DNA of 64,000 bases from a virus. The notes under the pieces are model-generated. The model was not told where the DNA came from. It saw only the letters and a list, made by a program, of their open reading frames with translations, and did no database searches. The translations under genes were made by a program, and so were the position numbers. Shown piece by piece: positions 1 through 64,000 of this stretch (positions are counted from its first letter, which is position 1; each line of letters starts with the position of its first letter). The stretch is from IMG/VR virus record IMGVR_UViG_3300028027_000047, positions 32,001 through 96,000 of that record; one strand, 5' to 3'.

Positions 1-3000
1 GATTCTTACCAAGCATTGTTGCCAGAGTTTAGCCAGATAACAGACCTTGCAGCAAAAGAAACTGCAGCAATTGTTCAGCAAGTTCAGCAAAGTAAAATAA
101 CAGTAGAACAAGCTAGAGCAAGAATTATTTCATTAAATGCAACCGTAGAAGCAATGCTTGCAGAAACAACAAGACTAACTGCAGCGGGAATGGGCAGAAC
201 AGCAAACCTAGGAACAGTACCACTAACCTCTCAGCCAGTAGTAGATCCAGTTACAGGAAAGTCTAATATGAAAGAGATGTTTCATAAAGGACCTACAAAA
301 GCAATGGTTGATAGAATCGCAAGAGCTCTTGGCGGGGTAAGAACTTCTGGTGCTGGATACAACATAGAAACAACAAAGCCAAAGTTTGCAAAAGGTGGTT
401 TTGTTCCAGGAACTGGCGACACAGATACATACCATACAACAGCTGAGCCTGGATCATTTGTAATCAATAAAGCTGCTACTGAAAAGCATCTACCATTAAT
501 AACAAATATTCTTGGAGGCAAATCTTATTATGCACAAGAAGGTGGTCAGGTCCCAGTTGTATTAACACCTGGAGAAGCAGTAATACCAGCGCACATTGCA
601 CAAAGAAATATGCCTTTAATGTACGAGCTAAACGGCGGACCAGGAAATACATCTGGGAGCGGTATGCACGAATTTGGTGGAGAAACAGCTTTTGAAAGAA
701 GTCACGTTTCTGAAGCATCTGCTGCCGATCTAAAAAGAGTACGGGCAACAAGAGGATACGCTAATTCAGTAAGTGTTGGTAGAGGAATTCCGATTTGGAT
801 GAGCAGAGATGCAAATCAACAAACTCGATCAGTCGGCAGCGGAATGACTGGACCGCAGCTAGCAAAAGAATTTAGAAAAGCAATTGCAGCAGGAAGACAC
901 CCATTTGAGCCATGGATGACTGCAGCCCAAGGGCTGGGTGGAGATCCAAGAAATAACGCTCAATTTAATAAAGTATTTAACGAAATGCTTAAAAATCTTG
1001 AAAAAGATACAAGAGTATTTGGCGGTAAAAATGGAGTAATGACATTTGAAAAATGGTTTGAAAAAGAAGTAATTGGTTCTAAATCATTTAAAGATATAAG
1101 AGTTGGAGACAGGTCTTTTAGATCAATATTTAATTCAGTGCTACAGCCTATGGGGCCAAGAGATGGAAAGCCTATCGCGGCATTAGAAACGCTTGTTAAA
1201 TCCAGAAATGGTTTAACTACAATTGAAAATTCAAAATTGGCTGGCCTTGCAAAAGGAATGCTTGGAACATTCAGCGGAAGCTCATTTAATGCAAGCAGAC
1301 AAAGACTTGCCATAATGATGTCAAGAGCATTTCTTAAAAGAAATGCTGGAGGATCTATTCCTGGAGGAACTGTAGAAAAGGGAAGATACGGATACGGTAA
1401 GCCTTTCTTTATTGGTATGCCTAAAACTATCAAACAAGTTGAAGAACAAAGAGCAAAAAGAGTTGCAATGGAAAAAGCAAACGAGGCAGTTACCAATTCT
1501 AGATTTGCAAAGACTCCAGTAACTCAATACGGAGAGATGCTATCCCCTACTTCAGGACGCAGCTTCCCTGTTCCAGGAGTTGGCGGACTCTATATGAAGG
1601 GCGATGAAAAAGTATTTGTAAAGCCAGTGTTAGACGAAAGAGCGGCAGTTGCAGAAATGAGAGCAACACAAATTGCTCGTGAGGTTCATGGATTACATGC
1701 TCCAACACAAAAAGTTGTTGTAATGAGAGACCCTACCGATCCAACTGGTAGAAGAAAGCTGTTAGCACTAGAATCTAAATTTGATCCAAAGATTGCAGCG
1801 ACAGATGCTAAGTTTACGACAGACGAATACTTTAGACAGCTAGTTGCATCAGCTTTACGTGGAGATAAAGATTTAGCAAGAGGTAATTTATCTGGAAACA
1901 TACTTTCAGACGTAGGGCCAGCTGGAGTATTCTCAGCAGCTTCTGGCCTCAGAGGATATTCAGCTGTCATGCCGTCAGTAAAAGATCAGGCTTATATAAA
2001 TCTATTAGGAAGAAAAGGCAGCGGAGCTAAGAAATTCTTTGCTGAGTCAACTCATCAAATACCAAAAGGTATGACCGCAGATGAATATCATAGCCGTATG
2101 CTTAAAGAAATTGAAAGCGCTTTGCCAAAGCTTAAGCAGACAGTCTCAAGATTTGATTTAAACCCAGAAGAAAAAGTTGTCTATGAGGCAATGATTAAAA
2201 GACTGTCTGATGCAAGAGGCGTCAATTGGAAAGAGCTTCATGGAATACACTCTGGTTTGCAGATGTCACCAGAAAAACAAATGACACCAGCGGCTATAGC
2301 AAAGATGGTAGCAGCAGATGAACTAAAGCGTAGACAAACTGGTCATTCAGCAAGTCTTTCAGACAATGCATTTAAAACTGATGCAAACGGATTTAGATTT
2401 GGCGGATTGCTTGAAGCATTAACAAAAGGCAAAGCAATGCATAAAATTGGTGCAGGATTTGGAAAAGATTCTACTGGCGGATGGGGAGTAACGTCCTTGC
2501 AAATAGGAATGGCCGAAAAGCTTTTTGGGTCTACTGGACTAACTAAGAGAACTCAAAAAATTCTATACGATAAATTTGCAGCCGAGCTTGCTAAAGAAAT
2601 GCCGTATGGATACTCAAAGAATGCACAAGGACATTTAGTAAAAGCATTAGAGCCAGACATTATGGACTCTGTAATAAGATCCGCAGCCTCATCCACTCTA
2701 TCTGCACCAGAGGGAAGAAAGGTTCTTTCTGTTATAGATAGAGAAATACTTAGAAAGAAGTTTGCAAATTGGGAATCTAAAAAAGATACACCGTTAACAG
2801 AAACTTTAAAACAGTTGGTTTTCGGAATAGAAAAAAGAGAAATGGGCGGACCAGTTAATGCAGGCCAGCCATACATTGTTGGAGAGAAGGGGCCAGAACT
2901 ATTTGTTCCAAGAAATGCTGGTGGAATAATTCCAAATGGATATAAAGCTGGAGGATCTATTCCAAATGGCTTTAGGTTTGGTGGAATAATCCCAATGCTA

Positions 3001-6000
3001 AAGCAGCTATTATTATTTTTTGGAATACAGCAAGGTGCAAATTATGCTGGCGATAAAGTTGGCGGAACCAGCGGAGATGCAATTAAACAAGTTGGAAACA
3101 TCCTTCCATACTTGGCTATGGGAAATATGATGAATGCAGGTGCAGGAAAAGGCGCAAGCGTTATGGGCGATAAATTTATAAAAGCAAGAACCCCAATGTT
3201 TGCAGTTGGATCTAATAAAGTTCTTGGTACACCACAGTTAACTAAATACGGAACAATGTTAAGCAAGCTAACTGGAAGCTCAAACCTTTTCAGCAAAGCA
3301 CTCGGAAAATCATTAAGTATATTTACACGATTTAATCTTGCACTCGGCACAGTCGCTACAGTAGGAAAGATTGCGTGGGATAGATGGCAGGCTCACAAAG
3401 AAGCCCTTAGACTAAATGCATTAGGATATGGCATGACTGCAGAAGCTGCAGAAAAAGCAGGCCTTAAGTTTACAAACTTTAATGACAAAATCAAAGAAGC
3501 GATCAATAATGCAAAGGCATTGAAAGAAAGAAATACTCTTTTATACGAAAGCATGCAAGGGTCTGGAACACCTATAGATGTAACTATTGAGGAGTATAAA
3601 AAGTTAAAAAAAGAAGTTAAAACTAATTATTCTGATCAAGTAGATTTAATTAATCAAACAGTTGATAAAGATCCAGAAAAACAAGCACAAAAACAAAGAG
3701 AGCTTGCCATAAGACTTAAAGAACAGTTAATTGCTATGGGCATGTCAGCAGAAGATGCGGCTAAAAAGATATATACGATGTACGCATTATCAGACCAGTC
3801 AGCAAATGCCGCTGCCTACACAGTTCGATCACAAGGATTTAATGACATAAAGGATACAGCGTCTGCTGCAGCATCTGCAATTGATAGTTTGACTACTGCA
3901 ATGGCAACTAACCGTAATGCCACAGAACAAGCAAATCAGCTAAATACTGCAATGATGGCTTTGTCTACGGATGTCGAGTCTAGACAAGCAAAAGCTTTAA
4001 AGGAAGCACGTAAAAAAGCAGCTAAGGATGGAACATACTTTTCAAGTGGTCAAGAAAAGCAATTAATGCTTGATCAAGAAAAAATTGCTATTGACGAAAT
4101 TAATAGACAAGTTAAAGATCAAGTTTACTTAACCAAAGAGGTCGTTGATGAGATGGCAAAAATTGACCCATCAATTAGACAAATAGTTAACGAGCAAGAA
4201 ACTGCTTTATCTTTATGGCAAAAAACAAGAATTCAGGTTAAGGGATACACGGGAGACTTAAGAGCCCTTAACGCAGAGCAGACAAATGATCTTTATAACC
4301 TTCAGATATCTTTAGGTAAAAAAGTTGAATCTGCCAACAGAGAAGGCGTATTGAAAAAGCAATATGCTGATCTAGACAGAATGTTACAGCTTCAGGCAAA
4401 ATATCAAAAGGCAGCAAGAGGACAATCTGTAGCAGATCAAATATCAGATAGAGATAAGATTGCTTCACTTCAAAAACAAATAGATGCAAACAATAAGCTT
4501 GCAGATGCAAGACTTAAGGCGCTAGATGCAGCAAAGCAAGAAGGCGATATAGGAAGAGAGATTGCAAAGAAGCAGGCAGAATATGATGCCGCACTTGCAA
4601 CTGGAAACATTGCTGGTGCTCAACAAGCAAGCCTTGATATACAAGGATACCAAAGTGAGCTTCAATATAACGCACAGAAAAAATCAATTGAAGATTCAAA
4701 TATTCTAAAGAATGTTCCACTTCAAAAACTAATTGAAGCCATACAGAGCAAGCAGCAAGGAATCTCAGACAATGCTCAATTAGCAGGAGAAAAGCTTGGG
4801 GATCTAAGTGGCAAAATTACTAATGCAGAAAGTTCTATTTCAGCAATAAATACTGCAATGCTTAATTGGCAAATTGAATTGCTAAAGCAGCCAGAAGCAA
4901 CAAGAGGCGCTTGGAAGTCAAGCGAAGCATCAAAGAAGATGCTCGCAGCAGTTGCTGACGCAGCAGAAAAAGCTGGAGTTAAACTTAATGGATTAAAAGA
5001 TCTAGACTTAGGCGCTGCAGTGGTTGCTAGCCTTGAAGGCAAGCTTGGCGCAATGAGCACTATAGATGTTAAAGGAAATGTTAGCATCTATGTCGATGGC
5101 AAAAAGTTTGAAATTGGTGGAAGAGGATCTGGAACAAAAGATGCTCCTTATGATTTAGGAAAAGCTGGTGTCGGAACAAACACGATCAGTAAAACAACTT
5201 TGGCAGATTGGTCAGGTCTTGGCGGGTTTGGTAAGTTAGGAACTAGACAAAAGGTTAAGAACATTGCAGAAGAAAGAGGAATTTTGCCTGGACAATTTTT
5301 CTCATTAACTGATAAAGATGAAAAAGTATTTGTATACAAGATGGACGACAGGGGCCAGATAATTGAAGTAACTGATCCTTACAAAAAAGCAGATGGTGGA
5401 CATATTAGGGGAGCAGGAACTGCAACATCTGATTCTATCCCAGCCTACTTATCAAATGGTGAATATGTAATTAAAGCAGACTCCGTAGCTAAGTATGGAG
5501 TAGACACATTTGATGCATTAAATGCTGGCAAGTATGCACAAGGTGGCCCTATAAATCCAACCCCTCAATCTAAGCATAATAGCTCATTTGGAACTGGCAC
5601 ATCAAATATAAATGTAAACATGCAGGGCGGAAAGCTAATGGGCCCAATAGAGGCATGGCAAGATGCTAATAAGCAGGTTATTAAAATTGAAGTTCCACCA
5701 ATCACAGCTAATTTTGCTACAAACTCTTACACATTAAATAAAGAGCAAAGACTAGAACTTCAGGCAATCGCTAAAGATCTTATTAAACATAAGCTGGCAT
5801 CAATAGTTGTTCAAGGACACACAGACTCTGTAGGTAAAGGAAAAGACAACAAGATCCTTTCACAAAATAGAGCAAATGCTATTGCAGAATATATGTCAAA
5901 GTTTGTTCCTGGTACAGCATTTACGCCAGTGGGATACGGGGAGTACAGACCTCTTGTTCCAAATACAACTGCCGAGAACAGAGCCAGAAACAGAAGAGCA

Positions 6001-9000
6001 GAATTATTCCTGCCTGATAAATACAAAACAATTTATCCAGAGTTTATTCCAGAAAAGCATAAAAACTTTTTAAGTAAAGGCAAAATAGAAGGCGGCGGAA
6101 GCATTGGTCCAAGCGGCGGAAGCATTGGTCCAAATGGTACATTAGTTTCTGGCGGATCTATGGAGTCTGTTATTGACTGGGGCAAGCTATTTAAGAAAGT
6201 TAAAAAAGCTATTGGTTTCCACACAGGCGGCGAAGTGGGTCATCGTCACGGAAGAAATCTGCCGAAGACTAAGAGTAAGTATAAGACAGTAGATCAATAC
6301 CGTGAAGAAAATGGCATTGGCTCTCCAAATGCTGTGACACCAAATGGCAACACGTCAGGTATGCAACCTGGGGATAAATGGAATAATAGACATCTAACCG
6401 AATCATTTATAAAACTAATGCTTACCAGTGCAATGCCAGGATCTTCATTGCTTAATCTCTTGCCAAAAAATATAACAAATTCTATGGTAGATCCAGCGTA
6501 CTCAATTTTAGGGCAGCCATTTGAAGAAATATTTGCAGGAAGCGGAACCAAGGGAGATTGGTTAAATGCAGGCTTAACCTTTATTCCATTTGGAAAACTT
6601 GGATCATTAGTAAAAGCAGTTCCTAAAGCACTAAAAACAATTAAGCAAATACCTACAGCAATTAAAGTTGGACAAAAATTAAAGGCTGGAAACTTTGACG
6701 ATCTAATAAATATAGGAAAGTCCACAGCAGGAAAGTCAAGGCCGTCTATAATGCAGGCAGCCGATGGATCTGTACATTACATGAAGATTATGCAGGATGT
6801 AATGGAAGGTGCATTTGAAGTAACTGGCTCTACAATAGCTAAAAGATTTAAAATGCCAAGTACCGACAACATCTTGGGCACGTGGAAGAATTTATCTGTC
6901 ATATTAAGTAAAGATTTTGCATCAAAGGGAATGAAAACACTAGAAGACGCTGGTGCGATGTTGCCACATGGATTCCTTGACATGGATTGGCTTAAAGCCA
7001 ATGCTTCAATGAAGAGCTTTGGAAAGATGAGAGCAGTTTCATCTATACTAGGCCACGGAGACATGCATCCAGGAAACCTACTGCTTAAGGGCAAAAAAAC
7101 TCTTGGAGCATTTGACTGGGGAATAATAGATAATTTAACCAACCCAGCTGAAACAGCATTAAAGGCTGGCAGCACTTTAGTTGGAAAACAAGCTTCTCAA
7201 TTTACTAAAGGATTTGCTTCTGTAAGAAAGTCAATAGCAAAGCAGGGCCCAGAAAAATTTATAGACGATATCTTAACTAAGAGCGGAATAACTGATGAGG
7301 GTCAGCTAAAGGTCCTTCGTATTGTACTTGAAAGAAATATAAAGTCATTATTAGACTTAAAGATTCCTGGCAGACTGCATAAGGGTGGAGCAGTAGGACA
7401 CAGACATGGAAGATCTGTTCCAGAAAAGAAAAATTGGTTTCAGAATTATGTTTCTAAATTAACAAAATCTCAACAGGATGCAGGAAAGATGCTCCCGTCT
7501 TTTATGAGAATGAATGGTAAAGCAGATGCTTTAGGTGCAGGGTCCATATTAAGAAATTTAGCTGGACAAGGCGAGAAAGGAGATACTTTAAATTCAATAC
7601 TTTTCCCATTAAACTTTATGGGAATGGGGTCTGCCAAATCGGCACTGGCAAAGCCGACAGCAAATGTAGCAAAACAGGCATCTTCAGTTGGTGCACCTTT
7701 AATTAGAGCGCTTAGTAAAATACCGTCTCTTGGAAAGGATCTGTTAAAGTTAGGCACCTGGAACACTTTAGGTAAAGTAAAGCCACTTCAAAGTAGTTTA
7801 TATAAAGCAATAGGCTTTAAACCAGATAGTCTAATTCGTAAGTTTAAAAATGCTTTTGACTATACATCAAAAACTGGAAAATCTTATTTTGAAGATATAA
7901 TTAATAAACCAACCCCACCGCCAAGGCGCGGCGGACCAGGTGCCCCACCAGGGCCTGTAACTGACGCCACAAGCGAGGTTGATGATTGGTTAGCAAACTT
8001 GCCTCCATCTACACTACATCCCATGCAAGCATTGGGAGAGGCCGCAGCGGCAATGAAAAATAAATTTATAAACCCAGTCATGACTCCATTAAAAAATGGA
8101 GTTGGTAAATTAACTTCAATGTTCTCAAAAGACAATATCTCACAAAAACTTTTAAAGTTTTCACCAAAAATGATATCTGATTTTCTTTACAGATACACCC
8201 CCATAGGAAGTATTCAGGCACTAAGATCAACACAAAAGATGAATATGAGCAAAACTACAGCCGACACAGGCTTAGGTCTAGACCTTTCATTAGAAGAACT
8301 TTTTAAACAAGATTTTTATCATGGAGGAAGCTTACCAGAAGACCTTTTAAATAGATTAACGCCATCTTCTAAAAATGTTTCTTTAAACGGAAACATATTT
8401 AATTTTGATTTATTTGCTACTGTAGAAAAAATAATGGCAAGAGAGTATGCAATAGGCAAAAATGCAGAAAGTGGCGGATCGTTATGGAAAACTTTATTTA
8501 GAGTCCCAGAAGACATGTCAAAGGTATGGGATATGCGAGGTGGAGCTCCTTCTCTATGGTCACAAAACAAAAAAGGTTATGCGGCTGTAGAAAAATATTT
8601 TATTGATGTTTTAAAAATGTCAAGAGAAGAAGCAAGAGAGATGCTAGCTGGAGAAAGGGTACCAGGCGTAGCAAGGCTTAGCAAAGCGTTAATAGACAGG
8701 CTATCTTTATTCCAGGGAGAACATTTAAACGAAGCATTTTCCGTAAATGGAAAAGGTGGTCCAAAATGGTTAATGGACACTATTGTTCATACTGGTGGAA
8801 AACTAACAAATTCCGACACATTCCATGCCGTTGTTGCCACTCTAGACCCAGAAAACCGTATAAAATTATTAAAAAATATATTGCCAAAAACAGAACTTAT
8901 AAAAAGCCATGGAGTTCTTGATGAATTTTTGCCTTCTACTCTTGAAAGATTTATAGAGCAGTATGCAAAATATGGAAAATCTTTTAAACCACTGCTAGAA

Positions 9001-9360
9001 GGAATCTGGCCAGCTAGACATAACTCAACAGCCGTTGCTACAGGCGGATATGTTAGTAATGGAAAAATTTCTATTCCTAAATTTGAAACTGGAATAAATA
9101 GTGTTCCTGTAGATATGCTTGCTATGCTTCATAAGAATGAAGCAGTAGTTCCTGCTAACATGAACCCCTTTAATCCAAACGCTAATAATGCTACAATGGG
9201 TGGAGCAACATATAATATTACAAATAACATTAATGGATTCGATGGGGATATAAATCAATTGTCAAATATAGTAACACAGAAGACTATCACAGCAATCAAG
9301 ACTCTTGATTCCCGCAATTCTAAAATGTCTGGCACATCAATGACAGTAGGAGTTAAATAA
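1..9360 (+). CDS. Tape measure protein (5'-partial), polyvalent, with embedded kinase, OmpA-like and ART-like domains
   Basis: Frame is open from base 1 (>3100 aa). Long Ala/Lys/Gln helical region at ~3.3-5.0 kb. TMP-type motifs GGPVNAGQPYIVGEKGPELFVP, GAGTATSDSIPAYLSNGEYVI and AMLHKNEAVVP. Lies directly upstream of Dit and tail genes. Confidence 0.85.
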   Translation, partial: DSYQALLPEFSQITDLAAKETAAIVQQVQQSKITVEQARARIISLNATVEAMLAETTRLTAAGMGRTANLGTVPLTSQPVVDPVTGKSNMKEMFHKGPTKAMVDRIARALGGVRTSGAGYNIETTKPKFAKGGFVPGTGDTDTYHTTAEPGSFVINKAATEKHLPLITNILGGKSYYAQEGGQVPVVLTPGEAVIPAHIAQRNMPLMYELNGGPGNTSGSGMHEFGGETAFERSHVSEASAADLKRVRATRGYANSVSVGRGIPIWMSRDANQQTRSVGSGMTGPQLAKEFRKAIAAGRHPFEPWMTAAQGLGGDPRNNAQFNKVFNEMLKNLEKDTRVFGGKNGVMTFEKWFEKEVIGSKSFKDIRVGDRSFRSIFNSVLQPMGPRDGKPIAALETLVKSRNGLTTIENSKLAGLAKGMLGTFSGSSFNASRQRLAIMMSRAFLKRNAGGSIPGGTVEKGRYGYGKPFFIGMPKTIKQVEEQRAKRVAMEKANEAVTNSRFAKTPVTQYGEMLSPTSGRSFPVPGVGGLYMKGDEKVFVKPVLDERAAVAEMRATQIAREVHGLHAPTQKVVVMRDPTDPTGRRKLLALESKFDPKIAATDAKFTTDEYFRQLVASALRGDKDLARGNLSGNILSDVGPAGVFSAASGLRGYSAVMPSVKDQAYINLLGRKGSGAKKFFAESTHQIPKGMTADEYHSRMLKEIESALPKLKQTVSRFDLNPEEKVVYEAMIKRLSDARGVNWKELHGIHSGLQMSPEKQMTPAAIAKMVAADELKRRQTGHSASLSDNAFKTDANGFRFGGLLEALTKGKAMHKIGAGFGKDSTGGWGVTSLQIGMAEKLFGSTGLTKRTQKILYDKFAAELAKEMPYGYSKNAQGHLVKALEPDIMDSVIRSAASSTLSAPEGRKVLSVIDREILRKKFANWESKKDTPLTETLKQLVFGIEKREMGGPVNAGQPYIVGEKGPELFVPRNAGGIIPNGYKAGGSIPNGFRFGGIIPMLKQLLLFFGIQQGANYAGDKVGGTSGDAIKQVGNILPYLAMGNMMNAGAGKGASVMGDKFIKARTPMFAVGSNKVLGTPQLTKYGTMLSKLTGSSNLFSKALGKSLSIFTRFNLALGTVATVGKIAWDRWQAHKEALRLNALGYGMTAEAAEKAGLKFTNFNDKIKEAINNAKALKERNTLLYESMQGSGTPIDVTIEEYKKLKKEVKTNYSDQVDLINQTVDKDPEKQAQKQRELAIRLKEQLIAMGMSAEDAAKKIYTMYALSDQSANAAAYTVRSQGFNDIKDTASAAASAIDSLTTAMATNRNATEQANQLNTAMMALSTDVESRQAKALKEARKKAAKDGTYFSSGQEKQLMLDQEKIAIDEINRQVKDQVYLTKEVVDEMAKIDPSIRQIVNEQETALSLWQKTRIQVKGYTGDLRALNAEQTNDLYNLQISLGKKVESANREGVLKKQYADLDRMLQLQAKYQKAARGQSVADQISDRDKIASLQKQIDANNKLADARLKALDAAKQEGDIGREIAKKQAEYDAALATGNIAGAQQASLDIQGYQSELQYNAQKKSIEDSNILKNVPLQKLIEAIQSKQQGISDNAQLAGEKLGDLSGKITNAESSISAINTAMLNWQIELLKQPEATRGAWKSSEASKKMLAAVADAAEKAGVKLNGLKDLDLGAAVVASLEGKLGAMSTIDVKGNVSIYVDGKKFEIGGRGSGTKDAPYDLGKAGVGTNTISKTTLADWSGLGGFGKLGTRQKVKNIAEERGILPGQFFSLTDKDEKVFVYKMDDRGQIIEVTDPYKKADGGHIRGAGTATSDSIPAYLSNGEYVIKADSVAKYGVDTFDALNAGKYAQGGPINPTPQSKHNSSFGTGTSNINVNMQGGKLMGPIEAWQDANKQVIKIEVPPITANFATNSYTLNKEQRLELQAIAKDLIKHKLASIVVQGHTDSVGKGKDNKILSQNRANAIAEYMSKFVPGTAFTPVGYGEYRPLVPNTTAENRARNRRAELFLPDKYKTIYPEFIPEKHKNFLSKGKIEGGGSIGPSGGSIGPNGTLVSGGSMESVIDWGKLFKKVKKAIGFHTGGEVGHRHGRNLPKTKSKYKTVDQYREENGIGSPNAVTPNGNTSGMQPGDKWNNRHLTESFIKLMLTSAMPGSSLLNLLPKNITNSMVDPAYSILGQPFEEIFAGSGTKGDWLNAGLTFIPFGKLGSLVKAVPKALKTIKQIPTAIKVGQKLKAGNFDDLINIGKSTAGKSRPSIMQAADGSVHYMKIMQDVMEGAFEVTGSTIAKRFKMPSTDNILGTWKNLSVILSKDFASKGMKTLEDAGAMLPHGFLDMDWLKANASMKSFGKMRAVSSILGHGDMHPGNLLLKGKKTLGAFDWGIIDNLTNPAETALKAGSTLVGKQASQFTKGFASVRKSIAKQGPEKFIDDILTKSGITDEGQLKVLRIVLERNIKSLLDLKIPGRLHKGGAVGHRHGRSVPEKKNWFQNYVSKLTKSQQDAGKMLPSFMRMNGKADALGAGSILRNLAGQGEKGDTLNSILFPLNFMGMGSAKSALAKPTANVAKQASSVGAPLIRALSKIPSLGKDLLKLGTWNTLGKVKPLQSSLYKAIGFKPDSLIRKFKNAFDYTSKTGKSYFEDIINKPTPPPRRGGPGAPPGPVTDATSEVDDWLANLPPSTLHPMQALGEAAAAMKNKFINPVMTPLKNGVGKLTSMFSKDNISQKLLKFSPKMISDFLYRYTPIGSIQALRSTQKMNMSKTTADTGLGLDLSLEELFKQDFYHGGSLPEDLLNRLTPSSKNVSLNGNIFNFDLFATVEKIMAREYAIGKNAESGGSLWKTLFRVPEDMSKVWDMRGGAPSLWSQNKKGYAAVEKYFIDVLKMSREEAREMLAGERVPGVARLSKALIDRLSLFQGEHLNEAFSVNGKGGPKWLMDTIVHTGGKLTNSDTFHAVVATLDPENRIKLLKNILPKTELIKSHGVLDEFLPSTLERFIEQYAKYGKSFKPLLEGIWPARHNSTAVATGGYVSNGKISIPKFETGINSVPVDMLAMLHKNEAVVPANMNPFNPNANNATMGGATYNITNNINGFDGDINQLSNIVTQKTITAIKTLDSRNSKMSGTSMTVGVK
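6092..6133 (+). repeat. Perfect 21-bp tandem duplication within the TMP
   Basis: gcggcggaagcattggtccaa x2, encoding GGSIGPS-GGSIGPN. Confidence 0.95.
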
Positions 9361-10046
9361 TGGCACTAACCCTTCCGCTTGGATCCCTTATAACATTTGA
9401 AAACACATCGGTTACCCCTGTAGTCTGGCAGGCATTAAGCGAGCACAATAGGGCAAGTGCTACATTGGATATACAGAGAATTGAAAAAACCCAGAGAATG
9501 TCAAATGGAACATTAAGAAAGATATTTATTGCTGATAAAGACATGCTTTCAGTTAGTTGGGTAGGCTTGCCAACATATTCTTCTATGACTGTAGATGGAG
9601 CCTGGGGAGCTATGAACATTAAAGAGTTCTATGAGTCAGTTGCTGGTCAGGGTGCGTTTAATGTAAAAGTTTCTCCAAACGGAACCGCCTCAAGAGAAAA
9701 AACAATGATGATGTCATTCACATCTTGTAGTTTTACTGTTACAAAAAGAAATTTAAAAACGGGTGGAGTATTTAAAAATTCAAACATAACCGCTATATCG
9801 TATGCTGCTGGAGTAACAACATATACTGGTAGAAATAGTTTTGCAGTTGGAAATAAGATTAGCGTATCTGGAGCAACATTTGCAGCATATAACGGAGTAT
9901 TTACTATCACCGCAGCAACTCCAACATCATTTACTGTTGCAGGAACTATATCTGGAACACCTGCCTCATCAACGGCATCTGCTGTTACGGTTCTGCCAGA
10001 GGCGCAAGAATTCTGGGATGTATCTATAGCACTGGAAGAAGTTTAA
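9360..10046 (+). CDS. Distal tail (Dit-like) protein with an inserted beta-rich domain
   Basis: Directly follows the TMP (TAATG overlap). N-terminal RMSNGTLRK motif and C-terminal WDVSIALEEV, with a Thr/Gly-rich insert between them. Confidence 0.65.
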   Translation: MALTLPLGSLITFENTSVTPVVWQALSEHNRASATLDIQRIEKTQRMSNGTLRKIFIADKDMLSVSWVGLPTYSSMTVDGAWGAMNIKEFYESVAGQGAFNVKVSPNGTASREKTMMMSFTSCSFTVTKRNLKTGGVFKNSNITAISYAAGVTTYTGRNSFAVGNKISVSGATFAAYNGVFTITAATPTSFTVAGTISGTPASSTASAVTVLPEAQEFWDVSIALEEV

Positions 10047-13000
10047 TGATTACAGGATCACCAGGCTTACTTGGATATTTAAACACGTCACAGTCATTTA
10101 AAATGACTAATGGGTGCTTCGTAGAATATAACATGAATGATTTAATTGATGGCGTTACTATGCGTGGCCCAAATGGAACAGCCGCAAATCCTTCTGGTGA
10201 TCTTCAGGTAACAAAAACAGATGCTTATGGAAATACTTATAGACCATTTGAAAAGCTATTTCCAATAACCAGCATAATAGATCCAAGAAGACCAAAGCTG
10301 GCTGGCATTCAGTATATCATTGACGGAGACAGAAGCGTAAAGGCAAACTTAGAAAGTGGAATAGGGTCAAAGCAGTCATATGCATCGTCAAGTTCTTTTA
10401 ATAAAAGATTATACTTTTCAAGCATGCAGCTGCCATATAAATATTGGGTATCCCCATCTGTAGTGCTTAGCCCAACAGGAGATACATCTCTAACCAATTG
10501 CATATTAACTGTAGAGTACCCAATTTTAAAAACAGCGGCGGCTAATAAAATAGTTGTTAAGTTTGAAACATCACACTCAACTCCAACAGAATGGAACCTA
10601 AAAGCAACAACTAAGGACGGGGTCGAAACAACAATCTATAATGGAACATCTGCTGGGATTGTTAATGGTGTTATAAACATATACTATAACGGACTTCCAA
10701 CATGGACAACTGTTGAGGCAGATTTAGATACTCAAAAATCTATTGACATTCATAAATTAAAGCTAGAAGTAAAAAAGATAAGTGTTCCAATATCAACCAA
10801 ACCAGATACAAGCACTGCGCCTAAATTAGGATTTCTCGGAATGGTCGAGCTGTCAGCAAGATATGTTATTGATATAGGAGATAGGGTAGAGTCTTTTAAT
10901 ATATCAGCAAACTCATCTGACAAAGTTGACGGCATAGTCCCAGTCGGAGATGTAACAGCAAACTCAATGAGAATTTCAGTAAATGCATACGACAAAGGAT
11001 ATGAAAACTACGATAAGATAAATTCATTTAATAAAAATAAAATCAATTTATATAAAAATGTTATCCTTAAGCCATACGTAAGAGTTGATATGGAGATTGT
11101 AAAGCTTGGAACATTCTACATAGATTCTTATAGCGTTGATGAATTTGGCTTGGTAGACATAATGTCCTTGGACGGTGCTAGAGAACTTCAATACATAAAG
11201 CCACCAGACATAGTAACATCAGACATGTCTTCCGTTGCAATAATCAGAAGGCTCTTAGATTCAATTGGATTTACAAATTATCAATTTAATTTAGCCGATA
11301 GCGATACTTCTACTATAACTCCTTTCCACTGGTATACAGATAAAGAAAAAACTGTATGGCAGCACATACAAGATTTATGTAAAGACACACAAATGGTAGC
11401 AATATTTGATCACAATGACATCCTGCAGTTTTATCCTAGAGATAAGATATTCTCAAAAGATAATCCCATAAGAGCATCGTTTAGATATTCCCCAAAATAT
11501 TCTGGCTCCGTTACGAACCTAGCAAACATAGCTTCTTTATCTATTGACAACGTACCATCAGTAAAGGCGATTAAAATTTTATATAGCCCACAACTAAGCT
11601 CTTCTTATTTAGTAAACGCTGACAATCTTTATACTTCCCCAGTAGTAACACTGGGTGCGGCAGCATTGATGGACGAATTGCTTCCAGTAGCTCCAAAATG
11701 GAATGAAGATAAACCAGAGCTCTATGCAAAAGACGGTGTAATAAGATTACAGCCAGTAGTTATATCGGGACAAGAAAAACAATTCTATTCATTTACTGGA
11801 TACTTAGTTGTAGAAAAAGAAATTATTGAATACGATGCCATCCTGTATGAATACATACCAATTGGAGGAGAAGCCTCTGAATCTAAATGGATAACATCTG
11901 AAACCGATATTCAAAAATATCAAGGCTTGGCACAACCAAACACATTTAAGCCAACTGGCATATACAGAATAAAAGCTAGAAATGTTTTTGAAGTAGTAAA
12001 GCCTACAGACACAGCGTCATTAACCCATAACGTAGATACAGATTCACTTGCCAATGAATGGGAAGGTAGAAAGTGGACCTCAGCCGAAGGAACATTTAGC
12101 AATGTAGATCAATCTATTTTTAAATTAACAGAGACAGAAGTAAAAAGAGATGAAAAGGGCAACCCTATAAAAAATAAAGACAACCTTTTAAACTCTATAC
12201 CAAGATCAATGATGACAATCAATGCCCCACTGCACACAGAAAAAACAAATGAAGATCCATCCAAACCAAACATAATTGTACCAAACACAGTATACTCGCT
12301 AGTAACAACTAAAGAGGATGCAGAGTTTTTAGGAAATGTAACACCAACCAGCAATAACAGCTTTGCAATTGGAACTAATATGTATTTCCCGCTATTAGTT
12401 GATGAGGTATCTCAAAAGGCCACAGGAAATCAAAAAACAATATCTGGTATTGCATTTGCTTTAAGCCCAGACAATAAAAGTGGATATATGCTTACAATAG
12501 GAACTTCACAGAACGCAACAGTTGACAAAAACTATAGAGATGTTAATTTTTATAAAATAACTGCTGGCAAGCCTATCAAGATGACAACGTCTCAAAAAGA
12601 AACAGACGGCACAATTATAACCAACATTAATGGCGGAGAGCTTTATAGAATTGATATAAAGGCTAACTGGTCCATTCCAGCGAATGGAACAAAAAAAGCT
12701 TTAGCCCTTAAAATATCAATTAACAATGCTGTCATCGCAGTAATTGACACAGACCCAATAAATATAACAGAAAAAATTGGCCTGTTGTCTTTGCAAGGAG
12801 TGTCAGCATTTGACTATGTTTACACAACATCAATTTCAAAAGAAGAATTTCTTTCAAAAGATGAGTATAGTTTATACAAAGGATTTGTTGGTGGAACTTC
12901 CTCTGTAATAAAAACTTTTGGGGATTTCATATTCAATAAAGGTGAAACAACATCTACCGTTTCATGGCTAAAAGAATTTGGGCCAGTTGCAAGAGAACTA

Positions 13001-13564
13001 AGAAGAATTAAGGCAAGATACACAACGCCAGGATTTCCAAGATATACGAAGCTGGTAAATAATGAAGATGTAACGATTGTCGGGGCATCCCTTGATCCAT
13101 TTACCATGGATACGTTTGTATTAAATAACACTGGTGCGTTTACATCTCTTGCTAACGGAGAAGAAAAACAATTTATTGTTGTCGGGGACTTTATAACTCC
13201 TTCAGATCAGTTTGAATATATTAACCCAGACCTAACAGATGAGGATAAAAAGGAGCAGGTGGCGTTTGACTCTACTTGGATCCAGAGAGAGGACGAGGCA
13301 AAAGCCCTTGCAAAATGGATGACAGACCAATGGTCAAAACAGCAGAAAGTGTTATCTCTTCAAACTTTTATTAACCCTCTTTTGCAGGTCGGAGATGTTA
13401 TTGAGATATCGTATCCAGAGAATAAAATATATTCCACAGAAGATGTTGGTATACCTACAGGATATTCGGCTAGCAAATTTGTAATATTATCGTTAGACAA
13501 CACTTATGACTCTACTTCTGCACCAACCACAAGCATCGTCTGTAGATCGATTTATACTGGATGA
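10046..13564 (+). CDS. Large minor tail / tail hub protein
   Basis: 1172 aa after Dit. Hub-like segments LGTFYIDSY, VWQHIQDLCKD and NPLLQVGDVIEI. Confidence 0.65.
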   Translation: MITGSPGLLGYLNTSQSFKMTNGCFVEYNMNDLIDGVTMRGPNGTAANPSGDLQVTKTDAYGNTYRPFEKLFPITSIIDPRRPKLAGIQYIIDGDRSVKANLESGIGSKQSYASSSSFNKRLYFSSMQLPYKYWVSPSVVLSPTGDTSLTNCILTVEYPILKTAAANKIVVKFETSHSTPTEWNLKATTKDGVETTIYNGTSAGIVNGVINIYYNGLPTWTTVEADLDTQKSIDIHKLKLEVKKISVPISTKPDTSTAPKLGFLGMVELSARYVIDIGDRVESFNISANSSDKVDGIVPVGDVTANSMRISVNAYDKGYENYDKINSFNKNKINLYKNVILKPYVRVDMEIVKLGTFYIDSYSVDEFGLVDIMSLDGARELQYIKPPDIVTSDMSSVAIIRRLLDSIGFTNYQFNLADSDTSTITPFHWYTDKEKTVWQHIQDLCKDTQMVAIFDHNDILQFYPRDKIFSKDNPIRASFRYSPKYSGSVTNLANIASLSIDNVPSVKAIKILYSPQLSSSYLVNADNLYTSPVVTLGAAALMDELLPVAPKWNEDKPELYAKDGVIRLQPVVISGQEKQFYSFTGYLVVEKEIIEYDAILYEYIPIGGEASESKWITSETDIQKYQGLAQPNTFKPTGIYRIKARNVFEVVKPTDTASLTHNVDTDSLANEWEGRKWTSAEGTFSNVDQSIFKLTETEVKRDEKGNPIKNKDNLLNSIPRSMMTINAPLHTEKTNEDPSKPNIIVPNTVYSLVTTKEDAEFLGNVTPTSNNSFAIGTNMYFPLLVDEVSQKATGNQKTISGIAFALSPDNKSGYMLTIGTSQNATVDKNYRDVNFYKITAGKPIKMTTSQKETDGTIITNINGGELYRIDIKANWSIPANGTKKALALKISINNAVIAVIDTDPINITEKIGLLSLQGVSAFDYVYTTSISKEEFLSKDEYSLYKGFVGGTSSVIKTFGDFIFNKGETTSTVSWLKEFGPVARELRRIKARYTTPGFPRYTKLVNNEDVTIVGASLDPFTMDTFVLNNTGAFTSLANGEEKQFIVVGDFITPSDQFEYINPDLTDEDKKEQVAFDSTWIQREDEAKALAKWMTDQWSKQQKVLSLQTFINPLLQVGDVIEISYPENKIYSTEDVGIPTGYSASKFVILSLDNTYDSTSAPTTSIVCRSIYTG

Positions 13565-13581
13565 AATGGTAGAATGTAGAT

Positions 13582-13926
13582 ATGACTAATAGACAGCCCT
13601 CCTCAGCCTCGGCAAAGCCTCAAAAGCTTTTCCTTTTCCCAGGAGACCCATTAATTAAAACACTTAAGCCAGACTACTATGTTATAGTTGACCCATATTC
13701 TTTTGAGCAGGTTGTTGTGTCTGACGGAGAAGGCGGCGAGGGCGGGGAAGTTGTAGATCCACCACCGCTACCAAATGAATTTGAGCCACCTAACCTTGAA
13801 GACATTACCTTGGTAAGCAAAAAGCTTGTTACCGATAAAAATAAAAATCAGTATATTGAATTTGTTTTTAATGTTAAAAATCACGTAGGGGATTCAGTTG
13901 TGGGGGCAAATGTATATGGACAGTAA
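13582..13926 (+). CDS. Hypothetical tail-region protein
   Basis: ORF in the tail operon; leaderless start (TAGAAT-N6-ATG). Confidence 0.6.
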   Translation: MTNRQPSSASAKPQKLFLFPGDPLIKTLKPDYYVIVDPYSFEQVVVSDGEGGEGGEVVDPPPLPNEFEPPNLEDITLVSKKLVTDKNKNQYIEFVFNVKNHVGDSVVGANVYGQ

Positions 13927-14890
13927 TATTTACGGAGAATACGTATTCTATGAAGATGGAAAAGAGATCGCAAGGTCTAAAAATATTTTAACTAAGTTTG
14001 GTAAAAGATATATAACTGAATACTTAGCTGGCCAGGCGGTAACCACAGCAAAAGACATTGCTTTGGGAATTGGCTCGACACCAGCAACAGTAAATGACAC
14101 GCAGCTTAATTTTGAATTCTATAGATCACAAGTAAATATAACAAGCGTAGATATCCAAACAAGCCAAATAACTGGCCAAAGCACATATGGTGTTGTGTAT
14201 AAAACAACAATCCCAGTAGATGTATCTGGAATAATAAATGAGATTGGTTTATTCCCAAACATAACTCTTGGAACAACTGACTTTGCAAGCAGGTCCATAT
14301 CTTCATTTGAAGACAATCAGTCCTGGGTTGACAGTTCTGGAAATTACCCAAGTTTAGTTACCGTGTCATCCCCTAAAATAGGTCCGTACTATATGTCAAT
14401 GGGCGCTTCATCGTCACAGACAAAAGAGTATTTTTATGATTTTAATTTAGATATTTCTGGCTATAGCGCAAACGATAGCATGACTTTAGCATATTATCAA
14501 AGCGATTTAAATTTAGACTACATTTTTTTAAGAGCATATGATTCAAACAACAACTACTATGAAATTAGATATCCTGGCGAGACATCGACACAGTATACGG
14601 GAGATTCCGCAATAGGATATAAGGTTAAGCCATTAAAGCTAAGCAATCTGTACACTAGCGGTTTTACATCTGGCACACCAGACAAATCATCAATAGTTAA
14701 AATATCAATTGGAGTTAAGGCAAAAAGCTCTGGAGCAACAACAGTCTTGCTAGACGGACTTAGAATAAACGATGAAGATTCTTTTAGAACAGATTATGGA
14801 ATGATAAGTAGATCCGTACTTACTGATGTTATTACAAAAACTTTAGGCAAACAGATGGATATTGAATATAGGTTGGGCTTGGGCTTTTAA
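13916..14890 (+). CDS. Minor tail / baseplate-like protein
   Basis: KNILTKFG...IALGIG...INEIGLF...KTLGKQMDIEYRL pattern typical of tail-collar/fibre-attachment proteins. Start moved to ATG 13916. Confidence 0.55.
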   Translation: MDSNIYGEYVFYEDGKEIARSKNILTKFGKRYITEYLAGQAVTTAKDIALGIGSTPATVNDTQLNFEFYRSQVNITSVDIQTSQITGQSTYGVVYKTTIPVDVSGIINEIGLFPNITLGTTDFASRSISSFEDNQSWVDSSGNYPSLVTVSSPKIGPYYMSMGASSSQTKEYFYDFNLDISGYSANDSMTLAYYQSDLNLDYIFLRAYDSNNNYYEIRYPGETSTQYTGDSAIGYKVKPLKLSNLYTSGFTSGTPDKSSIVKISIGVKAKSSGATTVLLDGLRINDEDSFRTDYGMISRSVLTDVITKTLGKQMDIEYRLGLGF

Positions 14891-17800
14891 ATGGTATACA
14901 CAGGCCCAATGATGACTGACGGCGGCGGAATTCCAGCCGATCTCGAAAAAGACGCCGATGCCGCAGCAGAAGCAGCTGGCGCAACATCTGCAAACTCATA
15001 TACAAAAACAATAAGAATGGTGCCAGTAAAAGACAAAAATCATAACTATAGGTTTTTTTTCACCTATCTCTATGAAGATGAAGACACTAAATTAATAACT
15101 GAAAGTGAAAGGTCTCCTGCATATTTAGTAAAGCATATTATAGAAAACGAGACACTCCCAGTTAAAAATCTAACATTGACTTCAGGATTTAAATCCTATG
15201 GAGTTAAATTTGATTTAGATCCGCTTAGTGTACAAGAAGATGTAGTTATATTTGAAAGTCTTACAAGTGATTTTGCTGTCCAGAATATTGTTTATGTTGG
15301 AACTTCAACTAACGTTACCATACAAGCCTCTAGCTATGCCCCAAGATGGGTAAAGGTTAGATCAAGAGATAGGTGGGATGATCTAAATATATCAGAAGTA
15401 ACGGCGGGGCCTGTAGAGATTCTTAATTCTGAAATAGATACAACAAAAGTTCCAAAGGCACCTACAGGAGTTGCAGTAACTCCTTCAATTGATCCTGAAG
15501 ATAAAAGTGGGTTTAGTATAAAAATTGATGTGTCGTGGACAGCAAGTACAGACGCAGATACAAATGGCTATGTAATTAGATGGTCCCCTAATAATCCCGC
15601 AACCGTTACAAATCCATTATGGGAATATGGGCAGGTAGATGGAAAAGCAACAACAAAGTTTTCTATAACAGGGTTAACTCCAAACACAGTTTACTACTGG
15701 CAGGTTACAGCAAAAAGCCCGTTCAACAGCATATCTTGGAATACTGGAATATCTGGACAAGTAGCATCTGGAAGTTTTGGTCCAGTTTCAGACCCAAATG
15801 CACCAGCAGGAAATTTACAATTAAGATCTATATTATCTATTGGCGGGAAAACATCTGACCTATTTAAAATAGGAACTGGTATAGCTCAATCTATAAATAC
15901 ATCTACAACAATTACTCCAACACAAACAGCTGGTACATATAACGGAATTATATTAGACAGATCAACAACAAATTTTGGACACAACTACTGGCTAAACACT
16001 GGCCAATTTAGAGTTGGAAGCTCAAGCTCATTCCTGTACTGGGACGGGTCTGATATATATACAACTGGTAAAATAAACGCAACTGGTGGAACGTTTACTG
16101 GAAACGTCAGAGTAACTACAGGAAGCATAATTGCTGGTGGAACATTTGCAGCAGATGGATCTGTATCTGGAGCCAGAGTTGTTATGCAATCTGGCGGCTT
16201 ATATGCACATGATGCCGCAGGCGCACAAAGTGTTTTCATTCAATCGTCAGATGGACTAATTGATGCCCGCAAAGGGTACATAGGCGGATGGACTCTAAAT
16301 GCAACAGATAAAACAGTAGGGTACATTCAAAGTGCAAACACAAAAATTGAAAGTAATGGAACCATAACTTTAGGAGACATAACAGGAACACTCGGCTCTA
16401 TAGTTAGATTAAGCGCCACCGACGATTATAGATTATGGATTGGAAGCCAAACTTCTTCAAATGCAGCTTTTAAAGTTTCAAAAGATGGAACCTTATATGC
16501 AAGCAACGCTGTTATTTCATCGACTAGCGGCGGACTATATGACTCAATTGTTGCTGCACAAAATGCAGCAAATTCAGCAAACAGCACAGCAGGTTTAGCA
16601 AATACTACTGCGGGAAATGCATTAACAACTGCAAGTGGAAAAAATTCAATATTTAGATCTTCCTCTACTCCAAGTGCTTTAAAGGCTGGAGACATATGGA
16701 TTAATTTTAATGATGAAAATAAGCTGTATGTTGCAACAGCAGCAGGTACAGGTAGCTGGGTTTTATCTAGAGACACGTCAATTGCCGCAGCAGTAACTAA
16801 GGCAGATACGGCATATGACAAAGCAGTTGCAGCAGTAACCAAAGCAGAGGCTGCCGTCCCATATGGCAGTTTTAATAAATCAGCAATTCTTCAAGCTATT
16901 AATGAAAGCACAAATGGTGCTAATTTATTAGGAGGAGTTGTTGAGGCTGGAACTGTTGTTGCAGGTTCAGTAATTGCAGATTGGATTTATGCTGGATATA
17001 TTGATGCAGAAAAAATTAAAGTTGGAACTCTTACTGGACAGAGATTAAAAGCTGGATCAGATACCTATGCTACTGGATTCATTGACACTGGAGCAACTAA
17101 AACTATTAGTGGATACGGCACAGTTAATTATTTAAAGATTAAAGCAATTGGCCTAGAGTCAGTATCAAACTCAGGATTTGTTAGCAATGTTTATCCATGG
17201 TTAGATAACTCTGCAAACTTGGGATACAATAGCTTTAGCTGGGGGGCAATTTATATTGGGTCTAATGCTTATTTTGCTAATGGCACTACGTATAAGATTG
17301 GCTCTACGGGAGATGCTTATTTAAACGGTTATGGTGTTTCAGGAGGGTACGGAATTACATCTGACTGGTCTCCAAGAACAGATGGCACCGAATCGCTTGG
17401 AATATCTGGTCATAAGTGGAAAGATGTTTGGGCAGTGGACAGCACTATTAATACATCAGATATCAGGCTAAAAAAAGATATAACTAATTCAAGCTTAGGA
17501 TTAAACTTCATTAATTTACTAAGACCAGTATCCTATAAATGGAAAAAGACTGGCGTTAAAGAAGTTCTTATAGATAAAGAGATTGAGCACTTAGATCAGC
17601 AAGGCAATATTGATGTGATTGAAATTGAAAAAATTCCAAAGATAATCGGTGTTGATGAAAATGGTCAGGATATTATTGAAACAACATCAAGAGAAGGATC
17701 AAGAAATCACTATGGGTTTGTAGCCCAAGAGGTAAAAGAAGCCTTAGATCAAGTTGGCATTGGGGATAATTTTGCTGGCTGGATTATAGAAAACTTAGAG

Positions 17801-17926
17801 GACCCAGAGTCAACACAAAATCTAAGATATGCTGAATTTATATCTCCATTAGTTAAGGCTGTACAAGAACTATCGGATATGGTAGAATCATTACAACAAG
17901 AAATAAATACACTGAAAGGTATATAA
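14891..17926 (+). CDS. Tail fibre / receptor-binding protein with FN3 domain and C-terminal peptidase S74 intramolecular chaperone
   Basis: FN3 motif (VSWTAS...GYVIRW...ITGLTPNTVYYWQVTA). S74 signature TSDIRLKKDI...LRPVSYKW...HYGFVAQEV...LVKAVQEL. Confidence 0.85.
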   Translation: MVYTGPMMTDGGGIPADLEKDADAAAEAAGATSANSYTKTIRMVPVKDKNHNYRFFFTYLYEDEDTKLITESERSPAYLVKHIIENETLPVKNLTLTSGFKSYGVKFDLDPLSVQEDVVIFESLTSDFAVQNIVYVGTSTNVTIQASSYAPRWVKVRSRDRWDDLNISEVTAGPVEILNSEIDTTKVPKAPTGVAVTPSIDPEDKSGFSIKIDVSWTASTDADTNGYVIRWSPNNPATVTNPLWEYGQVDGKATTKFSITGLTPNTVYYWQVTAKSPFNSISWNTGISGQVASGSFGPVSDPNAPAGNLQLRSILSIGGKTSDLFKIGTGIAQSINTSTTITPTQTAGTYNGIILDRSTTNFGHNYWLNTGQFRVGSSSSFLYWDGSDIYTTGKINATGGTFTGNVRVTTGSIIAGGTFAADGSVSGARVVMQSGGLYAHDAAGAQSVFIQSSDGLIDARKGYIGGWTLNATDKTVGYIQSANTKIESNGTITLGDITGTLGSIVRLSATDDYRLWIGSQTSSNAAFKVSKDGTLYASNAVISSTSGGLYDSIVAAQNAANSANSTAGLANTTAGNALTTASGKNSIFRSSSTPSALKAGDIWINFNDENKLYVATAAGTGSWVLSRDTSIAAAVTKADTAYDKAVAAVTKAEAAVPYGSFNKSAILQAINESTNGANLLGGVVEAGTVVAGSVIADWIYAGYIDAEKIKVGTLTGQRLKAGSDTYATGFIDTGATKTISGYGTVNYLKIKAIGLESVSNSGFVSNVYPWLDNSANLGYNSFSWGAIYIGSNAYFANGTTYKIGSTGDAYLNGYGVSGGYGITSDWSPRTDGTESLGISGHKWKDVWAVDSTINTSDIRLKKDITNSSLGLNFINLLRPVSYKWKKTGVKEVLIDKEIEHLDQQGNIDVIEIEKIPKIIGVDENGQDIIETTSREGSRNHYGFVAQEVKEALDQVGIGDNFAGWIIENLEDPESTQNLRYAEFISPLVKAVQELSDMVESLQQEINTLKGI

Positions 17927-18084
17927 TGGATAAAGCAGAACTAGTAATACAAGCATTGCAGCAAAGAATTGGTGACCTAGTCTCACAATATGAGACACAT
18001 ATAGCAATTCTTCGTGCTGAGATAACACAACTATCTGATGCAAATAAGTCACAGGAAGTTCCAGCGGAACAGCCAAAGGAGTAA
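17926..18084 (+). CDS. Small coiled-coil protein (52 aa, not in ORF track)
   Basis: MDKAELVIQALQQRIGDLVSQYE...; TAATG coupling to the fibre gene. Confidence 0.7.
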   Translation: MDKAELVIQALQQRIGDLVSQYETHIAILRAEITQLSDANKSQEVPAEQPKE

Positions 18085-18087
18085 AGA

Positions 18088-18525
18088 ATGGCAATAAAAT
18101 CAAGAGCTATAACTCCTGGAGATCCAGTAACAGCAGAGATCATTAATAATCTTATTATAGATCTAGGAGCAATAGAAGCAAAAAGTACAGCCCAAAGCAT
18201 CATATTACAAAATGCTCAAGAAGAAGGAAAGAAAGATCAAGTTACAACCATGCTGTGGAATTCTGGCCCTGTTTCAGTCACTGTAGAATCAGGTACACCC
18301 AAACCAAAAGAATTTAAATTTGGCACACAAAAGTGGGCTTCAGCGCCAACAGTATGGGTTCAATTTTATATTGAGGGTATTAGCCAGCCAACATGGGCAC
18401 AGTCTCAAATATTTACACAGGTTTCCAAGGTAACAACCACCGCAGCATTTGTTTTATTTAGATCAGCAACTAAATCAAATATCAAAGTAGTTGTATTTGC
18501 TACTGGAACACCAGCATCCGCTTAA
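18088..18525 (+). CDS. Putative small tail protein
   Basis: Last gene of the tail operon, SD AAGGAG. N-terminal GDPVTAEIINNL followed by a beta-rich domain. Confidence 0.5.
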   Translation: MAIKSRAITPGDPVTAEIINNLIIDLGAIEAKSTAQSIILQNAQEEGKKDQVTTMLWNSGPVSVTVESGTPKPKEFKFGTQKWASAPTVWVQFYIEGISQPTWAQSQIFTQVSKVTTTAAFVLFRSATKSNIKVVVFATGTPASA

Positions 18526-18529
18526 CCTA

Positions 18530-18567
18530 TTGACAATCTTAACCAATATGTTACACTTACTGTAACA
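18530..18567 (+). promoter_or_regulatory. Sigma70-type promoter with an inverted repeat over the -10
   Basis: TTGACA-N16-TACACT with extended TG; TGTTACA-N5-TGTAACA at 18549-18567. Confidence 0.6.
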
Positions 18568-18569
18568 TC

Positions 18570-18594
18570 AAAGTCACGTACCCGTGACTTTTTT
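18570..18594 (+). terminator. Intrinsic terminator-like hairpin
   Basis: aaagtcacg-tacc-cgtgacttt followed by a T run. Confidence 0.7.
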
Positions 18595-18610
18595 CGTATG
18601 AAGGCAGATA

Positions 18611-19411
18611 ATGAGCAACGATTTAAAGTGGATGATTTCATCCGACCAGCAGTTTCCATATCAGGATGACAAGATGATTGCACTTTGGTTTAAAGTGATG
18701 AAGTGGTTTAAGCCAGATGTCGTTGACTACCTTGGAGATACAGATGATCAGGCATGCTATAGCAAGTACACAGAAGGAAGATCAGCAGAGTTTTTAAATC
18801 TTCACAAAACAGATAGCCGTGATCTTATTGTTCCAATGATGCGTCACGAAGCAAAGGGCGCAAGAGACTTTTATGCGAAGACAAGAGACATGCTCCCAGA
18901 AGCGCAGCTATTTTCAGCGCTTGGTAATCACGATGTTAGAATTTTTAATTATGTAGATGCAAAATTGCCAGACTATATAAACGAAGTAACTCCAGAAGCT
19001 TTATGGGGCCTTGACTCCTTGGGATACGAGTACATTCATTACAACGAATTGCCAAAACGACGCTTTGGAGATATTCACGTACACCACGGCCTTTCAATTG
19101 CAGCAACAGGCTCAGTCCGTAAAGATATGGAAGACCTACAGATATCATTAATTAGAGGACACTCACACAGAATTGCCTCACATTTAGTCACATACGAGTT
19201 AAGGAATAATGGCGAAGGAGAAACACTTCGTGGTTATGAGCTTGGCCATATGTGTGATGAAAAGGGTCCAGGGATGAAGTACATGCAGCACCATGACTGG
19301 CAAAAGGGATTTGCAATTGCTCACATCGTTAATGACTATCCACATATTCAGATGATTCACGTCGCTCCTGATTATTCATGTGTCGTTGACGGGAAGTTGT
19401 TTACTTTATAA
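18611..19411 (+). CDS. Calcineurin-like metallophosphoesterase
   Basis: SDQQ, LGDTDD, GNHD, HHG and GHSH motifs. Confidence 0.8.
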   Translation: MSNDLKWMISSDQQFPYQDDKMIALWFKVMKWFKPDVVDYLGDTDDQACYSKYTEGRSAEFLNLHKTDSRDLIVPMMRHEAKGARDFYAKTRDMLPEAQLFSALGNHDVRIFNYVDAKLPDYINEVTPEALWGLDSLGYEYIHYNELPKRRFGDIHVHHGLSIAATGSVRKDMEDLQISLIRGHSHRIASHLVTYELRNNGEGETLRGYELGHMCDEKGPGMKYMQHHDWQKGFAIAHIVNDYPHIQMIHVAPDYSCVVDGKLFTL

Positions 19412-19596
19412 TGTGGTGCGGAAAATGCAATGGACGAGTTTTTGTAGACAGAGTCTTCTCTCAAAAACTACATATGGAATTATTCTGTATCATGTGCGGC
19501 AAACGCTGGATGTGCAATAAAGAAACGAGTGCTTTCGGAAAATGGCTGGAATCAAAAGAGACGGCAAATCAAAAAGCTTACGGTATTTCTTCTTAA
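19411..19596 (+). CDS. Small zinc-ribbon protein
   Basis: CGKC...CIMCG. Confidence 0.7.
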   Translation: MWCGKCNGRVFVDRVFSQKLHMELFCIMCGKRWMCNKETSAFGKWLESKETANQKAYGISS

Positions 19597-20027
19597 ACGA
19601 TAAGATACATAAGGTTTTAAAAGCATCCAGATCAAAGGATGAGATGGTTGCCTGGTGTTATCCAGACAAGAAAAGAGTTATGTATTCGTATTCTCAGGTT
19701 AAAAAGAATATGGAAACCGCTTACACTGTTGTAGAAGTTGCCTCTATGCTTAATAAGCATAGGGTAACTATACAAGAATATATATTGAATGAGAAGGTTG
19801 CTACCCCTCAAAAGATATATCCAATCGGACAGCCAGATAGCGAAAATTGGTCTCAGTATATGTTTAATCAAAAGAACATATTAGATATACACCAACATAT
19901 ATTAGACTCAGGGCACTCAAAAGAAGTTCCTTCAAAGGCAGAGGTCCAGGCCCTTCTCAAAAACAACTTAGTATTGTATACTAAGACAGAAGACGGAAAG
20001 TTTGTTCCAGTATGGAAGGCGGAGTAA
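19542..20027 (+). CDS. Putative HTH DNA-binding protein
   Basis: YTVVEVASMLNKHRVTIQEY, an excisionase/MerR-like HTH. Confidence 0.6.
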   Translation: MAGIKRDGKSKSLRYFFLNDKIHKVLKASRSKDEMVAWCYPDKKRVMYSYSQVKKNMETAYTVVEVASMLNKHRVTIQEYILNEKVATPQKIYPIGQPDSENWSQYMFNQKNILDIHQHILDSGHSKEVPSKAEVQALLKNNLVLYTKTEDGKFVPVWKAE

Positions 20028-20158
20028 TGGCTGAAATGGCACGGTACACACTAGAGACAGGCGCTGCAAAAAAACGCAAGCGTGAAGCAGAAGTTGAATA
20101 TTGGAATTCTAAGAACGGCCCTGTGATAGTAAAAAAGGTAGAAGATGGAAAAAAGTAG
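20027..20158 (+). CDS. Small basic protein (43 aa, not in track)
   Basis: MAEMARYTLETG...; TAATG coupling. Confidence 0.5.
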   Translation: MAEMARYTLETGAAKKRKREAEVEYWNSKNGPVIVKKVEDGKK

Positions 20159-20258
20159 AGCCGTGACATGCGATATCTGTAAGCGGGACATAGAAGTTCG
20201 TTGGGGCATATTTGCTAGCGATACACTTAGTAGACACAAGAAGGCGGAACACAAATGA
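20145..20258 (+). CDS. Small C2H2 zinc-finger protein (37 aa, not in track)
   Basis: MEKSRAVTCDICK...LSRHKKAEHK; ATGA overlap with the next gene. Confidence 0.6.
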   Translation: MEKSRAVTCDICKRDIEVRWGIFASDTLSRHKKAEHK

Positions 20259-20458
20259 CAACGAGAGTAAAAGTAGATCTTTCCTTTACTAGAAATCTTG
20301 GTAACTATGAAAGCATTAAGATTGGCGTAGGCATTGAAGATGATGTAAGGCAGGGAGAGACAGTAGAAGCTGCAACAGAAAGAGTATATACTTTTGTTGA
20401 GAACAAACTAATTCAAAAAACAGAAGAGGTCGAGGAAGAGCTAAAGCGTGGCAAATAG
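20255..20458 (+). CDS. Hypothetical protein
   Basis: Coupled ORF with TRNLGNYES motif. Confidence 0.7.
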   Translation: MTTRVKVDLSFTRNLGNYESIKIGVGIEDDVRQGETVEAATERVYTFVENKLIQKTEEVEEELKRGK

Positions 20459-20771
20459 TAAAGAGCCATATATCCTTCTCTCTCTCTATCAAAACCTTTA
20501 CAAAGAGAAGTATGGTAAGGCCCCATCAATAAACAAGTTCCGTGAAAAATGGGCTATGCAAGATGTGATTGATAGTGTAGGATTTGATCGTGCTAAAGAG
20601 TTGCTTGAATACTATTTCAATCTAACAAAGCACGGACATACTATCCAGTTTTTTTTATACAACTTTGACAAGATGGATACAGTCAGGACTGAGATTGAAA
20701 AGGATAAGGCAAAGCGTCGTTTGTTACTAGAGGAAACGAAGAAGATGGTAGAGCAAGGCGGACTAGAGTGA
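20448..20771 (+). CDS. Hypothetical protein upstream of the helicase (possible loader or initiator)
   Basis: Coupled ORF; function inferred from position only. Confidence 0.55.
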   Translation: MANSKEPYILLSLYQNLYKEKYGKAPSINKFREKWAMQDVIDSVGFDRAKELLEYYFNLTKHGHTIQFFLYNFDKMDTVRTEIEKDKAKRRLLLEETKKMVEQGGLE

Positions 20772-22030
20772 ATACAGAAGCAGAGTTAATCTCAGCGGTA
20801 TGCAAAAATAAAGATATTAGTACGCTACTTGCGGATAACGTAGACGATTTATTTACATCACATAAAGATATCTGGGATGGCCTAAAGTCATACTACTATA
20901 AGTTTAAAGCCGTACCAGAAGCTGGAATTCTTCAAGAAAAGTTTAAAGACTTTGAGCCAGTAGATGTTAAAGGCCAGACTGGATACTATCTAGACACGCT
21001 TAAGAATGAATTTATTTCAAACAAACTTAAGACTATTATTCTCCGTGCTGGATCATCACTTAAAGAAGATGCTGCCTCAAGAGTTCTTGAGAACATGCAG
21101 TCTCAATTAGCTGGCCTCAGCAGGTTCACAAACAATGTTCGAGATCTAGACATAACGGATGCAGATGCAGCAATTAGATATATGGAATTATTAAAGGTAC
21201 GCTCTGCCGAGATGGGCGGTTCTCCAGGCATCAAGACTGGTTTTGAGGCCATAGATTTAGCATACCCAACAGGTATGGCTCCAGGCCACCTTATCGTCGC
21301 TATTGGCTGGCCAGGACGTGGTAAGACATGGTTTACATCCTACCTTGCCTGTAAAGCGTGGGAGCAAGGGTTTAAGCCTATGATTGTATCCCTTGAAATG
21401 TCACCAGAGAATATGCGTGATCGTATTTATACAATGCTTGGCTCTGGACTATTTAAGGCTTCCGATTTTTCAAAGGGAGATATTAATATAGATGACTTCC
21501 GCTCATGGTCAACAAAGAAATTTGCTGATAAGAATAGCTTTATCCTTATTTCAAATGAGGGCAATACGGAAGTCACACCAGCAACTATTCAAGGAAAGAT
21601 TGATCAGCATAAGCCAGACTTAGTTATCCTTGATTATCATCAATTATTTAATGATAACAAGCGAAGCAATTCTGAAGTTGAAAGAAACCGAAATGTTTCT
21701 CGTGAATTTAAAATGCTAGCAGTATCTAACAATATTCCTATTATCGATATCACAGCAGCCACTGCAGATGATGTATCTGATCAGGACAATCCGCCGATGA
21801 TGTCTCAGGTTGCGTGGTCAAAAGCTATTGAGTACGATGCCGATATGGCTATGGCCGTACACAGATATCCAGGGACTAACATGATTGAGATTGTGTCACG
21901 CAAGAATCGACATGGACATGAATTTGGTTTATACTTAGATTGGGATATCAACAGGGGTATCGTCAAAGAGATTTATGAGAATCCGTTCCAAAATAATGAA
22001 TCACAAACCGATAAAAAGATTCCAGGTTAG
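20768..22030 (+). CDS. dnaB: Replicative DNA helicase
   Basis: Walker A GWPGRGKT, SLEM, Walker B LVILDYHQL, IEYDAD and KNRHG. Confidence 0.92.
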   Translation: MNTEAELISAVCKNKDISTLLADNVDDLFTSHKDIWDGLKSYYYKFKAVPEAGILQEKFKDFEPVDVKGQTGYYLDTLKNEFISNKLKTIILRAGSSLKEDAASRVLENMQSQLAGLSRFTNNVRDLDITDADAAIRYMELLKVRSAEMGGSPGIKTGFEAIDLAYPTGMAPGHLIVAIGWPGRGKTWFTSYLACKAWEQGFKPMIVSLEMSPENMRDRIYTMLGSGLFKASDFSKGDINIDDFRSWSTKKFADKNSFILISNEGNTEVTPATIQGKIDQHKPDLVILDYHQLFNDNKRSNSEVERNRNVSREFKMLAVSNNIPIIDITAATADDVSDQDNPPMMSQVAWSKAIEYDADMAMAVHRYPGTNMIEIVSRKNRHGHEFGLYLDWDINRGIVKEIYENPFQNNESQTDKKIPG

Positions 22031-22286
22031 AGTTGAATTTTTAGATGACTCTGATATGGTTCGCATTAAGTATCAATATGAAAGCATGCTTACGCACCAA
22101 ATGAGAGACAAAGGGTATCTTAGGGTACTTGACATAGACACTAACTTTTCGGTAGAATTTGATGGCACAACATGGATGTTCTTAATGACACTCTATGGCA
22201 CTTATGTAGGAAAGAAGACGGCATGGCGGCACGAAGCAATTACGCAAGGAAAGCTGATACCACGCAATACTCTAAGCAGCATATAA
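21996..22286 (+). CDS. Hypothetical protein
   Basis: ORF overlapping the dnaB end and the primase start. Confidence 0.6.
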   Translation: MNHKPIKRFQVRVEFLDDSDMVRIKYQYESMLTHQMRDKGYLRVLDIDTNFSVEFDGTTWMFLMTLYGTYVGKKTAWRHEAITQGKLIPRNTLSSI

Positions 22287-23227
22287 AGGCGATTGTAAAA
22301 AGCCTTGGCTTACAGGTAGCGGGTGAAACAGATATAGAGATCTCTTTCTACTGCCCATTTCATTCCAATAGACATAGTGCTAGCTGCAGCATAAGTAAAA
22401 CAACTGGTGCATGGCTATGCTTTAATCCATCCTGTGGTGAAACTGGATCGCTGATAGAGATAGTTAAAAGAGTTTTGCATAAGAATGATTTTGAAGCTAT
22501 GAGATACGTATATTCAAAAGAGGCAGAGACACTAGAAAACTTTGATGATCTTCTAAACGATATGTTAGAAGACAAGCCAGACTTTGTAGAGTTCCCAGAA
22601 GAGATACTAAAGAATTTATATAACGACCTGATTGCCAGTCCAGAGGCACAAAATTATTTTAAGTCTAGGGGCATTGATATGTCTTCGATAGCGCACTTTT
22701 CTTTAGGCTATTCCCCAAAGCAAGACATGGTTACTGTTCCAGTACACAGCCCAGACGGCCTTGCAGTTGGTATTGTTGGCAGATCAATATCAGAAAAGAA
22801 ATTTAAGAACAGTACTAATTTACCAAGAAGTAAAACTATGTTTAACATTCACCGTGCTAAAAAAATAGGTGACAATGTTATTATTGTAGAGTCTAGCTTT
22901 GATGCAATCCGTGTGCATCAGGCTGGATTCCCCAATGTTATTGCAACACTTGGTGGCCATATATCCACAGAAAACTTGGCATTAATAAATAGATATTTTA
23001 ATAAGGTTACTCTAATGACTGATGCGGACCACGCTGGGCGTGAGCTTGCCAATAGCATAGTCTCTAGATTAAACAATAAAGACCTCTTGTGGGCTTCGTA
23101 TGAATATGGTAAGATATATCCACATGATGCAAAAGATGCTGGCGATATGACCGAAGAGGAAATTAAAGCCTGTATTAAAAACGCAGTTTCCAATATTGAA
23201 TATCAATCTTGGACCCATCAAAAATAA
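22223..23227 (+). CDS. dnaG: DNA primase
   Basis: CHC2 zinc finger CPFH...CFNPSC; TOPRIM VESSFD...DADHAG; KDAGD. Probable start ATG 22223. Confidence 0.9.
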   Translation: MAARSNYARKADTTQYSKQHIKAIVKSLGLQVAGETDIEISFYCPFHSNRHSASCSISKTTGAWLCFNPSCGETGSLIEIVKRVLHKNDFEAMRYVYSKEAETLENFDDLLNDMLEDKPDFVEFPEEILKNLYNDLIASPEAQNYFKSRGIDMSSIAHFSLGYSPKQDMVTVPVHSPDGLAVGIVGRSISEKKFKNSTNLPRSKTMFNIHRAKKIGDNVIIVESSFDAIRVHQAGFPNVIATLGGHISTENLALINRYFNKVTLMTDADHAGRELANSIVSRLNNKDLLWASYEYGKIYPHDAKDAGDMTEEEIKACIKNAVSNIEYQSWTHQK

Positions 23228-23269
23228 TAAACAGATGGATTTATACCATCAACTACAAAGGAGAAATAT

Positions 23270-23941
23270 ATGGGAATAGTAAAAGGTCTAAAAGATCTTA
23301 ATAAAGTTATGGACAAACCACAATCAAGTGGTGGCGAAGGCACAAAGGGTCGCTGGGTAAAGTTAGAGGATGCAGAAAGCGTAAAGATTCGCTTCTTGCA
23401 GGAACTAGATCCAGACTCACCAACATACAACGAAAAGGCTGGTCTAGGATTTATTGCTGTAGAGCACACAAATCCAAAAGATTATCGCCGTAAGGGTCTT
23501 TGCACAATGGAAGACCAAGGCAAGTGCTACGGATGTGAGCAACACCGTAAAGATTACAAGGCGGGATGGAAGGGTCGTTCACGACTTTACATTAATGTTC
23601 TTGTTGACGATGGCAAGGAAGATCCATACGTGGCTATTCTTTCTCAGGGATCAAGTGGTAAAACAATTACCCCAACACTAATTGAATATGCTGGCGAAAT
23701 GGGAAGCATCACTAATCTGATGTGGCGTGTTAAGCGTTCTGGAACAAAGACAGATACAAGTTACACAATCATTCCTTTAGCAAAAGATGAGGCTGCTTTT
23801 GATGCTTCATCACTAGAACTGTTTGAGCTTGAAACAGCAGCAGTTCGTGACATGCCTTATACAGAACAAGAAGCTTTCTTTGCTGGCGAAAGTACTCATG
23901 CAGATGAGCCTTCAGCAACTAGCAGCAACTTAGACTGGTAA
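23270..23941 (+). CDS. Single-stranded DNA-binding protein (gp32-like)
   Basis: KIRFL motif, Zn ligands H...C...CYGC, GTKTDTSY, acidic tail ending in W. Strong SD; located between primase and polymerase. Confidence 0.7.
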   Translation: MGIVKGLKDLNKVMDKPQSSGGEGTKGRWVKLEDAESVKIRFLQELDPDSPTYNEKAGLGFIAVEHTNPKDYRRKGLCTMEDQGKCYGCEQHRKDYKAGWKGRSRLYINVLVDDGKEDPYVAILSQGSSGKTITPTLIEYAGEMGSITNLMWRVKRSGTKTDTSYTIIPLAKDEAAFDASSLELFELETAAVRDMPYTEQEAFFAGESTHADEPSATSSNLDW

Positions 23942-23952
23942 AAAATTAAATA

Positions 23953-23987
23953 GCGGGGGCAGTCTATTGACTGCCCCTGTATTATTT
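23953..23987 (+). terminator. Intrinsic terminator after ssb
   Basis: ggggcagtc-tatt-gactgcccc with a T-rich tail. Confidence 0.7.
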
Positions 23988-23995
23988 AGTAGAAT
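23967..23995 (+). promoter_or_regulatory. Promoter with leaderless start at 24002
   Basis: TTGACT-N17-TAGAAT-N6-ATG. Confidence 0.75.
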
Positions 23996-24001
23996 GACAA
24001 C

Positions 24002-24208
24002 ATGATCTCATACGAAATACCAGATCCTTTTGATACTTTTGTGGCGCACAAGTATAAAGACTATAAGGGAATGCTCTATGACTTCTTTGCAAAAGAATGG
24101 CATTTAAAGGCAGCTTGTTGTGGCGAAGATTTATATGCACCAAATAAAAAAACAATGACAAAGATTAGACTTTATCATACTAGAAACGAATGCATGGGCG
24201 GATATTAA
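24002..24208 (+). CDS. Hypothetical protein
   Basis: Leaderless ORF, TAATG-coupled to dnaE. Confidence 0.65.
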   Translation: MISYEIPDPFDTFVAHKYKDYKGMLYDFFAKEWHLKAACCGEDLYAPNKKTMTKIRLYHTRNECMGGY

Positions 24209-27200
24209 TGAGTTTTACACACCTACATGTTCATTCATACTATTCATTAATGGATGGACTAAATTCACCTAAAGAATTATGCCAAGCAGCGTTAGATGCT
24301 GGGCAAACTGCGATTGCAATTACAGACCATGGTACTCTCTCGTCACACAGAGATATGCAAATTGCCGCAAAGGAAACTGGCATTAAGCCAATTCTTGGTG
24401 TTGAGGCGTACATTTCTCCAACCGATAGGTTTGACAGATCATCTAAAACAGATAAGTCTATTCAGGCCTACAACCATATTATTTTGCTAGCGAAAAATAA
24501 AAAGGGGCTGGAGAACATAAACATTCTGCAAGAGCTTGCTTGGAACGAAGGCTTTTATCATAAGCCACGCATTGATAGAGAGGTTTTAAATGAGTACAAA
24601 GAAGGCATTATCGTTCTTTCTGGATGTCTTAATGGTCTTATTTCGAAGTGCATTGAAAAGGGTGAGTTCGAAGAAGCAAGGTCTATCTTACAAAATTTTA
24701 AGAAAAATTTTGCTGAGGATTTCTATATTGAAGTGCAGTCTCACAATCCCGAAGAAATAAATTCAAAGCTTCTTGAATTAGCCGATGAACTTAAAATTAA
24801 GGCGGTGGCAACAGGAGATGCCCATTTTGCTAAAGAAGAAGACAGAATTCTAGAAGAAGCATTACTCATTCTATCAACATCTCCAAAGGCTGATAAAGAT
24901 ATGGACTTTGATATCTCCAGAAATATGAAGGATATGTTAGATAGATTTAACTATCTTTATCCTGACCGTAGAATCTCATTCCAGGATATGAATTTGTTTA
25001 TTCAAAGCCGTTCCGAGATAGAGGCAGACTTTAATAAAGCTGGGATTAATCGAACAGACATCTATGAAAATACAATGGAAATTGCAGATAAGGTTGGAGA
25101 CTATGACTTCTACCAGGGCCTGGACCTACTGCCAGTCCCGAAGACTGATGCCGATGAAAGACTAAGGGAGTTGGCTGAAAAGGGCTTACAGAGGCTTCAG
25201 AAGGCTTCAGACCCTATTTATATGGACAGGCTTAACGAAGAGCTTGGGATTATTGCCAAGAAAAATTTTGCTTCGTATTTCCTTGTTGTTGGAGATATGA
25301 TTAATTGGGCTAAAGAAAATAATATTATGGTTGGGCCTGGGCGTGGTTCTGCCGCTGGATCTTTAGTTTGTTATACATTAGGAATTACTGATGTGGATCC
25401 AATTAAGTACGACCTACTGTTCTTTAGATTTATTAATGAAGAGCGTAATGACTTTCCAGATATTGATACTGACTTTGAAGACCGCAGAAGAAAAGAAGTT
25501 AAAGATTATTTAAAGAAAAGGTTCAAGCACGTTGCTTCTATTTCTACATACACTTATTTTAAAGATAAGGGTGTTGTTAGAGATGCTGCTCGTGTATTTA
25601 TGGTTCCTCTTCAAGAAGTTAATCGTGCACTAAAATCTGTAGATACATTTGAAGACTTTATAGATTCTCCAAATACAAAAGAATTTAGAATGCGCTACCC
25701 AGAAGTTGTTTGGCTTGCCGATAGACTTCGTGGAAGAATCAGATCAGTAGGCGTACACGCTGCTGGTGTTGTTGTTGCAAAAGATGATTTAAGAAAGTTT
25801 GCGCCAGTTGAATCTCGTGAAGACTCTCAAGATAAAGTATCGGGAAGAATTCCAGTCGTCGCATACGACATGGATACGGTTGCAGATATAGGTCTTATTA
25901 AGCTAGATGCACTAGGTCTTAAGACTTTGTCTGTGATCTCTGATACATTGAAGTCGATTAAAGATAGGCACGGCAAGACAATTAATCTTTCCGAAATGAC
26001 TATGGATGACGCCAATGTTTACAAGATGTTGAACGATGGGTATACAAAGGGTGTATTCCAAGCAGAAGCAACTCCTTACACAAACCTTTTGATTAAGATG
26101 GGTATAGATAAGTTTGAAGATCTTGCTGCTTCTAATGCACTTGTGCGCCCTGGCGCAATGAATACAGTGGGTGCAGCCTACATTAGTCGCAAGAATGGCA
26201 ACGAAGCTGTGGACTACATGCACACAATCATGAAGCCTTTTACCGAGAATACATATGGTGTTATTATATATCAAGAGCAAGTTATGCAGGCATGCGTACA
26301 CTTGGGCGGTATGACTTGGGCAGAGGCTGATAAGGTCCGCAAGATTATTGGAAAGAAAAAGGATGCAAAAGAGTTTGACCAGTTCAAAGATAAGTTTATT
26401 GCTGGGGCTTCAGAACACATTACTAAGAAAAAAGCCGAAGCGCTATGGCATGATTTTGAAGCGCATGCTGGTTATTCTTTTAACCGTTCCCATGCTGTTG
26501 CTTACTCTATGCTTAGTTATTATACTGCTTGGCTTAAGTTTTATTATCCGCTTGAGTTCATGTTTTCAATTCTTAAAAATGAAAATGATAAAGACGCAAG
26601 AACAGAATATTTAATTGAGTCAAAAAGACTTGGGCTAAAAGTACTGCTACCTCATATCAATGAGTCCCAGGTTTATTTTTCTTTACAAGATAATGCAATT
26701 AGATTTGGATTGGCTGAAGTAAAGTTTATTTCAGACAGTATTGCAAACAAGATAATAGAAAGAAGACCGTTCAGTGACTATGCTGACTTTATTGATAAGG
26801 CATCGAAAAAGGGTTCTGGCATTAATAGCCGTGCTATTGCTGCTCTTAACTCCATCGGCGGTGCTGCGTTTACTGATAACAAAAGGCAAGGAAATGAAAA
26901 AGACAATTACTATGAATACTTAGGTATTCCAACATTTAATCTTGAAGGAATTCCTCCAAGGATTAAAGCTCAGGCAAGACCAATTGAAGAGTTTGACGAT
27001 CTTGGTTCATTTGTAATGTTTGGAATGGCTAAGTCCATCAAGCGTGGAAATGGGTGGGCTAGAGTTGAGCTAGTTGATGAGACTGGTTCTGTTGGTTTAT
27101 TCCATACTGAGCAAACACAAATTGAAACAGGACAGATGTATTTTATTCTAGTTGGAGACAACAGAATAGCTAGGTATATAAAGGTGTCCGATATAAGCCC

Positions 27201-27477
27201 AGACTCTAGTGACCTATTTGTTGATTATCTGTACAGAAAAAAGTATGATCTTGAAGAAGACGAGTACATTGTGGTAAACTTTACACCTTACACAACCAAG
27301 GCTGGGAAGCAAATGAGCCACATCGTCTTATCGGACAGAGACAAAAAGTTAACAAGAGCTATTGCTTTCCCAGCAATGTATAAAATGACTTTAGCAAAAA
27401 TGCGAGAAGGAATGAAATGTAAAGTGACGTTAGCTAAACTAGATGACGGGACATTAAATATCAAGGAGATAAAATGA
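24208..27477 (+). CDS. dnaE: DNA polymerase III alpha subunit
   Basis: PHP domain HLHVHSYYSLMDG and AITDHG; GPGRGSAAGS; PDIDTDF; YSFNRSHAVAY. No intein apparent. Confidence 0.95.
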   Translation: MSFTHLHVHSYYSLMDGLNSPKELCQAALDAGQTAIAITDHGTLSSHRDMQIAAKETGIKPILGVEAYISPTDRFDRSSKTDKSIQAYNHIILLAKNKKGLENINILQELAWNEGFYHKPRIDREVLNEYKEGIIVLSGCLNGLISKCIEKGEFEEARSILQNFKKNFAEDFYIEVQSHNPEEINSKLLELADELKIKAVATGDAHFAKEEDRILEEALLILSTSPKADKDMDFDISRNMKDMLDRFNYLYPDRRISFQDMNLFIQSRSEIEADFNKAGINRTDIYENTMEIADKVGDYDFYQGLDLLPVPKTDADERLRELAEKGLQRLQKASDPIYMDRLNEELGIIAKKNFASYFLVVGDMINWAKENNIMVGPGRGSAAGSLVCYTLGITDVDPIKYDLLFFRFINEERNDFPDIDTDFEDRRRKEVKDYLKKRFKHVASISTYTYFKDKGVVRDAARVFMVPLQEVNRALKSVDTFEDFIDSPNTKEFRMRYPEVVWLADRLRGRIRSVGVHAAGVVVAKDDLRKFAPVESREDSQDKVSGRIPVVAYDMDTVADIGLIKLDALGLKTLSVISDTLKSIKDRHGKTINLSEMTMDDANVYKMLNDGYTKGVFQAEATPYTNLLIKMGIDKFEDLAASNALVRPGAMNTVGAAYISRKNGNEAVDYMHTIMKPFTENTYGVIIYQEQVMQACVHLGGMTWAEADKVRKIIGKKKDAKEFDQFKDKFIAGASEHITKKKAEALWHDFEAHAGYSFNRSHAVAYSMLSYYTAWLKFYYPLEFMFSILKNENDKDARTEYLIESKRLGLKVLLPHINESQVYFSLQDNAIRFGLAEVKFISDSIANKIIERRPFSDYADFIDKASKKGSGINSRAIAALNSIGGAAFTDNKRQGNEKDNYYEYLGIPTFNLEGIPPRIKAQARPIEEFDDLGSFVMFGMAKSIKRGNGWARVELVDETGSVGLFHTEQTQIETGQMYFILVGDNRIARYIKVSDISPDSSDLFVDYLYRKKYDLEEDEYIVVNFTPYTTKAGKQMSHIVLSDRDKKLTRAIAFPAMYKMTLAKMREGMKCKVTLAKLDDGTLNIKEIK

Positions 27478-27725
27478 CAGAAGACATTAAAGTAAGTACA
27501 GCAGAAGATGTATTTGGCGCACTTAGTGTACCAAAGATTTTGATTGCTGCCCTAGAAACACTTGGCACAATCACTGTGTCAACAGACTTATTTATGAATG
27601 CAGCAACGGATGACCAAGAGCTTAAAGTTGATTATAATTCAGATGATCAAACATTTACATTTACACTAAAAGGAAAAGATGAATCAGGGACAGATAACGA
27701 CCAGCTCATTACAGACTTCGAGTAA
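27474..27725 (+). CDS. Hypothetical acidic protein
   Basis: SD AAGGAG, ATGA overlap. Confidence 0.7.
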   Translation: MTEDIKVSTAEDVFGALSVPKILIAALETLGTITVSTDLFMNAATDDQELKVDYNSDDQTFTFTLKGKDESGTDNDQLITDFE

Positions 27726-28068
27726 AGATCTAGAGCTTGTGACTGATTATGGACTAGACGTCCTGTCAGCATTATTGCATGAGACGGCAATTGAAAAAGG
27801 TTTTTGGGATAAGCCAAAAAACTTTGATGTGCTTGGAAATAAGTTGGCTTTAATACACTCGGAAGTAACTGAAGTTCTTGAAGCTATTAGAAAGAATAAA
27901 GGCTCGGAAGAAATTGTAGAAGAGATGGTCGACATCTTAATTAGAACTCTTGACCTATATGCATCAATGCGTAACGGTGGATTTGTAGAACATAGTTTAG
28001 ATGAAGTTTTATTTAAAAAAATGGAAATTAATAAAGAAAGACCAAGGCTTCACGGCAATTTATTTTAA
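27679..28068 (+). CDS. MazG-like nucleotide pyrophosphohydrolase
   Basis: LIHSEVTEVLEA...EEMVDILIR...KMEINKERP. Confidence 0.8.
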   Translation: MNQGQITTSSLQTSSKDLELVTDYGLDVLSALLHETAIEKGFWDKPKNFDVLGNKLALIHSEVTEVLEAIRKNKGSEEIVEEMVDILIRTLDLYASMRNGGFVEHSLDEVLFKKMEINKERPRLHGNLF

Positions 28069-28098
28069 TGATATAATTGTATAAAAGAAAGAGAATAA

Positions 28099-29103
28099 AT
28101 GACTATAGCGATAGACGATATCCTAGCGGCACTAGATCCAAAAACAAGAGCAAGAGTTAAAGCAGCACAAGATGTAAAAGTAGAAAAGCAAAAGACACCA
28201 AGCATTGGCCTAAACATGGCATTAAAGGGAGGTCTTGGCTACGGAAGACAGGTTCTTGTTTGGGGAAATAAATCCGCAGGAAAGTCTTCATTCTGTTTAC
28301 AGATGATTGCGCTTGCTCAAAAAGAAGGCAAGACTTGTGCATGGATTGACGCCGAAGCATCATACGATCAGGCTTGGGCTGAGATGCTTGGGGTAGATTC
28401 CTCTTCCCTTATCTATTCACCAGCTAAAACAGTTAATGATATGGTTGATGTTGCTACAAAGCTAATGGATGCTGGTGTTGATATTATTGTAGTAGATTCT
28501 ATATCTGCCCTACTGCCAGCCATTTATTTTGAAAAAGATGGTAATGAAATGAAAGATTTGCAAGACACAAAGCAAATCGGCGCTGAAGCAAAGGATATGA
28601 CTCACGCAGTCAAGATGTTAAACTATGCAAACAAGAACACACTATTGGTACTCATCTCACAACAAAGAAATCAGTTTGGATCTATGCATGCCTCCCACAT
28701 ACCGACAGGAGGAATGGCAGTCAAGTTCTTCTCTTCCACCGTCATTAAGCTTTGGTCTTCTGAGGCTGAAGCTAATGCTATCAAAGCAGGCGTTAAGGTT
28801 GGTGACAAGATTATTGAACAAAGAGTTGGCAGACCAGTCAATTGGATTATTGATTACAACAAGCTCGGCCCCCCTAACTTATCTGGACAATACGATTTCT
28901 ACTACCAAGGAGAATCTCTAGGAGTTGATCTTGTTGGAGAGACTCTGGATGTCGCAGAAATGGTTGGCGCTATAGAAAAGGGCGGCGCTTGGTACACTAT
29001 AAATGGAGAAAGATTACAGGGTCGTGCAAAAGCTGTCACATACTTAAAAGATAATCCAAAGGTTGTTGATCAGCTAATTAAGGACATTGATGCCAAATCT
29101 TAA
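28099..29103 (+). CDS. recA: RecA-like recombinase
   Basis: GNKSAGKS, WIDAE, IVVDSISAL, TGGMAVKF and KGGAWY. Confidence 0.92.
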   Translation: MTIAIDDILAALDPKTRARVKAAQDVKVEKQKTPSIGLNMALKGGLGYGRQVLVWGNKSAGKSSFCLQMIALAQKEGKTCAWIDAEASYDQAWAEMLGVDSSSLIYSPAKTVNDMVDVATKLMDAGVDIIVVDSISALLPAIYFEKDGNEMKDLQDTKQIGAEAKDMTHAVKMLNYANKNTLLVLISQQRNQFGSMHASHIPTGGMAVKFFSSTVIKLWSSEAEANAIKAGVKVGDKIIEQRVGRPVNWIIDYNKLGPPNLSGQYDFYYQGESLGVDLVGETLDVAEMVGAIEKGGAWYTINGERLQGRAKAVTYLKDNPKVVDQLIKDIDAKS

Positions 29104-29287
29104 TGAATTTTTAAAAAATATTAATGTTGAAGAAAATATTCTTGATGAAAATATTCAAATAATAAAACAGATGAGGCCTTGCTCAAAGTGTGATTTATAT
29201 GTTGAGTCATATGAATTCAACACAAATTCCATGGAGATGTACTGGAAATGTAAGGATGGGCATGAGACAAGGTATAGTGTTGGCTGA
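29087..29287 (+). CDS. Small zinc-binding protein
   Basis: CSKC...CKDGH. Confidence 0.6.
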   Translation: MMPNLNEFLKNINVEENILDENIQIIKQMRPCSKCDLYVESYEFNTNSMEMYWKCKDGHETRYSVG

Positions 29288-29589
29288 TGTCAGAAAGATC
29301 AGAAGTCAAAAGGGATGGGGCTAAGGCTCAAAAAAACAGTGGGCGTGGAGATTATCAAAAGGGCGACGCTCAATGGAAACAGTTCCTTGTTGATTATAAA
29401 GAAGCAGGATCATCATTCACTTTAAATAAAGACATCTGGGCAAAGATATGCACAGATACATTTAAAGTAAATAGAGATATGTACCCAGCGTTAAAAATTA
29501 TTATAGGTAAAGACTCCAAGGTTCGACTTGGAATTATCGAGTGGGCAGTTCTTGAAGAGCTGATTCAGTTTTGGGAGAACAACCAGTGA
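29287..29589 (+). CDS. Small PD-(D/E)XK nuclease / resolvase-like protein
   Basis: E...NSG...KGD...VDYK. Confidence 0.6.
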   Translation: MSERSEVKRDGAKAQKNSGRGDYQKGDAQWKQFLVDYKEAGSSFTLNKDIWAKICTDTFKVNRDMYPALKIIIGKDSKVRLGIIEWAVLEELIQFWENNQ

Positions 29590-29690
29590 CTATGTTTTTA
29601 TTTGGATTAATGGTAGGATTTATTATTGGGTATCCAGTCGGACTATTCATTGACAAGTGGGATAAGAGGATTAAAAATGGCGGAAGATAA
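29586..29690 (+). CDS. Small membrane protein (34 aa, not in track)
   Basis: MTMFLFGLMVGFIIGYPVGLFIDKW; GTGA overlap. Confidence 0.55.
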   Translation: MTMFLFGLMVGFIIGYPVGLFIDKWDKRIKNGGR

Positions 29691-30015
29691 GAACACACTT
29701 CAATTAATTAGTGATATAACAGAGTTCAATGATCTGCACGAATATATGCAAGATGAGCACCTAGACAAAGCATTGGCTATTGTTGTAAAGCTATTGATGA
29801 CACCAGATGTTCCATCAGCAAAAGCCCCTATCCTTATTATGGAACTTCAAGCAATGTCCACCAAGTTTGCCGTAATGTCTTCTGTGTATTCAACCATTGC
29901 TAAGGATAAAGCGGGAACAGTAAATAACAATAAAAAGAACGTTTATTATTCAGTAAAGGAGTCCATAGACAAACTTGTAGATGCACTCAAGTATGTCGTT
30001 AGGTACAACTCATAA
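29677..30015 (+). CDS. Hypothetical helical protein
   Basis: SD GAGGA before ATG 29677. Confidence 0.65.
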   Translation: MAEDKNTLQLISDITEFNDLHEYMQDEHLDKALAIVVKLLMTPDVPSAKAPILIMELQAMSTKFAVMSSVYSTIAKDKAGTVNNNKKNVYYSVKESIDKLVDALKYVVRYNS

Positions 30016-30807
30016 ATGGCTAGAGATATTGTAAAGAACCTTAAGTTTAAGAAACATACTGGAAAGTTCTTTGACCCAGAAAAGTTTGCGTCATTGCTTG
30101 ACGAGTCATATCGTAATACCAAAAGAGCAGACGGACAGATGACAAAGAAGTCATTTAGCCCAAGCTCACTTGGATATGGGCACGGAACATGCCCTAGATA
30201 TTGGTATATGGCTTTTTCTGGTGCAGTATTTATTGATGATAACGATGCTGTAGCGGTTGCCAATATGGCACAAGGAACCCAGGCTCACGAAAGACTTCAA
30301 AAGCTTATTGCTACAATGCCAGAATGGAAAGCGGAAGAAGAGGAGATAATTAATGAGTATCCCCCCATCAGAGGTTTTATAGATCTAATCATGGAGTACG
30401 ATGGCGAGACTGTAATTGGTGAAATCAAAACGGCGAAGCAAGAAGTTTGGGACACCAGACAGTCAGAAATGAAGTCGTCAGCAAACCATATGCTTCAGCT
30501 ATTAACCTATATGAAATTAAAGAATGCTAAAGAAGGATTCTTTCTGTATGAAAACAAAAACACCCAAGAGATATTAATTATTCCTATTTCAATGAATGAT
30601 AAGAATAAAGCAATAATCGAAGAGGCATTTTCTTGGATGGAGCAAGTCTGGGATAACTTTCAAAATGGAGACCTACCAGTAAGGCCATCAGGATCAACTA
30701 AGTCAAAGATGCCCTGTACTTATTGCCCAGTTAAAAAGGAATGCTATGACAAGTCTGGTCCAGTGGGCACAGTAGAAATAGATTTATATAAGGTTCCTAA
30801 GATATGA
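30016..30807 (+). CDS. Cas4-like PD-(D/E)XK exonuclease
   Basis: SPSS...CPRY, GTQAH, GFIDL, EIKT, QLLTYM and CTYCPVKKEC. Confidence 0.85.
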   Translation: MARDIVKNLKFKKHTGKFFDPEKFASLLDESYRNTKRADGQMTKKSFSPSSLGYGHGTCPRYWYMAFSGAVFIDDNDAVAVANMAQGTQAHERLQKLIATMPEWKAEEEEIINEYPPIRGFIDLIMEYDGETVIGEIKTAKQEVWDTRQSEMKSSANHMLQLLTYMKLKNAKEGFFLYENKNTQEILIIPISMNDKNKAIIEEAFSWMEQVWDNFQNGDLPVRPSGSTKSKMPCTYCPVKKECYDKSGPVGTVEIDLYKVPKI

Positions 30808-31082
30808 TTTGTGCTAATAAGGAATGCGCTAAAGATTTTATTGGGAAAACCCATAATCAAAAATATTGTACAGATGAGTGTTGCAGAGTTGCAACAAATA
30901 AAAGAATCATGGAAAAGTATTATGAAAAAAAAGCTATCAAAAAAGGTGCAGTCAGGTTATGTAAAACATGTAAATCTCAGCTTAGCAGATACAACTCAGA
31001 TGAAGTTTGCTCTTCCTGTTTAAAGAAATCAAATTCTAAATCAAAGAAATTATTACAAGGAATAGTAGATGAAATTAGCTAG
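30804..31082 (+). CDS. Cys-rich zinc-finger protein
   Basis: CANKEC...QKYCTDEC...CKTC...CSSC. Confidence 0.7.
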   Translation: MICANKECAKDFIGKTHNQKYCTDECCRVATNKRIMEKYYEKKAIKKGAVRLCKTCKSQLSRYNSDEVCSSCLKKSNSKSKKLLQGIVDEIS

Positions 31083-31635
31083 CCTCATAAAGACAAAAGC
31101 AAATAGGGTTTTAGGGATAGATGCCTCAACCAACTCTATAGCCTTTTGTTTAATGGAAGACGATATTCCCCTAAAGTGGGGAAAGATAAATCTTGTTGGC
31201 GAAGATATATATGAAAAAATTTATGATGCAAAAAACAAAATGGCAATGATGCTAGATGAATTAAAGAGTGATTATATTGCCGTAGAGGGTGCAATACTTG
31301 TCAGATCACCAGATGCTGTGATAAAATTGTCTTATGTCTATGGAGTTGTTATTGCTGAGCTTATGTCTACTGGTGCTAAGGTTATTACTATTAGCCCATC
31401 ATCGTGGCAGGCGTACATTGGCAACAAAAATCCTACGAAAGATGAGAAGTCTGCAATAAGGTTGGCTAATCCAGGTTATGCTGAGTCTTGGTATAAAAAT
31501 CAGTTAAGAAATATGAGAAAGCAAAGAACTGCTGATTACTTTAATAAAAAATACGGTTTAGAAATTATAGATTTTGATGTTGCAGATAGCTTTGGAATTG
31601 CACACTATAGCAACCAGGTGCTTACTAAGCGATGA
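31069..31635 (+). CDS. RuvC-like Holliday junction resolvase
   Basis: VLGIDAS, AVEG and DVADSFGIA. Confidence 0.8.
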   Translation: MKLASLIKTKANRVLGIDASTNSIAFCLMEDDIPLKWGKINLVGEDIYEKIYDAKNKMAMMLDELKSDYIAVEGAILVRSPDAVIKLSYVYGVVIAELMSTGAKVITISPSSWQAYIGNKNPTKDEKSAIRLANPGYAESWYKNQLRNMRKQRTADYFNKKYGLEIIDFDVADSFGIAHYSNQVLTKR

Positions 31636-31778
31636 AACTTTATCAAAGCAAAGATTGGCTATACAGAAGATACATAGTTCAAAAGAAAACAGTTACAGAA
31701 ATAGGTAAAGAGTGCGGGGTCTCTGCTATGACTATACAGAGATATTTACAAGAGTTTGGATTGTTGAGAAAAAAATGA
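31632..31778 (+). CDS. Small HTH protein (48 aa, not in track)
   Basis: KKTVTEIGKECGVSAMTIQRYLQEFGL; ATGA overlaps at both ends. Confidence 0.75.
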   Translation: MKLYQSKDWLYRRYIVQKKTVTEIGKECGVSAMTIQRYLQEFGLLRKK

Positions 31779-32101
31779 GTGAGTACCCAAATAAAGATGG
31801 CGGATACCAGGCTTGGATAACAGACCTTCAGTTGATTGCAACAGATGCTCCTTCTGGACATAAAATCATTAGAGAGTGTTTAGAGATTTCAGAGATGCTC
31901 ATAAAGAAGAATATATCATATGGCAACTCTGCGCTTGATCCAATTCGTATATTTTCCAAGGCGGATTCAACAGAACAAATTCGTGTTCGTATTGATGATA
32001 AATTAAATAGAATTCAAAATGATAAGGCGTTTCCTGGCGATAATGATATTGATGATTTAATAGGATATTTAATTCTTCTTAAAATAGCCAATAAGTCCTA
32101 G
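31775..32101 (+). CDS. DUF1599-like / nucleotide-modification-associated helical protein
   Basis: KKNISYGNS...RIDDKLNRI...DLIGYLIL. Confidence 0.65.
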   Translation: MSEYPNKDGGYQAWITDLQLIATDAPSGHKIIRECLEISEMLIKKNISYGNSALDPIRIFSKADSTEQIRVRIDDKLNRIQNDKAFPGDNDIDDLIGYLILLKIANKS

Positions 32102-32128
32102 TCAACTAAAACATGGTATAATTTAATT

Positions 32129-32665
32129 ATGAATGAAATAGAGCCAGCGGTTCACTTTGACCGTATGAACAAGGTTGTAGAAGAGCTTTTAAAAGGTAAT
32201 TCAGCAACTCAAATAGCTACACTTACAGGATTTTCCCGCAAAGAAGTTTTAGAGTATGTAGATGAATGGAAGTCTGTCGTGCATAACGATAGCAATATCC
32301 GTGATCGTGCTCGTGAAGCAATATCTGGCGCAGACCAGCATTATGCAATGCTAATAAAAGAAGCCTGGAAAACAGTAGAGGATGCCGATACGCAAGGAGC
32401 GCTTGCGGTAAAATCTGGCTCTTTAAAGCTAATAGCCGATATAGAGACTAAAAGAATAGCCATGCTTCAGTCTGTAGGTGTTTTAGAAAACACTCAAATA
32501 GCTTCTCAAATTGCAGAGACAGAACGCAAGCAGGAAATATTAGTTGGAATATTAAAAGAAGTGACTGCATCTTGTCCTAAATGTAAAATGGATGTTGCAA
32601 AAAGGCTCTCTCAAATTACTGGCATAGTTGAAGCAGTAATAATTGAGGATGCTGATGTCGTTTGA
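32129..32665 (+). CDS. Probable terminase small subunit (N-terminal HTH)
   Basis: HTH GNSATQIATLTGFSRKEV plus helical body, directly upstream of TerL; leaderless start. Confidence 0.6.
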   Translation: MNEIEPAVHFDRMNKVVEELLKGNSATQIATLTGFSRKEVLEYVDEWKSVVHNDSNIRDRAREAISGADQHYAMLIKEAWKTVEDADTQGALAVKSGSLKLIADIETKRIAMLQSVGVLENTQIASQIAETERKQEILVGILKEVTASCPKCKMDVAKRLSQITGIVEAVIIEDADVV

Positions 32666-34457
32666 TTTTTCAGATTTAATTGACATTTTAGATGGCGAAG
32701 AGTTTGAAGAAAAGCCAGTAGACCTTCGTACATTTGTCAACGACCCAAACTATCTAGGGCTCCCACCACTTTCAGATTATCAATACACTTTAATTGAAAA
32801 AAGCTCACAGATATATAAAGAAGCAACATTAAAAAAATTATTTGGAGACGAAGAAGGATCTATTAGATTTAAGCAAACGGCAAATGAAGTTGTAGCACAG
32901 CTTGGAAAAGGTTCTGGAAAAGACTACTGCTCAACAATTGCAGTTGCTTATATAGTGTATTTACTATTGTGTTTAAAAGACCCAGCAACATATTATGGCA
33001 AGCCGCCAGGAGATTCAATTGATATTATTAACATTGCTATTAACTCACAGCAAGCAAGCAATGTCTTTTTTAAAGGCTTTAGAAGCCGCATAGACAAATC
33101 CCCATGGTTCATTGGTAAATACTATGCCAAGGCATCAGAAATTCAGTTTAACAAGGCTATAACAGTGCATTCAGGGCACTCAGAGAGAGAGGCCTGGGAA
33201 GGCTACAACGTTTTAGTTGTAATCTTGGATGAAATTTCTGGCTTTGCAATTGACAATACAACTGGCCACGATCAAGCAAAAACAGGTAGTGCAGTTTATG
33301 ATATGTATAGAGCATCAGTAGATTCCCGTTTTCCAGATTTTGGTAAAGTTATTCTTTTATCATTCCCTAGATTTAAGAATGATTACATACAGCAAAGATA
33401 TGATGCGGTTGTAGGAGAAAAAGAAACTGTAATTAGGGACCACAAGTTTAAGATGTACGAGGAGCTCCCAGACGGTACAGAGGGAAATGAGTTTGAGATA
33501 CAATGGGAAGAAGACCATATCATATCTTATAAAATACCTAAAGTATATGCAATTAAGCGCCCAACTTGGGAGATTAACCCAGTTAGAAAAATTGACGATT
33601 TCAAAACAGCATTCTATACAAACCCGACAGATGCGCTTTCAAGATTTGCGTGTATGCCACCAGATGCAGTAGATGCATTTTTTAAATCTAGAGAAAAAGT
33701 AGAGAAAGCTTTTAACGTCGGATCGATTGCAGTCGATAACTTCGGAAGACTTGAAGAATGGTTTCTCCCAGACCCAGATAAAAAATATTATATACATGTA
33801 GACTTAGCACAAAAGCACGACCATTGTGCTGTAACAATGGCGCATGTTAATAAATGGGTTAATGTAAAGGTGACTGACACCTATTCGCAGCCAGCTCCAA
33901 TAGTAGAAGTTGATGCTGTAAGATACTGGACTCCAACCCCAGACAAATCAGTTGACTTTACAGAAGTTAAAGACTACATCCTTTCTCTTAAAACTAGAGG
34001 CTTTAACATAGCAATATGCACCTTTGACAGATGGAACTCTCATGACATGATGCAACAACTAAAACAATATGGTATCAATACAGAGATTCTGTCTGTCGCT
34101 AAAAAACATTATGATGATATGGCAATGATTGTAGCGGAAGAAAGGCTTATTGGTCCACATATACCCCTGCTTATAGATGAGCTTTGTCAGCTTAGGATTA
34201 TGAGAGATAAGGTAGACCACCCAAGAAAAGGATCTAAAGACTTGGCGGATGCTACATGTGGAGCAATATTTAATTCAATCAGCAGAACAAGGTTTGATAA
34301 TAATCAAGAAATAAATATACATACATACGAATCAATGAACTATGATAATGACTTTGGGGCCAAAGATGACCCAGACACAACATCTTATAACATGATTAGG
34401 GCGCCAAGAATGCCTGAAGGTTTGAGAGAAGCAATGGACAGGATGCAAATACTATGA
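32655..34457 (+). CDS. terL: Terminase large subunit
   Basis: Walker A GKGSGKD, Walker B VVILDE, nuclease HVDLAQKHD, FDRWNS and DHPRKGSKDLADA. Confidence 0.9.
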   Translation: MSFDFSDLIDILDGEEFEEKPVDLRTFVNDPNYLGLPPLSDYQYTLIEKSSQIYKEATLKKLFGDEEGSIRFKQTANEVVAQLGKGSGKDYCSTIAVAYIVYLLLCLKDPATYYGKPPGDSIDIINIAINSQQASNVFFKGFRSRIDKSPWFIGKYYAKASEIQFNKAITVHSGHSEREAWEGYNVLVVILDEISGFAIDNTTGHDQAKTGSAVYDMYRASVDSRFPDFGKVILLSFPRFKNDYIQQRYDAVVGEKETVIRDHKFKMYEELPDGTEGNEFEIQWEEDHIISYKIPKVYAIKRPTWEINPVRKIDDFKTAFYTNPTDALSRFACMPPDAVDAFFKSREKVEKAFNVGSIAVDNFGRLEEWFLPDPDKKYYIHVDLAQKHDHCAVTMAHVNKWVNVKVTDTYSQPAPIVEVDAVRYWTPTPDKSVDFTEVKDYILSLKTRGFNIAICTFDRWNSHDMMQQLKQYGINTEILSVAKKHYDDMAMIVAEERLIGPHIPLLIDELCQLRIMRDKVDHPRKGSKDLADATCGAIFNSISRTRFDNNQEINIHTYESMNYDNDFGAKDDPDTTSYNMIRAPRMPEGLREAMDRMQIL

Positions 34458-34708
34458 GCGAATATCAAGAGATGGCAAGGCAGTGTAAGTGTTGCACAAA
34501 GCATGTGCCTTTGCCAACCGTAATGAAGACATACAATGGGCTAATCGTATGCCCAACAACACTACAAAATATAATAGAGTACAACAGGCTGTGGGAGACT
34601 TTCGGATCAAGACCTATGGGCAGTATTAGAAAACATTTCTCCGAGTACGTACAGCAAATTGTAGAAAATCAATATTCAAATAAGGAAGGTATTAATGGAA
34701 ATACTTGA
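34454..34708 (+). CDS. Hypothetical protein
   Basis: Coupled ORF with CKCC. Confidence 0.6.
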   Translation: MSEYQEMARQCKCCTKHVPLPTVMKTYNGLIVCPTTLQNIIEYNRLWETFGSRPMGSIRKHFSEYVQQIVENQYSNKEGINGNT

Positions 34709-35351
34709 ACCATTTTTAGGACTCCGCATATATAAAAATGCCATGCCTAACCCTAAAGATATACCAAAAAGACTTGAAGAGTTGCTATCAGTTAACCCAA
34801 CTGAAATATTTAAATGGAACGATGTAGCCGTTTCGTTTCGAAAAAAAGATCACAGCGTTAGAAATTGTGTAGACCATAAGGTAAATAAATTAAGCTTTAA
34901 GCTAATGTCTGAAGATAAAAAAGATTTAGAGATTGTATGGCAAGAGACAAAAGATGCAATAGTAGTATGTTTAAATGAATACATGGAACAGTTTGTAAAT
35001 ACACCGCCATTAAACTATATGGAATCAATTAATTTTATAAAATATGAACCTGGCGCTTATTTTAAATCACATGTAGACCACGGACCATCTTACTCTTCTG
35101 TAGTTTCTTGTGTTGTATATTTTAATGATGATTTTGAAGGCGGAGAGTTATCCTTCCCATATTTTGATAACTATACATATAAGCCAGAAGCTGGTGATAT
35201 ATTATTTTTTCCATCTAATATTATGTATCTTCATGAAGCAAAAAGTGTAATTTCTGGCACAAAGTATTCTGCAGTTACAATGTTTGATTTTAATGATATA
35301 AACCATAGATTGCAAACTGGTGACAGGACCCCAGCAGTAAAAAACTATTGA
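34695..35351 (+). CDS. 2OG-Fe(II) oxygenase (prolyl-4-hydroxylase-like)
   Basis: HVD...YFNDDFEGGELSF...FPS...HEA...GTKYS. Confidence 0.88.
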   Translation: MEILEPFLGLRIYKNAMPNPKDIPKRLEELLSVNPTEIFKWNDVAVSFRKKDHSVRNCVDHKVNKLSFKLMSEDKKDLEIVWQETKDAIVVCLNEYMEQFVNTPPLNYMESINFIKYEPGAYFKSHVDHGPSYSSVVSCVVYFNDDFEGGELSFPYFDNYTYKPEAGDILFFPSNIMYLHEAKSVISGTKYSAVTMFDFNDINHRLQTGDRTPAVKNY

Positions 35352-35375
35352 CAAATCTAATTTATATTATATACT
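35348..35375 (+). promoter_or_regulatory. Promoter for the tRNA cluster
   Basis: TTGACA-N16-TATACT, ~10 nt before the first tRNA. Confidence 0.7.
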
Positions 35376-35385
35376 TAACAAACTA

Positions 35386-35459
35386 GCGACAGTAGCTTAG
35401 TTGGTTAAAGCCCCGAACTCATAATTCGGTAATCGTAGGTTCGAGTCCTACCTGTCGCA
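35386..35459 (+). tRNA. tRNA-Met(CAT), elongator (or Ile2)
   Basis: Acceptor gcgacag/ctgtcgc; anticodon arm ccgaa-ctCATaa-ttcgg; T loop ttcgagt. No encoded CCA. Confidence 0.9.
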
Positions 35460-35463
35460 CAAT

Positions 35464-35536
35464 CCCTTCGTAGCTCAGAGGATAGAGCGAGGCTCTTCTA
35501 AGGCCTGCGTCGCACGTTCGAATCGTGCCGAGGGGG
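35464..35536 (+). tRNA. tRNA-Arg(TCT)
   Basis: cccttcg/cgagggg; aggct-ctTCTaa-ggcct; ttcgaat. Confidence 0.9.
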
Positions 35537-35540
35537 CGTC

Positions 35541-35613
35541 GCCCCCCTAGCCCAGCGGTAGAGGCAGTGGACTTAAAATCCATACAGCACTGGTTCGAAT
35601 CCAGTGGGGGGCA
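35541..35613 (+). tRNA. tRNA-Leu(TAA) with short variable loop
   Basis: gcccccc/ggggggc; gtgga-ctTAAaa-tccat; actgg-ttcgaat-ccagt; A73. Confidence 0.85.
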
Positions 35614-35617
35614 CAAA

Positions 35618-35690
35618 GCTTCTATAGCTCAGCTGGTAGAGCAGCAGACTTTTAATCTGCGGGTCGTTGGTTCGAAACCAACTGGAGGCA
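35618..35690 (+). tRNA. tRNA-Lys(TTT)
   Basis: gcttcta/tggaggc; gcaga-ctTTTaa-tctgc; ttcgaaa. Confidence 0.9.
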
Positions 35691-35741
35691 CTAAATGGTA
35701 TACTAATACTTTAATACCAAATATACAATAGGAGAAGTAAA

Positions 35742-36320
35742 ATGGCAGCAGAACAGGGTACGGCAGCAAGATTAGTAGAGGTAGCACTAGCAGAAGTTGG
35801 CACTATCGAAGGTCCAAAAGAAAATGAAACGAAGTATGGTAAGTTTACAAAATCAAACTTTCAACCATGGTGCGGAAGTTTCTGTATGTGGGTGGCAGAT
35901 CAGGCTGGCGTAAAGATTCCTAACACGGTTTACACACCAGCAGGAGCACAGGCATTTATTAAAGCAGGTGCATGGCAGATGGCAGAAGTAGCAACACCAG
36001 AAGTAGGAGATATTGCCTATTTTGATTTCCCATCAGATGGCGTCGATAGAATTTCTCATGTAGGAATTGTTGTCGCAGTCAATACTGACGGAACGGTAGA
36101 TGTTGTAGAAGGAAATACATCTTCAGATAAGAAGGGCGATCAAAGAAATGGTGGAGAGTGTTGCCTTAAGAATCGTGCTTACAAAAAGAAGAACGGATCA
36201 AAGCTTCGCAGAAGCCAAATCGTAGGAATTGTTGGATTTGGAAGACCATCATTTGGCAAGCCAGTAGTTAAAAAAACAGCAGCTCCAGCAAAGAAATCTG
36301 TAGTCAAGAAGACTAAGTAA
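35742..36320 (+). CDS. CHAP-domain amidase (endolysin candidate)
   Basis: PWCGSF...SHVGIV...EGNT; basic C-terminal tail. Confidence 0.85.
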   Translation: MAAEQGTAARLVEVALAEVGTIEGPKENETKYGKFTKSNFQPWCGSFCMWVADQAGVKIPNTVYTPAGAQAFIKAGAWQMAEVATPEVGDIAYFDFPSDGVDRISHVGIVVAVNTDGTVDVVEGNTSSDKKGDQRNGGECCLKNRAYKKKNGSKLRRSQIVGIVGFGRPSFGKPVVKKTAAPAKKSVVKKTK

Positions 36321-36727
36321 TGTACGAGTACTACGTTAGAAAAGTAGAAGGTGTAGTCGATGGGGATACAATTGATGTCCTCATCGACCTAGGCTTTGAC
36401 ATACTATTTGCATCAAGAGTAAGACTTGCTGGTATAGACACCCCAGAATCAAGAACTAAAGATTTGGCTGAAAAAAAGCTAGGACTTGAAGCAAAAGAGT
36501 ATTTAAAATATAAGATAAAAGATGCCAAATCTGTTAAAATTAAAACAGAAAAAATGGACTCTTCTGAAAAATATGGAAGAATCCTAGGCTGGATATTTAT
36601 TGATGACCAGACAACTTCAATTAATGAGCAGATGATTTCAGATGGTTATGCCTGGGGATATCTTGGAGATACTAAGGTCAAGGACTTTGAAGCACTTGCT
36701 AAAGCAAGAGCAAAGTCTAAAAAATAA
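36320..36727 (+). CDS. Thermonuclease (SNase-like)
   Basis: VVDGDTI, RLAGIDTPE and KYGRILG. Confidence 0.9.
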   Translation: MYEYYVRKVEGVVDGDTIDVLIDLGFDILFASRVRLAGIDTPESRTKDLAEKKLGLEAKEYLKYKIKDAKSVKIKTEKMDSSEKYGRILGWIFIDDQTTSINEQMISDGYAWGYLGDTKVKDFEALAKARAKSKK

Positions 36728-36728
36728 C

Positions 36729-36808
36729 TTGCAATCTTAGTTATCTAAATGCTATAATAGATTAGTACCTGCCAAAAGGGGGTACTAATTTAACTCGCTT
36801 AAAAGGAG
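36729..36808 (+). promoter_or_regulatory. Promoter and structured 5' UTR of hsp20 with ROSE-like thermometer hairpin
   Basis: TTGCAA-N18-TATAAT; hairpin attagtacc/ggtactaat; CTCGCT-taaa-AGGAG pairing over the SD. Confidence 0.6.
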
Positions 36809-36814
36809 CACAAA

Positions 36815-37231
36815 ATGGTAACACAGTTCGCCATGGATCTTTTCAAAGATCCATTTTTTATTGGTTTCAACCGAGAGTTGGAACGATTCAATAGTCTTAG
36901 TAAAGTAAATAATACAGCATTTCCGCCGTATGATTTATTGAAGTTAGACGAAGACAACTACCAGCTATCGCTGGCAGTTGCTGGATTTACAAGAGACGAT
37001 TTAACTGTATCAATTGAAGACGGAAGTCTTTGGATTACAGGTGAAATTACAGAAGTAACAGATGCAGAGGTTGTCCACAAGGGAATTGCTGCACGTAAGT
37101 TCACAAGAATCTTTGAACTAAGTGAATACATGGAAGTTTCAAATGTAGAGCTAAAAGACGGAATGCTACACATTCTTGTTGTTAGAAATCTACCAAAAGA
37201 AAAACAACCTAAAATTCTAAAAATTAAATAA
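36815..37231 (+). CDS. Small heat shock protein Hsp20 (IbpA-like)
   Basis: FPPYDL, LAVAGF, HKGIAARKFTRIF and LKDGML. Confidence 0.92.
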   Translation: MVTQFAMDLFKDPFFIGFNRELERFNSLSKVNNTAFPPYDLLKLDEDNYQLSLAVAGFTRDDLTVSIEDGSLWITGEITEVTDAEVVHKGIAARKFTRIFELSEYMEVSNVELKDGMLHILVVRNLPKEKQPKILKIK

Positions 37232-37282
37232 TGTTGAGACCTGAGTATGTCCTAAAACTGCTCACTACATAATTGGAGTACA

Positions 37283-37879
37283 GTGGGATATATTAATGAG
37301 GATCGTGGTCTTGATGGAAGAAATCATGATACAGCTGTCCTGACTGCGGAGTTTACAATAGGACTTGCTATTGCTTCTTATAGAGGCATACCAATGTATT
37401 TAGAAAATCAGCGAAATCATAAATGGATATTTAGCCAACAGCAGAGCCTTGATGGGAAAATGATTGCTGTAATTGGAAATGGCCATATTGGTAAAAGAAT
37501 TCAAGCAATTAAATCATTTGCCCCAAGAGCTCAGGTAACTAATTTCTCAAGAACTGGTAGTGAAGGCTCATTAATTATAGATAAGTTCTTCCCAATGCTA
37601 GAAAGATTTGATATAATTATAGTATTAGCAGAGCTAAATGATTCAACTCGAAACATGTTTAATAAAGATGTGTTTTCAAGAATGAAAAATGGATCTCTAT
37701 TTATAAATATGAGCAAGGGTCCCATTGTAAATACAATGGACTTAGTAGAAGAGTTACATAAAAATAGAATATTTGCTGCAATTGATCAGGTTGATCCAGA
37801 CCCACTTCCAGCAGACCACCCTTTATGGGATTGTCCGAATCTCATACTAACACCACACGTAGCGAGTAATGCAAAATAA
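37283..37879 (+). CDS. D-2-hydroxyacid dehydrogenase NAD-binding domain only (truncated)
   Basis: VIGNGHIG, MKNGSLFINMSKG, DPLPADHPLW and TPHVA; only 198 aa. Confidence 0.75.
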   Translation: MGYINEDRGLDGRNHDTAVLTAEFTIGLAIASYRGIPMYLENQRNHKWIFSQQQSLDGKMIAVIGNGHIGKRIQAIKSFAPRAQVTNFSRTGSEGSLIIDKFFPMLERFDIIIVLAELNDSTRNMFNKDVFSRMKNGSLFINMSKGPIVNTMDLVEELHKNRIFAAIDQVDPDPLPADHPLWDCPNLILTPHVASNAK

Positions 37880-38067
37880 TGCCAGTATACGAATACAAAT
37901 GTTCATATGACGAAGCTCATGCTTCAATGTCCATACACAGATCAATCAAAGATGACGATCCAGGATACACTTGTGTAGAGTGTGAATCAGAAATGATAAG
38001 ATTTTTTACTCCATTTGGCATACAGTTTAAAGGTAATGGTTTTTACAAAACAGATAATCCTAAGTAG
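37879..38067 (+). CDS. FmdB-family zinc-ribbon protein
   Basis: MPVYEYKC...CVEC...FKGNGFYKTD. Confidence 0.85.
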   Translation: MPVYEYKCSYDEAHASMSIHRSIKDDDPGYTCVECESEMIRFFTPFGIQFKGNGFYKTDNPK

Positions 38068-38134
38068 TTTAAACTAACATTCTGCTATAATTAACAGGTA
38101 AGCAAAAATATTGCATTACCTGGGGGTCCCTTAG

Positions 38135-40312
38135 TTGACTAAGAAGTTAAGAATATTTACAGCCTTCCTACTCTCAGTGGGTTGGCTTTTTGCTGGTCCC
38201 TCCCAAGCTAATGCTGCAGACACACTAATAAACGGATCCTTCTCGTCAACTGGCGGAGGATGGTCTGGAGCAAATATTACTGGGGCTGTAAATAATAATG
38301 ATGCCTGCGCTGATGCTGGACCAAGCCTTGGAGTTTGGCAAGAGAATGCTTTAGTTATGTCATACGGCACAGACAGGCCAGTCACACAAGTAGTAGTAAT
38401 ATCTCAACCTTCATCTGTAGTATTTACAGTAAATGCTCGGAACAGATCAGATGTTCCTGGGGCACAAGCAACAATTAGACTTCAAGACTCTAATCAAAAT
38501 AATTCAACAGGCGGCAACTATTCTACTAGTGGAATTAATAAAACGCTAACAGTAACAACCACATCTCCAAATGAAAATGTAACAATAACAATAAGCGGAA
38601 CAGACGGATTAGGCTGGGCTGGATGCTACGGAACTATATTTACTAATGCCTCTTTATCTGTGACACCAACAGTTGTTAAAACCATTGGAGCCCCAAGAAA
38701 TTTAACTATATCTAGCAATGAAACATCAACCGTCCTGTCCTGGCAAGCACCAGATACTGGTAACACACAGCCAGAAAGATATGCTATAAGTTTTAATTGC
38801 TCTGGGTGTAATGGCTGGGGAATTGCAACTGGAAATGTTGGCGGACCAAATTCTTTAAACACAACAATTACAATTGATCACTCCTTGTTAGACGGACTTC
38901 GCCCTGCAGGAACCGTATGGTCATTCCATATTAGATCAGATAACGACACGTTTGCTCTTTACTCTGCAAACTCAAATGTTGTTACTGGGTCTACATATGT
39001 AGCACCAACCCCCACACCAGAGCCTTCACCGACACCAACCCCCACACCAACCCCAACACCAGAACCTAGTCCAACTCCTACGCCTACACCAACTCCTACA
39101 CCAACTCCCGAACCTTCACCAACGCCCGTTACAACAACGACTCCAGATCCAGGGCCAGTTACAGTAGCACCGACTGGGCCAACTGAAGCAGAAATTGCAG
39201 CACAGGCAGCAGCACAGGCAGCAGCACAGGCAGCACAGGCAGCAGCAAATGCCGCAGCGTTAGCAGCAGCACAGGCACAAGCCGAAGCACAAATTGCAGC
39301 AACAACCGCAGCGCAAGCAGCAGCGCAAGCAGCAGAAGCAGCAAGAATAGAGGCTGAAACAGCAGCATTAATTGCACAGCAAGCAGCAGCAGCAAAAGCA
39401 GAGGCTGATAGAATTGCTGCAGAAGAAGCAGCTAAAGAAGCAGCAAGAATTAAAGCAGAGGCGGAACTAAAAGAAAAGGCTGACCGTGAAGCAGCGGAGA
39501 TTGAAGCAGCAAGAATTAAAGCAGAAGCAGAAGCCAAAGAAGAAGCAGATCGTATTGCAGCAGAAGTTAAAGCAGCAGAAGAAAAAGCAGAAGCAGAGGC
39601 TAAGGCAGAGTCTGATCGTATAGAAGCAGAGCGTATAGCGGAAGAAAAAAGAATTGCTGAAGAAGCAGAAGCAGAGCGTATAGCAGCAGAAGAAGAAGCA
39701 ATTGCAGAAACAAAGAAAGAAGCAGAGGCTAAAGCACTTGCAGAAGAAGAAAAAATTGCAGAAGAGTTAGCGGCAATTAAAGAAGAAGAAGAAAAGGTTG
39801 TCGAAGAAATAGAAAAAGCTGTAGAGTCTGGTAAAGAATTAACTGAAGAGCAAAAAGATATTGTAGTAGCGGCATTAATAGAAACATTGGCACCAGGAGA
39901 ATCAATTTCAGTAGCAGAAGTTGTAGCAGCTGGGGTTGAACTTAAAGATTTGCCACCAGATACTCCAATTGAAGTTAGAACATCAGAGTCTGGCGAAGTT
40001 TTAATTATTACCGCTGAGGTAGCAGCAAATATTGAATTAGTTACAGATCCAGGAGCATTGGTAGAAGCAATATTTACAGATCCACAGGCAGCACTTGCTG
40101 CTATTGGAAGCATAGGCGCTGACATGACGGATGAGGAAAGAACAGAAGCAACCGAGATGGTTGTAGCAACAGTTGTAGCAACAGGTGCAGCATTGAATGC
40201 TGTAAGTGCCGCTACAGGAACCACTGGAGGATCCACAGGCAGTAGTTCTGGAGGATCAGGTGGTGGAGGAGCCTCTGGCGATTCCAAGGGAATAAGGAGA
40301 AGAAGACCATGA
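38135..40312 (+). CDS. Large exported surface protein: signal peptide, FN3, Pro/Thr linker, Ala/Glu coiled coil, hydrophobic C-terminus
   Basis: Signal peptide ending ANA, FN3 (APRNL...LSWQAP...GLRPAGT), PTPTPEPS repeats, EAERIAAEE repeats, and a RRRRP end. Confidence 0.75.
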   Translation: MTKKLRIFTAFLLSVGWLFAGPSQANAADTLINGSFSSTGGGWSGANITGAVNNNDACADAGPSLGVWQENALVMSYGTDRPVTQVVVISQPSSVVFTVNARNRSDVPGAQATIRLQDSNQNNSTGGNYSTSGINKTLTVTTTSPNENVTITISGTDGLGWAGCYGTIFTNASLSVTPTVVKTIGAPRNLTISSNETSTVLSWQAPDTGNTQPERYAISFNCSGCNGWGIATGNVGGPNSLNTTITIDHSLLDGLRPAGTVWSFHIRSDNDTFALYSANSNVVTGSTYVAPTPTPEPSPTPTPTPTPTPEPSPTPTPTPTPTPTPEPSPTPVTTTTPDPGPVTVAPTGPTEAEIAAQAAAQAAAQAAQAAANAAALAAAQAQAEAQIAATTAAQAAAQAAEAARIEAETAALIAQQAAAAKAEADRIAAEEAAKEAARIKAEAELKEKADREAAEIEAARIKAEAEAKEEADRIAAEVKAAEEKAEAEAKAESDRIEAERIAEEKRIAEEAEAERIAAEEEAIAETKKEAEAKALAEEEKIAEELAAIKEEEEKVVEEIEKAVESGKELTEEQKDIVVAALIETLAPGESISVAEVVAAGVELKDLPPDTPIEVRTSESGEVLIITAEVAANIELVTDPGALVEAIFTDPQAALAAIGSIGADMTDEERTEATEMVVATVVATGAALNAVSAATGTTGGSTGSSSGGSGGGGASGDSKGIRRRRP
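39004..39125 (+). repeat. Pro/Thr tandem repeat (PTPTPEPS)n
   Basis: Degenerate ccaacc/ccaact repeats. Confidence 0.85.
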
Positions 40313-40488
40313 TAAAGAAAATAATAAAAGATATGATAGATCAACTTTGGACACTTCTAGGTATGTTTATTGCCTGGGTAGTCCTTGATGGTTCTGCAAA
40401 AACAGTAGTAGGTTATGCAATTGTAGGTACATTAATTGCATGGGGAATTACATACCCAATTAGAAATAAAGAATGGGATGAAGAATAA
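40309..40488 (+). CDS. Small two-TM membrane protein (59 aa, not in track)
   Basis: LWTLLGMFIAWVVL...VVGYAIVGTLIAWGI; coupled at both ends. Confidence 0.75.
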   Translation: MIKKIIKDMIDQLWTLLGMFIAWVVLDGSAKTVVGYAIVGTLIAWGITYPIRNKEWDEE

Positions 40489-40778
40489 TGGCAAAGGCAT
40501 ATATTGAAGAGCCAACACAGGTAGGTTCAGGAGCAATTGCAAACATTAATAATATTGTAATGCGAATAATTGCAGTATTTGCTGCATCTGGATTATCCGT
40601 AATTGGAGCAGGAGCAATAGTAGGAATTGAAACCTACAAAGCAGTTATATTAGCAGGTACTCTTGGCGTTGCCACCGTAGTTGAAAGGCTTGCACGAGGT
40701 TTCCTAGACGACGGGAAATTAACGGTAGCAGAAATAAATGCTGCCTTCTTAGCAGTAGATAAAAAAGCTTCTAAGTAA
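40488..40778 (+). CDS. Small membrane protein (holin-like)
   Basis: Two hydrophobic segments followed by DDGKLTVAEINAAF. Confidence 0.6.
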   Translation: MAKAYIEEPTQVGSGAIANINNIVMRIIAVFAASGLSVIGAGAIVGIETYKAVILAGTLGVATVVERLARGFLDDGKLTVAEINAAFLAVDKKASK

Positions 40779-40793
40779 TGCTATAATTAGACT

Positions 40794-40937
40794 ATGAATA
40801 AATACCGCATTAAATTAGATGTAGAGGTAGAGGTAGAAGCCTTTAATTCAGAAGATGCAGGCGAGTATATTCATGACATATTTAATATAGATGACGAAAT
40901 TAAAAAAGTCAATATCGTTAAAATACAACAAAAGTAA
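40794..40937 (+). CDS. Small protein (47 aa, not in track)
   Basis: TGCTATAAT-N6-ATG; MNKYRIKLDVEVEVEAFNSEDA. Confidence 0.7.
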   Translation: MNKYRIKLDVEVEVEAFNSEDAGEYIHDIFNIDDEIKKVNIVKIQQK

Positions 40938-40949
40938 ATGCAGACAGCA

Positions 40950-40979
40950 TTGACATATATTTTAAAAGCAGTGTATAAT
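40950..40979 (+). promoter_or_regulatory. Promoter
   Basis: TTGACA-N18-TATAAT. Confidence 0.65.
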
Positions 40980-41006
40980 CGTACATAACGCTTTTTAAAG
41001 GATAGA

Positions 41007-41738
41007 ATGAATATATATCAAGATGAAATAAATAGTTTGAATGAAAACTATAAGATATGGCTGTCCAACAACATAGAGCCTATGGTTGAATTTGAAACTC
41101 AATGGATGAAAGATAACGAATATACTTTAAATAACCACGGTCTTAGATGTGATAATTTTTATAAAATAGAAAATAAAAAAGATCACATACTTTTTGCTGG
41201 ATGTGAGTATTCTTTGGCCATAAGCCATGAGGTGAAATTTTCTTGGGCTTACATGTTGTACAGCTACCTACTAGGATCCGTTGGCACGTACAGGAACATC
41301 TCCTATCCAGGAGCAAACCCAGAAAAAATTATTGCAAATTTAATTAAGTATGTTGATGCATATGGGGCACCATACAAAATGTTTGTTCTTATGCCAGAAA
41401 TAATAAGAGATTATGGGTACTGGCCAGATGGCAAAGTTTACAAGCCAAAGATGTATAGACAGCTAAAAGGAAATGGTGGCGTAGAGCATAACGATGTTGC
41501 TATACCAAATGATGTTCCATTAAACTTATTGCTATTAAGATATGTAAGATCTATTAGAATTTTAGAGTCGTACTGCAGCGCCCTTGGAATAGATCTAATC
41601 TGGACAACATGGGACAGAGACTCGTCAGAAATACTATCACAAATGGACTTTAAGTACTTCTTCCCAGCACAGATTAACCCAGATGATCAAAATGATATAT
41701 ATAATCATTTTGTTAAACAGATTAAGGAAAATAGATGA
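41007..41738 (+). CDS. Hypothetical protein, SGNH-hydrolase-like fold possible
   Basis: NNHGLRC...ILFAGCE...SWA...NISYPG; the usual catalytic Ser is not evident. Confidence 0.45.
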   Translation: MNIYQDEINSLNENYKIWLSNNIEPMVEFETQWMKDNEYTLNNHGLRCDNFYKIENKKDHILFAGCEYSLAISHEVKFSWAYMLYSYLLGSVGTYRNISYPGANPEKIIANLIKYVDAYGAPYKMFVLMPEIIRDYGYWPDGKVYKPKMYRQLKGNGGVEHNDVAIPNDVPLNLLLLRYVRSIRILESYCSALGIDLIWTTWDRDSSEILSQMDFKYFFPAQINPDDQNDIYNHFVKQIKENR

Positions 41739-42445
41739 GCGATCAAGATAATAAAATTTGGTCTTATTACGCCGAGGATTTTAACAAAATAGGTAGGCTT
41801 AAAGACAACGTAGTACACATTAAAAATTTTTTAGAACCAGAAGACTTGTTGGCCATCAGCAATTATTTAAAAACACACCAGGATGATCCAGAGTTTTCTG
41901 GTGGCAAAATGATAAATTTTGAAAAAGCCAGCCAGGAAAATCCAGAAGTTGCACAGCTTTTAATTAAATATGAAAAAAGAATATATGATGTTGTTGAAAA
42001 AAACTTTTGTCAAAAGTATAATATAAAGATTAAAAGAAAGCCTTGGGTCGAATTACATTTTATTAAATGGAGGCCAGGAATGGGCTCTAAACTACATTCA
42101 GACTGCCAGTATCCAAATGGGGATCCATTAATGAAGTCTAATTATTATAAATTAAACTTAACTGCATTGATATACCCAAATGAAGATTATACTGGTGGGG
42201 AAATAGGGTGGCCAGAATATGGAATAGAAATCAAGCCATCTGCTGGAGACCTTGCTGTGTTCCCAGCCAATAATGACTACTTACATTATGTTAATGATGT
42301 AATGACTGGCACAAGATACACTATGCCAATATGGTACACATTTGATAATGGCGCACCAGAAAAAGAAATGATCTACGACCCTGAAGCCTCAAAAAATTTA
42401 TGGCTTAATGAAGGTGAAGACACAAATCAATTAAGATCCTATTGA
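41735..42445 (+). CDS. 2OG-Fe(II) oxygenase
   Basis: HSD...YPNEDYTGGEI...FPA...HYV...GTRYT. Confidence 0.88.
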   Translation: MSDQDNKIWSYYAEDFNKIGRLKDNVVHIKNFLEPEDLLAISNYLKTHQDDPEFSGGKMINFEKASQENPEVAQLLIKYEKRIYDVVEKNFCQKYNIKIKRKPWVELHFIKWRPGMGSKLHSDCQYPNGDPLMKSNYYKLNLTALIYPNEDYTGGEIGWPEYGIEIKPSAGDLAVFPANNDYLHYVNDVMTGTRYTMPIWYTFDNGAPEKEMIYDPEASKNLWLNEGEDTNQLRSY

Positions 42446-42470
42446 CATCACTTTGTCAATATTGTATAAT
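42440..42470 (+). promoter_or_regulatory. Promoter with a palindrome over the -35
   Basis: TTGACA-N17-TATAAT; TATTGACA-N6-TGTCAATA. Confidence 0.7.
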
Positions 42471-42486
42471 TATAAAGATGGAATAA

Positions 42487-42720
42487 ATGCTAAATTTAAC
42501 AGAACAAGGTGTTGAAATATTTATCAAAAAATTTCAATCAAGCGTACAAAAATCTTTTTGGAACAACTATGATTTAGTTATATGGAAAAAAGATCACGGC
42601 GGGTACACAGATACAAAAGGCATGTATTATAACAATACATGGGGAAAGGCAGAAAAAATTTCTGTCGATAAAAAAGGAATCTGGAAACTGCCGAAAAAAT
42701 ATGTCAGATATTTTAAATAG
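42487..42720 (+). CDS. Hypothetical protein
   Basis: ORF overlapping the whiB start. Confidence 0.6.
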   Translation: MLNLTEQGVEIFIKKFQSSVQKSFWNNYDLVIWKKDHGGYTDTKGMYYNNTWGKAEKISVDKKGIWKLPKKYVRYFK

Positions 42721-43012
42721 CTTAGGTGTTGAGCAAGATAATATTAAATGGTGGGACCTAGCCCTTTGTCATGGGATGGACACTAATTTATTTTTTGATA
42801 AATACGAGTCAGATATAAATGTAGCAAAGAGTATTGACGAGGCATGCCTATCTTGCCCAGTCATAAAGTTATGTCATGAAAGTGGTGTAGAAAATTCAGA
42901 CTACGGAGTCTGGGGCGGAATATACCTTGCTTCAGGGTCCACAGATAAAGCACGTAATGCACACAAAACAAAAGATATTTGGAAGCGAATAAGGGAAAAG
43001 CATGTTTATTGA
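42701..43012 (+). CDS. whiB: WhiB-family transcription factor
   Basis: ALC...FF...CLSCPVIKLC...GVWGG. Confidence 0.9.
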   Translation: MSDILNSLGVEQDNIKWWDLALCHGMDTNLFFDKYESDINVAKSIDEACLSCPVIKLCHESGVENSDYGVWGGIYLASGSTDKARNAHKTKDIWKRIREKHVY

Positions 43013-43322
43013 TAAGAATAAAAACCATTTTAAGTACGGAATTAACGAATGGACAGGTGAGCCAAATAAGCCAACGTTCTACACAAAAGAAATGGCGCTC
43101 AAAATAAGAGAACTTAAAAAACCTACTTCAACACTTGAAATGGATATAGTTAAGTACCCAGACTTTTTAGCAATCAGATTATATGAGAATAATTTTGCAC
43201 AATACGACGGCTCAATGAGAGTCAGAGTTATAGAATATGTAGAAATGGTAAAGAATATCTTGGAATCATACGGAGTAAGAGTAGAGCTTGAAGGAAAGCC
43301 AGGAGGAAAAAATCATGGATAA
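43002..43322 (+). CDS. Hypothetical protein
   Basis: Coupled ORF. Confidence 0.6.
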   Translation: MFIDKNKNHFKYGINEWTGEPNKPTFYTKEMALKIRELKKPTSTLEMDIVKYPDFLAIRLYENNFAQYDGSMRVRVIEYVEMVKNILESYGVRVELEGKPGGKNHG

Positions 43323-43551
43323 AGTATTGTGTTATTCCTGCAATAAAAGCAAGAACGAGCTTTCGGCAAAGAAATCTGTTTTGCTACCAATAAATTTGTT
43401 GCTGTGTAAATCATGTACGGACAACAAATTAGAACCAAGATGGATAGTTATTTTAGCAGGAAGACAATATGGCTCTGATCATGTAAAAGAACATATTGCA
43501 AAAAAGAAGTATGTGGGCGTAGATATAACAGCCTCTGAGTTATTAATTTAA
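43315..43551 (+). CDS. Zinc-binding hypothetical protein
   Basis: SD AGGAGG; CYSC...CKSC. Confidence 0.65.
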   Translation: MDKVLCYSCNKSKNELSAKKSVLLPINLLLCKSCTDNKLEPRWIVILAGRQYGSDHVKEHIAKKKYVGVDITASELLI

Positions 43552-43580
43552 TATAGATTGTACGGTATAATATTCATATA

Positions 43581-43889
43581 ATGAATATTCCTCTAACTGA
43601 GATACTAATAACTCTCTTTGCAGCCGCTATAAGTGGGCTACTAACAGCACAGATAGGCGCTAGAAGGTCAAAAAAAGAAAAGGCGGAGCGCCAGGTAGAA
43701 AAGGCACACGACCAACTCCTATTGGAATTAAAAGACCTTGAGATTAAATTATATAAATTAGAAAAAGATCTAAATGAATGGAAAGACAAATACTTTGAGG
43801 CCTTACAGGAATTAATTCGTGTTAAGGCAGAATTAGAGGGAACTCTGCTTAAATTAAGCCATCTAGAAATTCATTCTGATGAGCACTAG
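43581..43889 (+). CDS. Membrane-anchored coiled-coil protein
   Basis: N-terminal TM helix followed by heptads. Confidence 0.65.
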   Translation: MNIPLTEILITLFAAAISGLLTAQIGARRSKKEKAERQVEKAHDQLLLELKDLEIKLYKLEKDLNEWKDKYFEALQELIRVKAELEGTLLKLSHLEIHSDEH

Positions 43890-43921
43890 CACTACAAAAA
43901 TAAAAATAGTATACTAATATT

Positions 43922-44479
43922 ATGACTTGTATTGTTGCTATCGCCCAAAATGGGGTTGTGTATATGGGGTCTGACCATGCCGCCTCAGACGATAAAACTG
44001 GCTGGATCCTATCAAGAAAAGAACCAAAAGTTTTTAAAAACGGTCAATACGGAATTGCATTTACAGACTCATTTCGTATGGGACAAATTCTACAGTACAT
44101 GTGGACCCCTCCAAAATATACACCAACTAAAACTAACTCTGGGTTAGATAAATTTATGCGAACCAAATTTGTTGATTCTGTTAAGGCTGCATTTAAAGAT
44201 CATGGCTATGGAAGTATTGGCTCCGCATCAGAAGAAGATACTGGTGGAATTTTTATAGTTGGAGTATGCGGTAGACTCTTTACCATAGATGAAGACTTTC
44301 ATGTTGGAGAAAATATTGTAAACTACATGGCTGAAGGAAGCGGCGGACAGATAGCCCTTGGAGCCCTTCATGCAACAAAAAAGCAACAAAACCCAAAGCT
44401 TAGATTAAAAGCAGCATTAGAAGCGGCAACCGAGTTCAATATGAGCGTAGCAGCACCCTATACATACATCCAAGTTTAG
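43922..44479 (+). CDS. Ntn-hydrolase, HslV/proteasome-beta-like protease
   Basis: N-terminal (M)TCIVA, GSD...K, and GSGGQIALGAL; leaderless start. Confidence 0.8.
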   Translation: MTCIVAIAQNGVVYMGSDHAASDDKTGWILSRKEPKVFKNGQYGIAFTDSFRMGQILQYMWTPPKYTPTKTNSGLDKFMRTKFVDSVKAAFKDHGYGSIGSASEEDTGGIFIVGVCGRLFTIDEDFHVGENIVNYMAEGSGGQIALGALHATKKQQNPKLRLKAALEAATEFNMSVAAPYTYIQV

Positions 44480-44493
44480 TGTATAATTGAATC

Positions 44494-44850
44494 ATGGAAA
44501 CCGTTGCCTACATACTAATAGCTTTTTTTATTATCTCATCTTTTAGATGGCTGAGGGCAAGGTACACTCTTGGAATTTATTATATTAACAAGTTAGAAGA
44601 ACTACGGGAGCAGTCACAAAAGAGAGAGTACCCTCTAAGTATTAGCGACTTGAAACCAGAAAATTATGATCATGCGATGGATTTAAGAGGAGCACCAACC
44701 CACCTATGCCCATGCGGATGCAATATATGGAATGTAAAGGTTATATTTGAAGAGTTTGAAATAGCTACATATTTTCTTGATATGGAATGTGCTAACTGCG
44801 GAAGCATGGCAACAGCACCTACGCTACTAGACAGAGAGATACAAGAATGA
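44494..44850 (+). CDS. Membrane-anchored zinc-ribbon protein
   Basis: N-terminal TM; CPCGC...CANCG; leaderless start. Confidence 0.6.
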   Translation: METVAYILIAFFIISSFRWLRARYTLGIYYINKLEELREQSQKREYPLSISDLKPENYDHAMDLRGAPTHLCPCGCNIWNVKVIFEEFEIATYFLDMECANCGSMATAPTLLDREIQE

Positions 44851-45017
44851 GAAAGTCAGAAAGATTAAGGCAGCTTGAGATTGCTGTTATTAGAATGGAA
44901 ATGCATGTCGAATTGCTTTCAGCAACTCTATCTAATCTATTAGATTCACAAGGCATGGACACCGCCCCGTCGCTAGATAACGGTAAGTGGTACAAAAAAC
45001 CAACAGACACCCCTTGA
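44847..45017 (+). CDS. Small protein (56 aa, not in track)
   Basis: MRKSERLRQLEIAVIRMEM...; ATGA overlap. Confidence 0.6.
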   Translation: MRKSERLRQLEIAVIRMEMHVELLSATLSNLLDSQGMDTAPSLDNGKWYKKPTDTP

Positions 45018-45041
45018 CATCCTGCCATTATTTAGTAGAAT
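45014..45041 (+). promoter_or_regulatory. Promoter with leaderless start
   Basis: TTGACA-N16-TAGAAT-N6-ATG. Confidence 0.7.
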
Positions 45042-45047
45042 TAGGTT

Positions 45048-46166
45048 ATGAATAAAAAACTAATATCTGCGTTAATCGCACTCACACTATCAGTACCTAC
45101 AACCGCTCATGCAGCGGGACTACAGAATCGTACAGATTCGAAGCCAGCAGTTGCTATTCTTGATACAGCAATTGACACATCCCTACCAGCATTTCAAGGA
45201 AAAATTATTCAAGAGGTATGTATCCTAGAATGGACAACATGCCCTAACGGTGCATCATTCATGGAAGGACCTGGGGCGGCATCAATGCCAGCAGGCCTTA
45301 TATCAAAAAATGGATTCGATCACGGAACATATATGACATCGGTATTTGTTGCAACCAACCCAAATGTAAATATTGTTTTTATTAAAATTATTGGTAATAC
45401 TTCAACTGGTATGCGTCAGAATGCTGGGGAAGCTGCAGTATACAATGCTCTTAATTGGGTAAAGTCTAATGCATCAAAGTACAACATTCAAGCAGTTACT
45501 ATGTCCCAGGGAATGCATAACCTAGGTGCCCCAGGAACAAACTACTGCCCTAAAACACCAGTAACACAGCAGTCTATTAAAGATTTAATTGCTATTGGTA
45601 TCCCCACTTTTTTCCCTTCAGGAAATGGAAGAGATTACCAGCGTATTGATTGGCCAGCATGCCTAGAAGAATCTATCTCAGTCGGCTACGTCGATCAACA
45701 AAACGAAATCTCATCGAACAGCAACAATGATTCAGCAATACTTGACTTTTTTGCACCAGGATTTTTTACAATTGCTGGTCCAGGCAATGTCTCAAAGAAT
45801 ATCGCTGGGTCTTCTTCCGCAATTCAGGTTGCAGGAGCGCAATGGATGAAGCTAAAAGCAGCAAAGCCAACATTTACATATGATCAATTGCTTACTGCTT
45901 TTCGTTCTACTGCATCTTCTACAATTGGAAGACAAGGAACGTTTACTAAATTAATTAATATCAACGCAGCGCTTTCCTATACAGCAATAGTTGCAGCACC
46001 AGCAGGACCGACTCCTGAAGAATTAGCTGCAGCCAAGGCAGCACTACAGGCAGACGTTAACGCACAAATTGCAAAAGCGCAGGCTGAGTACGATGCAGCA
46101 GTCAAAGCAGCATCAGACAAACTTGCAGCACTTCGAGCAGCACAGTTAGCTAGATTAAATGGATAA
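45048..46166 (+). CDS. Secreted subtilisin-like (S8) peptidase
   Basis: Signal peptide; VAILDTAID, HGT, SGN oxyanion and AGSSSA; Ala-rich helical tail. Confidence 0.82.
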   Translation: MNKKLISALIALTLSVPTTAHAAGLQNRTDSKPAVAILDTAIDTSLPAFQGKIIQEVCILEWTTCPNGASFMEGPGAASMPAGLISKNGFDHGTYMTSVFVATNPNVNIVFIKIIGNTSTGMRQNAGEAAVYNALNWVKSNASKYNIQAVTMSQGMHNLGAPGTNYCPKTPVTQQSIKDLIAIGIPTFFPSGNGRDYQRIDWPACLEESISVGYVDQQNEISSNSNNDSAILDFFAPGFFTIAGPGNVSKNIAGSSSAIQVAGAQWMKLKAAKPTFTYDQLLTAFRSTASSTIGRQGTFTKLININAALSYTAIVAAPAGPTPEELAAAKAALQADVNAQIAKAQAEYDAAVKAASDKLAALRAAQLARLNG

Positions 46167-46368
46167 CAAGCTAACAGTACTTGAAGAAATTATTAAAGAG
46201 ATTGGTGAGGAGTTGTACCAGAAATGGTACAACGCCCTTGCTATTGAAGACAGGACTGAGGAGGCTTCAAAAGCAATGTCAGCCAACGCAGGAGAAACCG
46301 CAGTTTGGGTGATCCAAACATTTATGAATAAATTCAATAACGCAGCGGATGAACTAAAAGGAGATTAA
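46159..46368 (+). CDS. Hypothetical protein
   Basis: Coupled ORF. Confidence 0.6.
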   Translation: MDNKLTVLEEIIKEIGEELYQKWYNALAIEDRTEEASKAMSANAGETAVWVIQTFMNKFNNAADELKGD

Positions 46369-46369
46369 G

Positions 46370-46672
46370 TTGATAGTCACAGACGAATCTTTTGATTCTG
46401 TTCTGCAGAATCACAAGTTGGTGCTTATAGATTTTTGGGCACCGTGGTGCGGACCATGCAAAAGGATATCTCCAATACTAGATGAGATATCAAATGAGCG
46501 TGGTTTATGGGTTGGAAAGTTAAATGTTGATGAGAATCCTATCAAATCAGCAGAATACTCTGTAACCTCCATACCATATATGGTACTATTTAAGTCTGGG
46601 GTCCCAGTTAAAACTATTTCTGGTGCAAAACCTAAGCACGTAATGCTTGAGGAGCTATCAGAATGGATCTAG
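46370..46672 (+). CDS. trxA: Thioredoxin
   Basis: DFWAPWCGPCK, KLNVDENP and SIP. Confidence 0.93.
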   Translation: MIVTDESFDSVLQNHKLVLIDFWAPWCGPCKRISPILDEISNERGLWVGKLNVDENPIKSAEYSVTSIPYMVLFKSGVPVKTISGAKPKHVMLEELSEWI

Positions 46673-46863
46673 GAGATGAAGAAGGATACATCAATCACGT
46701 AGAGTTTGAAATATGGCTCAAAAATGGTTATGACAGAGGATGGATTTCTGATGTGTTTTGCAATACACACGATGGTCCTCCTATGACAGAAGAAGAAATG
46801 CAAGAATGGGATGAAGGCGGAGATCCTTGTTCATTCCAGGTGAAAGTAATAGAACTAAACTAA
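46663..46863 (+). CDS. Hypothetical acidic protein
   Basis: CNTHDG...GGDPC. Confidence 0.6.
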   Translation: MDLGDEEGYINHVEFEIWLKNGYDRGWISDVFCNTHDGPPMTEEEMQEWDEGGDPCSFQVKVIELN

Positions 46864-46910
46864 ATTTCTGTTCTCATCAAGAGACAGAGGAAATAAGGAG
46901 AATAAATTAA

Positions 46911-48011
46911 ATGAACTCATTTAAGAAACTATCAATCGCTACTGCTGCAGCCCTAGCGATTATCAGCGTCCCTGTATCACCAGCATCGGCAGCACCATTA
47001 GTCGTAACGGTGGCAACAGTAACTAACGCAACCACATCTGCAGCACCAGCAACGGTGGCAGTACCATCAAGCAATGTTATTGCTTCTGGAAACACTATCG
47101 CACTTGCAGCAACAGCAGATACAGGAACAGTTGTTTCTTTTACTGCATCATCAACAGTTAAGTTAGTATCAGCACTAAACACAACAGATGCACCAAAGAC
47201 AGTTGCTTCAGGGGTTCCAGCCCTTTCAGTAACTTCAGCAGGCGTAGCGGTTACAGTTTATGCATACACAACCACAACAGCAGTTGGAACGGTTACCATT
47301 ACAAATGGTGCTTATTCAACAATCGTATATGTTAAGGGAACAGCAGGAGCAGCGTCAAACGTTGCAGTTGCAGTCCCTGCAGCAACAGCAGTTGGAACAA
47401 TTCCAACAATCACAGTTTCAGCAACAGATGTTTTTGGAAACGTAGTAGCAACAGGTGAAACAATCACCGCTACAGTAATCGGCTCAACATTTGCTGATGG
47501 CACAGTCACAAAGACCCTAGTTACTACAACAACAGCAGAAGGCGCAGCAGATACAACTTTAGTAGTTGGATCAAAGACAGCGGCACTTGCCACAGCAGTA
47601 GCAGGAACAATTCAGGTTGTTGTTACTGGTGTCACATCAGCAGCAACAGTTACTGGGCTCACAGCACCAGTTAAGGCAGCAACTGCATCATTTACAGTTT
47701 CAGATCTTAATGGAACAATCGCTAAGTTAACAGCAGATCTTGCAGCAGAAAAGGCTGGCCGTGCACTTGATGCACAGGCAGCAGCAACTGCTAAGGCAAC
47801 TGCAGCATCAACTGCAGCAGCAGAACTTGCTTTAGCTAAGGCAGAAACAGCCAAGGTGTCAGCAGATGCAGCAGCAGCAAAGATTGCAGCAGATGCTTCA
47901 TCAAAGGCCGCAGCAGATCTTGCTAAGGCTACATACAAGGCGGAATACAATGCACTAGCAGCTAAATGGAATAAGAAGTTTCCTAAGCTGAAGGTTGCAT
48001 TAAAGAAGTAA
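46911..48011 (+). CDS. Exported Ala/Thr/Val-rich surface (Ig-like / S-layer-like) protein
   Basis: Strong SD TAAGGAG, signal peptide, beta-rich body (ATDVFGN), coiled-coil tail, strong terminator. Confidence 0.7.
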   Translation: MNSFKKLSIATAAALAIISVPVSPASAAPLVVTVATVTNATTSAAPATVAVPSSNVIASGNTIALAATADTGTVVSFTASSTVKLVSALNTTDAPKTVASGVPALSVTSAGVAVTVYAYTTTTAVGTVTITNGAYSTIVYVKGTAGAASNVAVAVPAATAVGTIPTITVSATDVFGNVVATGETITATVIGSTFADGTVTKTLVTTTTAEGAADTTLVVGSKTAALATAVAGTIQVVVTGVTSAATVTGLTAPVKAATASFTVSDLNGTIAKLTADLAAEKAGRALDAQAAATAKATAASTAAAELALAKAETAKVSADAAAAKIAADASSKAAADLAKATYKAEYNALAAKWNKKFPKLKVALKK

Positions 48012-48018
48012 TTTGAGT

Positions 48019-48048
48019 CCTGGTGGGCGAAAGCCCACCAGGGTTTTT
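48019..48048 (+). terminator. Intrinsic terminator
   Basis: cctggtgggc-gaaa-gcccaccagg-gttttt. Confidence 0.9.
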
Positions 48049-48825
48049 ATGAAATCAATCTATTTTAATCATATTCCAAGAACTGGCGGGACAACTATAT
48101 CCAGGATGCTGTACAGCTCTGGAATAGGTAACTCTAGATTAAAAGTATTTACAAAAGAGATGTCAGCCTATCAAAAAAAAGAATTTAACCATACAAATTT
48201 ATCAAATAGCGATATAATAATGGGTCATTATGGAATTGCACCATCAATAATAAATCCAGGCATAGACACAATTACATTTTTAAGAAATCCAGTTGATCAA
48301 GTAGTAAGCATGTTCTCTAAATTATATAAAGAAAGCCAATCTCAAGAAGCAAATTCTATTGATTTTAACCTAATAAGATTAAGTAAATTCAAAGATGATC
48401 CAGTAAATTTATTTAGAGAATGGCTCTATGATGAAAAGTCTAAACGCTATACAAATAATGGGCAAATATCTAATCTAATTAATACAAGATACCCCTATTT
48501 ATACGACATAGATACAAAAGAAGTATCTGATATGGAAACAGATATAGAAGTAACCGAATCAAATGCAAAGGAAAAAATAGAATCTCTTCTTTTTATAGGG
48601 GCTACAGAGAATCTGTATGAAGGATATATAAAAGTTATAGACATCATAAATGATAGATTTAATATTAATTTACTCAAGTCCAATAAAATTGGTAAAGATA
48701 ATTCAATCGGTACTACCAACGATATATTAAGTACATTAAATAAAGAGGAAATAGATTATATTTTAGCCAAAAATAGCATAGACAACTATTACTGGGGGCT
48801 GTCAAAGCAAGATCTTGGACAATGA
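48049..48825 (+). CDS. Sulfotransferase-family protein
   Basis: 5'-PSB loop HIPRTGGTT; 3'-PB motif FLRNPVDQVVS; NSIDNYYW. Confidence 0.78.
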   Translation: MKSIYFNHIPRTGGTTISRMLYSSGIGNSRLKVFTKEMSAYQKKEFNHTNLSNSDIIMGHYGIAPSIINPGIDTITFLRNPVDQVVSMFSKLYKESQSQEANSIDFNLIRLSKFKDDPVNLFREWLYDEKSKRYTNNGQISNLINTRYPYLYDIDTKEVSDMETDIEVTESNAKEKIESLLFIGATENLYEGYIKVIDIINDRFNINLLKSNKIGKDNSIGTTNDILSTLNKEEIDYILAKNSIDNYYWGLSKQDLGQ

Positions 48826-48855
48826 TATAATAGATATACTATAATAGGAGATGAT

Positions 48856-49056
48856 ATGGAAACTACAAAAAAGAGTTATATAAAGACATTTAGCTGGGAA
48901 GCTTTTCATTTCACAGTGCTTGCTGGAATCATTTATTTATTTACAGGCGACTGGGAATACTCGGGCATTGGGGCATTAGTTTATATTGGAATTGAATCTT
49001 TAGGGTATTTTGTACATGAAAGATTATGGGCAAGATTTGGGAATAAGCTTAAATGA
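48856..49056 (+). CDS. DUF2061-like small membrane protein
   Basis: KSYIKTFSW...YFVHERLW. Confidence 0.75.
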   Translation: METTKKSYIKTFSWEAFHFTVLAGIIYLFTGDWEYSGIGALVYIGIESLGYFVHERLWARFGNKLK

Positions 49057-49964
49057 AATTTCCAATATTGCAAGAACAGTTCTATACTCAAGAAGAATTA
49101 GATTCAGCCAATAGTTTTATGAAAAGCATATTAGATGCACCAACATGGAGAATGCTTAAAGAAATAACTAGAGAGCAGATTGAAACCGATATGCTTGTTC
49201 CAGTAGTTGATCACTTTTTAGCAAGAGCACAATGCTCGCTTCCAGAACATAAGGTGCCAGAAGAAATTTTAAGAAAACCAAAAGAAGAAGCAAAAAAAAT
49301 TAATCCCAACGCACAGATTAGATTTGTTTCTTTTGTTAGATACTCAAATCAATTTGGCTTTCCTCAACTAGGACCACACCTAGATCCAGTATCAAAAGAA
49401 CATTTCTTTTTTGATGTACAGCTAGACGGTAACGTAGATTGGCCAATAGTTGTTGCAGAAGAAGACCCAGAAGCCCCAGATAAGAAGGGCAATGTAGTGG
49501 GGTATAGTTTAAAGAACAATGATTCTTTGTGTATTGAAATTACTAGACAAGCGCATTGGAGAACCCCAGTTAAATTTAAAGATGGGGACTTCATCGATAT
49601 GATATTTATAAGCTTTGAGGATCCCAACATTGAACCGCCAACACTTGAGTGGCAAACGGAGATCGGATTGAAGTATATGGATGACTATGAGGCAGAACTT
49701 GAATTAATATATCCAAAAAACACTACAATAACATTTGATCAACGTGCAGAGTATGCAAAAAATAATGTTAAGCAGATGGGCAAGCTAGATCTAAATGCAG
49801 TATCTGCAGAAGAGGGTTCTGGAAAGAAGCAGGACAATGAAATAAGCTTCTTAGACAATAAAAAAGATTTTTATACATTAAAGCAAGAGGCAGAAGCAAA
49901 GAAAAAAAATGATGACCCAAGCTGTATGGTAGAAATGATGAATGAAATGAGGGAAAAAAATTAA
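49053..49964 (+). CDS. 2OG-Fe(II) oxygenase-like protein, paralog A
   Basis: RY...LGPHLD...DVQL...WPI...HWR. Confidence 0.65.
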   Translation: MKFPILQEQFYTQEELDSANSFMKSILDAPTWRMLKEITREQIETDMLVPVVDHFLARAQCSLPEHKVPEEILRKPKEEAKKINPNAQIRFVSFVRYSNQFGFPQLGPHLDPVSKEHFFFDVQLDGNVDWPIVVAEEDPEAPDKKGNVVGYSLKNNDSLCIEITRQAHWRTPVKFKDGDFIDMIFISFEDPNIEPPTLEWQTEIGLKYMDDYEAELELIYPKNTTITFDQRAEYAKNNVKQMGKLDLNAVSAEEGSGKKQDNEISFLDNKKDFYTLKQEAEAKKKNDDPSCMVEMMNEMREKN

Positions 49965-50679
49965 ATTCCCTTTTGTAATAAAAGACATTCTAACTGAAGA
50001 AGAGCTAAATTTGTTTAGAAATTTCATGGATGATCTATTAAAAAACAAAAATTATATAATGCTTTCTGATATTTCTAGAGAAACAATTGAAACAAATATG
50101 AATGATTGGGTGGTCGACCACTACCTTGGACGAATTCAATGCAGCTTGCAGGACTGGGAGATGTCTGATGAATTAAAGCAAATAATAACCAAATTTGCAA
50201 AACAATTTAATGAAAATGCTGAATTTAGATACGTTTCTTTTGTAAGATATTCAAAAGATTTTGGTTTCCCACAGTTGGGGCCACATTTAGATCCTCCAAC
50301 AAAAGAACATTTCATGTTTGATATACAGCTAAGGTCGACTTTAGACTGGCCAATAGTTGTCGCACAAGATGATGAAATAAAAGAGTATACATTAAATACA
50401 AATGACGCTCTTGTTTTAGAAATAACTAGAAATGCTCATTGGAGAAAACCACTAAGGTTTGAAGACAGTGATTATTTAGATATGCTATTTTTTAGCTATA
50501 CTGACAACAGTCTAGACATACCATCCTTAGAATGGCAGTCAGAGACTGGTTTAAAACATATGGATTCATACAATGAAGAATTGGCTACGGTTTATCCAGA
50601 GTCAGAAAAAGAAATTAGAGATAGATATACTAACTCTATAAAAAAAGAAAACTTTATACTTCAAGGGCAGGTAAGATAA
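49960..50679 (+). CDS. 2OG-Fe(II) oxygenase-like protein, paralog B (probable ATT start)
   Basis: N-terminal half aligns without gaps to paralog A from IKFP/MKFP onward; same HLD and HWR motifs. Confidence 0.65.
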   Translation: MKFPFVIKDILTEEELNLFRNFMDDLLKNKNYIMLSDISRETIETNMNDWVVDHYLGRIQCSLQDWEMSDELKQIITKFAKQFNENAEFRYVSFVRYSKDFGFPQLGPHLDPPTKEHFMFDIQLRSTLDWPIVVAQDDEIKEYTLNTNDALVLEITRNAHWRKPLRFEDSDYLDMLFFSYTDNSLDIPSLEWQSETGLKHMDSYNEELATVYPESEKEIRDRYTNSIKKENFILQGQVR

Positions 50680-50822
50680 TGGGAAAGCATCACGATAAAA
50701 TTAAGAAGGCTTTAGAGCAAAGAATTGCCGCTACCCCAAATGGGTCTGGCTACAAAAAGCCAGGATCAATGAATAAGAAAAAGACAGGGTACCGTGGCCA
50801 AACAGCCAAAGGATCTAAATAG
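50679..50822 (+). CDS. Small basic protein (47 aa, not in track)
   Basis: MGKHHDKIKKALEQR...KKPGSMNKKK. Confidence 0.6.
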   Translation: MGKHHDKIKKALEQRIAATPNGSGYKKPGSMNKKKTGYRGQTAKGSK

Positions 50823-50944
50823 TGCTTGGTGATTTATGCGAATGGAACGGCTGTGGCAAAAAAGCAACAAGGATAGCAGCTAAGCCAGCAGGAATGATAA
50901 TAGATATATGTGATGAATGCTGGCACGAGTATTACAGATCCTAA
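50822..50944 (+). CDS. Small zinc-finger protein (40 aa, not in track)
   Basis: CEWNGC...CDECW. Confidence 0.55.
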   Translation: MLGDLCEWNGCGKKATRIAAKPAGMIIDICDECWHEYYRS

Positions 50945-51019
50945 TCAACTAAATGCTATAATAGTCTTATGAGCGGAATACTAGTCCCGCTTAAATAAAT
51001 AACCTATAGGAGTAAGAAA

Positions 51020-51166
51020 ATGACAGACGGATTGAATTTAACAGGATTTAACGAAGTAAAGCCAGCAGTACAGCACACAATCGGAGAGCAGTACGCTGCC
51101 GATCCATCAGCAGCATTCCCTGCATCAGATGTATCTAACCAGCCATCAGCACAAGGCCCAAAGTAA
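51020..51166 (+). CDS. Small protein (48 aa, not in track)
   Basis: SD ATAGGAG; MTDGLNLTGFNEVKP... Confidence 0.7.
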   Translation: MTDGLNLTGFNEVKPAVQHTIGEQYAADPSAAFPASDVSNQPSAQGPK

Positions 51167-51168
51167 AA

Positions 51169-51348
51169 ATGGATCTATTTGATAAAGAAGAAGTAACTGC
51201 TCCATCAATTGAAGCAGCTATCGCTGAGGCTGTAAAGCCAGTAGCACCAACACCAACGCCTGCACCAGTAAAGTCTGGCGCAGAGTGCACAAGAGACACA
51301 AGAGGCGAAGCTGATTGTGCAGTAAAGAATTGTGAGAACTGCAACTAA
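51169..51348 (+). CDS. Small Pro-rich protein with Cys-rich tail (59 aa, not in track)
   Basis: ...APTPTPAP...CTRDTRGEADCAVKNCENCN. Confidence 0.65.
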   Translation: MDLFDKEEVTAPSIEAAIAEAVKPVAPTPTPAPVKSGAECTRDTRGEADCAVKNCENCN

Positions 51349-51455
51349 TGTGTTACGAATGCGGATGCGAAACATTAGGTAGCCCCAAAGGCGCTACCCC
51401 AGTCACAATTACAGATGTATCTAGAGATGGTGAGTCGGGCTTAACCAATGAGTAA
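51348..51455 (+). CDS. Small protein (35 aa, not in track)
   Basis: MCYECGCE...; TAATG coupling. Confidence 0.6.
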   Translation: MCYECGCETLGSPKGATPVTITDVSRDGESGLTNE

Positions 51456-51654
51456 TAGTTTTAAAAAAGAAGACGGTACTGGCATGGTGCCACCAGCAAA
51501 TGCTGGTGCGCCTGCTGGTGCTGTTACCAGCACTAATACTCCAAAGAAGTATCCAAGACAGGGTGTAAAGATAGATACAAATAAGCACGGAATAAGAAGA
51601 GAGACAAGCTTAATTCCAAAACCCACTAAAAAACCAAGATACAAAAAACCTTAA
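51448..51654 (+). CDS. Small basic Pro-rich protein
   Basis: ORF coupled to the previous one. Confidence 0.6.
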   Translation: MSNSFKKEDGTGMVPPANAGAPAGAVTSTNTPKKYPRQGVKIDTNKHGIRRETSLIPKPTKKPRYKKP

Positions 51655-51668
51655 GAACGGAACAATCT

Positions 51669-52265
51669 GTGAAATCATTTTATGAAAAAAATGTTTTTGA
51701 AGAAGAAGATTTTAATGCTTTAAAAGAAATAGCATTCAAAGACCTGTCATCAGAAAACATATATTTTTCAGAAGCCTATAGTAGATACTATGCTATAACT
51801 GATTTTCCAGAAAATATAAAGGCAAAGATCGTTGACTTGGCGAATAAAAAATTTAATACAAAAGATTTAGACATTGTTTATACACATGCAGTAAAGTACC
51901 AAATAGTAAATGGCATAAAGCCTAGCCTTAAAAAGCATTTAGATAATTTGCCATCAACCCATGTTATTGATTTATGTGTAGAGACTACATTGCCAGATTG
52001 GGGACTTACCGTTGGTGATGATTTTTTTCAAGACGACCCCAACTCTGCAGTATTTCTATACGGGAAAGAAGATATTCATTTTAGGCCAGACTATACTTCT
52101 GAAGATGAAAATGATTACTGCGTAATGTTTCTTATTAATTTGGCACCCCCAGGTCATTGGGGGCATAAAGCCGCAGACTCTTTAAAGTTAATGCCAGAAC
52201 ACTTAAGGCAAAAAATGATAGACCAGCTGACACCACACCACAGAAAGAAAGACATGAACAAATGA
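51669..52265 (+). CDS. 2OG-Fe(II) oxygenase-like protein
   Basis: KY...LKKHLD...DW...HFR. Confidence 0.6.
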   Translation: MKSFYEKNVFEEEDFNALKEIAFKDLSSENIYFSEAYSRYYAITDFPENIKAKIVDLANKKFNTKDLDIVYTHAVKYQIVNGIKPSLKKHLDNLPSTHVIDLCVETTLPDWGLTVGDDFFQDDPNSAVFLYGKEDIHFRPDYTSEDENDYCVMFLINLAPPGHWGHKAADSLKLMPEHLRQKMIDQLTPHHRKKDMNK

Positions 52266-53017
52266 TTATTCAAGTAATAGGACTACCAGGTTCTGGCAAA
52301 ACTACATTTTCAAAAGAGCTAGCAGATAGAATTAATGCTGTGCATTTAAATGCAGATGCAGTAAGAGCAGAACTAAATAAAGATCTAGGATTTAGCCCAG
52401 AAGATAGGATTGAGCAAGCCCGTAGGATGGGTGCGCTGTCTAGGCTTCTTTCAGAGCAAGGATACCATGTAGTAGTAGATTTTGTTAATCCAACAAAAGA
52501 AACAAGGTCTTCATTCGGAAAGCCAGATAAAATTGTTTGGATGAATAGAAAGCCCGTAAGAGATTTCCCAGATACAACTGCGATGTGGGAGTACCCAGAG
52601 GGTGTTGACCTAATGTTTGACGACAATACAGAATCAAATTTAGCTGCGAGGCTTGCGTGTGTTGACTTTCAATTACACGATTGGAGGGAGCCAACTACAC
52701 TAATGCTTGGGAGATACCAGCCGTGGCATGAGGGGCACCACGCTTTATATAAAGAGGCGGGTGAACGAACAAAGCAAGTAATGCTTGGTGTAAGAAATAC
52801 GTACAAGACTAGTAATAAAGACCCACTAGATTTTGACCAAGTAATGGCATATATTGCAGAGGATCCAGTAATGGATAAAGCAATGGTAATTAAGATGCCT
52901 AACATTACGAATATAGTCTATGGTCGTGATGTAGGATATAAGATTGAACAGGTATCTTTAGGAGCAGAAATTGAAGCTATTAGTGCTACTCAAAAACGTA
53001 AAGAGATGGGCATATAA
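52262..53017 (+). CDS. APS-kinase-like P-loop kinase fused to an HxGH nucleotidyltransferase
   Basis: GLPGSGKTT, LNADAVR, DLGFSPEDR; then GRYQPWHEGH, YGRDVGY and ISAT. Confidence 0.8.
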   Translation: MIIQVIGLPGSGKTTFSKELADRINAVHLNADAVRAELNKDLGFSPEDRIEQARRMGALSRLLSEQGYHVVVDFVNPTKETRSSFGKPDKIVWMNRKPVRDFPDTTAMWEYPEGVDLMFDDNTESNLAARLACVDFQLHDWREPTTLMLGRYQPWHEGHHALYKEAGERTKQVMLGVRNTYKTSNKDPLDFDQVMAYIAEDPVMDKAMVIKMPNITNIVYGRDVGYKIEQVSLGAEIEAISATQKRKEMGI

Positions 53018-53062
53018 GGTGTGGGACTTTGTATCTAAGCCAAACAATATTGAGTGGCCATC

Positions 53063-53275
53063 ATGAATGTTACTAAACAAAGATCAGCATTAAAAGCAAT
53101 TACATGGCGTGTAATTGGAACAGCAGACACGTTTGTTATATCATGGGCCATAACCAAAGAGCCAGTAACAGCAGGAGCAATTGCAAGCTTTGAGGTATTT
53201 ACAAAAACAATTCTTTACTATTTTCATGAGCGTGGATGGAATAGAGTTAAGTGGGGCAGAAAAAATGATAGATAG
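53063..53275 (+). CDS. DUF2061-like small membrane protein
   Basis: RSALKAITWRVIGT...YYFHERGW. Confidence 0.8.
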   Translation: MNVTKQRSALKAITWRVIGTADTFVISWAITKEPVTAGAIASFEVFTKTILYYFHERGWNRVKWGRKNDR

Positions 53276-53537
53276 AAACATAGATGAATTAAAAAATGAA
53301 ATTGCTAACCATTTGCAAAATACAAACTACCCCCCAGTCACCCTTGATCTCATAGACTCCTGTATTGAAGCAATCAGGCTAGCTGAAGACAAAAAGTGGG
53401 ACCATTTGGTAAAGCTACCAGACTCTGTTAAATTTAATGGGGCTGAGTATGCGACAGTAAACGATATAATTGCGGGGCAAAGGCTAGAAAAATGGTTAGA
53501 CGTTTCTGATCATGCACAAACATTTGGAGCAAATTAA
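53265..53537 (+). CDS. Hypothetical protein
   Basis: Probable start ATG 53265. Confidence 0.55.
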   Translation: MIDRNIDELKNEIANHLQNTNYPPVTLDLIDSCIEAIRLAEDKKWDHLVKLPDSVKFNGAEYATVNDIIAGQRLEKWLDVSDHAQTFGAN

Positions 53538-54136
53538 TGCGTGTATTAAATTGGATATCAGTTCAAGGACTTTCTTTAGAGCAGGTTTATAAAAAGGTGG
53601 ACGATGAGCTGAAATCATCAAATCATTTATGGTTTGATGACTATATCATTGGAGGCGGAAGATGGAATACTGGGGTTGATTTGGAGCTGTGCGCTAAAGC
53701 AAAAACTAAAACTAAGCTACCAGACAATGTAACATTTGATGGTGATGGAAAAATTCATCACAATATGCTGCTAAACTATAATCTAAGGAGCGAAGACTTT
53801 AACACAATAATTAAAGACATCCAAGCGGCAAGATCAATGACAATGGAAAATTTTAAAAAAAGATATCCAAATTTACTTGAAACTATTCCAAAAGATATGG
53901 ATGACTATTCAAATGGCGATGAGTCTAATTTATATGGTAATGAAAATGAACAAAATAGATATAGCATGAAGCATATTATGAATATTATTAATGGCGAATG
54001 GACAGAAGATAGCTATTTTTATGATTTAAAAATGAAAACAAGCAAAATGACATTTTTTAAAGAAAGACTAAGCAATACAGGGTCAGACCAAGAGTGGCTT
54101 GTACCAGTAGATTTTCACATTAGAGAGTATAGATAG
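53537..54136 (+). CDS. Hypothetical protein
   Basis: WFDDYIIGGGRW...VPVDFH. Confidence 0.6.
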   Translation: MRVLNWISVQGLSLEQVYKKVDDELKSSNHLWFDDYIIGGGRWNTGVDLELCAKAKTKTKLPDNVTFDGDGKIHHNMLLNYNLRSEDFNTIIKDIQAARSMTMENFKKRYPNLLETIPKDMDDYSNGDESNLYGNENEQNRYSMKHIMNIINGEWTEDSYFYDLKMKTSKMTFFKERLSNTGSDQEWLVPVDFHIREYR

Positions 54137-54144
54137 GAAATAAA

Positions 54145-55008
54145 ATGACTGGTAAATTAATTGTAGGATCCATGCCGCTAGGCAATTTAGAAGATATAAC
54201 ATTGAGAATGCTTGATGCATTTAAAAATGCAGATATTATTTTATCCGACTACCCGACAACATATGCAGATCAACTATTGGAAAAATATGAAATCAATAAA
54301 AATTTAATAATCTTAAAAAGCTTTCATTCGTGTCACGCAGATAGGGAGCAGCTAGACTATGTAATTAGTTCTATCAGGGATGGGCTAACTGTCTTAATCA
54401 TTTGTTCGGAGGGCCAGGTTGCCGTATCCGATCCAGGAGTACAATACATTCAGGAGTGCATTAGGCTAAGCCTGCCGTACGTGGTGCTTCCAGGCCCTAA
54501 CGCAGGCATACAGGCACTTGTAGCAAGCGGACTATCAAATGGAAGGGTTTTTATACATCCCACAATTGAACCTAAAAATGTTGATACTGAATTCCCATTG
54601 CTTAAGGATGTTCAGACAAGCCTAACTGTTTATGTCTGGGGTAAGGATATACCAAAAATTCTTGAAATTATTGAAAAAGATTTTAAGTGGGAAACAGATC
54701 AAAATGAGCAATATGCAAATAAACTTATATCATTTTGCTGCGATCTAACATTGCCTACAGAGTTTATAGTTACTGGGTGGGCACACGAAATATCTAAGCA
54801 CCCAGACCTGCAAAAGATTACTACTAGAACTAAGGTTACTATTGTTATGGGAGAAATGATGCACATGGAAGATTGTGATCATCATATTTGTAATTCAATT
54901 AGAAGCCTGTACCCAGGACAAAAGTATCTAGGTGAGCCACAAAAGCCAGTGGATACTACAAAGTTTTATTGTGAGCACCCAAAAGATCCGTGGACTTATA
55001 GCAATTAG
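54145..55008 (+). CDS. rsmI: RsmI-like tetrapyrrole-methylase-family methyltransferase
   Basis: GKLIVGSMPLGNLEDITLR, VSDPG, LPGPNA...ALVASGL and DLTLPTE. Confidence 0.75.
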   Translation: MTGKLIVGSMPLGNLEDITLRMLDAFKNADIILSDYPTTYADQLLEKYEINKNLIILKSFHSCHADREQLDYVISSIRDGLTVLIICSEGQVAVSDPGVQYIQECIRLSLPYVVLPGPNAGIQALVASGLSNGRVFIHPTIEPKNVDTEFPLLKDVQTSLTVYVWGKDIPKILEIIEKDFKWETDQNEQYANKLISFCCDLTLPTEFIVTGWAHEISKHPDLQKITTRTKVTIVMGEMMHMEDCDHHICNSIRSLYPGQKYLGEPQKPVDTTKFYCEHPKDPWTYSN

Positions 55009-55640
55009 CTAGAATACTTTTCGTCTTTATTACCAATGCCAGTGAGATCTATTAAAAAGTTAGACCTTTCATCTTGCATCTTAAAATGATTTTCTTGCAA
55101 AGGTCTGTCTGGTAGATAAGAGAAGTTGCATACAAGCATATCAATTTCTGCGTCTTCTCTTAAATCAATGTGCTCTCTCCAGTGCTGCTGCTGGGTTCCA
55201 GCGAATATTAAACCTTGGTTGTATTTAAGTACTGTTTCTTTGCCTTCTACAACAACTCCCCAATCTTGATTTGAATTAAGCTGGATGTCAATTGTTACTC
55301 TTTGAGACACCCTATCGTCATAATGTGGGAACAATTTAGGAATATATCCATATTTTGGGTTGTATCTAATAAAGAAATACTCTTTTAGTATTAGAGTTAT
55401 TCCAATTTTATCTCTAATTACTTGATTCAGTCTTTGATACATATGCTTGTCTACCATTAAGTTCCAGCTTTTTCTTCCGCCCCAAGCTTGAACAGTAGAC
55501 TCACTTTGTTCAATAATTTTGTACAAATCTTTAATATTTTCTTCTGTGAGAACGTCGTCTACGACTCTAATTTCAAAGTCCTCATCAATTATAGGACCCT
55601 GATTTTTTTTAAATTCATTATATTTATCTTGATCTATCAT
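55005..55640 (-). CDS. 2OG-Fe(II) oxygenase-like protein
   Basis: RY...LFPHYD...DIQL...DW...HWR; leaderless TATAAT-N6-ATG. Confidence 0.65.
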   Translation of the reverse strand: MIDQDKYNEFKKNQGPIIDEDFEIRVVDDVLTEENIKDLYKIIEQSESTVQAWGGRKSWNLMVDKHMYQRLNQVIRDKIGITLILKEYFFIRYNPKYGYIPKLFPHYDDRVSQRVTIDIQLNSNQDWGVVVEGKETVLKYNQGLIFAGTQQQHWREHIDLREDAEIDMLVCNFSYLPDRPLQENHFKMQDERSNFLIDLTGIGNKDEKYSS

Positions 55641-55664
55641 ATACTAATTATACCGCAAAGAATA

Positions 55665-55693
55665 TTGACATCACAATTTATATTGTATATAAT
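55665..55693 (+). promoter_or_regulatory. Promoter for tRNA-Asn
   Basis: TTGACA-N17-TATAAT. Confidence 0.75.
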
Positions 55694-55703
55694 GGTTATA
55701 AGA

Positions 55704-55776
55704 TGCCCCATAGCTCAGTTGGTAGAGCACCGAACTGTTAATTCGGGTGTCCCTGGATCGAGGCCAGGTGGGGCAG
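55704..55776 (+). tRNA. tRNA-Asn(GTT) with atypical T loop
   Basis: tgcccca/tggggca, G73; ccgaa-ctGTTaa-ttcgg; cctgg-atcgagg-ccagg. Confidence 0.85.
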
Positions 55777-55791
55777 CAAAGAAAGGTAACA

Positions 55792-56376
55792 ATGCGTAAT
55801 TTGAATACAATATTTTTTTCTTCTAATTTTTTTGATTTAAATATAGATAAAAATGAGTCAGATATTATTAATGAACTGTTTTTACATTGTAAAAGTAAGT
55901 TTAATTTAGAGTTTAATATGGAAATAATAAATGAACAGTCTGATGGAGACGGAATATCTGTAATTGTAGTAAGCGATTATGATACAGAAATAGTGTTTGA
56001 AGACACTGCAGATATATTAAGGTTCCCAGATAAAAAAAGAATAAGTGCTAGCCCTGGCGACATTATTTCTTTCCACAGCTCAAATAATTTTATATCTAAT
56101 CAAACAATTAAATTGTATAACTTTAATTACAAGATAGATGAAAAAGTTTTTGGGGAGGGGTCAAAGTTATTTGAGGTAACGGCCACCCTTAAAGACGAAT
56201 ACAAGATAAGGGTTAAATCTGATAGCTATGAGGATGCAATAAAACAGGCCTACTCAATAAATCTTACAGAATGGAAGCACGTGGAATTAAATACTAATCT
56301 TCCATCTATTCAGATAAACAGATATACTAAATGGGGAATGCTTGATGCATTTGAGTTGCCCAAAAATCCTGGTTGA
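55792..56376 (+). CDS. Hypothetical protein
   Basis: SD GAAAGG before ATG 55792. Confidence 0.55.
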   Translation: MRNLNTIFFSSNFFDLNIDKNESDIINELFLHCKSKFNLEFNMEIINEQSDGDGISVIVVSDYDTEIVFEDTADILRFPDKKRISASPGDIISFHSSNNFISNQTIKLYNFNYKIDEKVFGEGSKLFEVTATLKDEYKIRVKSDSYEDAIKQAYSINLTEWKHVELNTNLPSIQINRYTKWGMLDAFELPKNPG

Positions 56377-56408
56377 CTTTTCTACTCTAAAGTGAGATAA
56401 TGATTTGT

Positions 56409-57005
56409 ATGATAGAAAAAACAGATCCTATGTCAGAAAAATTAGGCAATAGCATTGATAATATAAAAATTATTAAAAACTATATGCCGCATAATCATAT
56501 TGATGAAATTTTAAGCTACACTGATCTATACCTTGACAAAAATCCAACATTAGATTTAAAAATTAAAATTAAAAATGCTTATTCTCAAAGAGAGCTTTTA
56601 AAAGCATACGAGTACCTGCTTAGATCTGAAGCCGAAAAGCTTTATGGCTGGGAGTTTGAAAGAGATAGAACAGTAGACTTTAATAATCGTGAGGCTGGTT
56701 CCTCTGTTCCAGAGCATACAGATATGATTCAACCTCATTTTTTTGATCCGCTCGAACCAGTATATTCTTGGTATCAAAATCAATATTCTTGGAGCGGACA
56801 TCTATCTTTAATCGTATATCTAAATGATGATTTTGAAGGCGGGGAGTTGGTATTCCCGCAGCACAACTTAACAATTAAACCAGAAAAGGGAATGCTTATT
56901 GCTTTTCCTGGAAACCTTTACTTCCATCATGAAGTCAAAGAGGTTAAGTCTGGAACAAGAAAAACAATTTCTTTATGGACAAAATTTAAAGGATTTTCTT
57001 TATGA
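56409..57005 (+). CDS. 2OG-Fe(II) oxygenase
   Basis: HTD...YLNDDFEGGELVF...FPG...HEV...GTRKT. Confidence 0.88.
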   Translation: MIEKTDPMSEKLGNSIDNIKIIKNYMPHNHIDEILSYTDLYLDKNPTLDLKIKIKNAYSQRELLKAYEYLLRSEAEKLYGWEFERDRTVDFNNREAGSSVPEHTDMIQPHFFDPLEPVYSWYQNQYSWSGHLSLIVYLNDDFEGGELVFPQHNLTIKPEKGMLIAFPGNLYFHHEVKEVKSGTRKTISLWTKFKGFSL

Positions 57006-57172
57006 AAAGAATAATATGCATGATCAAGGGCCATATGTCTAGAGAGTCTAGCTGTCCATTTACTGGGAATCTGTATGACATATGTGACAATTGTGGCAAG
57101 AAAAATGTAATCGGCAACATATCTAATCAATACAAATTTGATGAGATAAATAAGACTTGGAGAACAATATGA
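57002..57172 (+). CDS. Small zinc-binding protein (56 aa, not in track)
   Basis: CMIKGH...CPFTG...CDNCG. Confidence 0.65.
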   Translation: MKRIICMIKGHMSRESSCPFTGNLYDICDNCGKKNVIGNISNQYKFDEINKTWRTI

Positions 57173-57300
57173 TACCTATCGGAACTATAGAATGTGAAAC
57201 ATGCAATGAAACTATTGAATTAACTGTAAACCATTTGCTAGAATCTGGTAATTATTGTCAATCTTGCTATCAAAAGGATGTTGACAAAATAAATGGCTAG
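57169..57300 (+). CDS. Small zinc-finger protein (43 aa, not in track)
   Basis: CETC...CQSCY. Confidence 0.55.
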   Translation: MIPIGTIECETCNETIELTVNHLLESGNYCQSCYQKDVDKING

Positions 57301-58024
57301 AGACTGTGTTTGTGGAAGATCCCTTAAGTTTCCATATTGTGATGGCACACACAATAGGTTAGAGAAGCTTAATTTAAAACCAGCACCTCCTAAAGATACA
57401 TCGACTATACACGGAATGCTGCTCGATGATGGGCTTCCGTACAAAGTATATAAAAATCTTATGCCAGAGGAAACAAGAATAAGGCTTTTAAATATGATGA
57501 AGACATTGGATCAAGAGTTTTGGCACGACAGCTCTTGCACAAATGACCCAGTAGATCAACTACGAATGCATATGCCAAGATCAATTAATCATGAGTTATG
57601 GAAAGTTGGCGCAGAAAATTACCTTGAATGGGCAAAGCTATTTAATGCAGAAGTTAACAATGTCAGCTACTCACACCCGCTAGACCATGGAAGAATTGTA
57701 GACAGAAGAGGCCCAGGTGCCTTCTTAGGAAAGCATCAAGACGTTCCAACTGGAGATTTTGCTAAATATTTTGGAGCAGCTCCAGGTGAATCTTTAATGG
57801 AATTTACTCAAATTTTTTATTGGAATGATGATTTTGAAGGGGGCGAGCTAGTATTTTGTGAAAGCGACTTTATAAAAGAGCCAATAGTCTACAAACCAGT
57901 TGCTGGTGACGTAATAGTTTTTAGATCCCACCATGAGCACGAGATACTCCCAATTATTGCTGGCGAAAGATACTCTTCCCAATATTTCTTCTACAACAAG
58001 AAAAAGCCTAGACCCCCTGCTTAA
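57293..58024 (+). CDS. CDGSH iron-sulfur domain fused to a 2OG-Fe(II) oxygenase
   Basis: CVCGRSLKFPYCDGTH; HQD...WNDDFEGGEL...HEI...GERYS. Confidence 0.82.
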   Translation: MARDCVCGRSLKFPYCDGTHNRLEKLNLKPAPPKDTSTIHGMLLDDGLPYKVYKNLMPEETRIRLLNMMKTLDQEFWHDSSCTNDPVDQLRMHMPRSINHELWKVGAENYLEWAKLFNAEVNNVSYSHPLDHGRIVDRRGPGAFLGKHQDVPTGDFAKYFGAAPGESLMEFTQIFYWNDDFEGGELVFCESDFIKEPIVYKPVAGDVIVFRSHHEHEILPIIAGERYSSQYFFYNKKKPRPPA

Positions 58025-58063
58025 ACTATTGACTACATTTATGTTATATAGTATACTAACTAT

Positions 58064-58219
58064 ATGAAAAAAAATAATGTAGCAAAGTCCCAGGCTGGAA
58101 TAAAGCGCCAAAAGAAAAATTTAAAAAGGCTGGCATCCAAGCCTCAATCTAGTGCATTTGAAAGAAAGCAAGCATTAATTATGGAGCAGATGAGAATTAT
58201 CTCTAATGAAAGAGCCTAA
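58064..58219 (+). CDS. Small basic protein (51 aa, not in track)
   Basis: TTGACT-N17-TATACT-N6-ATG. Confidence 0.65.
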   Translation: MKKNNVAKSQAGIKRQKKNLKRLASKPQSSAFERKQALIMEQMRIISNERA

Positions 58220-58310
58220 AATAATGAAGATGGACTGGCGTTCGTTAGGGTATTGGCCAGTTTACAAAGATGGAAAACTTACATGGGAAAAGGATCCAGA
58301 AAATGATTGA
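58206..58310 (+). CDS. Small protein (34 aa, not in track)
   Basis: MKEPKIMKMDWRSLGYWPVYKDGKLTW. Confidence 0.5.
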   Translation: MKEPKIMKMDWRSLGYWPVYKDGKLTWEKDPEND

Positions 58311-58572
58311 TTGGTTAGTTAATAGAATATTTAGATGGGATTCACTTCGCAAGGCGGTATTTGATGAGGTAAGAATGTACCAGTCCATAGACAGATCAAT
58401 GTGGGAATATGAAAAAGAAGGACCAACTAATCTAACATGGTCAGAAGGAGATAGATGGTACGGGTGGACTTACAATAGTAACGCTAAGCGTTATTACTTT
58501 GATGATATTGGTAACGAATCATTAATAGGCTTATGGGAAGATCAATGGCTTCGTGAAGCGGATGCTCATTGA
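58303..58572 (+). CDS. Trp-rich hypothetical protein
   Basis: Probable start ATG 58303. Confidence 0.55.
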   Translation: MIDWLVNRIFRWDSLRKAVFDEVRMYQSIDRSMWEYEKEGPTNLTWSEGDRWYGWTYNSNAKRYYFDDIGNESLIGLWEDQWLREADAH

Positions 58573-58577
58573 CAATA

Positions 58578-58805
58578 ATGCTGAGTGCTTTCTGCGTTAT
58601 TTGTAATAAAAACGTAGACGGAAGGCTAACCGAGATGGTTGTCTTAGATTCAGGTAAATGGTTGCACAAAGGCGAATGTCCAAACTGTTTATATGAAATT
58701 AAGCGAATTGTCCCTAAAGACAGTTCAGGTTCCTATAATGGCCGTAGAGCAGTTTCCGAAACTGATAATGAAGGTCCGATTCCTTCACCTGAAGCTGATG
58801 AGTAA
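58578..58805 (+). CDS. Small zinc-ribbon protein (DUF5679-like) whose tail overlaps a tRNA-like element
   Basis: AFCVIC...KGECPNC...KRI. Confidence 0.6.
   Translation: MLSAFCVICNKNVDGRLTEMVVLDSGKWLHKGECPNCLYEIKRIVPKDSSGSYNGRRAVSETDNEGPIPSPEADE
58724..58794 (+). tRNA. tRNA-like element, anticodon CCG (Arg?), possibly degenerate
   Basis: ttcaggt/acctgaa; ctat/gtag; (g)cagt-ttCCGaa-actg(a); gaagg-tccgatt-ccttc; 71 nt. Confidence 0.6.
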
Positions 58806-58995
58806 ACAATGGGAAGACAAGTCTCAGTGGATCACACACTGCCCCATATGCTTTTGTTCAGTCACACATCAATTATATGACTTTCATATGCAATATCATG
58901 AAAATAAGATCGCAATTAGTGAAATCGGCGGCGGTAGAGAGATCCCAGTCAACTACGTTGACACATTTAGGGTAGGGTTTGATGAAAATTTGTAG
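58798..58995 (+). CDS. Small C2H2 zinc-finger protein
   Basis: CPIC...HMQYH; probable start 58798. Confidence 0.55.
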   Translation: MSKQWEDKSQWITHCPICFCSVTHQLYDFHMQYHENKIAISEIGGGREIPVNYVDTFRVGFDENL

Positions 58996-59527
58996 TTCAT
59001 GCAAGGTTGCTGAATCAATAAGTGGTAGCTATTGCAAGCCATGTAGGTCTATTTATAATGCTGCCTACCATAGAGCAAATCCAGAGAAAAGTAGACAAAC
59101 CAGTAAAAAATATGATAAAGAAAATAGAGACAAAAGAGTGGTTCATGAGCAAAAATATAAAAAATCCAACCCAGAGAAAGTAAAAGAATGGGGAAGAAAG
59201 AAAAATAGAAAGCGTGAAGCTTTAAAAAGAAACAATGCACATGCACCTTACTCTGAGAAGCAGGTTCTAGATAAGTATGGGAATTTATGCCATATCTGCC
59301 AAACCCCAATAGATTTATCTGCCCCAAGACAGTGTGGTAAGCCTGGATGGGATAATGGCTTGCATATAGATCACCTATATCCTTTATCAAAAGGTGGTTC
59401 AGATAACTTAGATAATGTTAGACCAGCACACGGAAGATGTAATGTAATTAAAAGTGCAAAGGTGTTTAAGGCAATGAGTGATAGCCCTTGGGGCACGATG
59501 AAGGCGGGGAAGCCTAAAGGTGTATAA
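58979..59527 (+). CDS. HNH endonuclease
   Basis: CHIC...HIDHLYPLSKGG...NVRPAHGRCN; N-terminal zinc finger. Confidence 0.88.
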   Translation: MMKICSSCKVAESISGSYCKPCRSIYNAAYHRANPEKSRQTSKKYDKENRDKRVVHEQKYKKSNPEKVKEWGRKKNRKREALKRNNAHAPYSEKQVLDKYGNLCHICQTPIDLSAPRQCGKPGWDNGLHIDHLYPLSKGGSDNLDNVRPAHGRCNVIKSAKVFKAMSDSPWGTMKAGKPKGV

Positions 59528-59571
59528 TAGTTCTATAAGGGAATATTCCCTTTAATAGAGAAAGAACTACA

Positions 59572-59769
59572 ATGGCATCACCAATGTGTAAGACATGTTC
59601 AATAGAGACAAATAGAGCAGCATGGGCAAACTATCCAGATATGCTCGATCTCTGCAAAATGTGCAAATCCTTTCAGAAATCCATAGAACATACAATAAAC
59701 TCAGCCGAAAAGATACGAAAGAAAGCTGCAGCAATAGGCAGTAAATTAGAGCATAAAGCAGTTGACTAG
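59572..59769 (+). CDS. Small zinc-binding protein
   Basis: CKTC...CKMC. Confidence 0.55.
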   Translation: MASPMCKTCSIETNRAAWANYPDMLDLCKMCKSFQKSIEHTINSAEKIRKKAAAIGSKLEHKAVD

Positions 59770-59797
59770 AATTATATCAATATAGTATAATTACTAT

Positions 59798-60082
59798 ATG
59801 GCTAAAAAGAAATATAAGGGTCAATCTAGAGCATCTATCGAAGCTGAGAAAAAGAAAAGTCTATCTGATATTGAAAAGACTAGACGCAAGCTTCAAGCAA
59901 TTGATGGGCGGGAATTGGAAAGTAAGAGACTTTCTGCTAAGGATATGATAGAACTCAATAGAGCAATACAAGACCTAGATAAGAATAAAGCTTTGATTGA
60001 AGATACATATATGGGAACACCTAGCCATAAAGTCTCAACCTGGACTAGAAAGTCTAAAGTCAATAAAAGCAAAATATGGTAA
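59798..60082 (+). CDS. Basic hypothetical protein
   Basis: TTGACT-N18-TATAAT-N6-ATG. Confidence 0.65.
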   Translation: MAKKKYKGQSRASIEAEKKKSLSDIEKTRRKLQAIDGRELESKRLSAKDMIELNRAIQDLDKNKALIEDTYMGTPSHKVSTWTRKSKVNKSKIW

Positions 60083-60091
60083 ACTAGAACT

Positions 60092-60691
60092 ATGAAAAAG
60101 ATCCTAATTGCTGATGTGATCAAAGATATATCTGACTCATACCTTGAAGAACGTGCTCTGAGAATTAAAGAGCTCACTGATCAGTTTAATATAACCAAAG
60201 ACGATGCAACTAATATTGTCGACAATTATAGTGATTATGATACTCAAGATTTGATTGCCAAAGCAATGGAAGCCTATGACCTAGATTTAGGCGAAGCAGA
60301 GATGTTTGTGGATGATCACCCAAATGAGTCTACATGGGCAGACTATGAGTCTGCAGCAGAGGCAATGGGTGTGGATATCACAGATGTTGATGATGATGAT
60401 GTTGAAGCAGTAAATATGGCGGGGGCAAGTGGAGAGATAGAATCTTCATCAGGACCCATAAGATACAAATACATACTAGGCATAGGATATATGGTTCATC
60501 TAGTGTTAAATGGCAAAGATATCATGTACCAGAATATAGAACCAGATGTAATGTCTGATTGGATAAATGCTGATTCTGCTGGAAATTACTATTTAGATAA
60601 TATTCGTAGCAATGTAGCTTTAGATCAAGAACTCTGTGGATGTAATGACAAGCCCTGTGTAGACACAGATATAGCACAAATTAACAGCTAA
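60092..60691 (+). CDS. Acidic protein with C-terminal KTSC-like domain
   Basis: MVHLVLNGKDIMYQNIEPDVMSDWINADSAGNYYLDNIR; leaderless start. Confidence 0.6.
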   Translation: MKKILIADVIKDISDSYLEERALRIKELTDQFNITKDDATNIVDNYSDYDTQDLIAKAMEAYDLDLGEAEMFVDDHPNESTWADYESAAEAMGVDITDVDDDDVEAVNMAGASGEIESSSGPIRYKYILGIGYMVHLVLNGKDIMYQNIEPDVMSDWINADSAGNYYLDNIRSNVALDQELCGCNDKPCVDTDIAQINS

Positions 60692-60726
60692 CTCCTATAT
60701 CCCCCTCCCATTTATCTCCTCTCTAA

Positions 60727-60748
60727 TAGCCCTTCTAGGGCTTTTTTT
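60727..60748 (+). terminator. Intrinsic terminator ending the plus-strand block
   Basis: agccc-ttcta-gggct followed by a T run. Confidence 0.75.
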
Positions 60749-61170
60749 GTGGAGTAAAGTGGAGCATTGTGGAGAATTTATACTATAGATAGCATATCAT
60801 ATACTATAGTTATATATAGTTAGATATACATATGTAATGACGCATCCTTAATAGATAACGTATCGTAATGTCTATTCATTTGGGCATACATGCATGCATA
60901 TTGATCCATATTTGTCAATAGATTTCATGAGGAATTTTGATCTATTTTGCCAAATTCTCTACACATTTGTCGACATTCTATATGTATAATTAATCATATA
61001 GACATATTGTGTAGCATTTTCAGGGATTTTTGTCAAGGCTTCGTAAATAGAAAATTTGGCCCAAGCTTCAGGGGTTTTGATCATGTATCGTAAATAGAAA
61101 ATTTGGCCCACATGCCCACACATACAAAAAATCCACAGGATGTGGATAACCCTGTGGATAATTTGGGCTA
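60748..61170. other. Non-coding strand-switch region; candidate replication origin or regulatory hub
   Basis: AT-rich stretch; TGTGGATAA at 61141 and 61153; inverted AAATCCACA at 61129; GTGGAG x3; 23-bp direct repeats. Confidence 0.5.
61041..61110. repeat. 23-bp perfect direct repeat x2 (47-bp period)
   Basis: tcgtaaatagaaaatttggccca at 61041 and 61088. Confidence 0.95.
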
Positions 61171-61222
61171 GATATGTTTATCTATCTAACCAGGCATTCG
61201 ATCTCTCATTGTATGTATGCCT

Positions 61223-61594
61223 CTATTGACTGAATGGGTCTTCTTCTTCCCGCCAACCAAAGATTCGTTCTCTTACTGGTTCCTCCCGTTTTACTTTGTA
61301 AGAACGGGACGGCAACTTAAGATTAACTAAGTTGTTATCTTGCTGATATGCCTTGATACATTCATTCAGTTCCTTGGCTAATGCTAGACCTTCTGTATAT
61401 GTACCTTGATTTGAATATACATCATACATCTTTGCCTGCTCTGATATTACTGATACAACCATTTCCATAATTCGGTCAATTGTATAGATTGGCTGTTCCG
61501 CCAGATATCGACCAAAGATAGTTGGATTGAACCAATGGTCATCCATTAGATTAACTAATGATTCTGCTACTTTGATTTCTTGTGTTTTACTCAT
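61223..61594 (-). CDS. Hypothetical protein
   Basis: ORF with upstream TTGACC-N17-TACAAT. Confidence 0.65.
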   Translation of the reverse strand: MSKTQEIKVAESLVNLMDDHWFNPTIFGRYLAEQPIYTIDRIMEMVVSVISEQAKMYDVYSNQGTYTEGLALAKELNECIKAYQQDNNLVNLKLPSRSYKVKREEPVRERIFGWREEEDPFSQ

Positions 61595-61681
61595 TCGTCC
61601 GCCTTCCGCCTAACTGTCAATTGTACCAAAAATAAGAGAGGAGGTCAAGGACCAACGAAGCCCCGACCTCCACCCCTGGAA

Positions 61682-61831
61682 TTACTTAGCCTTATTGCTT
61701 GGTGTTTCTGCAGTAAATGTAACGCCCTTGGCTACAGCTTCCGCTAGAGCTACCTTGGCTGCTCCTGAGAAACGACCACGTACACCGACTGTAATGCCTT
61801 GCTGCTTTAGATATTCACGCTTTGTTGTCAT
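61682..61831 (-). CDS. Stand-alone Lsr2-like DNA-binding domain protein (49 aa, not in track)
   Basis: MTTKREYLKQQGITVGVRGRFS; SD GAAAGGGG; own promoter and downstream hairpin. Confidence 0.7.
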   Translation of the reverse strand: MTTKREYLKQQGITVGVRGRFSGAAKVALAEAVAKGVTFTAETPSNKAK

Positions 61832-61862
61832 TTGAATCCCCTTTCAAGAGATGTTTTATTTA

Positions 61863-61918
61863 GTATATCAGTTTTCAGGGGTATTGTAAATACCCCTCGT
61901 AAGACAAAATTTTTGCCC
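61863..61918 (-). promoter_or_regulatory. Promoter of the Lsr2-like gene with an inverted repeat over the -35
   Basis: TTTACA-N17-TATACT with extended TG; aggggtatt-gta-aatacccct at 61877-61897. Confidence 0.65.
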
Positions 61919-62059
61919 CTACGAAAGATCTGCTTGTTCAATACGATCTTTAATTAATTTAGCAATGATGTTATGGGCCTCAATATTTTCTGTTTCGGAT
62001 CCACCCCACAAAAGCTTTTGTGCTGTATTTAATTGATCATTCAGGTAGTTGTCACTCAT
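61919..62059 (-). CDS. Small protein (46 aa, not in track)
   Basis: MSDNYLNDQLNTAQKLLWGGSETENIEAH. Confidence 0.6.
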   Translation of the reverse strand: MSDNYLNDQLNTAQKLLWGGSETENIEAHNIIAKLIKDRIEQADLS

Positions 62060-62369
62060 CTTCATCTTCGTCTTCTTCCTCTTCCTCAAACATTGTGTCT
62101 ACAATGTATTCACGATTCATCATCCATTCAAGTACATCGTCCTGATGTTGTTCCGCCCCGTACTCTAGAGAGAAGCCCTGGCCCGCCTCCACGGCCTCGC
62201 AGAGGTGCCCCCACATCTCGTCTATGGTGCAGTTCTGCTTGTAGGTCTCATCCTCAAAGATGTTGTTAATTGTCGACCACGTCCACAGCCATACTAGTGA
62301 CAGCCCTAGGTCCGTAGTGTCTAGAATCTTTAAACATTCGTTTAGTTTATCTTTGTCTTCAGGCTTCAT
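62052..62369 (-). CDS. Acidic hypothetical protein
   Basis: Coupled ORF with poly-E/D tail. Confidence 0.65.
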   Translation of the reverse strand: MKPEDKDKLNECLKILDTTDLGLSLVWLWTWSTINNIFEDETYKQNCTIDEMWGHLCEAVEAGQGFSLEYGAEQHQDDVLEWMMNREYIVDTMFEEEEEDEDEDE

Positions 62370-62635
62370 AGTGTACGTGCTCCAATCGCAAATGATAATT
62401 GATAAGTTAATTGATACAGTTCGACTAGCATATCTAGGCGACCTTCACATTCTGTACGGACCATAGAGTCCATTGCCTCTTCTGATATCTCTTCTTGTTC
62501 TATTGCACTTGCTAGGTCCTGCTCAGCAATGAGCATTAGATTCTTTAGTTCTCCGTGCATAATGTCAAGGCCCGATACTCCAGCGTTGACCATACGTTGC
62601 AAATGGGGCGGGAGCCCAATATCTTCTGCATTCAT
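62366..62635 (-). CDS. Hypothetical protein
   Basis: SD GAAAGGG. Confidence 0.65.
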   Translation of the reverse strand: MNAEDIGLPPHLQRMVNAGVSGLDIMHGELKNLMLIAEQDLASAIEQEEISEEAMDSMVRTECEGRLDMLVELYQLTYQLSFAIGARTL

Positions 62636-62636
62636 T

Positions 62637-62816
62637 TTATACCCTTTCGTTAGTAGAATTCATTATATCAGTAGCCACTGACAATAAATGCCTGGTTGCT
62701 TCAATTTGTCCTGGGATATCAATTACATTGATAGATTCAGGATTCATTTCTAAATCTTGTTCAAGACTAATTAAATGAAGTTTCATATACTCCATAAACT
62801 GTGATGACTTAGTCAT
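62637..62816 (-). CDS. Small protein (59 aa, not in track)
   Basis: SD AGGAG; MTKSSQFMEYMKLHLISLEQD. Confidence 0.65.
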   Translation of the reverse strand: MTKSSQFMEYMKLHLISLEQDLEMNPESINVIDIPGQIEATRHLLSVATDIMNSTNERV

Positions 62817-62924
62817 AGTAATATTCTCCTGTCTCTCTATTGAAGTATCTTACCATAGAGCACTGACAAGTAAAAATTCCAGGGACATCTGAACACTCCC
62901 AGTAATGCTGACATTTAGCCCCCA

Positions 62925-63101
62925 TTAGTCAAAGTACCCTTCTGCCCATAGGCCTTGCAGGAAATCATTTGCTTTCAACAAACCTTCAACTAAAGGGTCT
63001 TTGTCTACTTGCTCAACATCTGATTTCATAATATAAAAAAGCTTTGCATCGTGTATAGCATTAGACATCTGATCGATATCTTCTTTTGTGTAGCCTAACA
63101 T
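62925..63101 (-). CDS. Small protein
   Basis: SD GGAGG; start MLGYTKED. Confidence 0.65.
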   Translation of the reverse strand: MLGYTKEDIDQMSNAIHDAKLFYIMKSDVEQVDKDPLVEGLLKANDFLQGLWAEGYFD

Positions 63102-63271
63102 TATGCCTCCTCTAATTCCCAAGACGTATCGGGCCAACCTAAATCATATTTGATAATGCTTTCAACTTGGCCAAGGTCGTCAAGATGTCCATTGATTTTC
63201 TCAATTGCTTCTTCTTCGCTATTAGCGCCAACGGCGCCGTGTAATTTAATTACGAAGTTATAGTATGTCAT
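63101..63271 (-). CDS. Small protein (56 aa, not in track)
   Basis: MTYYNFVIKLHGAVGANSEEEAIEK; coupled at both ends. Confidence 0.65.
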   Translation of the reverse strand: MTYYNFVIKLHGAVGANSEEEAIEKINGHLDDLGQVESIIKYDLGWPDTSWELEEA

Positions 63272-63504
63272 TCTGCGTTCTCATCCCATTGTAGGTAGTA
63301 ATTATCTGTTGGACTTAAATCGTGAAACTGATTGAACCTGCCTTTTAGATAATTGCTGTTAGACATATCGGCAACACACCAATCGGCATATAGTTGCCCT
63401 TCATCTAAATTAGAGTTCATCCAATCTTCAACGAGTTGTTCTCCAATTTCAGAGAAGATTGCGTCAATCAACATTTCATTTTCATTTTCTAAGAAACTAG
63501 ACAT
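63268..63504 (-). CDS. Acidic hypothetical protein
   Basis: SD GAGG; coupled. Confidence 0.65.
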   Translation of the reverse strand: MSSFLENENEMLIDAIFSEIGEQLVEDWMNSNLDEGQLYADWCVADMSNSNYLKGRFNQFHDLSPTDNYYLQWDENAE

Positions 63505-64000
63505 TTAGTGCCTCTTCCTGTGTGTAGGTTTTCAAAGGTAATAATACCATATGGGTCTGACATTCTTTCATAGCCACTTCATCCTGCCAAGAGCCCTCAT
63601 TGCATTCTGAGCAGAATTCACCGCAGTCATTCTCGCAATAGTCAATACAATCAAAAGACTGGCAAGCATAGCAACGGTTCTCATATGCCAATAGTTCTTT
63701 TACTTCACCACGGACAATCTCATATTCCCCACCCCAACCTGTTTCTTCCTCAAACTCTAATGTGAGCAGGCAGTTCGGAACAAGATTACTTAGTTTAGTT
63801 AAGATAGTTACAGCAGGTGACCAAGCAGTCTCATACTTATATACAAGCCAGTTGTCATCACCTTCTGATTTGTATTCAAGTAATTCTGTATTAGAATACT
63901 TTTCCTCATCAGATACGGCTACATCCCACTTAGTTCCCCAATTAGAGTTATTCCACGAATACCAATCCTTCTGAGTCTTAGCAAACTCAACAGACTTGCG
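63497..64000 (-). CDS. DUF1281/YubB ferredoxin-like protein (5'-partial) with Cys-rich tail
   Basis: Frame is open to the window end: DWYSWNNSNWGTKWD...YETAWSP. Confidence 0.7.
   Translation of the reverse strand, partial: RKSVEFAKTQKDWYSWNNSNWGTKWDVAVSDEEKYSNTELLEYKSEGDDNWLVYKYETAWSPAVTILTKLSNLVPNCLLTLEFEEETGWGGEYEIVRGEVKELLAYENRCYACQSFDCIDYCENDCGEFCSECNEGSWQDEVAMKECQTHMVLLPLKTYTQEEALNV

Follow-up and report, generated by a model that had tools for sequence, protein, structure and literature searches.

The window, a stretch of 64,000 nucleotides from an IMG/VR virus record, begins inside a giant ORF, of which an ORF walk assigned positions 1..9360 to the window (plus strand, as for every feature described below). 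The ORF start lies 2319 nt upstream of the window. The whole gene (L003) occupies genome positions 29682-41360 and encodes a protein of 3892 aa, P0003, whose residue numbers are those of the window ORF plus 773. The header-bearing stretch considered here lies entirely within this single ORF, and the ORF is the gene of a tape measure protein (TMP). PF10145 (PhageMin_Tail) was matched on P0003 residues 239-438 (E 3.2e-27, 96 bits against a cut-off of 33), and annotated TMPs of Streptomyces and Gordonia phages were 32-35 % identical to the protein (tblastn, E 1e-80). The gene is placed between genes for major tail protein/chaperone and genes for distal tail/minor tail (hub) proteins, which is siphovirus tail-gene synteny. 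Genes for portal, capsid, adaptor and Ig-domain tail proteins were found upstream, with genes for minor tail, tail and tail spike proteins downstream, and this gene order is that of Streptomyces phage Wofford. A megablast search with the region returned no match.

Several globular domains are inserted into P0003, two of which are kinase-like and one OmpA-like, the others being without a family match. The OmpA-like peptidoglycan-binding domain (5713..5994) was matched by PF00691 above its cut-off (E 1e-18). The protein closes with a C-terminal TMP end (9034..9357; GG...IPKFETGIN..P.DMLA.LHKNEAVVP...) that is its most widely conserved part, since these 108 aa (query 940-1047) gave matches in more than 100 clusters, and the Wofford TMP has a similar ending. 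TMPs have been described as a trimer within the tube with the C-terminus in the hub (PMC13033339, PMC11445458), and the hub location applies to the TMP C-termini of phages Douge, JBD30 and T5 (PMC13033339, PMC11445458, PMC10038345). By analogy, the C-terminal end of P0003 would be an anchor in the baseplate hub.

Module borders in P0003 are marked about 14 times by a general GG junction, which also recurs in relatives. One cluster of these junctions (2830..2997; REMGG...GEKGPELFVPRNAGG..YKAGG..FRFGG) shows homology to the part of T5 pb2 that is cleaved and precedes a hydrophobic stretch, with a KD peak at P0003 residues 1764-1782. A canonical TMP GG module (5386..5562; KADGG..GAGTATSDSIPAYLSNGEYV..KYGVDTFDALN..YAQGG) corresponds to PHROG TMP families 3547 and 25241 and matched solved TMP chains, namely Douge 8zdo_S (twice) and JBD30 8rk3_A. 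In BLAST, residues 1070-1169 of T5 pb2 gave two alignments with P0003 1701-1800 (E 7e-4 each), which set T5 R1127 on P0003 R1719 or R1744. In these, T5 FVPR|AEGGMMYPG..GEHGTEVVTP is aligned with P0003 REMGG..GEKGPELFVP and with FVPRNAGG.

His-rich headers, their leaders and their occurrence in other viruses

Two headers of 16 residues lie in frame 1 of the window. Header 1 (6217..6264, P0003 2846-2861; FHTGGEVGHRHGRNLP) reads F-H-T-GG-E-V-GHRHGR-N-L-P, and header 2 (7375..7422, P0003 3232-3247; LHKGGAVGHRHGRSVP) reads L-H-K-GG-A-V-GHRHGR-S-V-P. A preliminary description of this DNA had reported a duplicated header here, and both copies are indeed present and in frame at these positions. The header region matched the rest of the same protein at E 6e-7 (segment-versus-masked BLAST). 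Eleven residues are identical between the headers, and their codons differ at 9 of 11 and are the same at 2 of 11, with a nucleotide identity of 32/57. This indicates, as had been suggested from the sequence, that the DNA has diverged while the header peptide was retained. The shared block is limited to the 16 residues, and the surroundings are not common to both copies. The header represents a specialised version of 'phi-x-x-GG', the junction that is general in TMPs.

A scan of IMG/VR with the exact pattern GG.VGHRHG[RS] gave 46 matches, 38 of them in context and spread over about 33 giant ORFs on contigs of uncultured viruses. The header block was invariant in 25 distinct copies (alignment A2) with flanks that could not be aligned; the invariance of the searched residues is partly by construction because the pattern required them, although H at -2 and P at +12, which lie outside the pattern, were also invariant. 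No prophage copy was found: in 185,579 species genomes the pattern matched 11 times, each time out of context in GC-rich DNA. Similarly, a tblastn search of 50,697 GenBank phage records with header 2 and leader B gave no match. The motifs are short and Gly/His/Arg-rich, which would suit a reading of the repeat as a chance or low-complexity resemblance, or as a functionless leftover of a recent internal duplication. However, this reading is refuted by the E value within the protein, by the 38 in-context copies elsewhere with conserved positions that were not searched for, and by synonymous sites that have diverged in copies sharing only the 16-residue block; its probability is negligible.

The sequences that follow the header are diverse. 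The strict header precedes at least 10 different sequence clusters, and the core motif described below precedes at least 13 BLAST families. The preliminary description had proposed that its reading should be given up if the header were unique to this genome or always followed by the same domain, and neither is the case, with 38 copies and at least 10 downstream clusters. Behind some strict headers there is no core plus enzyme; instead, a small Trp-rich module of 127 aa leads to a further junction. GHRHGR is itself one junction variant, and GGEVKK, GGLASRPKYG, GHKH and APHxMGM forms also precede the same leader core.

Behind header 1 lies leader A, which comprises a variable spacer of low complexity (6265..6519) and leader core A (6520..6606; FEEIFAGSGTKGDW...FIPFGKLGS). 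Header 2 is followed by leader B (7423..7635), which consists of the 'KKNWFQNYVSKLTKS' helix region and a core (about 7528-7635; ALG..ILRNLAGQGEKGD..LFPLNFMGMGS). The two leaders share a second motif, AGxGxKGDxLxAxLxxPxxF. Similar segments at ~6535 and ~7561 had been pointed out earlier. This pair was too weak for pairwise BLAST, and the resemblance was found to be real with a profile from leader B alone, which recovered the leader A core: in an HMM iterated from leader B (173 related proteins), core A was matched at an i-E of 1e-6 at iteration 4 and of 1e-13 at convergence. Leaders of the B type are conserved in giant proteins of many clusters, behind several junction variants.

Comparison with relatives located the borders of exchange. 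Against near-identical relatives, identity dropped at header 2 from 93-97 % on the upstream side to 23-61 % on the downstream side, and the DNA breakpoint was inside header 2, right after the HKGGAV codons in one relative (L034) and after HKGGAVGH in another (L005), so that header 2 is also a mosaic breakpoint. Leader A was 38-95 % identical to that of relatives, with 95-98 % identity in the adjoining kinase, and its spacer is exchanged independently of the kinase. Judging from these alignments, related uncultured phages switch modules exactly at the header peptide. A variable C-terminal part is thus swapped at a conserved junction, as in polymorphic toxin systems.

Domains carried behind the headers

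The domain between leader core A and header 2, cargo 1 (6607..7374, P0003 2976-3231), is a protein-kinase-like domain, K2. The AF2 model of cargo 1 was of moderate confidence (pLDDT 62, pTM 0.65), with low pLDDT in the catalytic loop. When this model was used in Foldseek, the top 46 matches were all kinases (E down to 2.6e-5, TM about 0.5), with CtkA, PI3K-gamma, RIPK2, HipA and RIO among the top matches. Library matches were weaker, consisting of ABC1 (E 1.7e-4, 21.2 bits against a cut-off of 22.9) and APH (E 1.2e-3, 19.1 bits against a cut-off of 23.2) in Pfam and of UbiB in NCBIfam (E 4e-5, far under the equivalog cut-off). Because the family HMMs stay below their cut-offs, cargo 1 is assigned to the superfamily only and to no named family. 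A homologue with 47 % identity (alignment A3) retains the Lys, HGDxHxGN and D-W-G motifs unchanged, as well as K60, D152, N157 and D170 of the domain. In alignments, the catalytic residues correspond to HGDAHPGN...DFG in the ABC1 protein 7cy2 and to HRD..N...DFG in a Ser/Thr kinase. A predicted protein-kinase-like fold of the HipA/CtkA/PI3K/ABC1 branch is supported, and the kinase that had been read behind header 1 is borne out by the AF2 and Foldseek fold, the catalytic motifs and the weak Pfam and NCBIfam matches. A homologue search with the kinase among proteins of 140-448 aa gave no match and hence no stand-alone form.

Cargo 2 (7636..9033) consists of a Lys/Pro-rich linker and a conserved domain of about 250 aa (core about 8257-9006). 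Homologues of cargo 2 form about 8 clusters at 50 % identity, and H107, F138, T140, K143, Y149, E218 and other residues are invariant in their alignment (A1). An ART-like domain had been proposed behind header 2, for which no family or fold match was obtained. Searches of Pfam, PHROGs, NCBIfam, the PDB (sequence and profile) and the ESM Atlas with cargo 2 gave no usable match, the PDB profile search with A1 matched only the TMP GG module (Douge, JBD30) and not cargo 2, and the AF2 model from a 10-row alignment was unusable (pLDDT 35.6). Only the motif spacing fits the ART proposal. The spacings of H107, F138-x-T140, Y149 and E218 are 31/11/69, those of the H-Y-E ARTs ExoA and DT being 30/11/72 and 33/11/83, and this comparison carries no statistics and has Phe in place of the first Tyr of the H-Y-E motif. 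In hhalign, cargo 2 showed no significant similarity to two other H-G-S/aromatic-x-T domains found in relatives (best P 0.009).

The cargos of relatives gave few indications of function. Eighteen cassettes were nearly blank in Pfam and PHROGs, with weak hints of a GNAT and a HEXXH peptidase only. The cargo of one relative, P0114, looks like an ART of the R-S-E type on inspection and gave a faint match to an ADP-ribosyltransferase in NCBIfam (E 0.074), and PDB sequence searches with the ART-looking relatives P0114 and P0084 gave nothing meaningful. As most cargo domains are without a recognisable family, we infer effector status from the kinase, from the weak GNAT, HEXXH and ART hints and from the architecture.

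The FIPFGK helix of leader A had been compared with the pre-toxin linkers of polymorphic toxins. If this were correct, the leader would belong to a known pre-toxin family (PT-TG or similar) and the cassettes would be genuine polymorphic toxins, tipped by an ART and taken over from the toxin systems of bacteria. This is very unlikely. The 'GDW...FIPFGK' segment resembles TG-type linkers by eye, the junction between constant and variable parts follows the logic of CdiA or Rhs toxins, and the P0114 cargo described above looks like an ART. However, PT-TG (PF14449) had no match at E <= 10 on the leader or anywhere in the genome, in a first-look filter of limited sensitivity that yielded no candidate and whose model has matches in 5 of 14 control genomes. 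Neither leader matched a Pfam family, and membership of PT-TG failed the family test at the HMM level. The absence of an ART match for cargo 2 in any library or the PDB, with an hhalign P of 0.009 only, also argues against this reading, as does the lack of an immunity-like small gene 3' of the TMP gene, where the next genes are tail genes; a lytic phage would have no need of an immunity gene. The preliminary description had inferred a constant header plus a variable toxin, stacked in tandem within one virion protein, and this holds for the architecture and not for the name 'toxin'. Overall, its observation is confirmed and its interpretation is partly supported.

Probable cassette organisation and proposed fate of the cargos

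The two headers are probably the junctions that open two cargo cassettes, which are exchangeable and lie within the C-terminal third of the giant TMP. Each cassette starts with the junction (aromatic-H-x-GG-x-V followed by GHRHGR-N/S-x-P) and continues with a variable spacer of 40-130 residues and a conserved amphipathic core (about LG..LLRK.AGxGxKGDxLxAALxPLxFxGxG) to the cargo domain, with the universal TMP C-terminal end after the last cassette. On infection the TMP is the first to exit the tail, which suggests that the cargos may arrive in the host envelope or cytoplasm before the DNA does, in the manner of polyvalent proteins. The junction could be a processing point that frees each cargo, by analogy with the T5 pb2 site, and its three invariant histidines (H-x-GG-x-V-G-H-R-H) might bind metal or be recognised by a protease. 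A predicted complex of three header-region copies with Zn scored 0.02, which counts neither for nor against metal binding. The core may assist membrane association or translocation, given that kinases need cytoplasmic ATP and that the T6SS effector Tde1 has a leader with this function. In its fullest form, the proposal would be a multi-warhead TMP in a lineage of uncultured siphophages, in which each cargo is labelled by a cut or metal-clasping His-rich junction and a translocation core, is released from the ejected TMP, crosses the inner membrane and is traded between phages at the label; this version is possible but doubtful. Several points count against the cassette explanation, among them the 127-aa Trp-rich modules behind some strict headers and the many cargo domains without a recognisable family. 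In addition, globular domains of 250-400 aa must fit, or unfold, inside the tail tube lumen, and the leader cores are insufficiently hydrophobic for a transmembrane helix, with hydropathy under the transmembrane level (maximum KD19 of 1.04 for core A, cores about 1.0).

Alternatively, header and core may be purely structural in this TMP lineage and remain uncut, with the enzymes acting within an intact TMP in the envelope. The conserved elements would then be points of register or trimerisation (with an axial His/metal clasp), tube or chaperone contacts, or hinge turns. TMPs are trimeric along the tube, and in JBD30 a putative axial ion is held by Met residues (PMC11445458). In these proteins, His, Met or Asn is likewise present in variants of the segment after GG (GHKH, HKHP, APHxMGM, GNKNKN). 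The HxH of the header could form an axial site in a trimer, as the HxH motif does in phage spike tips. Furthermore, the Wofford TMP has muralytic domains between its GG modules with no known release, peptidoglycan hydrolase domains of other TMPs act while part of the intact TMP, and the OmpA-like domain of P0003 suggests action in the envelope. We nevertheless consider this alternative rather unlikely. Kinases need cytoplasmic ATP, and the kinase would therefore be of little use in the periplasm. The coincidence of breakpoints and module borders with the motif is also left unaccounted for, although a conserved peptide favours exchange anyway, and the homologous general junction of T5 is cleaved.

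For T5 pb2, the maturation cut after R1127 (R1127|AEGG) detaches an enzymatic C-terminal piece that remains in the tail tip and is the first to be ejected (Linares et al. 2023, PMC10038345). P0003 is similar in that the C-terminal piece of the T5 TMP is set off by an R-x-x-GG...GExGxE junction homologous to P0003 1717-1750. However, T5 pb2 carries a single junction and a single small muralytic piece, and lacks both the GHRHGR variant and the AGxGxKGD core, whereas P0003 combines about 14 junctions with several large domains that are not muralytic, two of them kinase-like. The analogy with T5 applies to the general GG junction and not to the His-rich variant, because the header residue at the position equivalent to the T5 cut (-3) is aromatic, not Arg. 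Cleavage of the T5 and lambda TMPs has long been known, and that of pb2 during maturation is reportedly also covered by Boulanger et al. in 2008.

If the cassette interpretation is true, the tail tube lumen, besides the capsid, would carry exchangeable enzymatic cargo into the host, with a leader and a short, recognisable peptide at the junction as the elements that organise this cargo. It would also tie the long-known TMP cleavages to a conserved sequence element. In the multi-warhead version, the system would be the phage equivalent of polymorphic toxin systems, and its label would be a portable tag with which foreign proteins could be loaded into phage tails. Should junction and leader suffice for loading and release, they could be used in laboratory strains to investigate how phage tails deliver proteins. 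They would also provide a search handle for phage effectors, most of the cargos here being without a family, and a testable account of why some TMPs greatly exceed the length that the tail demands.

Relation to known systems

Among the closest known systems is Wofford gp60, which has the same N-terminal TMP core and C-terminal ending, GG modules around inserted enzymes and a syntenic gene order. The inserts differ, with transglycosylase-like and M23-like domains in the 2084 aa of gp60 and kinases, an OmpA-like domain and unassigned domains in the 3892 aa of P0003, which also has the His-rich header and leader core. Mycobacteriophage and staphylococcal TMPs also embed cell-wall enzymes. In the T6SS effector Tde1, an N-terminal glycine-zipper leader drives translocation into the target cell, and sequence similar to this leader has been reported in TMP C-terminal regions (PMC10240207). 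Tde1 and P0003 share a short leader before an enzyme, target entry by the leader being a feature of Tde1; the likeness is by description only, as the P0003 core is amphipathic with a G-x-G-x-G tail whereas Tde1 has a GxxxG repeat over a transmembrane segment.

Bacterial polymorphic toxins, with their CdiA VENN, Rhs and PT-TG pre-toxin modules, are said to have been described by Zhang et al. in 2012. In these toxins, as here, a constant part, a short conserved junction and a variable tip are recombined at the junction, and processing at the junction is common. In contrast, the cassettes of P0003 are arranged in tandem inside a structural phage protein with no immunity gene, and a conserved structural C-terminus follows the last module, where the tip of a polymorphic toxin ends the protein. 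Polyvalent proteins, in which two to fifteen conflict-type catalytic domains are carried by one phage or plasmid polypeptide and delivered with the DNA, include kinases, ARTs and GNATs (Iyer, Burroughs, Anand, de Souza, Aravind 2017, PMC5512222). They resemble P0003 as giant virion-borne multidomain chains (kinases, ARTs, GNATs, metallopeptidases) with presumed DNA co-injection and domain shuffling. However, the survey of Iyer et al. 2017 makes no mention of tape measure proteins and reports no conserved junction header or leader core ahead of each domain, and its carriers are head/internal and relaxase-linked proteins, whereas the carrier here is a TMP (PMC5512222). The cargo logic of polyvalent and polymorphic proteins is already known, and it is found here inside a tape measure protein.

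A single ORF encoding the tape measure protein

Positions 6211-7640 lie in frame 1, within one single ORF that extends past the left end of the window. The parent record is an IMG/VR virus contig of 116,220 bp with direct terminal repeats, in which this ORF belongs to a gene (genome 29682-41360) for a protein of 3892 residues, P0003. The N-terminus of P0003 matched PhageMin_Tail (PF10145; E 3e-27), and annotated tape measure proteins (TMPs) of Streptomyces and Gordonia phages were 32-35 % identical to P0003 across ~660 residues. Portal, capsid, adaptor, Ig-domain tail protein and chaperone-sized genes occupy one flank of the gene, with minor tail, tail and tail spike genes on the other, an order also found in Streptomyces phage Wofford. 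The profile match, the identity to annotated TMPs and the gene order therefore identify the 'virion protein' to which the preliminary description had assigned both cassettes as the TMP. The Wofford TMP has 2084 residues, P0003 being ~1800 residues longer. Structural-gene order and TMP core of this 116 kb genome resemble those of the Stanwilliamsviridae (Streptomyces phages, about 130 kb), but its G+C content (38 %) lies far below the range that would fit a Streptomyces host.

Repeated headers, leader cores and cargos

Two copies of a 16-residue, His-rich junction peptide (HxGGxVGHRHGR; header 1, 6217-6264; header 2, 7375-7422) were found as originally written, and the second was recovered at E 6e-7 when P0003 2836-3000 was compared by BLAST with the remainder of the protein. 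Their DNA has diverged at synonymous sites, as proposed, with different codons at 9 of 11 shared residues; such divergence would also guard against deletion by recombination between the copies. The segments behind the headers, leaders A and B, had been called similar. Pairwise comparison of AGSGTKGDW...FIPFGK with AGQGEKGDT...FPLNF gave no significance, yet a profile that started from leader B only and was iterated over 173 related proteins recruited the leader A core (i-E 1e-6, then 1e-13 at convergence), converging on 44 cores in 40 proteins. The E value and codons of the header copies, together with this recruitment, therefore uphold both parts of the observation. The suggested likeness of the helix to pre-toxin linkers was not borne out at family level, PT-TG giving no match.

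The domain behind leader A (cargo 1, P0003 2976-3231) had been read as a kinase. Its HMM matches were weak and exclusively to kinase families (UbiB, E 4e-5; ABC1, E 1.7e-4; also APH, HipA_2, PI3_PI4, RisK1 and SrkA), its catalytic-loop and DFG-type alignments fit an ABC1 protein and a Ser/Thr kinase, and a homologue of 47 % identity retains the Lys, D..N and D residues unchanged. All Foldseek matches of an AF2 model (pLDDT 62, pTM 0.65) were kinases, headed by H. pylori CtkA, PI3K-gamma, RIPK2, HipA and RIO. Sequence and predicted structure thus support a kinase-like cargo 1. A second, distinct kinase-like domain, K1, was observed at 1567-2361 (VFVKPV Lys, GDKDLARGN loop); a full leader-B core lies ahead of it in the relatives P0074 and P0077, and its leader in P0003 is degenerate (GG..GKPFFIGMP).

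Homologues of cargo 2 (P0003 3319-3784) fall into about eight clusters at 50 % identity and share many invariant residues, including H107, F138-x-T140, Y149 and E218. No match was obtained in any library searched, PDB or Atlas, nor a usable AF2 model. The ART-like assignment was not sustained by these searches: the one feature that fits is the spacing of the four motifs, which by reading resembles the triad spacing of ExoA, DT and PARP.

Cargos of relatives include another type of kinase, a domain of R-S-E appearance in P0114 with a faint ADP-ribosyltransferase match (E 0.074), weak GNAT and HEXXH hints and, by eye, a CHAP/NlpC-like domain (by-eye ART, CHAP/NlpC-like and GNAT plus HEXXH cargos: P0114, P0071/P0136, P0102 and L020). 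Those resembling R-S-E ADP-ribosyltransferases by eye read YRG..STS..ELE or YRG..SFSS..SEMES; library support for all these by-eye cargos is only faint. Elsewhere in P0003, an OmpA-like peptidoglycan-binding domain (5713-5994; PF00691, E 1e-18) leads into a Gly-rich linker, GGGSIGPSGGSIGPNG, immediately ahead of header 1, and a conserved insert between GG junctions (640-1380; P0003 about 985-1230) had no match in Pfam or NCBIfam.

Distribution of the header and exchange at junctions

When IMG/VR was scanned for exact matches to a degenerate DNA pattern encoding GG-x-V-G-H-R-H-G-R, 46 places were found, eight of them out-of-frame, GC-rich chance matches. The ORFs that carry the remaining 38 copies are up to 3,726 residues long. 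Outside the search pattern these copies have in common an aromatic residue at -3, Asn/Ser at +10 and, without exception, His at -2 and Pro at +12; when aligned, the invariant block is sharply bounded and the flanks are unalignable. At least 10 clusters follow the strict header, and at least 13 BLAST families follow the core motif. The proposed constant header with a variable downstream domain is borne out by these 38 in-context copies, the header being neither unique to this genome nor always followed by the same domain. It was not recovered from 185,579 species genomes (11 chance matches only) and was not found in GenBank phage records; it is a property of an uncultured phage lineage. Behind the strict header in ten contigs is a 127-residue Trp/Pro-rich mini-module (L011:1259-1639 and nine other loci; ..W.PY.EDMP.YWSDG.PSGSPYT.RWG.LRYGP.KGKDIWGGTEIPGL.F.GKI..RSDYWHQ), after which another junction comes.

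Over the 250 residues ahead of header 2, four near relatives (P0004, L005, L026 and L034) are 93-97 % identical to P0003, and past the header only 23-61 %. In L034 the DNA identity stops behind the HKGGAV codons, in L005 behind those for HKGGAVGH. At header 1, four relatives have a swapped spacer (38-47 % identity) in front of a kinase that is still 95-98 % identical. These breaks at header 2 and the swap at header 1 thus identify the junction and the cargo start as recombination borders, as in polymorphic toxins. The evidence for the cassette architecture and for exchange at the header is strong.

General junctions, proposed release and comparison with known systems

Among the GG junctions the His-rich header is one variant; the general form, phi-x-x-GG-x-[VI], is present in ~14 copies at module borders in P0003 and likewise in relatives. 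In other giant TMPs the leader-B module is preceded by GGEVKK, GGLASRPKYG, GHKHPH... and APHxMGMSSFG forms. The general junction most often reads GG-x-V-x-G-x-GTxTSDSIPAxLSxGExV...YG...FDALN, a form matched twice by the deposited TMP of mycobacteriophage Douge and also by that of Pseudomonas phage JBD30. Four junctions cluster at 2830-2997 (REMGG, PRNAGG, YKAGG, FRFGG). Behind them, hydrophobicity reaches its maximum for the C-terminal two thirds of the protein (KD peak, P0003 1764-1782).

TMPs are trimers that fill the tail tube, with the C-terminus in the baseplate hub and first out on infection (PMC13033339, PMC11445458, PMC10038345). Tail assembly in T5 includes a cut of pb2 after R1127, and the separated enzymatic C-terminal piece remains in the tip and is first expelled (PMC10038345). 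Two P0003 segments, REMGG..GEKGPELFVP and FVPRNAGG, align with the cut region (FVPR|AEGGMMYPG..GEHGTEVVTP) at E 7e-4 each; in one phage, therefore, processing at the general GG junction is documented. Because 2830-2997 aligns with this cleavage site region, a T5-type cut may occur there, in mid-TMP. By analogy, the His-rich header would be a specialised junction where cargos come free, its three invariant histidines being metal-binding or protease-recognised; the position equivalent to the T5 cut is aromatic, not Arg. A kinase requires cytoplasmic ATP, and the amphipathic core might aid a freed cargo in membrane association or crossing. Tde1, a T6SS effector, has an N-terminal leader that performs such a role (PMC10240207). 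Hydrophobicity of the cores is below transmembrane grade.

The preliminary interpretation as a whole is partly supported. Nothing comparable was found in the open-access literature for TMPs with kinase or ART domains. Polyvalent proteins (PMC5512222) include neither TMPs nor the junction/leader grammar. Polymorphic toxins have junction logic in common with these cassettes but, unlike them, lack tandem stacking and have an immunity gene. T5 pb2 and Wofford gp60 are TMPs with muralytic inserts; in gp60 (L069:9142-15396), from a cultured phage, the transglycosylase-like and M23-like domains are preceded by a His-bearing GG junction (..SHHEGGLIGG..) and then a hydrophobic stretch rich in Gly and Met, an arrangement that resembles the junction-leader-enzyme grammar in simpler form. 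The header cassettes in the TMP are a variant of these known kinds.
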